In this document: piece after piece, positions 1 to 64,000 of the stretch | Position numbering within the stretch: the first letter of the stretch is position 1 | How the letters are laid out: the number at the start of each line of letters is the position of its first letter | Made by a program: the position numbers and the translations under genes | Notes under the pieces: model-generated | Database searches by the model: none | What the model saw: the letters and a program-made list of their open reading frames with translations, nothing else | What the model was told of the DNA's origin: nothing | Origin: Malacoraja senta | Taxonomy: Eukaryota | Assembly: GCA_038087875.1 (NCBI GenBank) | Contig: CM075992.1 | Location: 2,668,001-2,732,000 of the forward strand | Direction: 5' to 3' | Length of the DNA stretch: 64,000 nucleotides

Positions 1-360
1 CTTCTCACCCACTACTCCACCTCCAGGCCCCTCAGATCGGCCGACTTGGGGTTGCTGAATATCCCACGGTCTAGGCATAAGCTCAGGGGCGACCGCGCCT
101 TTGCGGTTGCAGCCCCTAGACTGTGGAACAGCATCCCCTTTCCCATCAGAACTGCCCCCTCTATCGACTCTTTTAAGTCAAGATTAAAAACTTATCTATA
201 CTCCCAAGCCTTTCCTGACGTCCTCTGAGTGAGGGCTACATGTATATATGTATGTAGTTTGTTTTGTTTATGCTATTCTTATAACAAATGTAAAGCACTT
301 TGGCCAACGAGAGTTGTTTTTTAAATGTGCTATATAAATAAATGTGACTTGACTTGACTA
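1..360 (+). mobile_element. 3' end of an L2-clade LINE
   Basis: ORF end RGDRAFAVAAPRLWNSIP..FKSRLKTYL is typical of the L2 ORF2 C-terminus; ends in AATAAA and a (TGACT)n tail at ~345-359. Confidence 0.8.
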
Positions 361-439
361 AACATAAACTCAGTGAGCTCACTACCACCTCTTCACTCCC
401 CTTTGACTGCCTTCCCGTAAGATAGACACAGTTGGATTT

Positions 440-720
440 TAATTTTAGTTTTGGAGATACAGCGTGGAAACAGGCCCTTCAGCCCACCGAGTCTGTGCCG
501 ATCAACAATCACCCATACACTAGTTCTATCCCACACACTAGGGACAATTTACAGAAGTCAATTCACCTACAAACCCGCCGTCTTTGGAGTGTGTGAGGAA
601 ACCGGAGCACCCGGAGAAAACAGGGAGAATGTACAAGCTCCGTACAGACAGCACCTGCCATCAGGATTGAACCCGGGTCTCTGGTGTTGTAAGGCAACAA
701 CTGTACCGCTATGCCACCCC
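440..720 (-). mobile_element. tRNA-derived V-SINE (HE1-like)
   Basis: Reverse complement has the GGGTGCTCCGGTTTCCTC core and a CR1/HER1-like tail (GAAGGGCCTGTTTCCACGCTGTATCTC). Confidence 0.75.
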
Positions 721-769
721 GTTAACCTGAGGATGTGGATTTAATATATGTACTATAACAAAGGGTTAA

Positions 770-1057
<288 letters not shown>

Positions 1058-1231
1058 TAACTGAAGCACTAGCTGGCCACGGTAAAGCAGGAAAGGGAAG
1101 TTAGGCTTTAACTTAAGTTTTAACTTTAAGCCTGACGAAGGGTTTCGGCCCGAAATGTCACCTATTTCCTTCGCTCCATAGATGCTGCCGCACCAGCTGA
1201 GTTTCTCCAGCACTTTTGTCTACCTTCGATT

Positions 1232-1431
1232 NNNNNNNNNNNNNNNNNNNNNNNNNNNNNNNNNNNNNNNNNNNNNNNNNNNNNNNNNNNNNNNNNNNNN
1301 NNNNNNNNNNNNNNNNNNNNNNNNNNNNNNNNNNNNNNNNNNNNNNNNNNNNNNNNNNNNNNNNNNNNNNNNNNNNNNNNNNNNNNNNNNNNNNNNNNNN
1401 NNNNNNNNNNNNNNNNNNNNNNNNNNNNNNN
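1232..1431. other. Assembly gap (200 N)
   Basis: N run. Confidence 1.
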
Positions 1432-1869
1432 GCGGTGAGTTTCTTTACCTTTGATCTCCGCTGTTGTGGTTGATGCCCGTTCTGAATAAGCTCCTGTCTC
1501 ACGGGTCAAGTTACTGTGAGGTTGGTATGCTTGCCTCATTCACAGCAGATGTCTGGTTACTGGGCAGAGTGATTCTGAAATCAGTGTTTCTGAGCTAGAT
1601 TCGATCTGGGGCATAAAATAATACACAAAGGAACAGGCCCTTCAGCCCACAATCTCACACCGAACACAATACCACGGTAAACTAATCTGCCTGCATATCC
1701 CTCCATTCCCTGCGTATACATGTTCCTATCTAAAAGCATTGTAAATGCCACTATCGTATCCGCTTAACCCCACAACGCTGGCAGTGCCTTCCAGACACCC
1801 GCCACCCTCTGAACAAAATACTTGCCTTGCCCATCTCCTTTAAACTTTCCCCATCTCACCTCTTTCCCC

Positions 1870-3965
1870 AGCTCTCCCCGCCCATCCCTGGGACAATCCG
1901 ATCACCTCTCACTGTTTATACTGCCTGCATACAAACCTCTCATCCGCAAGATCAAACCTGCAATAAGGACGGTCAAAATATGGCCCGAGGACGCCACCCT
2001 ACAACTCCAGGACTGCTTTGATCGCACCGACTGGGACCTGTTTGCACAACAGGCTACCAGTGATACAGAGGTAGACTTGGAGGAGTACACATCCAAAGGA
2101 CAAAGGACATTTATTGTCACGTACACCAATTGGTGTAGTGAAATTTGACTTGCATGCAGCACACAAATAAAGATAACATTAAAGAATTTAACAATAAACA
2201 TAAAACATCTCCCCACAATGGTTCCCACTGTGGGGGAAGGCGGCAAAGTCCAGTCCCATCCCCAGTTCACCCATAGTCGGGGCCTATTGAGGCCTCTGCA
2301 GTCGCCGATACGGCAGCCCGATGCTTCAGGCCCTCTCGCCGGATGATGAAATTCTGGCGTCGGGTGAACACTCTCGGCGGCCCGGAGTGTCTGGAGCGGC
2401 CGCTACCTCCCGGGAGACCACGGCTCCCGAAGTCCACGAGCCGCGCTGGTCGGAGCTCCGACTCTGGCGACTTCGTCGTGAGATCCCAGGCTCCGCGGTG
2501 TTTAAAGCTCAGCGCCGCCCGCGGCTGGAAGCTCCACAGACCGCAGCTCCGCGATGTTGGAGCCGGCGGTCACAGCACTCCGGAGCTTACTGCACGGCAA
2601 CCCGGGTAAGGCATCGCCCGCTCCGCGATGGTGCTTCAGCGCTGTGCCGCTGCCGAAGCTGAAGTCCTGGCCAGTCCCGGCAGGAAAACGCCGCTCCAGT
2701 CTGCCCGTAGGCCGCGAGGAAGGGGCGAAGATACAGCTCGGAGAAAAGCCGCAACTCCGACCAGGTAGGTACTGAGAAAATAGTTTCCCCCTTTCCCCCA
2801 CCCCCCACATAAAAAGACTAAAAGACCTCCAAAACAAACACTTTTAACTAACTAAAAATAAAAAAGGGGTGAAAAGACTAACAGCTGCCATACTCGACGG
2901 CGCCCCATTATCCACTGTGCTCTCCTACATCAACTGCTGTGTGGAGACTGTCACAGTGGACAAGCAAATAAAGATGTTCCCAAACCGGAAACCCTGGATG
3001 AACAAGGAGGTTCAGGATATGCTAAGGGCACGCAACAATGCCTTTAAATCCAGGGATACTTCTGCTTACAGTGCGGCCAGGTCGAACCTGAACAGAGGCA
3101 TAAAAAAGGCCAAAGACATCCACATGCAAAGGGTAGAAGACTACTTCAACACCGCGGACACCAGAAGCATGTGGCAGGGTGTCAGGGACATCACCGACTA
3201 CAAGAGCAGCCCCGCCTGCCCCCACGGTGATATCACACTGGCCAACGAACTAAACGCCTTCTTTGCCCGGTTCGAAACTGGCAACACCACCAGGAGTGGA
3301 ATAACCCCGGCCATGGCGGAGGGACAGGCCTTAACACTGAGCACCCAGGAGGTACAGTGCGCTCTGCGTAGGATCAATCTACGCAAGGCTGCAGGCCCGG
3401 ATGGAGTCCAGGGAAGGGTACTAAAGGACTGTGCTGTACAGCTGGCGGAGGTATTCACGAGAATCTTCAATCTGTCTCTATCTCTGGCAACGGTCCCCAA
3501 GTGCCTGAAAACAGCCACCATAGTGCCGGTGCCGAAAAAGTCCAAAGTCACCAACCTGAACGACTACCGCCCGGTTGCCCTAACTCCAATCCCAATGAAG
3601 TGCTTCGAAAGGCTGGTCCTCTCCCATATCAAATCCAGCATCCCTGCCTCACTGGACTCCCATCAATTTTCATACAGGGCAAATAGATCAACTACTTCCC
3701 TCCGGCAGACGTTACAAGGCCTTCTACACCCGAACCTCCAGACTCAGAAACAGCTTTATTCCAAGAGCTATAGCGGCTCTGAACCGGCCCTGCTGAGTGC
3801 CCCCCCCACCCACCCCCCCTGGACAGTCTCCCTCGGATGGTCACGTCACTCAGCTTGCTTATTTATTTATTTTACTTTTCTTGTGCATCGGTGGAGCTGC
3901 ATACTAAATCTCGTTGCACTGACGTGCAATGACAATAAAAGATATTATTATTATTATTATTATTA
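1870..3965 (+). mobile_element. Rex1/Babar-clade LINE, 5'-truncated, internally deleted, interrupted at 2096-2909
   Basis: GQSDHLSLFILPAY, KAAGPDG, LNDYRPVALT, QFSYRANRST, then the C-terminal LLPSGRRY..RLRNSFIPRAI in another frame; GACAATAAA and (TAT)n tail. Confidence 0.88.
2096..2909 (-). mobile_element. GC-rich non-autonomous retroposon with a Rex1-type 3' tail
   Basis: Splits the host ORF between EEYTS and TVLSYIN; ATCCA duplicated at 2091-2095 and 2910-2914; minus-strand end ...GGTGTACGTGACAATAAATGTCCTTTGTCCTTT. Confidence 0.75.
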
Positions 3966-5710
3966 AAGCCACGCCCTCTGGTCTTTGATTTTTCCACCCT
4001 GGCGGGGGGGAAAGGGTTCTGACTGTCTGCCCTAACTATGCTTCTCACTTGAATATTAAAACACTTGACAGGCTCTGCAGTGAATGTTATACTTACCGAA
4101 GGCCTGGGACATCAGTGCAGGAAATGGATTGTGCTCTGCTTGATTCCCCGGTGTCAGCATGGTGTAGGTTTATAGGTTAATTGGCTTTGGCAAGTTGTAA
4201 AATTGTCCCTAGTGTGTGTAGATTAGTGTACGGAGTGATTGCTGGTCAGCGTGGACTTGGTGGGCCGAAGGGCCCGTTTCCGCGCTGTATCCCTAAAGTA
4301 AAGAGAGTCATAGAAACTCACAATACAAAGCCAGCTCCTTTGACCCAACCTGTCCATGCTAACCAAGACGCCTCATGCAAGTTAGTCCAATTTTACCTAG
4401 TGTTTGGCCCATATCCATTTAACCCTTTCCCATACATGTACCTGCCCAAATGTCTTTTAAATGTTGTTAAAGTACCTGCCTCAACTATTTCCTCTGGCAG
4501 CTCATTCCATATACCAACCATCGTCAGAGTGAAAAATTTGCCCCTCGGGTTCCTATTAAATCCTTTCTCCTCTCACCTTAAACCTGTACCCTCTGGTTCT
4601 TGATTCCCCAACCACGGGGGAAAAGATTCTGTACATTCACCCCTATGGGACTGAGCCTGTTGGTTCTGGCCTGGACAAAATGTGTGGGAAGAAACTGCAG
4701 GTGCTGATTTACACCGACAACGGAAACAAAAGGCTGGAGTAACTCAGCGGGTCAGGCGGCATCTCTGGAGAAAAGGAATAGGCGACATTTCTGGTTGAGA
4801 CCCTTCTTCAGGCCTGGCCTGGTACTGGCCTATATCATTATGGTGAGGTTATGGTGATGTTACGGGCACTTCTCTTGGCATTGGCCTCTGATCTGGAGTG
4901 ATTTATATTTGACCAGGAATGGAAATCCCAGCATAGGCTGTCGCAGTGCATCTCTGTGCTCACATCCCTAGGCTGGTGTGTATCACAGAAGCACTCTGCA
5001 ACGTAATCAGACATTGCGGTGAATGGATTCATACACAAGGCAGACATACCAACCTTAATTACATTGAATTATGACACCTTACTCCCACCCTCAGCATATA
5101 CTTTGCCAGTGCATGCTCCAGGGTATAGGATGAATGGGCCGTTCACTGGTAAGTGGAACCTGTTTGTGATGTCTTCTGTAAGACCGTTGTGACTAGCACA
5201 TTGAATACACGTCCGACATCTTGTAAGAAGGAATTTAATCTGCACAACCTGGAAACTTATAGAAGCTCACTTGACCACAGTCACATTTGCCAGCTTCAGC
5301 TTTTGGCCTCAAGGGGCACTGGCATTTATATTACATATACATCACACTGTTGGGGAGTAGATAGAGATATAGCAGGAAACAAGCCCTTTGGCCCACCAAG
5401 TCTATGTTGACCATCCCACTTTTGCACCCATCCCCTGCACACTAGGTGCAGTTTATAGAGGCCAATTAAGCTACAAACCTGCACATATTTGGGATGTGGG
5501 TGAAAATCGGGGCACTGAGAGGAAATCCATGCGATCACAAGGAGAATGTGCAAACTCCACACAAAGACACCCAAGGCCAGGATGGAACCCGGGGCTCTGG
5601 CGCTGTGAGGCAGCAACTTTCCCGACTGTGCTGCCCAGTCTGAAGCCGGGTGATTGAAGGGGAGATGGGTGGAAGCACACGGTGGTTTAAATAATTTTGC
5701 TTCATTTCAG

Positions 5711-5903
5711 GGCCATTTTGGTAAGGTGGGTCTGTATCACTACGACCCATTCAACGATGGCACGGGGGAAATGGTGGCAGTGAAATCGCTGAAGTCGGAC
5801 TACAGCGAGGAACTCCACACGAGCTGGACCCGAGAGATCGAGATTTTGAAAACTCTCTACCACGACAACATCGTCAAATACAAAGGAAGCAGCAGTGAGC
5901 AAG
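5711..5903 (+). CDS. TYK2: TYK2 kinase (JH1) exon, GHFGKV...VAVKSLK...KYKGSSSEQ
   Basis: tttcag acceptor and G|gtaat donor; glycine-rich loop and VAVK lysine; 193 bp. Confidence 0.95.
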
Positions 5904-6111
5904 GTAATAGAACAAGTGGGGATCATTGATGGGCCATTGCGCTCAGCTTTACTCTCTACGCCAGTTCCATCAAATCTCAATGCCCAGAGTGCAGTGAGGC
6001 TGAGGAATAATTGCTTTCCACGCTGTATCTCTAAAATAAAGAAAAAACTAATCGGAAGTGAGTGCACAACTGCCGGTCTTTAACAAATGTCTGCACTCAT
6101 TGTGTTCTCAG

Positions 6112-6230
6112 GAGGGCAGATTATACAACTGATCATGGAGTACCTGCCGCTGGGCAGTCTGCGGGACTATCTACCAAAGCACCACGTGGACCTCGGACAT
6201 CTTCTCTTGTTCGCACTGCAGATTTGTCAG
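6112..6230 (+). CDS. TYK2: TYK2 kinase exon, [23 protein letters not shown]...QICQ
   Basis: ctcag acceptor and CAG|gtaac donor; phase matches the previous exon; TYK2-type hinge [13 protein letters not shown]. Confidence 0.95.
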
Positions 6231-7780
6231 GTAACACAAGACTCACGTGCACGGTTTGTTCTGGTCGAATTATTTAAGCATCCCATATCCCTTTTTAACA
6301 AAAATAAGGTTACTACAAGTTCAGAAGACAACTAGTACCCTATTCCAAGGAAATGTCAATCCAAAATAAGACATAGAAGCAAATATCAATTCAAACCCAT
6401 CAGGCTATTAAACACTGCAACCTCCAAATAGCCTCCAAATTATATAGACGTGGGGACATTATTTTTGACTTTGCACTAATTTTGTCGATTTATTTTCTGT
6501 TATATATACTGAATAAATACCGTTACTATAATTAATATATACTGAACGTTGTTTTGTTGTTTAGTATGGGTTTTACAGAGTACAATGTTTACATATATTT
6601 TGTGTTGCTGCAAGTAAGAATTTCATTGTTCTGTTTTGGGACATATGACAATAAACACTAGGCAGACACAAATGCCGGATTAACTCAGCGGGTGAGGCAG
6701 CATCTATGGAGAGAAGGAATTGGCGATGTTTCGGTTCGAGACCCTTCTTCAGACTTCTTGACTCAAGCCCTTCCAGTGCCCAGCAGTCCAGGACAGTGGC
6801 CTTCATGCCTGGGTGTTTCTGTATTACATTGGGGTGATGTGCTGCCCTGTAAATATGTCCAGAGCACATAGAGCAATCAAACCATCAAGCTTTGCTCTTG
6901 TAGTTTTGGACGCAATGTCTCGATGAGATTTCCGTCACCATTTGCTGAACATGAGGGGAAGACAGTCCATCACAGACCTTGGGCCTTATCAGGATCACCT
7001 GAAGCCCTCTGTACAATGGATGTTTACCCTATTCAGAAAGGTTATTTCCAACTCCAAAGGGAGTTGAACAACAGAGTTTTCAATGCTGGTTGAAACCTTG
7101 GACCGTACATTTTCTAATCATTGATGGAACGTGGGTGCTGCTGGTAAGGTCAACGTTTATTGCCAATCGGTAATTGACATCATTAGTTCTGTTGAGCCAC
7201 AGCCTTGACCTTCTGCACACCATGTGGTGAAGGTGCTGCCACTGTGCAGTTGGGGCAGGACATCCTAAATCTTGCAGTGGACGAATGGCAATATATTTTC
7301 AAATTGTATTAATTGCAGTAGGCTTTGCTCTAGATCCGGGAGTGTATGAACCATAGGCATATTGTGAGACCAAGAGTGTTGGAACGGAAGTGTTCTGAGC
7401 ATGGATTGCTTGGTGGGCCACTAATTTGTAACACTGGCTTCATAGATGGAATGAAACTTGAAAATACATCCCAATGGTCCCTGCTCAAGCTGGGACAATT
7501 CTGATGAGAGTAAAGAGAATACTACCAAAACCAATACATTTATCAAATGCTTTTATCCCTTCATGATAGCTTTAGTCTGAAAATCTCGTCTTTATCCTCA
7601 GACAAAAAAGAATACATTTAGTGAGCAATGAATGAAGTTTGTATTTTTTTTACAACACATGAAAAGAACAAAGGTTCAACAAGTAAAAGATTAATTTTAA
7701 ATGTATTTCTGTAATTTAAACATTGCATTAAAAAAACCTGAAGTATCCAAAAGGGACTCCTAGCTAAAATTGATTTATAG

Positions 7781-8110
<330 letters not shown>

Positions 8111-8601
8111 TGAGCTCTTGCACAACAACAGTGCGAGCCCTGAAGTGGCTGGCTGCTTCAGTTAAGAATGTGGATTACACGCAGGTCATGGGTACAGACA
8201 GCACCCGTAGTCGGGATCGAACCCGGGTCTCCGGTGCTGCATTCGCTGTAAGGCAGCAACTCTACCGCTGCGCCACCGTGACCGCCCTTCTGCAGCAAAG
8301 AATTTAAGATTACAAGCCCCTCCTTGACAATATTCCTCATTTCAGTCCTCAATGGAGCCGCCCTTATTCTTGCACTGTGTCCCTAGTCCTGGGCTCCTCA
8401 GCCAAGGAAAACATTTTCCCTCCATCTCTCCCATCAAACCCTTTCAGTCCCGTGTGTTTTGATGAGATCTCCTACATTCTCGAGCATATAGTCCATGTAC
8501 TGGACCCCTTCTTACACAGCAAGTGAATCACCCACTGAGTGTATTGCATCTGTATGCTGATCAAGGGCTGTGTGAGGAGGGAGGGTGTGTTTTGTGGTTA
8601 A

Positions 8602-9545
<944 letters not shown>

Positions 9546-10226
9546 CCATATCCCTTTAAACTAGTCCGAACCATGTTCCGAGCTGTTTCTGAAACATTGT
9601 GAGTCCCAGCCTCAACTACCTCCTCTGGCAGCTTGTTCCATACATCTTTGTGTGGAAAAACAACACCCCCTCAGATGCCTACTAAATCCTGCAGAGATCC
9701 CAACTCCTGCAAACAAATGTGATGTCAGCATTTTCTGTGTATCCTTTGCTTCTCGCTTACACACATGGTCGAGGTTGTTAATGTCAGGCTGGAACGCACC
9801 CAGAACAGGAGTAATCCCATCAACGTGGGCAGGACTTGGACCTAACTGCCAGTGTCCATCAGGCATCAAACCGTGCCTGCTTTGCTGTTACCCATTGACC
9901 CCGCAGTGTCCAGAATCAATCTGCAGGAAGGTCACTATTCAGTCTTTCTGCAAAACGACTTTGGCTTTGACGAATCAATATGGTGTGCAGCTGCCTTAAT
10001 GAATGCAAGCAGAGAACTCCAATGGAAATCACTTGTTTAACGACCCTCCAGGTTGTTCCTAATATAGTTTCAACTCCTTTACCATTGTTGTCCAAATGTG
10101 TGTGAGCCAAACCAGAGCATGAGTTCGCCTCCATCTTGGCCCCCTATGAACGAACTCCATTAGCTTGCGAAGGAGCTATGAATGCATGAAAGAATAACTC
10201 AATTCCTTTCAACATTTTATACTCAG

Positions 10227-10337
10227 AAATTTATTGAGATGATCGGAGTGACACATGGACAGATGACGGTGGTCCGATTGATCGATCTACTAGAAAAAGG
10301 CAGACGTTTACCTTGTCCAATATCCTGTCCATTGGAG
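10227..10337 (+). CDS. TYK2: TYK2 kinase exon, [37 protein letters not shown]
   Basis: ctcag acceptor and GAG|gtaag donor; GQMTVxRL and RLPCP motifs; not in the ORF track, translated by hand. Confidence 0.93.
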
Positions 10338-11496
10338 GTAAGAGCATAAATCTCTGGCTTTGAGCATAATGGTTTCATTTCACACACAGCCCCTCCCACT
10401 GTCCAACTGAGAATGATCAACCTTTTCTGAATTTATTTTCTTTAATATGATTTCAAGTCAGTGAGACGTACTAAAATGGTGTTCTGTGTTGTTTCTCTTT
10501 AAGCCTTACAATTCAGCTCTTGTTTCAGTAAATCTGCATCACACTCTTTTTCTCACAGTCGGCATCCTTTCCAACCTTTTTTATTTGCCTTGATCAGATT
10601 GCATCAGCCTGGGTTTAGCTGACCAATGCTTAAGATACCTTGCCTCCAGCATTTATCCCTGTACTCCAGTGTCTCAAGTGTCTGTAACCTTTCCACAACA
10701 TCTTAATATTAACACATCAGCTTCATTCTTTTTAGACTTCCACTGCTGGCTTTTCCCCATTTACAAAAATATACTTTATAGGTCCAAAATGTATGACCTT
10801 GCATTTTCCTGCCTTGAAATGTATTTGCTGCAGTGTTTTGCCTGTTCACTTCATCCCTGTAGTTTATTTCTTGCATTACTGCCCATCTTTGAATCATGGA
10901 CAGATTTACTTGCGGGTCCTTCTACCATTTCGCCCAAGACATTTATACATATAGTGAATGGTTGTGGTCCTGATGGATTCTTGTGGGTCCCAGCATGACA
11001 AAATTAATGTCTTCCCCTGCGTGCCAACTCATCCTCTCCTGCCACTCGCTCGGTTTCCCAGCCAGAGCTAAACATTGGCTTTGATGTGTTACTTCATAAC
11101 AAACTTGAATTGTAAAGGAGGAGGACTGACTGAACTTTGTTGCCTTCCGCCACTGAAGAATGCTGTGGTGGATATTTGTGTTAAATTCTATTGTGTATTG
11201 TGTGTTCTTTTTTTAGTGTATCGCTGCTGGCAAATTCATTTCACTGCACCTTCGTTGGTGCATGTGACGAATAAATTTGACTTTGACTTTGTATCAGCGC
11301 CTTCTCTAAGTGCATATACATCCCCAAACCCACATTTCAGTCACCCCTTCAAAATGTTTCATCACTCTTGTTGGACAAGATCTACATATTGATCATTTCT
11401 CAACAAAGGATGTTGGGCTGACTGAAGCGTCAATTCCCCCTCCCCCCCCCCCCCTCTTACGCCTTCCTGCACAGTGACATGCACAGGTTCTCAATC

Positions 11497-11912
11497 TAAT
11501 TCAATTCAATGAACTTTATTTTTCCGTTAGGAACTTTGGTTTCTGCAGCCATACAACAAAAATAAACAATTTTACAAGACACACAACCAACTCAGTTCAC
11601 ACAGACTTCCATCACAGTGAATCACCTCCTCACTGTGATGGAAGGCAAAGTCTTGTCTCTCCCCTGCTCTCCATCCTCTCCCGATGTTAAAGCCCCCGGC
11701 GGGCGATGGTAAGTCCTGCGGCCGTTAAAGCCGCGCCGGGCAATGTCAGGCCCCGCTCCGGGTCGCCTTCAGCCCCGCAACTCGGGCGGGAGAAGCTGCC
11801 GCCGCGGGAGCTCCGAAAAGCGGTCTCCCACTAGGGACCCGCGAGCTCCCGATGTCACCGTCCACAGGCCTGCAGCTGGAGCCTCCGAAGCTCCGAAGTC
11901 TGGTCGCAGTTC
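11497..11912 (-). mobile_element. Truncated GC-rich non-autonomous element related to 2096-2909
   Basis: Same layout: tail, AC-rich linker, hairpin followed by GAAGGCAAAGTC, then a CpG-rich body. Confidence 0.6.
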
Positions 11913-11995
11913 CTGAATCTAGAGATTTGACTTTGACTTTGTAAAGACTTTGTAAATGATCTGCAACATTCTAACCTACCTCCTTCACAACGCTG

Positions 11996-12297
11996 CATGG
12001 TGGCGCAGCGGTAGAGTTGCTGCCTTGCAGCGCCAGAGACTCGAGTTCCATCCTGACTACGGGTGCTGTCTGTATGGAGTTTGCACGTTCTCCCTGTGAC
12101 CCCATGGGTTTTCTCCTGATGCTCGGGTTTCCTCCCACAATCCAACAACATACAGGTTTGTAGCTTAATTGGCTTCGGTAAAATTGTAAATTGTCCCGAG
12201 TGTGTAGGGCAGTGCTAGAGTGGGGATAACTGGTCGGCGCAGAGTGGGTGGACCGTAGGACCTGTTTCTGTGCTGTATCTCGAAAGTAAACTCTAAC
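11996..12297 (+). mobile_element. Near full-length V-SINE (HE1-like)
   Basis: A box TGGCGCAGCGG, B-box-like GAGTTCCATCC, V core GGTTTCCTCCCAC, LINE-like tail. Further copies at ~4165-4300, 5355-5636, 8175-8250, 17985-18250, 27822-28095, 53524-53847, 60403-60697, 62940-63240. Confidence 0.8.
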
Positions 12298-12548
12298 ACC
12301 ATGGATTGTTTGTTGCATATGTTGTGCTGCAGCAAGCAAGAATTTCATTGTCCTATCTGGGACACATGACAATAAACTCTCTTGACTCTTGATATGTTAC
12401 CATTTGCAACATTACTTTTCTTTTCAGAATATTATTTTGCTTAATTCTCTTCATGTCTAGCTTGTTCCTCTTTGTCTTCTCTGAGCCTGCCATTTCCCTG
12501 TCAGTTCAATGGTGAACTAAGCACACTTAACTTTTCTTTCCCCTGCAG

Positions 12549-12683
12549 ATATATGAGCTGATGAAGAAGTGTTGGAAATCCGTCCCAGCTGAACGACCCA
12601 GTTTCCAAGAGTTGTCTGAAAGATTTCTGGAGCTGTGCGAGAGATACAGAAAGATTGAAACATCAAGCATTCTCCAGAAGTGA
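12549..12683 (+). CDS. TYK2: TYK2 last coding exon, IYELMKKCWKSVPAERPSFQEL...ILQK*
   Basis: ccctgcag acceptor; subdomain XI CW....RPSF; TGA at 12681-12683. Confidence 0.93.
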   Translation: MYELMKKCWKSVPAERPSFQELSERFLELCERYRKIETSSILQK

Positions 12684-15600
12684 GAAACACTGAAAGCTTC
12701 CAACCAACCTTTGTCTTTCTTTATTATTCCCTCTGCTGCCCTCCTGATCAACCCTGCCCCCATCGATCACTCCCCAACAGAGGGCTGTTAACTGTTGCTA
12801 CAGCAGCAAAAGCGATGCCAAAGTTTGCACAGTCACCTCTCATGGATGGCAGAGAGTTTGTTCTTGGTGTTTGATCATGGCTGTCTGTTGGCTGGGATAT
12901 TGATACAGCACCCCGGAGTTCTTCAAACTGTGCCAAGACACGGAGCCCAAGACTTGATATTGTGTCTCAGTGCAAAGACTAAAATAATACCGGTCACATT
13001 TGTAGTACTGGAATCTCATTTACATCATTGCTTTTCAATGGAGATTTTGATGAATTGTAACCAAGAAGTGTGACTGAAAAAGACCTGCCGAAGGTCAACA
13101 TTTTTAACTCCTTCCAGGTATTCAGGGTGGGTGTATGAGTATCCTGATTTCAAGACAAGTGCAAGGACATATCGGCATACATCCTACACTTTGCTATCTT
13201 TTTCAGAGTTTAAATGCCATGGATAATTCAATCTTGGGAAATGCAGTTTGACTTTCCCTGTGAACAATGCCTGTGAGGCTTAAGGAAGCTTAAAAGATGT
13301 AATTTAGTGTCCAATATAATTTGCTGTGTCACACAACAAAACTGGTGCAGCGATGTTTATTTTCAGAACTATGCCAAGAATTCACCCTCTTACTTTTTAA
13401 TACTGTCAGTATTTGTGTCTTAAAAATGCTAGTATATATGTACTTTATATATTTTGATTTATGATATATAATGGACAACAATTCAATTTTGGGGCCTAGA
13501 GCTCCAAGGTTTACACTGTTGGGAATTGAAATTCGCCGCCATCTTCTCTAATATTAGTACTGTTGCATGCCTTTTCTGCACTATCTCTGCCAAATGAGGT
13601 TACCAAGCATCACGTTGGAGAAGGGGAACCCTCGTTTGTTCCCTTGCCAAGGTTGCGATATGGCTGACCGCTGAATGCAGAATCTATTTGTCTCCTCATT
13701 ATAACCCTGCATCGTGCTGCAGTCTAGAGTATATTCACAGATGCATCAGTGGCCTCATCGTGCTAAGGTTACATGAGCTGCAAGTTGAGAGAAGCCATGG
13801 AAGATCGATGAAGCCAGAAAACTCTTAAACAGAAGCAGAAGTCCCAACACCATGAGTCGACACAGGTGACTGAGGGTCTATAGACCTGTGAAGGGATTTA
13901 GCAGGCAGTCTGACCGGCACCACCTCCTGGGTTCTGGTACTGCACTTTTTACAGTGTATGCACACCGTTCCACAACCACAGTGTTCTATTAGTATTCAAA
14001 CACTTTATATCTTGCACTTCAATGAAAATATGGAAAGGCACTTCACAAATCATGTTAGTACAAACTGATAGTTGCACTTCGTATGATAAAAATGGAGTTG
14101 ATGATACTCATTGGGAAAGTTGGTTGAAATTGTTACTGGGCTTAGTTGTGATCTAGTTGTAAAATAGTGGAGCAGAGCATGGAGGAGGGTTCCTCCCGTG
14201 CTTTATCAATGTGGCCAGTGCTTAATGTAGCTTTGGGAATTCTCCAAGTTTGGCTGGTCGCCGTGTGGTTGCTCCTGACTGGCCTGTTGTTGATGGGCTG
14301 GCATGAACTCTGGTCTTCTGGGTGTGGATCTTCAGCAGAGTGCAACCAAGAATGGAGCTGGCACTCTGTAATTCCTTCAAAGAAGTTTAATCATTGAGCT
14401 TCAAATATCTTTCAACAGTTTGAGTTTAGTTTATTGTCACGTGTACTGAGGTACAGTGAAAAGCTTTTGTTATGTGCTGTCCAGTCAGCGGAAAGCCAAT
14501 TCATATTTTTGAAACTGAGTCCCGAGAATTTGTTTTTAATCTTTGTACCCCTGTGTGGTTTATCAGTCACTCCCAACACAGCTCAGGCATTGAAAGGATT
14601 TTTGAACAGCCTCTTAAATCAAGGCTGAATGACACCTACTATCATTCTCCAGGCTGATTAGCCAATTGGACTGGGAGGCTGCCCAGCCAAGGATGTCACG
14701 TCTGAAGAAGGGTTTCAAACCAAAACGTCACCTATTCCTTTTCTTCAGAGATGCTGCCTGACCCGCTCCAGCTTTTTGTGTCTTGCAAGGTGGACAATAT
14801 TCTGTGCGGAAAATCAGGTGAGGAACGAAAGTAAGATGGATGGCTTGTTCTCCACTTCTCCTCCCTTTGATGCATGTTGGCGATCATTTTGTAAACCGTG
14901 ACGTATGCACAAAACTGCTTACTGGAACAGCAGATGCTTCTCAATCTCACCTTGCGCCAGGGAAGTCTTCCACCATGCAATTCAAGAAAAAAGCAACAAA
15001 TGGTGGAATTACAGAGCAGACATTTTGTGTTGATCTTTAGCACAAAGAGAAGGAGCAGAGCCGCTGATCTTGTGCTCATTATCAAGGACACTTTGATTTG
15101 TTTTTACGACAGTGACTTATTTGTGAGGACAATGAGCTGAACTCTGCAGCGCAAGACGGCACGCCAGTTAGAAACTTGCTACGGTTTCCGAATAATTTGC
15201 ATTTATATACTATCTCCTGTATAAAGCAAGTCACCGGTTGTTCAACAAGAACTTGATTGTGAAGCATTTGAACTGGACAAAAAAAAAAAAGGCTTGAAAA
15301 TCACCAAAGATATAGAAAACTCAAAATACCTTGTGACATGCAGTTTGTTTTTAATTGGCTGTACCATTATATTTGGGGATTGATTGTCAGTGATGGGAAT
15401 AATGTATGTCATGTCGTATTGCACAAGAACCTGGTCAATATACTATTTAAAACTGTGATTATTTCAAGTTCAGGTTGAGCGCGGCATGAACTAGTTTGGA
15501 ATACTGTGTGTGGAAGGCTCTGTGTGCACAGATTTGCACTTTGTAAAGGAATGGGGCGAGTGAGTCCTTGGTCCGTGGTGGGTGGGCCAGGCCGGGCTGG

Positions 15601-16291
15601 ACCTACTGGCCAGCTCCTCCGTCTAATTGCCCACAAGGAGTTTCACCACCTGAGCCCTCGGATACGTGGTTCACTGTTGCCACGGTGTCATTGAGGAGGG
15701 TGCTCCAGGACTTTGGCTCAGTGATGTGTAAAGGGCAGATTCCCAGTTCAAAATGGTGGGCAACATGTAAAGGGTGGCCTCACCCTGCTGCCTGGCAAGT
15801 TCCTGCAGTGCATCTACTGTTGCTTGTTTGGCTTCACTCCAGACTATGGTTTTTTTTTAGAGAAGAAGCTGCTCTGCGACGTGAGGAACTCCTCGTGTGC
15901 ACTTGTCATTGCTTTCCCTAATGTGTAAATCTCCACTCAGCTCTCAGAGCTTTGACCCGCACCCTGTACTTATGGGAAGCATTGATATTTCACCAGATGG
16001 TTATGGGTTTCACATGGCTAGCCAAACATCGAATATCTGTGTATGTGACAATGTTGTAAATGGGTAGCACAGCTGGGTTATTTTATTATGCAGCAGGTTA
16101 AATGATCTTGCCAATATTTAGGATAACGGGGCTTGAATTTAAGATGGATGTGGGTTTAGGTTATCTGCAGATATTGCTTGTCCAGCCTTAATTGGAGCAC
16201 GTACCAATTCATGTCATTTATCATGCAATTACTTTATTTTATTCTGATAACCATATTGTGTTTTTGCATTGTAATTATTCCTTCTGAAAAT

Positions 16292-16297
16292 AATAAA
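16292..16297 (+). terminator. Probable TYK2 polyadenylation signal
   Basis: AATAAA in an AT-rich context followed by a GT/T-rich tract; repeat density rises just downstream. Confidence 0.6.
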
Positions 16298-16477
16298 TAT
16301 TCATTGTCAATGTCTGTTGTTGCTTGTTCGTTCATCTTTGTAGCGTAAATGCTATTTCAGCAAGCGGTAAACCAAACTGACTGACGCTTGGCCAGTGTTT
16401 ATGTAACCTCACATCCCTCTCATTGTTGGAGGGATAGGACAAAGGGAGCACTCGGAGAGTGCCGCGCTGTGGAGGAG

Positions 16478-17100
16478 TTCAAGTGAGTTTATTGTCATAG
16501 GACAATGAAATTCTTGCTTTGCTTCAGCACAACAGAACATAGTAGGCATTGACTACACAACAGATCAGTGAGTCCATATATAAATATATACACACATGAA
16601 TAAATAAAGTGCAAATAACAGATAATGAGCTATTAATGTTCATAGTTTTGTCCGAGCCAAGTTTAATAGCCTGATGGCTGTGGGGAAGTAGCTATTCCTG
16701 AACCTGGTCATTGCAGTCGTCAGGCTCCTGTACCTCCTACCTGAAGGTAGCAGGGAGATGAGTGTGTGGCCAGGATGGTGTGGGTCCTTGATGATACTGC
16801 CAGCCTTTTTGAGGCAGCGACTGTGATTGACCTCCCTTCCATCGAGGGGATCTGAGCCGATGATGGACTGGGCAGTGTTTACTACTCTTTGTAGTCTTTT
16901 CATATCCATGGCGCTCAAGTTGCCGAACCAAGCCACGATACAACCGGTCAGCATGCTCTCTACTGTGCACCTGTAGAAGTTAGAGAGAGTCCTCCATGAC
17001 AAACCAACTCTCCGTAATCTTCTCAGGAAGTAGAGGCGCTGATGTGCTTTCTTAATAGTAGCATCAGTGTTCTCGGACCAGGAAAGATCTTCAGAGATGT
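16478..17100 (-). mobile_element. Rex1/Babar LINE 3' fragment
   Basis: ORF 16640-17002: FYRCTVES..AWFGN..LLPSGRRYRS..FPTAIRLLN. Confidence 0.88.
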
Positions 17101-18454
17101 TCAGGGGGTATTAAATCAACCCATTTGCGCTATTAGTTTGAGTTTAGTTTATTGTCATGTGTACTGAGGTACTGTGAAATGTTATGGTGTGGTAAACAGT
17201 CAGCTGAAAGACAATACATGGTTACAGTTGAGCCATCCACTGTGTACAGATGCATGATAACAGGAATAGCCATCCACGGTGTACAGATAAAGTGCAAAGG
17301 TTTCCCCTGAGAACCAGGTACCAGTATTATCCCTCGCACACCCATTAAAAGATTTTTTTTTAAATTTCAAAAAGACGTTATTCAATTAATAAATATGTAC
17401 AATACATGAACCGTACAAAAAATTCATCCGACATTTTCGGAGGCTATACAAACATTCAATACTGTTTTCACAAATTTATCCCCCACTGGCGTGGAACCCC
17501 TTCCCTTATTTTTGAGGGGCGTCTCCACCACACCCTGACACCCCCCCCCCCCATGTCCAGCAGCGGAAGGACCATAGACCATTAAAAGATTGAGCAAAAT
17601 ACATAGTACTGAGGTAACTCAGCAGGTTAGGCAGCATCTGTGGAGGTGATGGTACACAAAAATGCTGGAGAAACTCAGCGGGTGCAGCAGCATCTATGGA
17701 GCGAAGGAAATAGGCAACGTTTCGGGCCGAACCCCTTCTTCAGAGGTGATGTTTTAGGCTAGGACTCTCCTTTGGAGTAGAGCAGGGGGGGAAAAAGAGA
17801 GGAGAGGGGCGGGCAAAACAGTTACAGGCGGAAAGGTGGGGGGGGGGGGAAGAGGGTGACTGGCAGAGGAGTGGGGTAATTGGCAGGCTAGAGGTAAGGA
17901 GACAAAAGATGTTACATAAGGAGTGGAGTGAAATGTAGTCGGAGGGAGGGGTGTAGGTGAAAGAGGCCAGGGGAGTGGAACATGTTTTTGTTTAGACTTT
18001 TAGAGATACAGCGCAAAAACAGGCCCTTCGGCTCCGTGAGTCCGTGCCGACGTCGCAGCGATCACTGCACACTATGCTACACACTTTGGATAATTTACAA
18101 TTTCACCAAAGCCAAATAACCAACAAACCTGTACGTCTTTGGATGGAAAAATGAACACCCGGAGAAAACCCACACGATGACTCGATACAAACTCCACACA
18201 GACATTACCCACAGCCAGGATCGAACCTGGATCTCTGGCGCTGTAAGGCGAGTTTTGTTTATTATTGTCACGTGTACTGAAGTACGGAATAAATCTGCTA
18301 TTTATTTGTGTGCTATCCATTTAAAAAGACTATACATGAATACAATCAAGCTGTCCACAGCAGGAGCTCCTCTAGTATATTTGGTCTACAGGGCACAGAC
18401 AAAGAGTATGTATCAACTTCCATGTGACAAGGTCTTGTATCCAATTGATGCCCA

Positions 18455-18604
18455 TCAAATGTCGCGAGATTTGCCCATACCGGAAGGATGTCTGGACCCT
18501 CAACTAATCAGCGCCCGTCTTACTCACAGGTGGGTCACGACGTAACCTCAAACCGTTCAGCCAATGACAAGCGGTGGTCCTGTTGCTAATCCAAGATGGC
18601 GGCG
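18455..18604 (+). promoter_or_regulatory. RAVER1 proximal promoter at the edge of a CpG island
   Basis: TCGCGAGA motif at ~18462-18469; CCGGAAG (ETS-like) at ~18480; CCAAT box 18561-18565; YY1 motif AAGATGGCGGC overlapping the ATG; CpG-rich 18.5-19.2 kb. Confidence 0.65.
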
Positions 18605-18919
18605 ACCGTTACTCCGCCGGCGAGCGAATTGAGGGAAAAGAATGAAAATAAGGAAAGTAACCGCGGAGGAGAAGAGGAGGAGGAAGAGGAAGACTTCTCG
18701 GAGGGAGAGCAGTGGTCCAGCCCGGGCCTGGGGTCCGACGGGGGGAAGTCGGACCTGCTGGAAGAAGAGGAGGCCGCGTCGCATCCACGGACTCCCGAGG
18801 AGACGCTGGCCGAGCTGGAGGCCGAGGAGCGGGAGCAGCGGCTGGAGCGGAGCCGCCGCGAGTTCCGCAACCGGCGCAAGATCATCATCAGGAACCTGCC
18901 GTTGGACATCATTACCCAG
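18596..18919 (+). CDS. RAVER1: RAVER1 exon 1 (acidic N-terminus, start of RRM1: FRNRRKIIIRNLP)
   Basis: Strong Kozak AAGATGG; RLE...EFRNRRKI signature; CAG|gtgag donor. Confidence 0.93.
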
Positions 18920-19294
18920 GTGAGATGGGGTGGAGGGTGGAGAGGGGCAGGCGGTGGGGGTGTGAGGCCCAGGGTGTGAGGCCGCAGCGCTCGACATGGC
19001 GGCGGCGTCGTCGTCGTCGTCAACCCGGCCCGGCCCCAGGCCGCGCTCACCCGGATGTTAGCTGTCAATCAAAGCCCGGCTGGGCAGGGCTGGCGTCACA
19101 GCGCGGTCTCTGCAGACCAACGCCGAGTGCGGCCCTTTGTTCCCCGGTCTGCCCCCGCAAAGTAGCTGCGGGTGAAACGTGCAGACAAGACGCTGCTTAG
19201 TTGATGTGCAAAAAACCCGCAGCTTCTCTGGATAAGGAAGGAATGAGAATAAAATCGACCCGACGCTGGTTTGCATCCATTTTTTTTTTTGCTT

Positions 19295-19412
19295 AACTCC
19301 ACCCTCCGCCACCTCCAGTTTAAATTCCATTTGGAATATTTTGGAGAACCAAGAACTCCACCCTCCGCCACCTCCAGTTTAATCTCCATTTGGGATATTT
19401 TGGAGCTCCAAG
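19295..19412. repeat. 59-bp tandem duplication (2 copies)
   Basis: AACTCCACCCTCCGCCACCTCCAGTTTAA... at 19295 and 19354. Confidence 0.9.
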
Positions 19413-19427
19413 AACCAAAAACAAAAA

Positions 19428-19542
19428 GGTAGACAAAAGTGCTGGAGGAACTCAGCGGGTGCAGCAGCATGATTTCCCGCTGAGTTTCTCCAGCACTTTT
19501 GTCTACCTTCGATTTTCCAGCATCTGTAGTTCCTTCTTAAGC
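19428..19542 (+). mobile_element. Penelope-derived fold-back mini-element
   Basis: ~32-bp inverted arms plus a 3' tail; 14-bp TSD ACCAAAAACAAAAA at 19414-19427 and 19543-19556. Confidence 0.75.
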
Positions 19543-21956
19543 ACCAAAAACAAAAATGCCGCTCCAGCATTTTGAGTCTATCTTTGTTCCTTTAACTCGG
19601 CGACGTGACACGATTGCTATTTTATTAACATTGCAATTAAAAAAACTTATTTTTTCAATTGTTGGTCTGAAGAAGGGTCTCTACCAGAAACGTCACCCAT
19701 TCCTTCTCTCCAGAGAAGCTGCTTCGTCCCGCTGAGTTACTCCAGTATTTTGTGCCTATCTTCGGTGTAAACCAGCACCTGCAGTTCCTTTCCACACATC
19801 TGTAGTTCCTTCCTACACATTGCTATCATCATTTCTGAGTGGTGCGCTTTTAAATGTGTGATTTATTTGTAGGAAGTGGCACAAATAATTTTTTTGCCCA
19901 CGGCAAGTTTCACCAAACTAAGTGTGAGGAAATAGTCCCAACCCGAAACGTCACTCGTTCCTTCTCCCCAGAGATGCTGCTTAACCCAATGAGTTACTCC
20001 AGCATTTTCTGTTTGCGATTAATGTTTAAGCAAGTTGTTACACGTAAATACTTGATCTGAAAATCTGAAGTATTTCACTTAAAGTTAGCTCAGTGGTATT
20101 CGGTATGTCCGCCCTGGAGAATAAATGAGATCTTGTTTCGTGATCTTAATAGAAAGACTCCAACCATTTAATTGTACCTCAATTTTTTTGTGTTCGAAGT
20201 GCGACTTGAATCCAGTCTGATTCAGAAGGAAGTGAGTCACAGCTGACAATAAACTCTTCAGTTGTATGTAAAGTTCTTTGCAACCATGTGTGATTTGTTG
20301 GAGTACAGAGGCAAATAAATTGTGGAGTACAGAGGCAAATAAATAAATGATGGGTCTTTGTCCCAAACATTATGGAAGGCACTATATCTGTCTTGTAATT
20401 GCCTGAGTATTGTGCCATGCCACTTTACTGGGCATAGGCCACTTTACTATCTGGGTACTGGGCCACTTTACTATCCACAGAACTTTCTGAATGTCCTTCC
20501 ACTACCTCAACTCTTTCCTTCAAATGTTGCAAACCATGCAATTCTTTTAATATCGTCTCCGGTCGCCATTGCAAATTTCTCTCCCACTTCCTCAATCAAG
20601 TACTCACTGGGAAACACATTGTATAAATTCAATTTGTATCCACATGTTGAACTGTATCAATATGTAGACATCCGTTTGTACATTTTTCTGGCAAAATCTT
20701 TGAGTGAATGTTACTTACTTTTGTGTGATTTATCAGATAAAAACTTGTCGGCTTCCCTTTCCACTTCATCACTGCAAGGAGGTGGTGGGATAAGCATGAA
20801 TAAATTACTTGCAGTTCAGTAAGGTCAATCTGTGTTGATTTAACTGATCTTGGATGAGGCAAGAAATGGTACGGGTGGGAAAACTTCTTTTTGGGGAAAG
20901 TAAGGAGAAATAAAAACAGAAGATGCTGGGAACCTCAGCAGGGCAGGTGGCATCTGTAGAAAGAGAGAGTTTTTTTTACTTAAGCTGTTAACTCTTCTTC
21001 CAGACACACTGCCTGACCTGAGTGCTTAGCACTTTCTATTTTTTGGTTTAGATTTCTAGCATGTGCAGGGTTGGTTTTATTTTTCGAAGTGGGGTGACAG
21101 ATTGTACGACAGTCAGTGTCACAATGTGGATACAATATGGGGAGAAGGCAGGAAAATGTGATTAGGAGGCAGAGATCGGCCATGATTGAATGGTGATATA
21201 GACTTGATTGGTCTAATGGCCTAATTCTACTCCTATAATTTGTAGACAGAAATGTTTTGGGGTTGATTCAGGTGAAATTCTTGTAAGGAGGACTGGTACT
21301 GGCGAGCCTCATATATAAGGAGTACAAATGAAGCAGAAATGCCTTCACAATCAGTTACTTGAGGAATAATTGCATAATAATCTTGTTCTATTGTGTAATC
21401 ACTGATCACCTATAGGATGTATTCAGGTACACAATACCGCTACCACCATCCAACTGTTCTAATGAAACTTTGAAGATAAATGTCAGATCGGCACCTGCCA
21501 AAGTCAATGAACAAATTTTTTTTTTCTTGTCAATCAATCTCCTCCCTCAGAATTGTATTTAATAGTCTATCCAACATGCCATTCCTCAAACGTGTTTTGA
21601 TTGGCTATTTGACAGTGCAAACAATCCAGATTCTAGTCACCTCTGGCATTTACATTCTTGTAAATATAGTGAGTGTTCCAGAAATCTCCTTGTGTTTCCT
21701 GTTGGAAAGAACTGAGGGTAAATTTGACAGTCGCTCACTCACCAGAGCCTGATCCCTATGGCTTGGCAATGTGCCAGCTGATGCTGCAAAGTATAGGGAA
21801 GAGTCCTCGGCAACATTTACTTTAGTTTATGCATTAAATATATTCATGAGTAAGAAATGTTGAATTTACAAAGATAAGTTGGTCATGCCATACTTGGAAG
21901 AGTTTGCAGTCTGAGCTGTCTCATTTCTAGTCAGTATTGTATACTGGGCTGATGTA

Positions 21957-22192
21957 CAGTGCCCTCCATAATGTTTGGGACAAAGTCCCATGATTTATTT
22001 ATTTTTCTCTGTACTCCACAATTTGAGATTTGTAATAGAAAAATCACATGTGATTAAAGTGCACATTGTCAGACTTTATTAAAGGCAATTTTTATACATT
22101 TTGGTTTCACCATGAAGAAATTACAGCTGTGTTTAAACTGAGGCAAATAAATAAATGACGGGTCTTTGTCCCAAACATTATGGAGGGCACTG
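21957..22192. mobile_element. Tc1/mariner-type MITE
   Basis: TIRs CAGTGCCCTCCATAATGTTTGGGACAAAG and its reverse complement, flanked by TA on both sides; a lone arm of the same family at ~20300-20384. Confidence 0.9.
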
Positions 22193-22693
22193 TATCACTA
22201 CAGCAAATCTTTGTGTGAATGATGAAGAATGGGGGAGCGAGAGAGACCTGAAGAATTTTAGAAATGGTTTATTTTATCACTCCTACGAAGCATGATTTAA
22301 TGTCATATAAGGTTTTCACACTTCAGAGGACGAGAGATTGAACATTGGGAGAGGGTTTGAAAGTAATCGTTAAACGACATGGAAAAAATTAAATCTTTAC
22401 ATAACAACATACAAGCGCAATGTTTCATCACGAGTGCTTATTGTGGTTCAATCTATGAAGGTTATTGGAAGTTGCTGTGCCTCCACTTGATGAGCTGACA
22501 TCAGGCTAGTGGAACAAATTGGAATTCACTGGATTGTCAAGTAGCATCTCACTTTTTAAAAGTGCAATAGTTTTTGATAACTTTGCTTAATGTTGGGAAA
22601 TGTGTTGAATGTATATCAAAAACCTTCAGCGCAGAAGGTTTTTCTTAATCTTAACTTTAATTTTTTAAATAATTCCTCTGACTTGTTTTACAG

Positions 22694-22760
22694 GAAGTCT
22701 ATGAATTGCTGAGTGAGTATGATCTAAAATACTGCTTCGTGGACAAGTACAAAGGCACAG
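22694..22760 (+). CDS. RAVER1: RAVER1 exon 2, [22 protein letters not shown]
   Basis: ttacag acceptor and G|gtaag donor; [11 protein letters not shown] signature. Confidence 0.95.
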
Positions 22761-23466
22761 GTAAGTGTCCTTGATTATCTCCTTCATGCCCAGATTTCAA
22801 TGAAGACTCAGAACTAAAATCTGACTGTAAATAGTAAACTGCCTGAGGTGATTTTGTGCTATATGCCAGGGAGGAATGGACTTGCCCACATGTGAATCCT
22901 AGTCTTGGATTTTAATGAAGCTGGAGAGAAGTACTAAAACAAGCATAAAAAATAAGTGCAGGAGTAGGCCATTTGGCCCTACGAGCCAGCACCGCCATTC
23001 AATATGATCATGGCTGATCATCCAGAATCAGTACCCTGTTCTTGCTTTTTCCCCATATCCCTTGATTCTGTTCATCCCTCTCTGGTACATTATAATAACC
23101 TCCGAATTCTTTTATTAATAAACCTGAAAACTGTATCATTCTTTGTAAACTTTAGTTTTGGATATGTCTGAATATATTCTTTTAATTAATACATATAATT
23201 TATATTTTCTAATGTGTACTTGAGTAATAATCTAGAACAATGTTGCCCTTTTATACTTTTGTCAAACTCAATAAGGTTTCGCTTAAACAACTATCTACAG
23301 GTGAACAATGTTCAGCTTTTACCTCACTCTCCACTCCAACAGCCTTCCATGCAAACTAAAGACTTGAACCATTCCTATATATCCTTGACTCCATTCACCG
23401 AGAAACCATTAGAAAGCCCTTTGGAGTTGTATTGTATTAACAATTTGTTTTCTTGTTTATTTCTAG

Positions 23467-23936
23467 CCTTTGTCACGCTCTTAAACAGGGACCAAGCAAA
23501 CTCTGCCATTGAGAAACTTCATCAGTCCACATTGCGAGACCGAGAGATTTCAGTCCAGCTGCAGCCTACCGATGCTCTGCTGTGCATTGCAAATCTGCCA
23601 CGCTCCTTCACTCAGCAGCAATTTGAGGAGCTAGTGCGGCCTTTTGGGAACCTGGAAAGATGCTTTCTTGTGTACAGCGAGGTCTCTGGACACTCTAAAG
23701 GCTATGGTTTTGTAGAATACATGAAGAAGGACTCTGCTGCCCGTGCTAAATCGGAGCTGCTGGGAAAGCAGATGAGTACGCGAACCCTCTATGTTCACTG
23801 GACAGATGTGAACCAACTAACTTTTGATCTTACGCATTCTAAGTGCCTGTGTGTAGACAAACTACCACATGATTACAAAGACCTGGAGGGACTCGGTCAA
23901 AACTTCAGCAGTCTCCATCAACCAGCCTACTGTCAG
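23467..23936 (+). CDS. RAVER1: RAVER1 exon 3 (end of RRM1, RRM2, start of RRM3)
   Basis: ttctag acceptor and CAG|gtatg donor; [40 protein letters not shown]. Confidence 0.97.
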
Positions 23937-25375
23937 GTATGATCAATAGTCATGGGATGCAGGCATTCTTAAAGTCTAGGATGATTGCAAGGGCATCCTA
24001 TTCTCCATTATTAATGCCCAGCATTCTGTGCAGCAAAGGCTTGCTTAGTTTTACTTCAATTATTTATTTGTAAGTTTTCAGCCTTTTTAATTGTACAGAT
24101 GCAGCAGTGGATAGTTGTCTTCTGCTTTTGTTTCTATTCTAGTGCCGTTGCTTGAGGTAGTAAAACTAATGACTGGGCCGTTTAATATGATCTTAGCCTA
24201 TCTCCAACATCTGATTCCCTTCGTGCCTCAAACTTCTCATGATATTGCCCTTAAATGAGCACCCAAAGCAGTTTGGAGTATAAAATGGAAAGGCTCTGAC
24301 GTCAATAAATATTATTGAATCCTGGGACTATTTGCCCTATCTGTACATTTAATTGAGGTTATCTCTCATTTTGTAAACAACAGTGAGTAAGGCCTGTATG
24401 ATTTAATTTCTCCTCGTGGGTGAGACAAATTTCCATCTTAAATTGATCAATTTCGGCTGCCTTGGTTTTTTTTAGAAAAAAAAATTGATGAATCTTAGTC
24501 TTAAGGAAGAGGAACATCCTGAATGTAATAATGATTAGGATGATCTAATTTGCAGCACAAAATTGAAGCCATTGCAAATTGCAGTAGACATTTTGAAATT
24601 GTGTCTCTGGAGATAGAAAGGATACATGCTGGATATTCTAGTCCAATAAATGTTGGTATTCATCAGAGGAGATGGCAGCGTTAGGTCTTTCATCATTCCT
24701 TGGCAGTTGAACTGAAGAAAATAAGGAATGATACTGAAGTAATGAACAGGGCATGAAAAGACTGCTAAACCAGCACAATTTTTTTTACTAGGACTACAAC
24801 TTCAATAGGTAGATTAGTTGGTGCGGTCTGGATGCGATATGATAGACTTGGTGCAGGCATCCGATTAATTTGTTTTCTAGCATAAAAATGTAATCAAATG
24901 CTGGTTTATGTTGTGTGATTGATGCAGCAGGAACACTTTCATTCTCATTTCCAATAAATTAGTGACTTTTCATGTGTTGATTTTACAGCAGTTATTACAA
25001 ATCTGACTTGTGAAATGCTGTACTGGGTTACACAGCTGGCTGCTGCTAATTCTGTTTTGTTTTCTGCTATTTTAAAGATTAATTTCCACCTATTTGCAAA
25101 AGATCACTAAGTGCTCTCAAAATGACTTTATATTAATTTTAATTGTGTGTTGGTTCTTTGCCAGATAAAAGTCAGCTTGCTCCATGCACAGCATGCTGAA
25201 TTCTTCCTTTGTAAATTCAGAATGTGAATCGGTATTCGCCACCACTGACTCTGCATTCATATGATGAGGAACATCTGCTAAATCTTCACAATATTATAAT
25301 ATATGCCGTACATTTAGCATTAAGTAATAGAATTAATAAAGGTGCAGCTTTGGAGATAAGGAAAGACTGCACCAG

Positions 25376-25491
25376 AGGTTGACAAAAATGCTGGAGAAAC
25401 TCAGCGGGTGAGGCAACCTCACCCGCTGAGTTTCTCCAGCATTTTTGTCTACCTTCGATTTTCCAGCATCTGCAGTTCCTTCTTAAACAAC
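25376..25491 (+). mobile_element. Penelope-derived fold-back mini-element
   Basis: ~37-bp inverted arms plus the same 3' tail; imperfect 12-bp TSD AGACTG(C/A)ACCAG at 25364-25375 and 25492-25503. Confidence 0.72.
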
Positions 25492-26177
25492 AGACTGAAC
25501 CAGGCTGGGTGACTGAAAAGTTGGACAGAAAGATGGCAGTTTTAAAGGGGTTTACATTTTGAGGGGGTTGTGGAATCAGATTTCGCACTATAACTATTCA
25601 GGCTTGCATCTATGCATGCATTATAAAGTACATTCTTGAAAAATGCTGTTAAGAATAACCGTAACTTTGCAAGGCTTTTGAGATTATGAACATAAAAAAA
25701 GAGGAAACAAATATGTACTTTCATGCCTTATCTGCCCTTCAATAAAGTTGTGGCAGATTTTGTGTGTTGTCCAGTTTCCCCACTCCATCCCTATTTCCCT
25801 TGATCCTGACTGTCCAGCATTCTTCAGTTTTGAGTTTCAATATATCCAGTGATTTGGCCTCGCAACCCTCTTCAATAGTGGCCACATAAGATTTTCAACT
25901 GTGTACAGAAATTTCTTGAGATCTCAAGCCTATACAGCAAACTGCTTATCTTGATACTTTGTGCCTGGCCACACGAGCCTTCCTTCTGTCAGTGATTACA
26001 CTTCAGTTGTGGAATGAATGGTTTTATGCCCTATTGACGTGTATTTTGATTTTTGAGAGTAGTTTCGGGGAGTAAACCACCAACCACCGAGGATCATGAT
26101 CTTGTTTGCTTGTTTACCTTTGTTTATTTCACTTTCCTTGCCCTGCTCACCCATGCTCTATGTCCCTCTTTATACAG

Positions 26178-26369
26178 CTTGCTCAAGGAACCGATGGGCA
26201 GTTTCGAGGTTTTGCTGTTGTGGAATATGAAACTGCAGACAAAGCAGAGGATGTGCAGCAAGAGATGGATGGCATATGGGTCGGTGGCAACCACATTCGG
26301 GTGTCATTTTGTGCACCTGGGCCCCCGGGGCGGAGCATGCTTCCTGCCCTGATAGCAGCTCAAGCTATG
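26178..26369 (+). CDS. RAVER1: RAVER1 exon 4 (RRM3; [15 protein letters not shown])
   Basis: tacag acceptor and ATG|gtgag donor. Confidence 0.96.
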
Positions 26370-26565
26370 GTGAGTCAGCTATCACATTTACTCTCGTGTA
26401 CCGATTTAGAGCGTTTGATCGTCATAATGTTTAAAATATAGACTGAATGGAAATGGAGATCTTAGCAGTTTGTTAGGAAAGCCTAGTTCAATCTTGAACA
26501 TTCCATTCACTTCTAATGACGTAGTCATTAAATATAGTCTTGATTTGTTTTAATTCTTGTCCTAG

Positions 26566-26695
26566 GCAATGAACCGTGGGAAAGGTCTTCTCCCGGAGCC
26601 TAATCCCGTGCAGATTCTGAACAGCCTCAATAATCCAGCAACACTGCAGCTCCTCTTAAACCCATTAATCCATGGAGGAGCTGGTGGGCTGCAGG
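26566..26695 (+). CDS. RAVER1: RAVER1 exon 5, [19 protein letters not shown]...LQLLLNP
   Basis: cctag acceptor and G|gtgag donor; [11 protein letters not shown] signature. Confidence 0.95.
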
Positions 26696-27158
26696 GTGAG
26701 TAACATCGCGTCAGCTGCAGATGGATGTATATTTAATGCTAACCACTATCTTCCTTGGGTTGTTTACAGTGTGCAGGATGCAGTAGTTGTAACTGTTACA
26801 GTCTTCCGGTCACAATGTCTGGTATTGGTTCAGTGTTGTTCTCCTGTGATCTGCTGGACACGTCCTACAACCTGGCATTTTTGCCACTTTTTATACTTCA
26901 TAGTCTGGTTCTGTCACACTGCTCTCATTACCCCATTGATAGGACGACCTCTACAACATATCCCAAAGCAACCCAGTTGTACCCTATCTCAGATATCACT
27001 TGTACTAGTCATCCTTCCCCTGCCTTCCCTGCATTTTGTTTTCTTCCCTTCTCAGTTGTGACAATGTTTTCGACCTGAAACATTAACTCTGATCCTCTAG
27101 CATCTTTTTCAATTGATATCAATTTTTTTTGATAACATTTATGGTTTGTTTCCTTCAG

Positions 27159-27262
27159 GACTTTTAGGAGTTGCACCAACAATGCCACTTTTGGGGAATC
27201 CTGGTTTAAGTGCCGCCCTCCTGCAATTGCTTTTACAGAGCCAAAATCCAGCACAAGTCCAG
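27159..27262 (+). CDS. RAVER1: RAVER1 exon 6 (GLLGVAP, PRI1-like)
   Basis: ccttcag acceptor and CAG|gtaaa donor; phase-consistent. Confidence 0.93.
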
Positions 27263-29567
27263 GTAAATCTCTTCGTACACATACAAAGGGTAAAGAGAAT
27301 ACAATATTTGCTTTGAAGCCTGAGTACAATCTTGAAAGGATTACATTTATAATAAGATGTAGTGGGTCTGTACTTCGTTTTTTCCCTTTTGCTGAAAAGT
27401 AAATATGAAGCATTGATGGTTTTGTTATTATGCCGAGTAAAACTGATGCTCACCATGAAATCGTTGGCAGTCCTGCAAGTGTCTCATTTACTTAATTGAA
27501 CTTGATTTCAATTTAAACTTTCTTGGTTTAAATCCTTCCCCTTTGTTTTGTCCTCTTGTGTGTTTGAAATCATTTTCAGCCATATTGACTCCAGATCATT
27601 GCATGATTGAAGGAACTACAGGAATGACTAAAATTGTATAATCCAGCAGATGATAATTTGGGAATAGTGGGAATGACTGTTTTTGATACCAGTCACTTGG
27701 CTGAGCTGGTTGGTGTGAGAAACAACACGATAAACCTATTCTGAATAATTCAGCAATTTTTGTATATGTTTGGACTGATGTGCTTTCCTCGTATCTTAAG
27801 ATGTAAACAAATTATCCTGTAGATCTAGTTTAGAGATACAGTATGGAAACGGGCCCCTTGGCCCACAGACCAGGCCGACCATCCATCTTTCATGGCAGTC
27901 TGTTATCACACTTTCCCATCCACTCCCTAGGGGCAATTTACAGAGGCTAATTAACCTGCAAACACACAGGTCTTTGGGATGTGGGAAGAAATCCTCAAGG
28001 ACACATGGAGGATGTGCAAACTCGACTCGGTCAGCACCTGGGGTCAAGATCGAGCCCATGTCTCATGCTGTGAGCAGCTCTGCCAGTGCTGTCCTCATAT
28101 TTATCCAGATTATTCATGAATCCCCTCTATAACATTTACTAGTCAATACGTCTTATGTCCATTCTCTTCACATTGCTAAATTTGCAGTTTGCCATGTGGC
28201 GGTTAAAGAAAGAATATGAAAATGAATGTTGCAAACCTGGCTCAATGAGTTGCATGGTATCTGAATGGAAAAGCATCACTCCTCAGTTGAATAGATATTT
28301 CACAATAATTATTTCCTTTAATGTTAATCTTTTTTACAGATACTATGTTTTTTTTGGGGCCTCCACCCAAAATATATTTTGGGAGAGTTCAGGCAACAGT
28401 TTTGTTGCGATTAAAGATGGGACACAAGAAATAGGAGTAATGGAAATGGACTGTTAGGTTCCACAAGCCTGCTGTATAATTCAGTAAAATCATGGTTGAT
28501 CATGCCTGACCAACCACCACTCCTGCCTACATTCCCAGTCTTTGATTTCCACTGCAGTCCAAAATCTATTTTGAGATGTGTTGGTATAATGTACTTCCCT
28601 CTATACATTCACAGCCTTTGATTCCCCTGGTGTCCAACATCTATTTTAAGTTGTATGACGTAGTGTTCTTCACTCACCTACCTTAATATAAACCCTATGA
28701 TCTAAATGAACCCAGCTCCCTGCCCCCTGGGGCTAATTTCCCTTGTGGACAAGGTTTCAATTGTACTGCAAATGCTGTGCCTGAAGTTACTGTGCAATTT
28801 AAGCTGTTTACTGCAGTGCAAAATACCTCTGAGGTTGTCAGGTAAGTTGCTTGAGCTCATTAATGCCCACTCATAAGTGTTCAGCTAAAACCAGCCAGCA
28901 CCAGGAGTAGGTGTCCACTGTATGCAAGATGGAATGGACCAAAATGGGCATAATTTCAATTCCATATTTTTACTCCATATACTTTGCAGTTTTTAGAATT
29001 ATGAGAATTGATTTTCAGCATCAGTCCTTAAAGGCAGCAGAACTTATGTTGGTTGAATGGTGATAGGATAAATGTCAAAGTACATCTCTCGCCTAGTTGA
29101 CAGAGGGGTTAGTTTTATGATCAATGCTTTGAAAATTCATACAGTGGAGGTTTTGGTAAACCTTTTCCTGTAGCTGATGAGAATTGTGCTTTGGTTTATC
29201 CTACACTCCATGTTCCAGTGATTGTCACATTCAAGACAAATGGAAGAGAATGATTCTACCTAATGGTGTTCTCTCACGAACCATGTGGATTCAATAGAGA
29301 TTTCTTTAAACAGCTCCTGTGTTGATGGCTTTCTGTTTTGGGGAGAAAATTGAGGATGAATGCAGATACATTGTTCCAATTCATAGAGAAAAAAAAATCT
29401 TTATATGTTAATTATTGATGGAATTGATTAGATTTTTGTTGGAATGACCCGACCCATGCTGGATGGGCAGAATGGTGGCCTGAAGTGTACTTTTCTATGA
29501 TTCCATTCAAATGAATTGAGCATTCCTTGGCCAGGCATGAGTACAACATTGTCTGCGTGTTTTTCAG

Positions 29568-29673
29568 AAGCCAGGGATTCTGGGTGAATCTCCTTTAGCA
29601 GCTTTGCAACAAAACCCAGGACTTGGAGGACCACCACAACCAGGAAAAGGACTTCTTGGTAATTCGCCGTCAG
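29568..29673 (+). CDS. RAVER1: RAVER1 exon 7, KPGILGESP...GLLGNSPS
   Basis: ttttcag acceptor and G|gtatc donor; KPGILG(D/E)SP signature. Confidence 0.92.
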
Positions 29674-30880
29674 GTATCTCTTAAGTTTTGGAAACCAAGC
29701 CAAGTACTTTATTTACTACCTTCTCCAACTGTGTTGCCAGCCCAAAGTCCTTCTGCATATCATAACTCTTGAGTTCCCCACACTTTACTGTACATGTCCT
29801 ATATGTTATATAGTCCCAGTATCCATCCCTGCGGTATACTAGTTCCAGACATCCAGTCATAAACACCCTTTAACTGCTCCCTTCTGCCTCTTATCACCAA
29901 ATCAACTTTGCTCTCTAATTAAGTATCGCCATAAAATCATTAACTTGCTTATTGCCCAGGCAAAATACTGAGGGGCCAAGCCAATGTCACTGACATCTCA
30001 AGATTGTGGCTCGGTGGTGAGCCAAAGCAGACAAGTTAGCTCATGAATCACTGGCTTGACAGATGTCTTTCAGTAGCCACTTTCCTGTTGCTCAGTGGTA
30101 ATTATTTCACAGTAACTTTCAACTGGCATCACCTTCTCCAGTGGGTCAAAGAGCAAGATCCGTGTGGCATCACGCAGCTGAACAGACCATAAATGAAGGA
30201 CCCAAGGCTTATGGCGGAGAAGGTCTCCCAATATCATGGGCCACTGGAGATATTCTGCTCCATTCAGACACCATGTAAGATTACATGATAATGGAGGATT
30301 TGGAAGACCTTTTTTGTCTAAGCTTTCCATATGTCATTTAATAATTTGTAAAGTTTATAGCCAACGTTATCCAATAATTGGATTGATTTTATAATGACTA
30401 GAATCAATGCAATATATTTTTAACCTTTTTAATTTTTCCCATGTTATTCAAATACCACTTTCAGAAAAATAAATGCTTTGGTCAATAAGCCAACTGGATT
30501 GATGGTCCTCAGCCTATCTTCACCAGTGACTGTTTTTGAGCAGTCTGTCTTTACCCCTTCCTCTTCAGTTTCTCTCTCTGTCTCTGAGGGCCTGTCTTTA
30601 AGTTGAAAACTTCCAGAAACTCCAGGCTGTGAGGTAAAAGGTTCTTTGGCAACCCATCTGTCCATTTTAGAGAACTTTTTATTGTGATTTTAGACTCCGA
30701 GGACTTTCCCTTTTAGAACAGTGAATTGTAGAAGTAGCGTATCTGTAACGTTATTTAAAGATGACACAGTGTCCCTCTTTGGATTATGTTATTGAAGAAT
30801 TACTTCTGGTTTAATTAAGGTTCCAGTCTGGATTTTAATTAAATTATTTTCTGATCTTTTATTATTTATCCCCTTTGCAG

Positions 30881-31134
30881 GACTGAATTATGAAAGGGAA
30901 CATCTGAATCCACCTATGATGCCAATGGGGACATTGCAGAACCAACAATATCATGGACAAATGTCGGCAGATGCGATGGGCATGATGGAGAATCCATCTC
31001 ACTCTCGGCAAGTCTCCTCTCCTCCAGCTTCTATGCAAGGAATCCCCACCTCCATCCTGGGTTCTGTGCTCAATGATTTGAAGAAACAAAGGAACCAGAA
31101 TATGTCTCAAGAGGCTGGCTTGGCTACATCAGGG
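30881..31134 (+). CDS. RAVER1: RAVER1 exon 8 (Met/Gln/Pro-rich low complexity)
   Basis: ccctttgcag acceptor and GGG|gtgag donor; open frame whose phases (1 in, 0 out) join exons 7 and 9; sequence divergent. Confidence 0.82.
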
Positions 31135-31526
31135 GTGAGATATGGATTCAATCAGATGGTTATACCTCCATTTAGTTTAGTTTAGAGATACTTATTGTGT
31201 TATGGATTGTAGATTAAGAATATTGTAGATTATGGAAGTTTATTCCTACAGGGTCAATTTATTCTTAAACGAATGCTTGGAAAGTGATTATCCTAGAGGA
31301 GTGCTTGCAATGCAAATACGAACTGATGCCTGAGATTAATTTAAACCTCTTCCTCATATCTTTTGGATTGTGATCTGTACCATAACTGATTGAAAGAAAA
31401 GTCTGTTCAAGTTCTGAAATGTACTGTTCAAACTGCACTTCAGATATTCTGTTCCTAATTATGGGTAATGATAGAAAGATTGTTCGACGAGAAACAGTGC
31501 GGAGGAGAGTAACAAATGGGAATACA

Positions 31527-31625
31527 AGTCTGAAGAAGGGTCTCGACCCGAAACGTCGCCCATTCCTTCTCTCCAGAGATGCTGCCTGTCCCGCTGAGTT
31601 ACTCCAACATTTTATGTCTATCTTG
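31527..31625 (+). ncRNA. Minimal hammerhead ribozyme motif in a Penelope terminal repeat (representative copy)
   Basis: CTGAAGA-A-GGGTC-TC-GACCC-GAAAC-GTC at 31530-31557. Confidence 0.7.
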
Positions 31626-32110
31626 GGAATATAATTGTCTGCCTTGTGCAGTGTTAATTGTAAGCAGTATGGATTAATGAACACTCATTCCTGTAAAACT
31701 AAAGTTCAACTTATTTGATCAATTGCAAGAAGCAAAAGTGCTGGAGGAACTCTTTAGGTCAGGCAGCATTTTGGATTGGGACGTATCTTTGGTCTATGTC
31801 TCCCTTCCATGACCAATGTTTTGGATATCTGAGCTAGAAGTCGGATTGCAGATACATTTTGCTTGACAACATTTGTGTGAAGCACCATGATGTTTTTACT
31901 GTGTTAACGGTGCTATGGAATGGGTTGTGGTTGAGAAAGATTTGCAAATATGATTAATTGAAACTTGCATCGCTCTGGAATGCAATAGGGAATGGGAGAA
32001 CATTTATTAGAATGAAGATAAAACTATTTGTGTTAACAAGCATTGACGTGTTTAGTGGTGTAGTTGATCCACTTGCGACTGGCTTGAATACCACCAAATT
32101 TCTGTTGCAG

Positions 32111-32201
32111 CCATCTCTGTTGGGAGAGCCACCAAAAGATCTGCGAATGCCTCAAAATCCATACCTCAATCTACGAAGTGTGTTCCCAACTAATCTGTCT
32201 G
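32111..32201 (+). CDS. RAVER1: RAVER1 exon 9, PSLLGEPPKDLRMPQNPYLNL (PRI3)
   Basis: ttgcag acceptor and G|gtatg donor; SLLGEPPKD...NPYLNL signature. Confidence 0.95.
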
Positions 32202-32473
32202 GTATGGAACAATGTAAGGTTTATTTTACTTATGTTCAAATTGCAAAGAATGGGGAAAGTGTGGTAAAAAAGGTTGGCTGTTGCTTTTTGTTCTGGGAAA
32301 TGCTCTGCAAAGAAAGTGAAAGATCGCTGCTGAGTTCTGTAACTTTCATTTTGGTTTTCTCTTACATTATATTCCTAAAGAGACTCCCTTGATCCCCCTT
32401 GCCTATACCTGCCATATCCTACATCAAAACTATTTATTGGCTTTAACATTGATAATGCTCTCCTCTTCAACAG

Positions 32474-32661
32474 CCAACACCAGTAATTCAATGTCCTATG
32501 GGCACAGTACTGGTCTTCTGGGAAACTACCCAAGCTCCAGCCCCAGAATTCATCATGGATCTGGCATCGGTGATTATCCAGAGACTGGAGGCAGTCAGTC
32601 GAGTTACGGCAGCATGGAAAACTATGATAATTACAACCATTCTTACAGGGACTATGGGCAG
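32474..32661 (+). CDS. RAVER1: RAVER1 exon 10 (Gly/Ser/Tyr-rich, includes GLLGNYP)
   Basis: cttcaacag acceptor and CAG|gtatg donor; phase 1 in, open frame. Confidence 0.82.
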
Positions 32662-33364
32662 GTATGTCTTTGTTGCCAGGGTGTTGGATTTTAGCATAAT
32701 TAGGTTTTGCCATTGAACCTTTTTTATACTAAATTATAATTTGCTGTGGCTAATAAACCTGCACAAATATTTTTGTTGGTTGTTGAATGGACAGAATATT
32801 GTCCATTCAACAACTACTTATCTGTGTAATCTCTCTACAGCTAATTCCAAAACGGGAAATGTTATTAAATATAGGCAAGAGCATTAGACAACAGTGGGAG
32901 TTGCATCCAGCTTTTGAAATGCTCGGGGGGGGGGGGGGGGGACTGCTTAAATTGGATGTGAGAATACGTTGCTAAAAATATATATTCTACAAACTTTTTT
33001 ATGCGAGGAAGTACTTCATTGCACAGATAATGTTAAATCAAAGTCCTATGTGCCTACTCGGGTGGGTTTTAAAGACCTGTGGTTCTATTTGAATCTAAAC
33101 AAAAAGGTTCTCAAAAGTCAAAGCCAATTTTATTCGTCACATGCACCCAAGGGTGCAGTGAAATACACTGAATCTTAGCGCCTTGTCCAATATCTGCCTT
33201 TCAACTAACAACACTTAAGAGTGAAGTGGGTTCCCCCCCCCCCCCCCCCCCCCCCCCGTGCATAATCACTGAAATACTGGAAGGTCTCAGTTTCTTGTCT
33301 GTTGGATTTCCATCGATCTCTATTGGAACATCTTTGCTGCTGGTGCTAGAGGGGAGTAAACCTT

Positions 33365-33564
33365 NNNNNNNNNNNNNNNNNNNNNNNNNNNNNNNNNNNN
33401 NNNNNNNNNNNNNNNNNNNNNNNNNNNNNNNNNNNNNNNNNNNNNNNNNNNNNNNNNNNNNNNNNNNNNNNNNNNNNNNNNNNNNNNNNNNNNNNNNNNN
33501 NNNNNNNNNNNNNNNNNNNNNNNNNNNNNNNNNNNNNNNNNNNNNNNNNNNNNNNNNNNNNNNN
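33365..33564. other. Assembly gap (200 N)
   Basis: N run, ~110 bp after a long poly-C run. Confidence 1.
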
Positions 33565-36190
33565 AGGCAGTAGACAAGAGTCGCCACTTTCCCAGTTTTC
33601 TGCATTCTTTTTACAGAGTAAGTATGCTTGCAAGTAATAATGTTAAAAGTTTATAAGATAAATTAAATACAGTTTTCTGTGATACTCACTGATGGATTGG
33701 CAATCATCTTTACCGAGCAGGCAGCGTTAAATAAAAGATGAGAGGTGCTCAGTTGCAGTGGATGCCCAGGAACTGCCTCAATGTGACCCAATATTAGCCA
33801 GAGGGCTCCTGAGACACTGCTTCAATGTTGCTCTGGGTTCTACCTCTGAATTGCCAGTTCCTGGAGAGTGCTGCTTCGTGAAGAGCCAAATAACAAAGGT
33901 TTTACTAGATTTAAGTCGGAAAAGGGAAAATAGGGAACTTCAGATTATTTAACTTGACTTCCATGGGAGGGAAACGGCTTGAAGTTATTATTAAGGAAGT
34001 GGTCAGAGCACTGAGAGAATAATAGATTTGGAAAAAATCAACACAGCTTTGATAAATGAAAATCTATTACAGCTTTGAAAGTTGTAATGAGCAGTTGGAA
34101 TGTCATGCGGAAAAATACACGGTCATCCATTTTGGTCGAAAAACAATTGAAAAGCAGAGTTGACTTGTGGTCAAAGAATGAAATGTGTTGATATCCTTGA
34201 ATGCAATTGACACAGTCAATGTGCAGTTACAGCAGTCAAAGAGGAAATCAAATGATATGCTGACCTTTGCTGCAAGAGGATTTGAGTACAAGGGTAAAGA
34301 TGTCTTATGGTTGCGGCTGGGACACCACATGCAGAACTAGTCTCTTTACATGATGAAGTATGTATCCCCAATGGAGCATAAACAACAACATGCTCACAGC
34401 TCTAATCCTGGGATGGGTTGATTGACCTGAACAAAAGATAAAACAGACTGCAAGAAGATTGTTCCCGATGTTGTGGAAGTCCAGAACAAGAGGCCAGTTC
34501 ATTGGCTATATTTAAGAGGGAGTTAAATGTGGCCCTTGTGGCTAAAGGGATCAGGGGGTATGGAGAGAAAGCAGGTACAGGATACTGAGTTGGATGATCA
34601 GCCATGATCATATTGAATGGCGGTGCAGGCTCGAAGGGCTAAATGGCCTACTCCTGCACCTATTGTCAATGTCTATGTTTCTATGTTTCTATATTCTCTG
34701 AACGTTCAAAGAATGAGATCGATCTCACTAACCTATTAAGTACTTTCAGTTTGACAATGTAAATACAGGGCAAAATAATGTCCAGGCCAGGGATCGAAGT
34801 CTCAAAATAAGTGGCTAGCAATGGAGGACTGAATTAAGGAGAAATATCTTCATCCCGAGGATGAAGATATTTGTTATTCTCCACCACAAAGGGTTATGGA
34901 GGCTCAGCTGCCAGGCATATTTACAACAGGGATCACAAGCGTTTCAGATATTATTAATTGTGTCGTATTGGATTAGTGTAGGAAAGTGGCATTGCACCAA
35001 AAACTCCCCCGTGATTTTTGTGAAAGGCACAGCAGATGCAAGGGGCCTCTTTCATGCTGTCATGAAAGAGTTAGATAGAGCTCTAGGGGCTAGTGGAATC
35101 AAGGTATATGGGGAGAAGGCAGGCACGGGTTATTGATTGGGGACGATCAGCCATGATCACAATGAATGGCGGTGTTGGCTCGAAGAGCCGAATGGCCTCC
35201 TTCTGCACCTATTTTCTATGTTTCTATGATTCTCCCTCCCATCAACCCACACCATTGGTGGCCACAGCTTCCATGACTCAGTCCTTCCTTTAAGATCCTC
35301 TCCCTCAACACTTCTAGGATTCATACACAATTACACAGCACGAAGTAAAGACCAACTATCAAGCAGTCATTTGCACTAATCCCATTAATTTCTTTGCACA
35401 TTATCAGCACTGCCCTCAGATACGACCAGCCACCTACACTGAGGCCAATTAACTGACTGACAAGCACTTTTTTGCAATGTGGAAGGACATTTTGAGAAAA
35501 GCAAGCAATCACAGGAAAATTGTGCAAAACTCCACACAGACAGCAGAGGTCAGAATCAAAACCAGTTGCTGTGGATGTGAAGCATTTAAGACCCTTCTTA
35601 AAATTAAACATTTGTCACCCCTAATTTCTCCTTTGGTTTTCTCAAGAATATTCTGCACAATTTACATCATTAAAAATGCTACAAAAAGTTTGTTTTTGTT
35701 ACTTAGTCTATTAGCTCTACTTGACTGTTACATGGCAACACTGCTCTCCATTTCATTTTAAGATTTAAAAAAGCCTTAAATACCTTCAGGGTCTTCTTAT
35801 TACAATATTAGTTACTGGGCATTGCATCGGTCAACCGAGGAAACAAAACTGGTCAGCATCGCCTAATGCCCCTTTGAGCAACTAGGTCTGGAAACAATGC
35901 TCAGGAGACTGCAGACACTTCTCCTGTTCAAATTGTCAACTCCAAGTGCCTCTTTTCTTGCTTCTGCCTGCACCCTCTACCTCATGCGCGTATTCTACTG
36001 CTTGAAACCTTTTTATTGCGACAGGAGTCAAAACTCAGAATATAAGGGGTGGGGAGACCCACAAGACCTTTGAAATGGAAACATCAGCAACGTCATCAGC
36101 GTGTGCAGAATTGTCAGGGCCGTTTGCAGGCAACCTCTGTGGGTGAGATGACGAACACAGCCCTGTTTGGTTCTGGTCTTTGAAGTCTTT

Positions 36191-39100
36191 ACATACATAG
36201 ATACATAGAAAATAGGCGCAGGAGTAGGCCATTCGGCCCTTCGAGCCTGCACCGCCATTCAATATGATCATGGCTGATCATCCAACTCAGTATCCCGTAC
36301 CTGCCTTCTCTCCATACCCCCTGATCCCTTTAGCCACAAGGGCCACATCTAACTCCCTCTTAAATATAGCCAATGAACTGGCCTCAACTACCCTCTGTGG
36401 CAGAGTTCCAGAGATTCACCACTCTCTGTGTGAAAAAGTTTTTTCTCATCTCGGTCTTAAAGGATTTCCCCCTTATCCTTAAGCTGTGACCCCTTGTCCT
36501 GGACTTCCCCAACATCGGGAACAATCTTCCTGCATCTAGCCTGTCCAACCCCATAAGAATTTTGTACGTTTCTATAAGATCCCCTCTCAATCTCCAAAAT
36601 TCTAGCGAGTATAAGCCAAGTCTATCCAGTCTTTCTTGATATGAAAGTCCTGACATCCCAGGAATCAGTCTGGTGAACCTTCTCTACACTCCCTCTATGG
36701 CTATAATGTCCTTCCTCAGATTTGGAGACCAAAACTGTACGCAATACTCCAGGTGTGGTCTCACCAAGACCCTGTACAACTGCAGTAGAACCTCCCTGCT
36801 CCTATACTCAAATCCTTTTGCTATGAAAGCTAACATACCATTCGCTTTCTTCACTGCCTGCTGCACCTGCATGCCTACTTTCAATGACTGGTATACCATG
36901 ACACCCAGGTCTCGCTGCATCTCCCCTTTTCCTAATCGGCCACCATTTAGATAATAGTCTACTTTCCTGTTTTTGCCACCAAAGTGGATAATCTCACATT
37001 TATCCACATTATACTGCATCTGCCAAACATTTGCCCACTCACCCAGCCTATCCAAGTCACCTTGCCGTCTCCTAGCATCCTCCTCACAGCTAACACTGCC
37101 CCCCAGCTTAGTGTCATCCGCAAACTTGGAGATGTTGCCTTCAATTCCCTCATCCAGTTCATTAATATAAATTGTAAATAGCTGGGGTCCCAGCACTGAG
37201 CCTTGTGGTACCCCACTAGTCACTGCCTGCCATTGTGAAAAGGACCCGTTTACTCCTACTCTTTGCTTCCTGTTTGCCAGCCAGTTCTCTATCCACATCA
37301 ATACTGAACCCCCAATACCGTGTGCTTTAAGTTTGTATACTAATCTCTTATGTGGGACCTTGTCAAAAGACTTCTGAAAGTCCAGATACAACACATCCAC
37401 TGGTTCTTCCCTATCCACTCTACTAGTTACATCCTCGAAAAATTCTATAAGATTCGTCAGACATGATTTACCTTTCGTAAATCCATGCTGACTTTGTCCA
37501 ATGATTTCACCACTTTCCAAATGTGCTGCTATCCCATCTTTAATAACTGACTCTAGCAGTTTCCCCACTACCGATGTCAGACTAACTGGTCTGTAATTCC
37601 CCGTTTTCTCTTTCCTTCCCTTCTTAAAAAGTGGGGTTACGTTTGCTACCCTCCAATCCTCAGGAACTACTCCAGAATCTAAAGAGTTTTGAAAAATTAT
37701 CACTAATGCATCCACTATTTCTGGAGCGACTTCCTTAAGTACTCTGGGATGCAGCCTATCTGGCCCTGGTGATTTATCGGCCTTTAATCCATTCAATTTA
37801 CCCAACACCACTTCCCGACTAACCTGGATTTCACTCAGTTCCTCTATCTCCTTTGACCCGCGGTCCCCTGCTATTTCCGGCAGATTATTAATGTCTTCCT
37901 TAGTGAAGACGGAACCAAAGTAGTTATTCAATTGGTCCGCCATATCCTTGTTCCCCATGATCAATTCGCCTGTTTCTGACTGCAAGGGACCTACATTCGT
38001 TTTAACTAATCTCTTTCTCTTCACATATCTATAAAATCTTTTGCAGTCAGTTTTTATGTTCCCTGCCAGTTTTCTTTCATAATCTATTTTCCCTTTCCTA
38101 ATTAAGCCCTTTGTCCTCCTCTGCTGGTCTCTGAATTTCTCCCAGTCCTCTGGTACGCTGCTTTTTCTGGCTAATTTGTACGCATCATCTTTTGCTTTGA
38201 TACCATCCCTGATTTCCCTTGTTATCCACGGATGCACTACCTTCCCTGATTTATTCTGTTGCCAAACTGGAATGAACAATCTTTGTAGTTCATCCATGCA
38301 GTCTTTAAATGCCTTCCATTGCATATCCACCGTCAACCCTTTTAGAACTAATTGCCAGTCAATCTTGGCCAATTCACGTCTCATACCCTCAAAGTTACCT
38401 TTCTTTAAGTTCAGAACCGTTGTTTCTGAATTAACAATGTCACTCTCCATCCTAATGAAGAACTCAACCTTATTATGGTCACTCTTGCCCAAGGGGGCAC
38501 GCACAACAAGACTGCTAACTAACCCTTCCTCATTACTCAATACCCAGTCTAGAATAGCCTGCTCTCTCGTTGGTTCCTCTACATGTTGGTTTAGATAACT
38601 ATCCCGCATACATTCCAAGAAATCCTCTTCCTCAGCACCCCTGCCAATTTGATTCACCCAATCTATATGTAGATTGAAGTCACCCATTATAACTGTTTTG
38701 CCTTTGTTGCACATATTTCTAATTTCCTGTTTGATGCCATCCCCAACTTCACCACTACTGCTAGGTGGCCTGTACACAACACCCACCAGCGTTTTCTGCC
38801 CCTTAGTGCTTCGCAGCTCCACCCATACCGATTCCACATCCTCCAAGCTAATGTCCTTCCTTTCCACTGCGTTAATCTCCTCTCGAACCAGCAACGCTAC
38901 TCCACCACCTTTTCCTTTCTCGCTATCCCTCCTGAATATTGAATATCCCTGGATGTTCAGCTCCCAGCCTTGGTCACCCTGGAGCCATGTCTCCGTGATC
39001 CCGACTATATCATAATCATTAATAGCTATCTGCGCGTTCAACTCATCGACCTTATTACGAATGCTCCTTGCATTGAGACACAAAGCCTTCAGGCTTGTTT

Positions 39101-39955
39101 TTACAACGCTCTTACCCCTTATACAATCATGTTGAAAAGTGGCCCTTTTTGATTTTTGCCCTGGATTTGTCTGCCTGCCACTTTTACTTTTCACCTTGCT
39201 ACCTATTGCTTCTGCCCGCATTTTACACCCCTCTGTTTCTCTGCTCACCCATTTAAGAAACCCACCACCTCTTATTCTCTGTTTATTATTGTTTTCTTCT
39301 TTCCCCCCTACATGTTGGGTCTGAGTGCTTTCCTTCTCTGCCTCCTGCCTCACACACTGTCTAATAGCTTTCTCTATTTGAGTCCCTCCCCCCAACCATT
39401 CTAGTTTAAAGTCTCCCCAGTAGCCTTTGCAGATCTCCCCGCCAGGATATCGGTCCCCCTCAGGTTCAAGTGCAACCCATCCTTTTTGTACAGGTCGCAC
39501 CTTCCACAAAAGAGGTCTCAATGATCCAGAAATTTGAATCCCTGCCCTCTGCACCAGTCCTTCAGCCACGCATATATCCTCCACCTTGCTCCATTCCTAC
39601 TCTCACTGTCGCGTGGCACAGGCAGTAATCCCGAGATTGTTACCTTTGCTGTCCTACTCTTTAACTCCCCTCCTAACTCCCTAAATTCTCCTTTCAGGAC
39701 CTCTTCTCTTTTTTTACCTATGTCATTGGTACCTATATGTACCACGACCTCGGGCTCCTCTCCCTCCCCTTTCAGGATATCTTGGACACGTTGAGACACA
39801 TCACAGACCCTGGCACCAGGGAGGCAAACTACCATCCGGGTCTCCCGACTGTGTCCACAGAATCGCCTGTCTGACCCCCTAACTATAGAGTCCCCTATTA
39901 GTATCGCCCTCCTCTTCTTTTCATTACCCTTCTGAGCAACAGGACCGGTCTCTGT
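36191..39955 (-). mobile_element. Near-complete CR1-clade LINE: partial ORF1 (SGNH esterase) and ORF2 (APE endonuclease + RT), disabled by stops
   Basis: ORF1 IGDSIVR..CLPGA..HIGTND..DGLHLN; ORF2 CLNARS, GITETWL, MGDFN, SDH, GVPQGSVLGP, KFADDTK; premature stops at 39518-39520 and 36684-36686; octamer-repeat tail at ~36191-36210. Confidence 0.95.
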
Positions 39956-40649
39956 ACACTCATTAAACCTTTAATTAAACCACCCACAATGAACTGTGTC
40001 TGTTTAATCCTGCAAATACCCATGAGCTTCAGCAAACCATTTGCCATCGATGCAAGGAGATCTTAGAATGATCCAGTGCAAGGGAAAGATGAAGGATATG
40101 CTCTGTTTGTATATCATTTTTACACAGAGAGTGGTGAATCTGTGGAATTCTCTGCTACAGAAGGTGGTTGAGGCAGTTCATTGGCTATATTTAAGAGGGA
40201 GTTAGATATGGCCCTTGTGGCTAAAGGGATCAGGGGGTATGGAGAGAAGGCAGGGATGGGATACTGAGTTGGATGATCAGCCATGATCATATCAAATGGC
40301 GGTGCAGGTTCGAAGGGCCGAATGGCTTACTCCTGCACCTATTTTCTATGTATCTATGTTTCTATTTACATGTGTGCTTTTGTTTTAAGTACTACTCTGT
40401 ATTATTTTGCTTTGTGTGTTGCATGAAGACCAGTGATCATGTACATTAAAGTAGAAGCAAGGAACTGCACGTGATGGTTTACAAACAAAGGACAAATTCT
40501 TCAGTGTAAATCAGCATCGGCAGTTCTTTCCTCCACCTATCACTTGCTTGGTTTGCCGAACCCCACCTTCTCGCCCTTACTCCATCATTCTGAAGACGGG
40601 TTGGAGGCAGGAACTGCAGATGCTGGTTTACACAAAATGCTTGAGTAAT

Positions 40650-40800
40650 GTCTGAAACTAACTCTCCATCCCACTCACATACAGATATCAGTCTGTCGCC
40701 TCCTGCACTGTTACAACAGCCCAGAGAAAGCATAAGGAACAGCATCTCACCTTCCACCTGGCCACATTGCACCTTCCATAGTGAACTTGGTATTGAATTG
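40650..40800 (+). mobile_element. Degenerate Penelope GIY-YIG C-terminal remnant
   Basis: Decayed LLHC..EQHLTFHLATL..IE resembling a Penelope ORF end; adjacent to Penelope terminal-repeat pieces. Confidence 0.5.
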
Positions 40801-40801
40801 T

Positions 40802-41141
40802 TAAGGGCTTGGACACGCTAGAGGCAGGAAACATGTTCCCGATGTTGGGGGAGTGCAGAACCAGGGGCCACAGTTTACGAATAAGGAGTAAGCCATTTAG
40901 AACGGAGACGAGGAAACACTTTTTCTCACAGAGAGTGGTGAGTCTGTGGAATTCTCTGCCTCAGAGGGCGGTGGAGGCAGGTTCTCTGGATGCTTTCAAG
41001 AGAGCTAGATAGGGCTCTTAAAAATAGCAGAGTCAGGGGATTTGGGGAGAAGTCAGGAACGGGGTACTGATTGGGGATGATCAGCCATGATCACGTTGAA
41101 TGGCTCGAAGGGCCAAATGGCCTACTCCTGCACCTATTGTC
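40802..41141 (+). mobile_element. CR1 3' fragment with TSD
   Basis: GLDTLEAGNMFP..RTRGHSL; TATTGAATTGT at 40791-40801 and 41142-41152. Confidence 0.85.
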
Positions 41142-44100
41142 TATTGAATTGTAGGGCTTCCTGTACTTTCCATTCTCCAAATTAATCAGAACTGACCGTT
41201 TCTGTAATAAAGAACTCCTATAAATCATGGGATATTCAGGTTTTTCTCTTTGTATGCTCACAGGCTGACCTGCTAGGCACTTTTAAGACTCCATTAATTG
41301 CATTATTTCTCCCTAATGGCAACCATTAACCCACTGACCAGCATTTATCTCCACAACATCACTGGCCTCAGCTTATCGCAGATCTTCCCTCTCTTGTAGC
41401 TTCACTGCACCTAACTCTGCAAGTAACATTCTCGCCACAGAATGATGACATCCAACAAGAGAAAATCCAGCTATCACCCCTGAGATTCAGAGGCAGTAAC
41501 CTCACTGACTCCCCCACCATCAATACCCTAGTGGTTACCATTGACCAGAAACCATAATGGAGTAGCCATTAGCACAATGAAGCGACGCGAGCAGGTCAGA
41601 TGTGACTTTCTAAGAGTAACTCACCTCCTAACTCACCAAAGCCCATCTATCGTCGACAAGGCTCAAGTCTGCTTGATAGCATACCAACCACTTGCCTGGA
41701 TGAGTGCAGCTTCAACAACATTCAAGAAATTCAACACCATACAGGATGTGGCAGCCCACTTGATAAGTACCCAACCACTCACACACACCACCACCGACAC
41801 ACAGCAGCAGCAGATTGTACCGTTTACAAGACGCACAGCAGCAAATTACCAAGACATTTGAGAAAGCACCTTTCAGAGCCATTACTACGGCCAGCTAGAA
41901 GGACAACGGCAGCAAAGGCATTTGAATACCACCATCTGGAAGTTGCCCTCTGAGCCACACAGGCCAACCTGAAGTACATCACCATCCCTTCACCATTGTT
42001 CAAGAAGGAACTGCAGATGCTGGAAAATTGAAGGTAGACAAAAGTGCTGGAGAATCTCAGCGGGTGCGGCAGCATTTATGGAGCGAAGGAAATAGGCAAC
42101 GTTTCGGCCCGAAACTTTGCCTATTTCCTTCGCTTCATAGATGCTGCCGCACCCGCTGTGTCCCTCCAGCATTTTTATCACCCCTTCACCTTTGTTGCCT
42201 CAAGGTCATGATTTTCTTCCTTTCTTAAATTACCCAGTCACATTGCTGACTATTCTATTATGTTATGTGTCTACAAGAGAATCGGTTGATAGACTCGACA
42301 CAATATCCACATTTTAAAAGCGTAAAATACATGCTTTACATCACAAACCAGGAGAAAACGACACACCATGTAACTACTGTTCAGTCAGCCTGCTGCGAAT
42401 AGTGGAAAGATTCCAAGAAAATCTTCTACAGACAGCATAAACCAGCATGCAGAGATCCACAGGTTAATTAAGTGCCGTAGCAATAAGGCAGCATAGTTGG
42501 TAAATCATAAAATGTAGAACAGTACAGCAAAAGAACAGGCCCTTCAGCTGAACATGATGCTAAAACCGAATGTGTAGGAAGGAACTGTAGCTGCTGGTTT
42601 AAACCGATGAGGAATAGGCAACGTTTTGGATCAAGACCCTTCTTCAGAGTCTGAAGAAGGGTTTCGACTCGAAACATCACCTATTCCTTTTCTCCAGAGA
42701 TGTTGTCTGACCCGCTGAGTTGCTCCAGCTTTGTGTCTATGATGCGAAGGCCATCTGTTATCTATCTGCACATAATCCTATCTCTCTATTCCCTACATAT
42801 CCATATGCCTATCCAAAAACCTCTTTAAAATGCCACTATAGTTTCTACCTCAAGCACCAAACCTGGAAGTACGCTCCAGGTACACACTACCCTCTGTGCA
42901 AAAAAAGGTTGCCCTGCACATGCCCTTTAAACTTTGCCCATCTCACCCGAAAGCTATGCCTTCTATTATTTGATTTTTCCATCCTGGGAAAAAGGCTCTG
43001 ACGGTCTACCCTATCTATTCCTCTCATCATTTTATACACTTCTATCAGGTCTCCCCGCAACCTCCATTTGATGCAGCGGTTCTCAATATTTGTAATTGGA
43101 AAGTCCTGTGTGGCAGATTGATGCAGAATGCAGAAGCTCAAGGAAGATTAGTTCAGTAGGAGAAATGAACAGATAATGGTCGATGAGATGTTGGTTACTG
43201 AAGGGTTGTCTACCGTGAGTTTCCTCAAGACAGGACCCCTTCCATTTTGTGATGTATTTATGATTTAAGTGGCGCTGCAAGATACAAGAGTTGAGAACGG
43301 GTCATTTGAAGTATCCAGTGACAACAGAAAATGAAGCACTCAAGAGACAACCATCTCAATTTCTCAGCTGCATGCTCTGGGTTTTCCAGCTTATTTGTCA
43401 ATTTGCTAAATGGGGGTATGGCTACAAAGGAAAGTCAAGGGAATGGGACTGATAGGATTGCTCTGCAAATGCTGCCCATCCTCTGAGCCAACATAAATAA
43501 GTACGTTTGTAATGGGGAACTTACTGAAGGAAGTTAGATAGTTCTTTATCTTTCTTCTACAACACTCACAATGTAAACAGCAATATTGCACAACTGTTAC
43601 ATAACTTCTGACCACACAGAGATTTTCAAACACTCTTATAAAGTCAAATTAGGAACACAAAACACCACTGCAAGTTTTAGATTGGGGTTGGGTCCAATTG
43701 GATCATATTTCAGTATCTCATTTCCAAATCAACTTAATCTTTTTATTATTTAATGGCAGTCAGAGTAATCTGAAAAATGTCTTTTCATATTTAACTGCAA
43801 CTATCTGGCACGTTCTGTTAATGTGGGTCAATAATGTGTTGACAGGAGCAGCAAAAAAATTGCAACTCAAGAATAACAACACATGATGAACAATCAAGAT
43901 ACAAATTGCTGGAGGAACTGAACTGGTTAGACAGCATCTGTGGAGGGAAAGCACAGGTGACGTTTCTGGTCAGGACCCGTCTTCAGGCTGGTGGAATAGG
44001 GGGGAGAAAGCTGGAAAAGTGCCTGCATACTCCATCAGTCTGAAGAAGGGTCTCTATCTATCCACTCCCTCCAAGAGGGATCCAAGGGTTCATCATTTAT

Positions 44101-45304
44101 CCACTCCCTCCAAGATGCTGCCTGACCCGCAGAATTCCTCCAGGACTGTGCATTTTGATCAAGATTCCCGCTCCTGCAGTTTCTTGTGTCTGCACACGAC
44201 TAGCAATGATGCATTTTCCCAGATCCATGTTGATGCAGTGCATTCATATAATTGTCACGTTACTAAAAAACGCTTGAAATAACTTCCTTCTCTCAAATAC
44301 AAGTGTTCTCCGGCAGTGACCAAATGGTACTTATACACTCGCACAAGCTGAAAATCTCTTGGCTCCAATTTGTGCTCCTTTCATATTTGTCCCAGCAAAG
44401 TCAATGGCCGATGCCAAGACTTGAACTACTAAACTGTTAGAGAAGGAAGGTAAATAGAACAAGGAACCCAGCCACTTACTACCACCCTGTTTCTACTGCA
44501 ACATCTCCTCTCAACCTTATTACAATTTATCAGTATCAAGGTTTTTTCTGTTGCAAGATTTGGATCAGGTACAATGTCCCAAGATAAAATAATCATGCAT
44601 AAAATGACTACATATACACGACCATTGATTCTTTCTTTAACATCAAACTGGGAAATAGGAAATCCATTTGAAAAAAAAAAATCACCATGCAACCTTTTCT
44701 TGGATGCTAAATGTAGGGTTGCAGCTGAATTGAAGGAGCCGTCTCCAAGTCACAGGCATTCATCACTTTCTCAATTCAAACAGGGCCCCCAAAGTATACA
44801 AGTACTTTGTCATTTTTGTTCTTTCAAGTTTCCATCTTCCCTATTCTTCCACAACTCCCCCAAGGGATTTGATAACTTGCTTGGATTCAGTTTTACACAT
44901 TGATTATCTTCCCCTATTCCTAAGAGTGTTGCCGGAGCGCTCCATGGGAGACATGAACCTCACTTATTACACTGCTGACAAAGGGCAATCCCCTCTCCAA
45001 AAATACTACAACCAACTCCCTATGTTATTGCAGAGCAACAAACTTCAAGTGCTTCAAGGAAATAAACAAAATTTTGATATAACGTCACAAAGTCAATGGA
45101 AACAACAAAAAGGTCAAGTGACCAAACGCTTCCTGTTGTAAAACCTCAAGCTTTTATCTTCAACTCTGGTTGAAACATTAAGCACATTGACAAATATGCA
45201 CTGGCATAACTTGCTCAAATAGCCACTGATTTGGTCAGGATCAACTAATTGGGTGGCTGGTTTGGAAGGAAGAATACACATCAAGCCAACAACATAAATA
45301 TATA

Positions 45305-45545
45305 GTAGACACAAAAAGCTGGAGTAACTCAGCAGGTCAGACAGCATCTCTGGAGAAAAGGAATAGGTGACGTTTCGGGTCGAAACCCTTCTTCAGACTG
45401 AAGAATCTGAAGAGTCTGAAGAAGGGACTCGACCCAAAACGTCACCTATTCCTTTTCTCCAGAGATACTGTCTGACCGCTGAGTTACTCCAGCTCTTTGT
45501 GTCCATGTTCGGTTTAAACCAGCATCTGCAGTTCCTTCCTAAACA
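45305..45545. mobile_element. Penelope-derived inverted terminal-repeat pair
   Basis: ~95-bp inverted arms with hammerhead-like cores in the centre; similar pairs at ~42570-42740, 47115-47300, 51778-52020, 57135-57345, 61215-61430. Confidence 0.75.
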
Positions 45546-46360
45546 TAAGTATAATGGTGGACTTTCTCAGCTCAATGAGGCTGGGGAAAGTCATGGTGGC
45601 GAGGAACATGTTATGATAAACTATTAATAAACATGGTGCTATAGCAAATAGTGGCACCAACACACCTCAGTGTGGTCTGGAGGAACGCTGGACACCTCCA
45701 CACCACCACCACTCCAACATTAGAACTTTCCATAAAATTGCATTGGAAAACTCTGCTTCCCTCCATCTCTGTTGTAGTCGCATTTTTGTTTTGAGTTTGC
45801 AAACTAAGACTGGTTAGTCATGCAGATGAATGCAAAATATTACATTTCGGAGAAGGCCAGTTACCCCCAGTGACGTGGCCAATATCCATATAACCCTCGA
45901 CTATATTGAAACACGTGATCTGGTCAATATCATGCCACTGCTGCTTGGAGCTCGAGGACAAATTGGCTGCTTGCATCCCTTAAAATACCATCGTAGCTGC
46001 ACTAACACGAGGGGTGCAAACGCTTTGGAATGTCCTGAAAGTAACACGGAAGCGAGTATTTTATTCAACAGCTAATGACGACGTGCACTTCCTCAGCAAC
46101 CTCTGTGGTTCAAATAAAAGATCATTTAATACAATTCAAAGACTGGGGAGGGGAAAGTTTAAGGCCTACTACGTTCGATTTAACTGAAGGCTGAATCATT
46201 GTGGTGATCTGGCACACCTACACACAACGTTAATACACTCTCAGAAGGCCAAGACTTTCTAAAGTGGAAAGTCAGAACACAACAAGCTACAGGACAGAGC
46301 GATTGAATCAAGCGCAAGGAATCAACACCAAAGTGTTAACGGCATTAAGATCAAGATCAG

Positions 46361-46583
46361 ACAACAATGCTGGAGAAACTCAGCGGGTGAGGCAGCATCT
46401 TTGGAGCGAAGGAAATAGGCGACGTTTCGGGTCAAGACCCTTCTTCAGACTGACCGCTGAAGAGGGCTCCACCCAAAACGTCATCTAATCCTTCGCTCCA
46501 TAGATGCTGCCTCACCCGCTGAGTTTCTCCAGCATGTTTGTCTACCTTCGATTTTCCAGCACCTGCAGTTCCTTCTTAAACAA
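46361..46583 (+). mobile_element. Penelope-derived fold-back element with TSD
   Basis: ~90-bp inverted arms plus a tail; AAGATCAAGATCAG at 46347-46360 and 46584-46597. Confidence 0.8.
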
Positions 46584-46804
46584 AAGATCAAGATCAGGAT
46601 ATCTCCTATCCCCTATGAAAACCCATTACAGTTATACGTAGTTTCGATGTTTGTTTTCAATTTCTTTCCAGGGTTTATAGGCAAACAATTTAGTGTATAA
46701 TGAGACCAAATTGGGGGCCAAGAAAGGTTGTGTGCACACAGACACCGAGCTTAGATTCCTGCCTTTTTATCATTTCAGCTGAAAGGAACTTCCCAGATCA
46801 AGCA

Positions 46805-47064
46805 AGTTGAAGAAGGAACTGCAGATGCTGGAAAATCGAAGGTAAAGACAAAAATGCTGGAGAAACTCAGCGGGTGACGCAGCATCTATGGAGCGAAGGA
46901 AATAGGCAACATTTCGGGTCGAAACCCTTCTTCAGACTGATGTGAGGGGGGGGGGGGGAGAAGAAAGGAAGAGGCGGAGACAGTGGGCTGTGGGAGAGCT
47001 GGGAAGGGGAGGAGAAAGCAGGGACTACCTGAAATTGGAGAAGTCAATGTTCATACCGCTTGGG
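46805..47064 (-). mobile_element. Penelope-like element 3' end (ORF terminus, pyrimidine tract, hammerhead-like repeat)
   Basis: Minus strand reads SGMNIDFSNFR*, then a C/T-rich tract, then CTGAAGAAGGGTTTCGACCCGAAA; 14-bp TSD TCCCAGATCAAGCA at 46791-46804 and 47065-47078. Confidence 0.8.
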
Positions 47065-49009
47065 TCCCAGATCAAGCATAGTGACCATGTTGAAACAAGG
47101 AACTGCAGACAAAATGTGTAGGAAGGAACTACAGATGCTGGTTTACACCAACGATAAACACAAAATGCTGGAGTAACTCAGCAGAACAGGCAATTTCTCT
47201 GGGACGGATGATTTTTCGCGTTGAGACCTTTCTTCAGACTGAAGAAGGGTCTTGACCTGAAACATCACCCATTTCTTCCATCCAGAGATTCTGCCTAAGG
47301 AACTGCTGATGTTGTTTTACACAAAAGGCCACAAAAATGCTGGAGTAACTCAGTGGGTCAGGTAGCATCTCTGGAGAACATGGATAGGCGACATTTCAGG
47401 TCGGGACCCTTCAGAGTCTTGACCCCAAAAGTCACTTAGTCAAGTTCTCCAGAGATGTTCATTAAGGGAGACCCCTTTCACCCCAGCAACGGACTGTTCC
47501 AGCTGCTACGGTCAGGCAAACGCCTCCGCTGTCATGCTGTGAAAACAGAGAGGATGGGACGTAGTTTCTTCCCAGAGGCCATTAGGACTGTAAACTCTTA
47601 TCTCACCAGGGACTAACGTACTGTACCAATTTACTGTTGTGCTGTGTCTTTTTTAAATTGCTGTTTTTTTCTCACCAATATGTAATTACTGATTCTGTTC
47701 TATTCTGTTTTGTAGTTTTTTTGCACAATCTGCAGGCATTGCCACTTTTCATTTCACTGCACATCTCGTATGCGTATGTGACAAATAAACTTGACCTGAC
47801 TTGACTTGACTTAAGCATGGTGACTGGTCAAGCAAATCACAGGCCCAGATACAAGATCTGGAGATACAAGACAAGACTGTACCATTGATTTAAAGTTTAT
47901 ATTTATTATATAAAACTTAATCTCACGGCTGGTCACAAATCTCCCAATTCCTCCAAAGTCTTTCAATGATTTACAAAGTCAGCAGTGCGATGGAAAATTG
48001 CACACTTGACAGTAAGAGTGCAACTTCAAGAACAAAGCAGCATTTTTGACACCCAATCCAGCACCCGAAACATCACTCCCCTCTTCAAGCACAACTGGTT
48101 ATTGTGTGCACCAGCCACAAAAATGCACTGCCGTCACTTGCCAGGTATCACTGCGATGATTAAAGTAATATAAGTTAATAGGATCAGCACCCTCTCTCCA
48201 AGTCACATACCGTCCTGCCTTGACTGCCACGTTATCTAAATCCTGGATCTCCCAAACCAACAGTGTCGTAGGAGTAACATCATCATACAACCCACAGCAG
48301 TTCAAAACCAACTCGCCTCCATATTAGTCATGGGGAAGGGGGGGGGGGGGGGGGTGAGTGGGATGTGGAGACGCAGGACAAGAGAGCTGGCCTTTTTAGT
48401 CTCGCCCTGTAATGTAATTTTCAAATAATCAATGAAACTCTAAGGTTACAGAAAACCCCATTGGCTTTACTTACATTTTTTTAAGAAATGGAAAGCTGCC
48501 ACATTTGCCATGTCTTTAACTTGTAGGACTGGATGCACAACAATGTGGCATGCTGACCTAAAGCACCTGCGTAAGTTATTCTGTTTAAAAATAACTGGGG
48601 ATGGGTTATAAATCGTTGACAGCAACATCCAAATCTGGACAGGAATAGGTTAGCGCGTCTGTGCTTTGCAAGTAATTGTTATTACTTGGATTCTATCGAT
48701 CTGTGGAAAAGATGACTCGTTGGGCAGACTGCTCTACAAAATATCAGTATAGAGCAAACAGTCCAAGCTGGCTCCTATATGGTAAAACACTGCTGGGCAT
48801 TGACATTCCAAAGCACACAAGTTTAAACCAAGATCTCCAAGCTTAACAGATCTCACGTTGAACCCATGAACATGGAAGCGACATTCTCTCTTGACACCAA
48901 CTCATTAACATTTATTGCAGTACATTAAGAATAAGGGGTCAGCCATTTAGGACTGTGGTGAGGAAAATGTTTTTCAGCCAGAGAGTTGTGAATCTGTGGC
49001 ATTCTCTGC

Positions 49010-49597
49010 AACAGAGGATGTACTTCCTGCGGCAGCTGAGGAAGCACAATCTGCCACAGGCAATGATGGCCCAATTCCACACGGCCATCGTAGAGTCTGT
49101 CCTCACCTTCTCCATCATGGTCTGGTTTGGCTCTGCCACCAAGCACGACATCCAGAGGCTGCAGCGAATCGTCCGATCAGTTGAGAAGGTTATTGGCTAA
49201 AACCTTCCCTCCATTGACAAACTGTACACTGCAAGGGCCAGGAAGCGAGCTGGTAAGATCATCTCTGACCCTTCTCACCCTGGCCACAAACTCTTTGAAT
49301 CACTTCCCTCTGGAAGGCGACTCCGGACTGTCAAAGCTGCCACAGCCAGACATAAAAACTGCTTTTTTCCACGAGTAGTAGCTCTACTCAATAACCAAAA
49401 ATCTGTAGCCTCCTTTTGCTCTGGTATTTTATTTAATTCACATGTTTAATCGATAATTTTTTATTATTAATGTTTAATGTTTTACGTGTCGTTCCTAACT
49501 GTCACTGTACGTCATGTTGCCACTTGCGGGCAGAGCACCAAGGCAAATTCCTTGTATGTGAATACTTGGCCAATAAACTTATTCATTCATTCATTCA
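49010..49597 (+). mobile_element. Rex1/Babar 3' fragment nested in a CR1 3' fragment (~48925-49800)
   Basis: QQRMYFLRQLRK..IVESVLTFSIMVWFG..LPSGRRLR; (ATTC)n tail; CR1 sequence resumes (AGAAGGCAGTGGAGG) on the far side. Confidence 0.85.
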
Positions 49598-52500
49598 GAA
49601 GGCAGTGGAGGCCAATTCACTGGATGTATTCAAGAGAGAGTTAGATATTGCTCTTGGAGCTAATGGAATCAAGGGATATGGGGAGAAAGCAGGAACGGGG
49701 TACTGATTCTGGATGATCAGCCACGATGATATTGAATGGCTGTGCTGGCTCGAAGTGCCAAATGGCCTACTCCTGCACCTATTTTTTTATGTTTCTAATG
49801 TGAAAAGAGTTCTTTCAAAATAACACTGGATTTCTCTAAATATACTAAGACGGTAATTCTAAGTTTCCATTTATGCTATGTTACAATTAACCGAAGAGCA
49901 CTGTTTCGTTTAGCACTCCATTTTCTAGAAACGCTAATCAAGGCATTACTGTGGAGAGCATTAAAATAGGCAATGCTCTGGCAAATAGAGTAAAAGGCGG
50001 GAAACTGTGCAGTTGTCCATTCTTGCAGCATTAGGGGGGAAAAGCATGCTATCAAAATGCTGAGAGATTGCGGAAAGGCCTGGATGTCTTCGATCATGAC
50101 TTGCACAAGGCCAGCATACACACACGGCAAGTAAAAACAAGAAAGCTGTCATCCTTTACTGTGAGGGAAGTTAGAAAGGTAGGAAAGTTATGCTTCAGTT
50201 GAGAGCAGAACTGATAAGATCTATGATGTTGTGCACTATACTGGAATACTTATTCAAGGAAGTATGTGGTACATTCGAGCCAGAAAAGCTTTACCAGACT
50301 AATATCTGAGATGGGCAGGTTGTGTTCTAGGGAAGGTTTGACAAGCCATCTTGTATCCACTGGAGATAGACACAAACTGCTGGAGTAACTCAGCGGGTCA
50401 TGCAGCATCTCTGGAGAAAAGGAATGGATGACATTTTGGGTCAAGACCCTTCAGAGCGAGAATGGATCTGATTGAAACACTAGAACCAGAGGAGTCTTGA
50501 CCGAGTGGATATGAAGAAAGAGTTTCCTCTTGTGGAAGAATCAAGAACTAGGGAATGACTATTTAAAACTAAGAGGTCATCTAATTTTCCACTGACACTC
50601 ATAACTTACTGAGAATATAACAGAATATGGAGCTGAGGTTACATTCAGATATATCATGATATTATAGAATAGCAGAGCAGGCACATATGTTGTAATATGA
50701 ATATATTTGTAATATGTTTCTCTTGTGTCTCATATGTTGTAACCTGACCTAAATCAAATGCAGTGGTATCTTCAGGCCCAGGTTAAGAACCAAGCTCTAC
50801 AGTGTATTCAGACACTGCAGCACAATAACAGCAGGTTATTGCAAAGGCCCACTGCCTAATCCATCACACTGCTTGGTCACGAAGAATGAAAGGCGTTAAT
50901 ACAAGTTGGTCTGCGATTCTTTTTTTGCTCTCTCCTCAGAGAGCAAAGATTTTCCTTACTTCGTTTGTGGTCAATTTCAGCAATCCACACATGGAGCTTT
51001 TTTGGTATTCATCCATAATTAAACATAACAGCACAGAATAAATGCTTCATCAAATGAAACTGGATCAATAGAAAACATTTCCAAGCACACATTCCCAGCA
51101 CTGACAAAGGATCAGAGGATTTGCAACCGAAGCAATCTTTCTGTTTTCAGGCGATGTCTATTTTCAGTATTTCCTCTTTTTTAATTTCTTTGTCCACGGT
51201 TTGCATTGTACGGAGGGCGTACCACATTTGCAAGTCAAAGCTTCACTGCACATTGACTGCAAAGTACAAGTACATTGTACTCATAAGCTCATTCTAGGGC
51301 TAATGAAGGACATTATCTCCAATGCTCAGCTTCCACACATGGGCAGGTGGGACTCGTGTAGATGGGACATGTTGGCCGGTATGGACAAGTTGGGCCGAAG
51401 GGCCTGTTTCCACCCTGTGTCACTCTGTGACTCTTTGACACAATCACAGAGCCAAAAGACTGCCTGTTCACGTGGAGCTGTTCACATTCATGCTGCATAC
51501 GCCCCTTGTTTTATTGTGGCATAAGAATTGTAATTGTATAATACTAGACACAATTGTACAGACATGGGGAGATAGTTTTCGGAAAGTGGTAATGCAGGTA
51601 GACAGGGAGGTGAAGACAGCACTAGGCACACTTGCCTTCACCAGTCAGGGCATTGAGTACAGGAGTTGGGACGTTATCGTACAAGTGGACGGTGAGAGCA
51701 CACCCCGAGTATTATTTGCATTTCAGATTGCCCAGCTGTAGGAATGACATTGCCAAAGGTAGGCAATTGGGATCTTAGATAGATACAAAATACTGGAGTA
51801 ACTCAGCTGTTCAGCCAGCATCTCTGGAGACAAGTAGGAGGTGATATTTCAGTTCGGAACCCTTCTTCAGACGGTTCCAATCTGAGGAAGTCCCTTCCAG
51901 TCTGAAGAAGGGTCCTGACCCGAAACATCACCTATTTCTTTTCTCCTGAGCCACTGTTACTCCAGTATTTTGTATCTATCTTCAATATAAACCTACATTT
52001 GCTGTTCCTTCCTACACAAATAGACATCTTGGTTGACATTGATGAGTTGGCCAAAGGGCCTGTTTTGGTGCTTTATAACTATCACCCTAACTATGTGGCT
52101 GTCGTGGATCACTGTGCCAAGAGTGTGTGAATGTTTCCCAGAAGTTTCAACATTCTCACCAGAGGTCCTGCAAGTTTATCTTGGATATGGCATAACAGCC
52201 ATTCTACATGAACAGTTTAACCACTAAAGCCATTTGTTTCAATGGATACATTCCCCCCAGCTGCAGACAATCAAACAACGTTAATATTTTTAAGAAAAGC
52301 TGCAAACATTATTGCTGATAAATGAGATTAATTGCAACTGAGATCCGACAATTGGAAAGGAAGCGAATGTACGGGAGAATTTGCACAGAATAACAGGATC
52401 TGGAATGCACCATGCGAGCTATGATGAAAGCAGATTCAAATGCAACTATAAGATAGTAAGGAAAGAAGTCCCCATGTTCAAGTCAAGTCAAGTTTATTCG

Positions 52501-55500
52501 TCACATACACATACGAGATGTGCAGTGAAATGAAAAGTGGCAATGCTCGCGAATTGTGCAAAAAACAAACAAACAAACTACAAACAGAGTGGAACAGAAT
52601 CACATATTCTTTTACATATTAAATATTGTGGGCGGAAGGAAAAAGGGAAAAAACCCCAGCAATTTTGGAGAGAGTGGAGGGGAGCAGAATGAGTGGCGAC
52701 CTTTCATGGAGCTAGCACACCCACAAGAGGCCAAATATTCCTCTATTGCCTGACCGCTAAGGAAGGGGCCAACTGATGACAGGAAATGGAGGAAATTATC
52801 CCAAGGAATTGAAAAATGCAAGTTTTCCAATGGACTCGCGTTGAAGTAACTTGCTCCATGGAGCCAGCTAGTGGCCAGAACAAACATAGTGACAGCCATC
52901 AAGCAAAGTCACAGCATCAAAACATATACGTTGACAATGTGGAGTAGACTTTGTGGTCACAATCTCTTCTGTGGGAATTGCAGTTTAACAATACATTCAA
53001 TGGATTGGTTACAATTTATTTTACAGACACTTCTGTGCATTAAGAATAATTTTTCAACTCAAGGCTCTAACCTGCTCAGTGCCACTCCCGAGTCTACTTG
53101 GGTCATGGCCAATAGTGGAAAAAAACTTGGAAGTGAACAGGTTAATAGTGCCCTAACAAATAGAGAATCAGGAGTAGGTGACTCATTGACTAAGACCATG
53201 AACGACCTTTTCGCTCAGGATCACTTTCTTGAAGTCACCCCGTATCCCTTGATTCTCTTCATATAAAAAAATATACTCATTGACTAGGCCTCCATAATCC
53301 TCCTGGGTAGAGATTTGAAATTTTTTTTACAACCCTCTAGGTTTAAAAAAAATCCGTCTCACCACATTTCAGCATAGCTGGTCCCTTGTTATGAGACTAG
53401 AACCTTCTGATTCTTGGTCAGGGGATTCCCTTCTTTGCAAAACACATTTAAGAATGTTATGGTTCAACAAGTCAAGCTTTCTTACTTCCAAATGTTAGGG
53501 TGTTTGGCCCCGTTTCCTTAATTTTAGTTTAGTTTTGTCTTGTGATAAAGCATGGAAACAGGCTCTTCGGCCCAAGGTCCATGCTGACCCATTCACACCA
53601 GTTCTGTGTTATCTCACTTTCTCATCCACTGCCTGCACTCTAGGGGCAATTTACAGAGGGTAATTAACCTACAAACTCGCACATCTTTGGGGTGTGGGAG
53701 GAAACTGGAGCACCTGGAGGAAACCTACAAGATCACAGGGAGAACGTGCGAACTCCACTCAGACAGCACATGAGATCAGGATCAAATCCGGGTTTCTGGC
53801 GCTGTAAGGGAGCAACTCTACCAGCAGTTCCACCAGCTGTGCCCCCCTTCTCTCCTCGTACAATGAACTCACCCGTTACACTAATCAGCTTGATGAACCT
53901 TTGAGACACTTCCTATGCCACAATCAAACCCTTCCTTGGGTAAGACAACCAGGCCTGTACACAATATTCCAGCTGCAGTACCACTAGAGCAATATTTGAT
54001 TACATTAAAGCAGCTTTACTCTTGCAATGAAAAGTAAAATGTCTTTTAGCTTCCAAATGATATGTTGTACCTGCTCATCAGCTTCCAGTGATTTGCAAAG
54101 ACAACCAGGTCCCATTAAATAACAAATACAAAAGCAGCCAAGACAATCAAATAACATTTCCACCTAGGACATTCATTATTTGCTCCTCTCCCGTTTGGTA
54201 GATGATACACAGACTTGATCGCATGTACCACCAGATTCAGGAAGTTGCTTTCCTGGTGTTAGAAGACTATATAGACCTTTCATAAGCAACGGGTGAAGTC
54301 CCGATCTACCAATCGACCTCATTGTGGCCCATGTACGTTTTATCTGCATTTTCTGTAACTAATATTATAACGCTGAAACACCCTATTCTGCACTCTTGCT
54401 ATTTTTCTCTTTGCATTACCTATTGTGTTTGTATATGGCTTGAATATACTATGATTTGACTGGATAGCGTACTTTTTCACTAAATTCCTGTACACGTGAC
54501 AAAATAATATCTTTCAACATCTCGCTATTTAACAGTAGCCTTCTCCTATTTTTCCACATTATATTCCATCCATATCCTTGCCCTTTTGCCAAGCTGATTT
54601 ATAAATTTCCTAAAGTCCCTCTCAATCATCTTCACATCAGCAAATTTCCATTTATTACACTGGTCCTCTTATTCAACTCATTGCTACTGACGATGAAGTA
54701 CTCGCGCCCAGTGCCAATCTTCAGCACTCACCAATCTCAGACGCTCAACCAATTATTCCTATTCTGCTTTCATTAACTAATCAATCCACATCACGATATT
54801 TCCCCAAAATATGCTCTCATTCTTCTCAAAGATAATCTGAAAATACAAATATGAACATATAAATTAGGAGCAAGAGTAGACCAGTCAACCCTTTATAGTT
54901 CAGTAATGATCCATCGTTCTACATTTCCATCAATTCCACACCAGCACATAACTGGTTCACTAATATCTATTCTGTTAATTACGATTTCACAAGAATTTAA
55001 TAGTTTTATCCAAACATGATTTCCCTTTAATAAATGCACTGCTTAATTCTTTTATTACTTTTCGGTTCCCCTTTACCACTTCCTTTATAACTCATCTATG
55101 GTTCCCCATCTTCTCTCCCGATTTAATAATCTTCCAGTTTTGGAATCAGTTGAAAACCGATAGATTAGGTTATTTTAATGACCAGTCTGTTCAGAAGCAC
55201 AGCAGAAAACTTTAAAGAGTTCCACATACCATCACACAGTTTAGGATGATTATTGGCCATCTGAACAATTCTTAGACAAAGGGGAAGAAGCAACTAAACA
55301 TGTTTTTAAAAAAAACCCTGACAAAGTGGCCAACTCTTCTTCAAATGTACGGAATGTTCCACTCTAAATGCATGGCTCATCCGGCCCTTATCCTGTAGAT
55401 ACCAACAAGCTGTTCGGCCTAAGGTCATTTCCGAGAACTCAACATCATTCTTGTCCGACACCAATACATTTGGGTCACTGGACATGTCTCATACTCCATA

Positions 55501-56008
55501 CGTACGAAAATGCTGTAGATATTGCACAGGTCAGGCACAGGAGTTAATGTTTCAGGTCGACGTGGTGGGGAGGCCTGCAGGGAGAAAGCCTAGATGCAGA
55601 ATACAAGGTCTGGTAACATCTGCGTAGGAAGGAACTGCAGATATTGCTTTAAACCGAAGACAGACACAAAAAACCTGGAGTAACTCCGCGGTTCAGGCAG
55701 CATCTCTGGAGAAAAGGAATTGGTGACGTTTTGGGTCAAGACCCTTCTTCAGACTGCCAGTCTTCAGTCTGAACAACTCCAGCTGGTTACTCCAGCTTTT
55801 TGTGTCTATCTTATAGTAACATCTGTGTTGAGAGAAAGACTAAAGTTAATGTTTCAGGTGGAGGTCCCTCCATCAGAACTGGCCAGTTCTGACAAACGGT
55901 AAAGGTGATTATCTTAAATTGTTGAATTCTACATTAAGTCCCAAGGACAATAATCACTGACATACAATGGTCCAGTATAAAAAATGGCTCCAATTCATGT
56001 GCATATCT

Positions 56009-56420
56009 GTTCGATGACGTTGAGCTTGGCGGTGGTAAGGCCTTCAACATTGAGCTGCAGTAGCGCTAAACCTCGTCAGTTGGTGGCATTTAACGGTGCC
56101 GCCTGGCCTGGGGAGGCAAACTTTTAGCGGTCTACAGACGTGGTAAAGACATTGGTTTTGCTTTGTGGGCTTATGAGCCTGTAAGCTACTCGTAGAGGAG
56201 GCCGCGTAGAGGCTAGGCCGCGTAGAAGCCTCGTGGACAGCACCTCCTGCGAGTGTGGGGACCCAACACAGACAGTGGAGCACATAGTCACCAGTTGCCC
56301 CAAACACCGGCCACCGAATGGTGAACGAGGTCTGATTGACCTGGACGATGACACGTTGGCCTGACTCGCCTCAACGGAGCTGCAGGTCTAAAAGACACAC
56401 GACAGAAGAAGAAGAAGAAG
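56009..56420 (+). mobile_element. Ingi/Vingi-like (I-group) LINE derivative with an inverted 5' segment
   Basis: 12-bp TSD ATGTGCATATCT at 55997-56008 and 56421-56432; (GAA)n tail; + strand CECG..QTVEHIVTSCP zinc knuckle; - strand LLQLNVEGL. Confidence 0.75.
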
Positions 56421-57943
56421 ATGTGCATATCTCACCAGCACACTGAGAGTGCCTCTTCATACCGATCAATTGGGGAATTATTTAACTTACTGAACACAAC
56501 TGTACACCAACCTGCCACCTGAATTGTGTGACAAATCCAAAATGTGCTGCAGAATCATCAGATCTGAAAGTCACAATGCAAGCTTTATGCAGACTTGCCT
56601 TATAACCTGAAGCACTTTGCTGAGGTTTCCTGTCAACTGGTAAATTGCATATTTTCAAATATTTAAGGGATTTCACCAACTGTTAGATTCTCAGTACTCT
56701 ACATATTTTATCCAGTTTATGATCGTTTTTGCCTGTCCGGGGTCCAAATCTGCTTCCCCTCAGTAAAATCAAGACAACAATTTCTTCTACTAATTCTCTT
56801 ACAAGAACATTAAAATTATCAAAATATCTTTTGTTACAACCTGCAGGATTTTTTTTAAATAGAGTGGCAACAAACCACCCAATTTTTGAGCACCTTCATC
56901 ATTCATCCTCTTCTCAAATTTGTTATTTGACAAACTGTCAGCAACACCTTCCACGATTGTATTATAGTGAAATGTCAGTAGCAGCAGTATTTAGACAGAT
57001 AAACTATGCCCAGCGTTTTTGTGGACAATATGGACTTGGATAATTTACCATTTGTTGCGGTATGTGTTGTGATTGATCTGTAACAGATTGCATAGATAGA
57101 GGCGCACCCAGTCCTGGAGCACATATCTTCATTTGTGTGTAAGAAGGAACAGCAGATGCTGGTTTACACTGAAATTAGACACAAAATGCTGGAGTATTTC
57201 AGCTGGACAAGCAGCATCTCTGGATAGAAGGAATGGGTGATGTTTTGGGTTGAGTCCTTTCTTCAGACTGAAGAAGGGTCACGGCCCGAAACGTCACCTA
57301 TTCCTACTATCCAGAAATGCTGCCTGTCCAGCTGAATTACTCCAGATGTTGGTTGACACAAAAGGCCACAAAAGTGCTGGAGTAACTCAGTGGGTCAGGC
57401 AGCATCTCGGGTGAACATGGATAGGTGACTTTTCAGATCGGGACCCTTATGAGTCTTGACCCCAAATGTCACCAAGTCAAGTTCTCCAGAGATGCTGCCT
57501 GACCCAGAGGCAGCATCTCTGGATGGAAGGAATGAGTGACGTTGTGGGTCGAGACCATTCTTCATTTTGTAGCCAGATTATCAAGGTCCATTAATAATAA
57601 TCTTAACATTGCCCCATTTGGGGTTCTGGAAGGTTGATTCAGCTTAATATAATTCATCTATCATTTGTGGCATGAAATTCAACTTTCCCACTACTCTGGG
57701 TAAATAAAGTTTCTCCTGAATTCTCCCTAGATTTATTCACACATTTCTTACATGTGCAGCTCCATGGTTTGGATACACTCAGTTTTCCCCTAAAACACCA
57801 CCTAATCCTTTCACAATTTTCAAGAGCTCCAGAAGTTCTTAGCCTTCTCCATTCTAGCGAAACGAAGAAGTGTCTCGACCTGAAACGTCACCCATTCCTT
57901 CTCTCCAGAGATGCTGCCTGTCCCGCTGAGTTACTCCAGCATT

Positions 57944-59233
57944 TGGATAGAGAAGTGGTTGGCTGACATGGATAGAGAAGTGGTTGGCAGACTGACATGG
58001 ATACAGAAGTGGTTGGCAGACAGGAAACAAAGAGTAGGGATTAACGGGTCCCTTTCAGAATGGCAGGCAACGACTAGTGGGGTACCGCAAGGCTCGGTGC
58101 TGGGACCGCAGCTATTTACAATATACATCAATGATTTGGATGAAGGGATTCAATGTAATATTAGCAAATTTGCAGATGACACAAAGCTGGGTGGCAGTGT
58201 GAACTGTGAGGAGGATGCTATGAGAATGCAGGGTGACTTGGACAGGTTGGGGGAGTGGGCAGATGAAGTTTAATGCGGATAAATGTGAGGTTATCCACTT
58301 TGGTAGCAAAAACAGGAAGGCAGATTACTATCTAAATGGTGTCAAGTTGGGAAAAGGGGAAGTACAACGGTATCTGGGGGTCCTTGTACATCAGTCTATG
58401 AAAGTAAGCATGCAGGTACAGCAGGCAGTGAAGAAAACGAATGGCATGTTCGCCTTTATAACAAGAGGAATCGAATATAGGAGCAAAGAGGTCTTTCTGC
58501 AGTTGTACAGAGCCCTAGTGAGACCACACCTGGAGTATTGTGTGCAGTTTTGGTCCCCTAATTTGAGGAAGGACATTCCTGCTATTGAGGGAGTGCAGCC
58601 TAGGTTTACAAGGTTAATTCCCGGGATGGCGGGACTGTCATATGCTGAGATAATGGAGCGGCTGGGCTTGTACACTCTGGAGTTTAGAAGGATAAGAGGG
58701 AATCTCATTGAAACATATAAGATTGTTAAGGGCTTGGACACACTAGAGGCCGGAAACATGTTCCCGATGTTGGTGGAGTCCAGAACCAGGGGCCACAGTT
58801 TAAGAATAAGGAGTAAGCCATTTAGAATGGAGACGAGGAAACCCTTTTTCTCACAGAATAGAATAGAAACTTTATTTGCCACACGACCAGGGTTGGTGGT
58901 AATTGGGTTCGGTACATGATGGTACACTGCTTTAGCACATTAACACTAATAACAACACAGATCATAATAATAAAGCACATCACAAATCACAAATCTCACC
59001 AACAATACATAGTGCAAAAGAGTGGTGAGTCTGTGGAATTCTCTGCCTCAAGAGGGCGGTGGAGGCAGGTTCTCTGGATGCTTTCAAGAGAGAGCTAGAT
59101 AGGGCTCTTAAAAATACCAGAGTCAGGGGATATGGGGAGAAGGCCGGAACGGGGTACTGATTGGGGATGATCAGCCATGATCACATTGAATGGCGGTGCT
59201 GGCTCGAAAGGCCAAATGGCCTACTCCTGCACC
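57944..59233 (+). mobile_element. CR1 LINE 3' portion (RT), with a small insertion at ~58857-59018
   Basis: GVPQGSVLGP, KFADDTK, RPHLEYCVQFW; (CTATTGT)n tail; inserted into a Penelope repeat that resumes at ~59234. Confidence 0.9.
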
Positions 59234-59589
59234 TATTGTCTATTGTCTATTGTCATTTTGTGTCTACCTTTGGTTTAAACCAGCATCTGCAGTTCCTTCC
59301 TTCACAACTTTTTAATCTTTTACAAACCTCTCCACTGCCTTACCTCGTTCCTTACATTCCTCTCATAATCCACTCCTTTCACCAAATATCTGGTGTTTTA
59401 TGCCAGTATTCTTTTTAAGTAGCTTGGACTGTTTAATATATATGTGGAGCATTCACTAACTTCCTTTCATGACGCTTTAAAAAAATATTTATGGGAATGG
59501 GTACTTTCCCGACAAGGCTTGCAATTATTTCCCATCCTTAAATGGGATTGTCCAGGCACGGAGCCAACTACTTAAACTGCTGCAATATT

Positions 59590-59985
59590 CCATGGAGCGT
59601 AGGAGGATGAGGGGAGATCTTATAAAAGTGTACAAAATCATGAGAAGAATAGACCAGGTAGATGCACAGAGTCTTTTCCCCAGAGTAGGGGAATTGAGGA
59701 CCAGAGGACATAGGTTCAAGGTGAAGGGGAAAAGATTTAATAGGAATCCAAGGGGTCACTTTTTCATGCAGAGGGTGTATGGAACAAGCTGCCAGAGGAG
59801 GTAGTTGAGGCTGGGACTATCCCATCGTCTAAGAAACAGTTGGACAGGTACGTAGATAGGACAGGTTTGGAGGGTTATGGACCAAGTGCAGGCAAGTGGG
59901 ACTCGGGTAGCTGGGACATTGTTGGTCGGTGTGGGCGAGATGGGCCGAAGGGCGTGTTTCCACACAGTATCACTATAGGACTCTA
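59590..59985 (+). mobile_element. HER1/CR1 3' fragment
   Basis: MERRRMRGDLIKVYKIM..RTRGHRFKVKG; tail GGGCCGAAGGGCGTGTTTCCAC shared with the V-SINE tail. Confidence 0.8.
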
Positions 59986-61626
59986 GGACAATATGTATTA
60001 TGCTTCAGCACAGTGGTTTAGAGACAAATGTGTGGCTGGCTGGCTGAGCTCTTTCAATTCCACCTTGTGTCCGGTCCTGTCCAGTGGCCCAGTTCCTTAG
60101 CAGGTTAATTCTCAGGTCATTTAGTCAGACTTATTACTGATGAATTAAATAATGGCATTCACGGTGATCCCCGAGTATGCAAATGCATGATGAAACCACA
60201 AATAACACAGTGAAATAAATAATACTGCAGTGTTTCAACAGAAAGAAACACGGGTGTAAACAACCGTTAAGACCATCTGGAGAACAAACATCTCTTCAAT
60301 GGTTCTAAAGATTTTCTTTTCACTACCTTTGTCAGTTATCTTGGTTTGCAAATTACATGCTGCAATCACTTCCCATGGTTCGGGTCAAGTCCAACCTTTG
60401 TCATTTTAGTTTTTTTTTGTTTTAGACATACTGTGCGGAAACAGGCCCTTCGACCCACCGAATCCCTGCTGACCAGCACCCCGTACACTAACACTATCCT
60501 ACACAATAGGGGCTACTTACAATATCAAGCCAATTAGCCTACGTCTTTGGACTGTGGGAGGAAACCGGAGCACCTAGACAAAACCCACGCAGGTCATAGG
60601 GGAACGTACAAATTCTGTACAGACAAGTACCCATAGTCAGGATCAAACCCGGGCCTCTAGAAGAAAGAAACTCTACCCCTACGCCACCATGCCGCCATTT
60701 CTACCCTCAGCCAACTCAATACACCAAAAGTGTTTGTTATAATTATTTCTTCTTGTTTTTAAACAGCTCTGCTATGCAAAATAATTTTCAATAAGCAGAG
60801 CCAATTTTTTCCCTAATTTAGTACATTCTTCTGTAGCACAACTAGCACCGGCAACAGTTAATGTCAGTGAGGGATGACGGCCCACAGAGATCTCAGATGG
60901 CCAAGCCACTTCCGTTCAGACTCTCCACAGTGATTGCTGGAAGCAGAAAAGCCAAGCGCAGCCACAACAAGGTCCATTGCACACATGGGGATTTTTACTG
61001 GAAGGATAAGCTGAAAGGGTCAAGACATCATGTGCCCAAACACTACTCTTGTACAAAATGAAAGAGAAAGCTCTGCTTAAGCAATGAACCTGCTGTCATA
61101 GACATAGCTGTGGAATGGATCAAGTTGCAGTCGGAGGGGTGGGTGAGGGTGTAAGGTGGGTGGGTGAAAGCTGATCAGAGTTTGAGGTGCTTAGAATATA
61201 CTCATGTGAATAGTATAGGAAGGAACCGCAGGTGCTGGTTTATACCGAAGATAGACACACAAAATGCCGGAGTAACTCAATGGGTCAGACAGCATCTCTG
61301 GAGAAGGAATAAGTGACGTTTCAGGTCAAAACCCGAAAGTGGGTCTGAGGAAGGGTTCCAACCCAAAATGTCACCGATTCCTTTTTCCAGTGATGCTGCC
61401 TGACCCATTGTTACTCCAGCATTTTGTGACTTTAAAGAGAATAGTACACTGTGCTAGTTTTGACACAGCAGAAATATAAGCATGGCAAATATGTAATTTG
61501 GAAGAAAGCCTAGAACACTTGAGAAAATATAGGAAGCTGTGGCAATGTGGGGTAAATGGAGTGTGAACAGACGTTGGTGGCCTATCAGACCATGAGTTGC
61601 AAAACATTTAGAAATTCCAGATTGGG

Positions 61627-62880
61627 AACATAGAAACATAGAAACATAGAAATTAGGTGCAGGAGTAGGCCATTCGGCCCTTCGAGCCTGCACCGCCATT
61701 CAATATGATCATGGCTGATCATCCAACTCAGTATCCCGTACCTGCCTTCTCTCCATACCCTCTGATCCCTTTAGCCACAAGGGCCACATCTAGCTCCCTC
61801 TTAAATATAGCCAATGAACTGGCCTCGACTACCCTCTGTGGCAGAGAGTTCCAGAGATTCACCACTTTCTGTGAAAAAAGTTCTTCTCATCTCGGTTTTA
61901 AGGATTTCCCCCTTATCCTTAAGCTGTGACCCCTTGTCCTGGACTTCCCCAACATCGGGAGCAATCTTCCTGCATCTAGCCTGTCCAACCCCTTAAGAAT
62001 TTTGTAAGTTTCTATAAGATCCCCTCTCAATCTCCTAAATTCTAGAGAGTATAAACCAAGTCTATCCAGTCTTTCTTCATAAGACAGTCCTGACATCCCA
62101 GGAATCAGTCTGGTGAACCTTCTCTGCACTCCCTCTATGGCAATAATGTCCTTCCTCAGATTTGGAGACCAAAACTGTACGCAATACTCCAGGTGTGGTC
62201 TCACCAAGACCCTGTACAACTGCAGTAGAACCTCCCTGCTCCTATACTCAAATCCTTTTGCTATGAAAGCTAACATACCATTCGCTTTCTTCACTGCCTG
62301 CTGCACCTGCATGCCTACTTTCAATGACTGGTGTATCATGACACCCAGGTCTCGCTGCATGTCCCCTTTTCCTAGTCGGCCACCATTTAGAAAATAGTCT
62401 GCTTTCCTGTTTTTGCCACCAAAATGGATAACCTCACATTTATCCACATTATACTGCATCTGCCAAACATTTGCCCACTCACCCAGCCTATCCAAGTCAC
62501 CTTGCAGTCTCCTAGCATCCTCCTCACAGCTAACACTGCCCCCCAGCTTAGTGTCATCCGCAAACTTGGAGATATTGCCTTCAATTCCCTCATCCAGGTC
62601 ATTAATATATATTGTAAATAGCTGGGGTCCCAGCACTGAGCCTTGTGGTACCCCACTAGTCACTGCCTGCCATTGTGAAAAGGACCCGTTTACTCCTACT
62701 CTTTGCCAGCCAGTTCTCTATCCACATCAATACTGAACCCCCAATGCCATGTGCTTTAAGTTTGTATACTAATCTCTTATGTGGGACCTTGTCAAAAGCT
62801 TTCTGGAAGTCCAGATACACCACATCCACTGGTTCTCCCCTATCCACGCTACTAGTTACATCCTCGAAAAATTCTATAAG
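61627..62880 (-). mobile_element. CR1 LINE 3' portion, same young family as 36191-39955
   Basis: ORFs 61887-62663 and 62656-62892 nearly identical to the large copy; (CATAGAAA)n tail. Confidence 0.92.
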
Positions 62881-63327
62881 AAGGCTAACCATCTTACTGT
62901 AATGCCTCAGCTCCCTGTCCCACCCTATTCTGACAAGTGTTCAGTTCCGTTCAGAGATACAGCGTGGCCCACCGAATCCGCGCCGCCCAGCGATCCCCAT
63001 ACACTATACCCAGTACTATCCTACACACACTAGGGACAATTTACAAATTTACCAAGCCAGTTATCCTGCACATCCATAAGACCTGGGAGTGTGGGAGGAA
63101 ACCGGAGCTCCCGGGGAAAACCCACGCAGATCACGGGGAGAACGTACAACTCTGTACAGACAGCACCCGTAGTCAGGATCGAACCCGGGTCTCTGACGCT
63201 GCAAGGCAGCAACTCTACCGCTGTGCCACCTTGCCGCCCAGGTGACCAGCCCAATTACAGTTGTGCATTTTGACTGCCTCCATGAAATTACCCTGCAACC
63301 AGTGATTTCACTGCCATGGGGAGAAGG

Positions 63328-63706
63328 GTCATAGAAACATAGAAAATAGGTGCAGGAGTAGGCCATTCGGCCCTTCGAGCCTGCACCGCCATTCAATATG
63401 ATCATGGCTGATCATCCAACTCAGTATCCTGTACCTGCCTTCTCTCCATACCCCCTGATCCCTTTAGCCACAAGGGCCACATCTAACTCCCTCTTAAATA
63501 TAGCCAATGAACTGGCCTCAACTACCTTCTATGGCAGAGAATTCCACAGATTCACCACTCTCTGTGTGAAAAATGTTTTTCTCATCTCGGTCCTAAAAGA
63601 CTTCCCACTTATCCTTAAACTGTGACCCCTTGTTCTGGACTTCCCCAACATCGGGAACAATCTTCCTGCATCTAGCTTGTCCAACCCCTTAAGAATTTTG
63701 TAAGTG
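63328..63706 (-). mobile_element. CR1 3' fragment, same family
   Basis: TYKILKGLDKLDAGRLFPMLGKSRTRGHSL; octamer tail. Confidence 0.88.
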
Positions 63707-64000
63707 TCGCAGAGCAAAGCTGACATCGGGCCAAATACATGGCAGCCAAGAATCATCCAAGATCACTGGCAAGCAAAATGGGAATGACTTACAAACTATA
63801 CATGTAAAAGCTTATCCCACATGCAGTTGCTGGCAGCTGTCACATATGATTTGAATAAGGAAAAAGCAGAATTGATTATCATATCCAAATAGGCTCATGA
63901 ACAGATTTAAATCATTCAGTAAAGGGCAGGGTTGTGGCTTGAGTCAGGTTCGCAGAAAACCAAAGCAATTGCAGATGGTGAATAATTTACTTGCCAAGAA

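Follow-up and report, generated by a model that had tools for sequence, protein, structure and literature searches.

Minimal hammerhead ribozymes (min-HHRs) are found in the terminal repeats (pLTRs) of metazoan Penelope-like elements (PLEs), and the class has been known since 2014, so the motif described here is as such no surprise. As set out by Cervera and De la Pena (2014; PMC4209133), a min-HHR combines the CUGANGA strand, an extra base, a G10.1-C11.1 pair and GAAA with a palindromic 15.2-16.2 segment that lacks a helix III, and it lies in a pLTR; copies are mostly single and dispersed, with pairs on opposite strands. The repeat analysed here has all of these features. PLE-type ribozymes are reviewed as cutting slowly even as dimers (PMC6765202). 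For the anole element PAc, nicking of the target followed by internal priming has been shown in vitro (PMC11167929). A CX2-5CxxC linker in the element protein is given as a mark of Neptune or Nematis (PMC8557442), and non-LTR retrozymes have been reported in one chondrichthyan (bioRxiv 10.64898/2026.07.22.740005). Cartilaginous fish were not found in the sections of PMC4209133 covered here or in the 2 supplement files searched. Outside subscription journals and Repbase/Dfam, we found no description of the present family for this group, and the supplements of PMC4209133 and bioRxiv 10.64898/2026.07.22.740005 may list a chondrichthyan element.

What is new here is scale and resolution. In Malacoraja senta an estimated 10^6 fragments, which share a 5' wall and two fixed sites for their 3' ends, make up an in vivo read-out of Penelope insertion. 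We consider it probable that the motif is a min-HHR that starts a Neptune-like pLTR, and that positions 31527-31623 of the window (the whole 64-kb stretch of DNA analysed) are a solo, likely inactive element end in RAVER1 intron 8.

The repeat family and its copy in RAVER1 intron 8

A first-pass annotation of the window had reported a recurring CTGANGA/GAAA motif and read it as the hammerhead core of a Penelope terminal-repeat family. The recurrence was borne out, since CTGANGA-N(8-20)-GAAA occurs 18 times against 2.90 +/- 1.80 expected and none of 100 shuffles reached 18; all sites listed earlier are present, some displaced by a few bases. Members of one repeat, represented in the window by 41 blast pieces, account for 16 of the 18 cores. 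The cores at 12558 and 52773 were rejected as repeat copies and are chance matches, the former (CTGATGA...GAAA, 12558-12578) lying outside the repeat in the apparent last TYK2-like coding exon. Genome-wide (1.94 Gb), an exact 28-base pattern gave 22,907 matches and a control pattern none. A profile built from 13 window copies returned 409 pieces when run on 799.2 kb of sample sequence drawn from the 18 largest contigs, from which the total is estimated by extrapolation at about 10^6 pieces, or some 5% of the genome. The majority are solo ends with a length of about 95 or 130 bp.

The hammerhead search of Rfam that had been proposed as a check found none of the hammerhead families, even with E values up to 10 allowed, when covariance models were run over the whole window. 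Rfam, and also descriptor searches requiring a helix I of 4-5 bp, miss this very large family. Rfam matches to miRNA families, below the gathering threshold, were seen at 42031-42181, 45365-45448 and 19424-19511; these are inverted repeat pairs that would form long hairpins, possible sources of intronic double-stranded RNA. The matches at 42036 and 45365 were rejected as miRNAs, being inverted pairs of the Penelope repeat.

The assignment to Penelope held up. Shared sequence upstream of the motif, leading into a GIY-YIG frame, was present at 7 of the first 30 genomic loci. From 50 loci then chosen by reverse transcriptase (RT), 41 had an endonuclease end and downstream room, and in 35 of these the motif followed the RT-linked GIY-YIG end by 131-236 nt on the same strand, with no antisense case. 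One locus (L073) is a tandem pLTR-ORF-pLTR copy with a period of 3,404, and L078 is similar; the linkage and this order, together with the tail and the head-to-head pairs described below, carry the identification. The full layout is pLTR, an ORF (RT, zinc-finger linker, GIY-YIG), a C/T-rich 3' UTR and a second pLTR. RT, a CX4CxxC linker and GIY-YIG are all encoded in one frame of 593 aa (Pfam E 1.3e-4 for GIY-YIG; RVT_1 weak, E 0.021). Thirty copies of the 5' region place the first ATG of the long frame some 165 nt past C3. Homologues of the protein are RT proteins from elasmobranchs and invertebrates. The linker, CX2-5CxxC in 15 of 20 loci, suggests a Neptune-like clade, although Nematis shares it.

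The copy at 31527-31623 lies, as first proposed, in RAVER1 intron 8 between the coding exons at 30877-31134 and 32111-32221 (Table 1). RAVER1 coding exons 1-10 span 18596-32661. Among named single-exon matches to the RAVER1 exon, rays and sharks rank highest (88-92%), which marks the host as a cartilaginous fish. From 32662 onward the final ~190 aa of the protein were not found, either in the window or in the 100 kb flanking it on each side; they may have been lost in the assembly N gap at 33365-33564. Kinase exons upstream of RAVER1 match a TYK2-like protein. Contigs of related organisms with the unique flank also enter the repeat at this site, so the insertion appears to be shared with them. 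At this copy cleavage is predicted after 31557, and its ACGU could form a helix III only between two molecules. Elsewhere in the window are a young LINE at 36387-39970 (-), with a 970-aa endonuclease-RT frame and an esterase-like frame upstream, which we take to be CR1-like, and fragments of another non-LTR retrotransposon's RT at 2848-3963 (+) in a TYK2-like intron and at 16643-17110 (-) in intergenic DNA.

Table 1. Positions in the window of the intron 8 copy, its parts, the neighbouring exons and other copies of the repeat.
Feature	Position	Strand	Remarks
Sense copy, TYK2-like intron	1129..1226	+	palindrome and first helix I pair lost
UUCG-subfamily copy, without helix I	17659..17744	-	G-G in helix II; 8-bp target duplication
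Sense copy, RAVER1 intron 1	19665..19765	+	helix II broken (C11.1 to A); GGT flank-derived
RAVER1 coding exon 8	30877..31134	+	tblastn; GT donor
Left target-site duplication, 8 bp	31517..31524	+	identical to 31624-31631
Solo short pLTR copy, 97 bp, without tail, Neptune-like Penelope (probable)	31527..31623	+	RAVER1 intron 8
AGT, 5' repeat edge, end of the conserved TCAGT	31527..31529	+	G2.2 and U2.1 are helix I (2 bp), 5' strand
Catalytic strand C3-U4-G5-A6-N7-G8-A9 plus extra base preceding helix II	31530..31537	+	sequence
Helix II, 4 bp GGGU/ACCC, CUCG tetraloop	31538..31549	+	sequence, copy scoring
G12-A13-A14, palindromic ACGU, C17	31550..31557	+	sequence; min-HHR definition as in PMC4209133
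Helix I 3' strand	31558..31559	+	G1.1 wobble with U2.1, C1.2 pairs with G2.2; copy scoring
Right target-site duplication	31624..31631	+	matches left copy
RAVER1 coding exon 9	32111..32221	+	tblastn
Head-to-head pair	45306..45512	.	intact minus copy 45306-45399, decayed plus copy 45413-45512 with tail
Head-to-head pair	46352..46548	.	intact minus copy 46352-46451, decayed plus copy
Head-to-head pair, both decayed	51777..51982	.	blast pieces, copy scoring
Head-to-head pair	57176..57344	.	plus copy has core and palindrome, without helix I (A2.1 opposite A1.1)

Fold, decay and activity of the motif

The type I min-HHR features (CUGANGA/GAAA/UH, an extra base past A9, G10.1-C11.1 and a palindromic helix III) are present, and core, palindrome and pLTR position all match PMC4209133, in agreement with the original hammerhead reading. 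Several details of that reading did not survive. Helix II had been drawn as a 5-bp stem that is closed by a 2-nt loop and stays paired. The fifth pair is C-A in 41 of 324 copies, a CpG-type decay, and it forms in 7 of 25 clusters from other animals, where chance gives 8.7. A hairpin loop of 2 nt is not feasible. From the decay and the chance-level pairing we read helix II as 4 bp with a CUCG or UUCG tetraloop. The stem is broken at 19667 (C11.1 to A), 17743, 4811, 6752, 43986, 47237 and 51870; the GAAAC claimed at 1132 is GAAA-TGTC, and the copy at 51902, another of the listed examples, has lost its ACGT palindrome. Only 3 of 31 window copies scored (31527+, 45399-, 46451-) are fully intact.

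A helix I of GGT with ACC had also been proposed for some copies. In the genome the core follows AGT in 19,603 cases and GGT in 2,686, and upstream of the 30 GGT loci examined the flanks are mixed, with no single sequence in common; a GGT/ACC subfamily was rejected, GGT being an accident of the flank. In every large subfamily (T/C)CAGT leads into the core and the triplet is followed by ACC or GCC, and helix I in this genome's family is accordingly short, 2 bp (GU/AC) as judged from the alignments, not the 4-5 bp looked for. A pattern that required GTC/GAC retrieved four rare copies (L482-L485) in which an additional C precedes the core; they have a helix I of 3-4 bp and homologous downstream sequence, and are possibly an older or ancestral form of the family.

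Outside this genome, 121 metagenome loci of identical spacing (L361-L481), which appear to be animal DNA, gave 25 clusters and 121 copies with enough flank. A GIY-YIG-like match lies in the 600-nt flanks of 17 of the 121, mostly upstream on the same strand. These clusters are partly dependent because a few are singleton relatives of larger ones, and the pattern used to retrieve them dictated GGG/CCC. Across them, helix I pair 2.1-1.1 is present in 25 of 25 (shuffle mean 13.5), 2.2-1.2 in 23 (11.1) and 2.3-1.3 in 18 (11.6), with the fourth and fifth pairs at chance and several pair types in use; 10.4-11.4 pairs in 15 of 25 (p=0.03). Covariation of helix I across other animals' families argues that the fold is genuine, and since the first two to three pairs covary, a helix I of 2-3 bp is natural for this shape. 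The proposed covariation check therefore succeeded for helix I in other animals, whereas within this genome only wobble changes were seen, the subfamily changes at 1.1 and 11.4 retaining pairing as U-G. Many of these metagenome contigs carry animal Penelope hammerheads with clear helix I covariation, some of them 3' of GIY-YIG frames, and they are a ready seed for a covariance model absent from Rfam.

Compensatory helix II subfamilies were also sought in this genome and rejected. There are 714 double-changed matches, and about half of the 100 listed belong to a family with an A-A mismatch inside another repeat; because that family rides in the other repeat, the 714 matches lend compensation no support. 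The composite repeat (L334, L335, L338-L342, L347-L349, L352, L356-L360) has a fixed head-to-head pair, the A-A mismatch in helix II and constant downstream sequence, and its pair has spread as another element's passenger.

Excess conservation of the core had been set beforehand as the refuting test, and none was found among dispersed copies. A stretch of 1.06 Mb yielded 605 profile hits, and the 415 long copies among them were scored for each column: at core positions outside CpGs, 89-99% of copies have the commonest letter, and at invariant positions outside the core, 90-97% do. G12, the general base, is part of a CpG, and 63 of 270 copies have it changed, like other CpG Gs (p=0.31). The dispersed copies thus look unselected and neutrally decaying, and neutral decay among copies is compatible with function of a single copy. 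Core, helix II, palindrome and helix I are all intact in 39 of 310 ungapped homologous copies, and these 39 in 1.06 Mb extrapolate to some 7x10^4 intact copies genome-wide. N7 varies above A6 and A9 (35/283 vs 30/551, p=6e-4), and this excess, with the wobble-kept pairing, hints at selection in master elements; the N7 excess could also be a mutation-context effect.

For 67 intact copies the median of the predicted helix II probability is 0.008, compared with 0.58 for 123 copies from other animals; the low value arises because a downstream C/U tract captures the purine-rich catalytic strand by pairing. For the copy at 31530, opening the core is predicted to cost 7.3 kcal/mol, and a dimer with one core assembled is predicted at -9.7 against -19.8 for the best dimer fold, so by these models it likely misfolds and is inactive. 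An evolved off-switch hairpin was rejected, since shuffled downstream bases pair similarly (in 40 copies a median of 30% of shuffles reach the observed value) and composition explains the misfold.

The misfolding, general in this family, also bears on whether the motif is a vestige even in this lineage's master elements, kept as a promoter or protein-binding site and not for cleavage. Helix I at 2 bp instead of the 3-4 bp of the four rare homologous copies would fit such a history, as would downstream non-core motifs that equal the core in invariance and the independence of PAc insertion from cleavage (PMC11167929). Against it, all large subfamilies retain the exact core, G10.1-C11.1 and ACGU, their changes are confined to N7, H17, loop and wobble positions, and a 2-bp helix I is found in other animals' families too. 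We judge the vestige reading improbable, though it deserves to be kept in view.

The earlier annotation further implied that sense copies in TYK2 and RAVER1 pre-mRNA matter there. Their location stands and their importance is not supported: in the copy at 1132 both the palindrome and helix I's first pair are missing, and the copy at 31530 is predicted to be misfolded. Cleavage of host pre-mRNA with an effect on TYK2 or RAVER1 is unlikely. It has been considered whether intact intronic copies such as 31530 cut host pre-mRNA in trans with another copy, element RNA or element protein and so affect RAVER1 or other genes. This copy does retain a full core, helix II, the palindrome and the 2-bp helix I, intact copies number tens of thousands by extrapolation (about 7x10^4), and the insertion seems to be shared with related organisms. 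The lack of excess core conservation and the predicted misfolding speak against the idea, as does the finding that mapped RAVER1 holds no intact same-strand partner for 31530. A cut within an intron need not block splicing. The PAc ribozyme cuts once its protein is added (PMC11167929); on the other side, min-HHR monomers were inactive and dimers weak in vitro (PMC4209133), and 8 of 9 Xenopus dimers stayed uncut (bioRxiv 10.64898/2026.07.22.740005). We give this possibility very little weight for RAVER1 and other genes, and just as little to element RNA or protein acting in trans at tens of thousands of intact intronic cores.

Copy ends and a proposed route of insertion

Copies have two 3' ends about 35 nt apart, at +88-95 in 111 of 271 and at +120-131 in 72, which correspond to the optional 30-40 nt tail of EN+ Penelope-like elements. 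In PAc, the optional tail was traced to two internal RT starts in vitro (PMC11167929). Target duplications of 8-17 bp are frequent at short copies.

The 5' side is different. Of 512 unbiased copies with an intact 3' part, 218 begin inside the unit, few per base, and at the core's 5' edge 294 copies remain: 128 end there, 108 invert and 58 continue, so that 80% stop or invert. Truncations in the 58 are thinly spread across 24-700 nt. Starts do not peak at the cleavage site (profile positions 30-34 hold 12 of 523, against 36 at 20-29 and 28 at 35-44), which indicates that the insertion templates were uncut. The sole upstream sequence common to all subfamilies is TCAGT. Two features count against a transcription start there: the 5' ends are ragged, retaining 0-5 of its bases, and the G excess that a cap would leave is modest and confounded by inversions, the base before AGT being G in 2,072 cases, A in 1,719 and T in 1,371.

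On balance we favour, at a little under even chances, the reading of the wall at TCAGT as a transcription start. TCAGTCT fits the initiator consensus, YYANWYY. Inr-like motifs have been described in pLTRs before (PMC3846280, PMC2377424). Of 30 copies with the ORF start, 20 run on upstream into the UTR, in keeping with direct or partly tandem pLTRs around the ORF, and 3 begin at the edge. This too counts against a start-site reading, which then needs read-through, circular or jumped templates. TCAGT was not common to other animals' families among the clusters compared.

Under the start-site reading, the element RNA would likely begin at TCAGT, 3-5 nt before the core, and the element protein would nick the target and prime reverse transcription inside the RNA at either of two sites. 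Only some 95 or 130 nt would then be copied, giving the mass of solo copies, and a read-through RNA would serve as template for copying into the UTR and ORF. The ribozyme would probably be under selection in active master elements, its dimers cleaving by way of ACGU with the element protein probably acting as chaperone, and dispersed insertions would stem from uncut templates and then decay neutrally. Taken together, an RNA start 3-5 nt before the core and RT priming ~95 or 130 nt downstream would mean that most transposition copied only the capped, uncut 5' tip, a scheme we regard as tentative and as a shade less probable than the start site itself. If it is true, about 5% of the genome is a fossil record of run-off cDNA that maps the start site and the RT starts, and the run-off model would explain why Penelope hammerheads are mostly single and would limit helix I to 2-3 bp.

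The inversions at the edge could instead mark self-priming or strand switching at the near-palindrome TCAG-T-CTGA, with copies made from a fold-back or an antisense template. The 108 of 294 copies that invert there, the excess of head-to-head over tail-to-tail arrangements among close pairs of 387 copies (53 and 15, with 24 on the same strand) and the clustering of strand-switch joints at 31527-31530 in four other runs all speak for this, and palindromes at inverted pLTR junctions have been interpreted as self-priming on antisense RNA (PMC3846280). Against it stand the 128 copies that end at the edge uninverted, of which some have clean target duplications. Fixed 3' ends, combined with 5' truncations scattered along the UTR, are also in line with a sense template. 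Self-priming alone seems unlikely to us, though a serious contender; it may also be that both readings are true.

The same edge resembles a spliceosomal acceptor, in that a C/T-rich tract ending in CAG precedes the core; splicing could rebuild helix I, as in Drosophila virilis Penelope, the precedent described in PMC4209133. YCAG|T is kept across all subfamilies and several have CAG|GTAG at the ORF stop. Yet no donor is conserved among subfamilies, copies with a spliced junction number 0 against 5,613 unspliced (a contrast that intron retention could produce), none of the 15 joints listed of 58 has GT..AG ends (four contig sets, possibly DNA), and the proposed splice would not alter helix I in its first four bases. 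An intron gating helix I is thus unsupported, with neither a conserved donor nor spliced copies, and an acceptor at this edge is quite improbable. Whichever way it formed, the 5' wall is a testable clue to the Penelope cycle.

Comparison with known systems

Against the min-HHRs of PMC4209133, helix I is 2 bp here, as in D. virilis, and 4-5 bp in S. mansoni, whose helix II has 7-8 bp against 4 bp here; the ~10^6 fragments exceed the 4,000-9,000 min-HHRs given for coelacanth and Xenopus, although counting methods differ.

PAc (Poseidon, Anolis carolinensis; Frangieh et al. 2024, PMC11167929) has the same two internal RT starts and optional tail, the same hammerhead near the ORF start and uncut RNA as insertion template. 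It differs in that the present element has a Neptune-type linker and a first ATG ~165 nt past C3, where PAc has it at helix II. The genomic copies thus agree with one in vitro study, on internal priming and an uncut template, in a second clade, and this bears on the purpose of the pLTR hammerhead. As described for the Neptune clade (PMC8557442), the element combines RT, a CX2-5CxxC linker and, at the C terminus, GIY-YIG with a hammerhead near the 3' end, but its target duplications are mostly not (TA)n microsatellites.

Non-LTR retrozymes (bioRxiv 10.64898/2026.07.22.740005) are likewise short units, related to pLTRs and non-coding, that carry a type I hammerhead. They form tandem arrays, whereas the copies here are dispersed monomers or head-to-head pairs with few same-strand neighbours (24 close pairs among 387 copies), and identity with tandem retrozymes was rejected on this dispersal. 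The pLTRs of Adineta vaga (PMC3846280) show the same inverted 5' pLTR, junction palindrome, 8-10 bp target duplications and solo pLTRs, and likewise a 31-bp tail and an Inr-like motif; copies are few there, and here solo ends beginning at the ribozyme dominate. By every testable feature save helix I length and the Rfam model, the repeat is the known Penelope pLTR hammerhead.

Follow-up and report, generated by a model that had tools for sequence, protein, structure and literature searches.

A head-inverted 412-bp insertion carrying the two ends of an apparently Vingi-like LINE in Malacoraja senta

The window, by which we mean the whole 64-kb stretch of DNA that was analysed, contains a 412-bp element in which the two ends of what appears to be a Vingi-like LINE stand in opposite orientation. 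That this element is one real, lineage-specific insertion is confirmed by its empty site in two other organisms. As to how its head came to be inverted, we favour, with a probability of roughly 55%, twin priming on an ordinary full-length RNA of the family (one or two molecules). The element consists of the following parts:

55997..56008 (+): left target-site duplication (TSD), 12 bp, based on the exact repeat and the empty site; the family sequence beyond the inverted piece agrees with its last 4 bases, 56005-56008
56009..56152 (-): first part of the single ORF, reaching the first APE strand; ATG at 56152-56150; ends at element nt ~221
56145..56214 (-): what remains (nt 16-85) of a predicted HDV-like ribozyme, based on loose ends, fold and shuffle test
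56215..56227 (+): junction insert, a 13-15-nt copy of 56199-56213 (14/15 alike) in which 56215-56227 copies 56199-56211
56228..56391 (+): 3' end of the ORF with the C-terminal knuckle; premature TGA at 56362-56364, stop TAA at 56389-56391
56392..56420 (+): 13-nt 3' UTR and (GAA)5G tail
56421..56432 (+): right TSD, 12 bp, based on the exact repeat and the empty site

The insert, 56009-56420, lies between exact 12-bp copies of ATGTGCATATCT at 55997-56008 and 56421-56432. We placed on 55780-56640 the contigs of four public runs (X1, X2, X4 and X15, from four organisms, out of 23 runs listed), and the empty site was present in two of the four, X2 and X4, with one contig each from two organisms related to the host. 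In both, the joint leads from 55996 directly to 56421 and omits 424 bases; 12 letters can be assigned to either side of it. The flanks of these contigs are about 95-98% alike to the window. Since the joint carries this 12-letter ambiguity, the TSD is not a product of chance, and an accidental repeat was rejected as its origin; the preliminary description, made from the letters of the window, had proposed the same 412-bp insert between 12-bp TSDs. With this, we give practically no credence to the view that two unrelated fragments came to adjoin by chance between accidental repeats: the left half does diverge more from other family copies than the right half, but in the empty site both halves and one TSD are missing together as a unit, and the halves correspond to the two ends of the same proteins (see below). 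A contig of X1 covers 28 bases of the tail and continues across the TSD into the flank with zero substitutions, and this run shows 0 substitutions across 56393-56640; this suggests a filled site in a very close genome, the 28 letters falling short of the bridging threshold of 31 letters. Within the 64-kb window there is no second copy of the 412-bp insert, and the preliminary description likewise saw no other such element there.

Compared with the majority of the other family copies, the window copy has 7 base differences and 1 indel in ~400 positions, divided into 6 substitutions and the indel in the 206 nt of the left half and 1 substitution in the 193 nt of the right half. The differences specific to this copy include the two stops and the one-base frameshift near 56120 that break the left-half ORF, as well as the premature TGA at 56362-56364 in the right half, which is a Trp codon in other family copies. 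The window copy, one member of a large family, is young and broken. It can be regarded as dead, in that it would be immobile and its predicted ribozyme inactive. It has no evident function, being broken and with no host exon found nearby: a Pfam scan of 108 of the 128 non-repeat frames from 33.5 kb on retrieved no host exon and only 3 weak matches below the cut-off, the other 20 frames lying in a CR1-like element or in the element itself.

The coding content largely followed what was first described. The left half encodes, on the minus strand, GLALLQLNVEGLTTAKLNVIE, and both peptides and the GAA tail were present as reported, the tail reading (GAA)5G. The knuckle at 56248-56298, which is conserved in the relatives, reads CxC-x8-H-x4-C and not CxC-x7-H-x4-C as had been given. 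The two-part layout also held, with corrected limits; we place an inverted 5' piece at 56009-56214 and a 3' piece at 56228-56420, with the junction insert between them.

A search with the right-half peptide retrieved 5 proteins at 71-81% identity, and a further search with the closest of them retrieved 202 longer proteins and, in a larger library, 5214 representatives. Among 283 relatives, 25 matched both peptides of the element, so that the two halves do not map to unrelated families, and in 20 of these 25 the two matches were 917-924 aa apart. The matched peptides are the two ends of ~1000-aa single-ORF proteins, with LLQLNVEGL at the start of the APE domain; the earlier reading of this motif as the start of an endonuclease ORF is thus borne out in long relatives whose C-termini match the right half. 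Since the two halves match opposite ends of the same ~1000-aa proteins, the sequence comparison supports their derivation from one kind of LINE.

Pfam APE and RVT_1 domains were found in 5 of 6 scanned relatives, the sixth being N-terminally incomplete, and an RNase H family matched none of the 6 at E values up to 0.1. The preliminary description had also proposed looking for a 2A-like peptide as in Ingi/L1Tc; we rejected its presence, as the motif D[VI]ExNPGP occurred in none of 37 relatives of at least 880 aa and was absent from the N-terminus in the window. In the accessible text of PMC13708176 Vingi is described as having a single ORF with APE and RT and without RNase H, unlike Ingi, and in that of PMC3708506 the 2A-like peptide is described as present in Ingi/L1Tc and absent in Vingi. 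By their architecture, these proteins look Vingi-like. The relatives resemble known Vingi LINEs (Vingi-1_EE, Vingi-1_Acar) in having a ~1000-aa ORF with APE, RT and knuckle and neither RNase H nor 2A, and the present case differs from these in that the closest named proteins are unclassified teleost proteins.

Several searches were negative. A PDB search for an RT reference returned R2, L1 and group II RTs only, with no named Vingi or Ingi; the two short peptides of the insert matched no Pfam family; an N-terminal protein search for the family retrieved 0 of 24 candidates; and viral contigs gave no match to the element. No full-length parent emerged, and 81% was the highest identity among the protein matches. 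A metagenome scan retrieved only distant relatives (80 loci, 39-50% identity). One of them, locus L038 (~1700-4730), is a near-full-length, distant Vingi-like element in a metagenome contig which also ends in GAA repeats.

The closest named proteins all come from teleosts and are unclassified: Syngnathus acus (81% over 53 aa), a cluster with Synaphobranchus kaupii (81%), a cluster with Larimichthys crocea (72-75%) and Epinephelus coioides (71%). In a 60-column tree the piece from the window falls among teleost-labelled and unnamed proteins (94/92, unstarred). With 53 residues compared, this pattern is no more than suggestive of horizontal transfer between teleosts and this lineage, and the tree is too weak to support a claim of transfer.

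The arrangement of the pieces points to the manner in which the element was formed. The inverted piece abuts the left TSD with its 3'-most end and has its 5'-most end at the internal junction, facing the 3' piece; the accessible text of PMC2912911 describes this same layout for twin priming. Eight X1 contigs match into the TSD as far as 56005 and then continue in frame as EQ-I-AIKNK, where the relative P0009 has ERIAIKNH (this loose end is listed for X1 only, among the 24 of 396 loose ends listed, and its consensus is noisy after ~15 nt). The end of the TSD and the family sequence thus overlap by 4 nt (56005-56008), with a chance probability of about 1 in 256, and such microhomology is expected where the top strand primes internally. 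TSDs or overhangs of 10-20 bp are described for inverted L1 inserts in the available part of PMC4245944, and the 12-bp TSD of the element fits this range. Layout, TSD and overlap all fit the earlier suggestion that the head was inverted by twin priming.

The internal junction carries further traces. Here, 56215-56229 repeats 56199-56213 at 14 of 15 positions, and the family has an 8-nt repeat at 56191-56198 and 56205-56212. The junction insert may end in a 3-nt overlap with the 3' piece, GGC, if one later G>A change is assumed; the duplication precedes it.

In twin priming on a full-length RNA, the endonuclease would nick both strands 12 bp apart. The bottom strand would prime at the (GAA)n tail and stop after ~193 nt, while the end of the top strand would anneal over 4 nt to the RNA at nt ~222, to be extended toward the RNA 5' end. 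The second cDNA would stall inside the core of the predicted ribozyme, slip from the second to the first of the two 8-nt repeats and recopy ~15 nt, a slip that we infer as the source of the junction duplication. The two cDNAs would then join through ~3 nt of microhomology, with the loss of ~2.75 kb. The outcome would be identical whether a single RNA of the family or two had served as template; extension of opposite ends on different RNAs is described in the accessible text of PMC11702581.

Templated inserts and junction microhomology are also seen in end-joining repair. The 13-15-nt templated insert and the internal microhomology would accordingly resemble the outcome of another course of events, in which a full-length insertion was later rearranged by an internal deletion and a head inversion during DNA repair. 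Such a rearrangement would need one breakpoint to hit the edge of the TSD exactly without damaging the TSD, and a 4-nt overlap between the TSD and an internal stretch of the family, as seen here, is a prediction of priming; we therefore hold it to be very improbable.

In its layout, its 12-bp TSD, a 5'-junction microhomology of at least 2 nt and a short overlap or insert at the inversion junction, the element resembles 5'-inverted human L1 copies, as far as these are covered by the accessible parts of the sources. It differs from them in clade and host and in that the inverted piece is the extreme 5' end of the element. It also differs in the size of its gap: the stretch missing in comparison with full-length relatives amounts to 917-924 codons (~2.75 kb) if the template was full-length, whereas in human L1 twin priming the median gap is 14.5 bp (bioRxiv 2024.08.27.596794, part of the text) and gaps are often 1-10 bp (PMC11702581, likewise). 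A short gap is typical of L1 but not obligatory.

This gap, far beyond the L1 range, is the main argument for a different template. On this account, the RNA used in twin priming would have been a bipartite Vingi transcript of ~450-600 nt, shortened by an internal deletion; the join within this transcript would have lain in the gap and been lost at the inversion, and the presence of the two extreme ends would be explained without an atypical 2.75-kb gap. Bipartite elements are reported for the Vingi, Ingi, RTE and R2 clades (PMC5786205, available part), and those that derive from LINEs such as RIME, NARTc and the Vingi-1_EE derivatives likewise consist of LINE 5' and 3' ends only, with ~400 bp in total; the ends in the window differ from these in their opposite orientation, in the loss of the first 15 nt and in that no second copy of the join was seen. 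A distant relative, P0172 (266 aa), joins the APE start in frame to the C-terminal ~190 aa, with its break 7 aa after the same APE-start motif; this protein may represent a bipartite Vingi-like element or else an artefact of gene calling. (Two other relatives, P0230 and P0086, are also without internal parts.) Moreover, X1 is relatively richer in depth at the 5' end than X2 or X4.

The contigs of the four runs argue against such a mini-element template, which the preliminary description had favoured. None of the 15 joints listed across these runs is a strand change or a link from the APE start to the knuckle, X1 included, though joints of single-copy depth were otherwise listed. Loose ends before 56228 (18, 13, 9 and 6 contigs in the four runs, with an agreement of 0.71-0.79) continue as RYGVAMKRW, that is, as ordinary ORF, and the listed loose ends on both sides of the missing stretch behave in this way; these are 24 of 396 loose ends, the family contigs are mostly short, and a join lying further than ~30 nt away from the breakpoints would escape. 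Neither an X15 contig that reaches 393 letters upstream nor an X1 contig that continues for 459 letters past 56005 has a listed return to the other half. The join of a short template would, in addition, need to sit exactly in the lost gap, and family 5' ends are far rarer than 3' ends: by hand-summed depth, which is not copy number, the 3' half exceeds the 5' half ~13-, ~55- and ~35-fold in X1, X2 and X4, respectively, as fits a family that is mostly 5'-truncated. (X15, possibly an RNA run, covers the 3' half only and says nothing on transcription.) We regard the short template as possible but lean against it, and retain twin priming on full-length RNA as the preferred reading.

A second inversion of the same general kind appeared in the two organisms with the empty site. 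In both X2 and X4, another type of contig, at about single-copy depth, joins the complete family 5' end head-to-head to 56324, with shorter sides of 30 and 36 letters; the join involves the last ~95 nt of the element. It is probably one older inversion shared by these two organisms, a nested insertion being possible. Among the distant relatives in metagenomes, no head-to-head piece was found at any of the 43 loci that could be assessed (at least 300 nt upstream), 37 of the 80 loci having been excluded because contig ends truncated them; some of the loci are duplicates. The inversion is thus not general in the clade.

A broader and more speculative proposal would link these inversions to the RNA's 5' end. 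The protein of this family may hold a 5' ribozyme and the 3' tail together at the target, such that the second end is primed just behind the ribozyme regardless of how far the first cDNA has been extended; end-to-end twin priming would then repeatedly give two-ended, head-inverted copies from full-length RNA, with the reverse transcriptase stalling in the ribozyme core, in a family that possibly crossed between teleosts and this lineage. Taken as a whole we consider this proposal rather unlikely.

The ribozyme is itself a prediction. Behind 56214, loose ends (5, 10 and 10 contigs in X1, X2 and X4, respectively) add 15 shared bases and then diverge, and this divergence marks the 5' end of the family. 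From the 15 added bases come the 5' strands of P1 (7 bp, position 1 being a G-U) and of P2 (also 7 bp); for each strand, the remnant contains just one complete partner, located where it is expected. An HDV-like ribozyme has a P1 of 7 bp, whose pair at the cleavage site is G-U, a P2, a 3-bp P3, a U/C-rich L3, a P4 and a C in J4/2. The corresponding parts retained in the window, all on the minus strand, are:

56213-56211/56203-56201 (-): P3, GCC/GGC in the fold
56210-56204 (-): L3, loop UCUACGC
56200-56194 (-): 3' strand of P1
56186-56160 (-): P4 in the fold
56155 (-): C of J4/2, nt 75
56151-56145 (-): 3' strand of P2, overlapping the AUG

Among 2,000,000 shuffles, 67 passed the test for P3 and P1 and 466 that for P2 and J4/2, and none passed both, with a descriptor composed after the sequence was seen. 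The family RNA is accordingly predicted by this modelling to start with an HDV-like ribozyme, such as the earlier text had suggested seeking at the 5' end of the parent. Putative Mg-dependent self-cleavage before G1 has indirect support, in that the family 5' ends stop at the predicted G1 in the same 5, 10 and 10 contigs. P1.1 is limited to one U-A pair (by inspection), and Rfam gave 0 matches in the window at the gathering score and 3 matches at chance level near the element. The remnant alone folds no better than shuffles (z -0.59), as is expected where pseudoknots are left out. Having lost the first 15 nt, and with them the 5' strand of P1 and most of that of P2, the window copy would be unable to fold the ribozyme.

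This prediction replaces the leader of short repeats in two or three copies that had been read at this place. Two of the 8-mers are parts of the predicted ribozyme and the third belongs to the junction duplication, and we rejected a tandem-repeat leader.

A ribozyme is to be expected in Vingi, since the sister clade Ingi has one (PMC3185411 and PMC4035085, accessible parts). In the literature found, none is reported for Vingi; the available part of the text that names both ties ribozymes to R2 platforms only, and the available part of PMC5786205 lists six clades with ribozymes, Vingi not among them. The predicted fold shares with the L1Tc/Ingi ribozymes (L1TcRz, Pr77) a nested double pseudoknot at the 5' end, and with L1TcRz in particular a 77-nt 5' UTR and a P1.1 that would consist of a single pair (described for L1Tc in the accessible text of PMC3185411). 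It differs from them in having no Rfam match, in that its one P1.1 pair would be U-A, and in that the AUG spans J4/2 and P2. This AUG is built from the last base of J4/2 and the first two bases of P2, and the 5' UTR of the family is 77 nt long. Beside the first G of the family, the consensus rows of X1, X2 and X4 as well as the second inversion all carry A (cDNA strand), which the reverse transcriptase may have added without a template.

Inversion of the 5' end is described as nearly exclusive to mammalian L1 in the accessible text of PMC4245944 and PMC2912911, and the former gives it in human cells for L1 only, plus one Nimb-2_DR insert. We found no report of 5' inversion in Vingi in the literature searched, which lay mostly outside subscription papers, patents and supplements; the available parts of PMC5389967 and PMC6007223 held nothing informative on inversion. 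The present case is one of a known mechanism, twin priming, in a clade for which we found no inversion report, with a large gap and a predicted 5' ribozyme as its particular features. An inversion in a Vingi-like element, together with the second one in related species, suggests that the cause lies in the 10-20-bp stagger and not in L1 or mammalian host factors. Vingi-1 is under development for gene insertion according to the available text of PMC13708176, and head-inverted by-products and a predicted ribozyme overlapping the start codon matter in such tools for the quality of junctions and the design of UTRs.

The surroundings of the element contain a gene and several other repeats. The RAVER1 gene occupies 18590 to ~33000 (+), some 25-35 kb upstream of the element, and its frame at 23511-23939 matches human Raver-1 (E 2e-67). 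This gene marks the host as a vertebrate, and the types of repeat suggest a cartilaginous fish. A 970-aa open endonuclease-RT frame lies on the minus strand at 36684-39596, with an upstream frame at 39518-39970 and further pieces at 57884-58919 and 61887-62717; it resembles a young CR1-like LINE. An RT fragment of another LINE type is found at 2848-3966 (+; RVT_1, E 0.0027). The assembly gaps in the window, for instance near 1230-1430 and 33370-33570, total 400 N, and none is near the element. Repeats within the window cover about 24% of it, and a repeat of 90-160 bp occurs at 55618-55776 and in some 30 other places, in both orientations and often as inverted pairs. The end of this repeat is extremely deep in all four runs.
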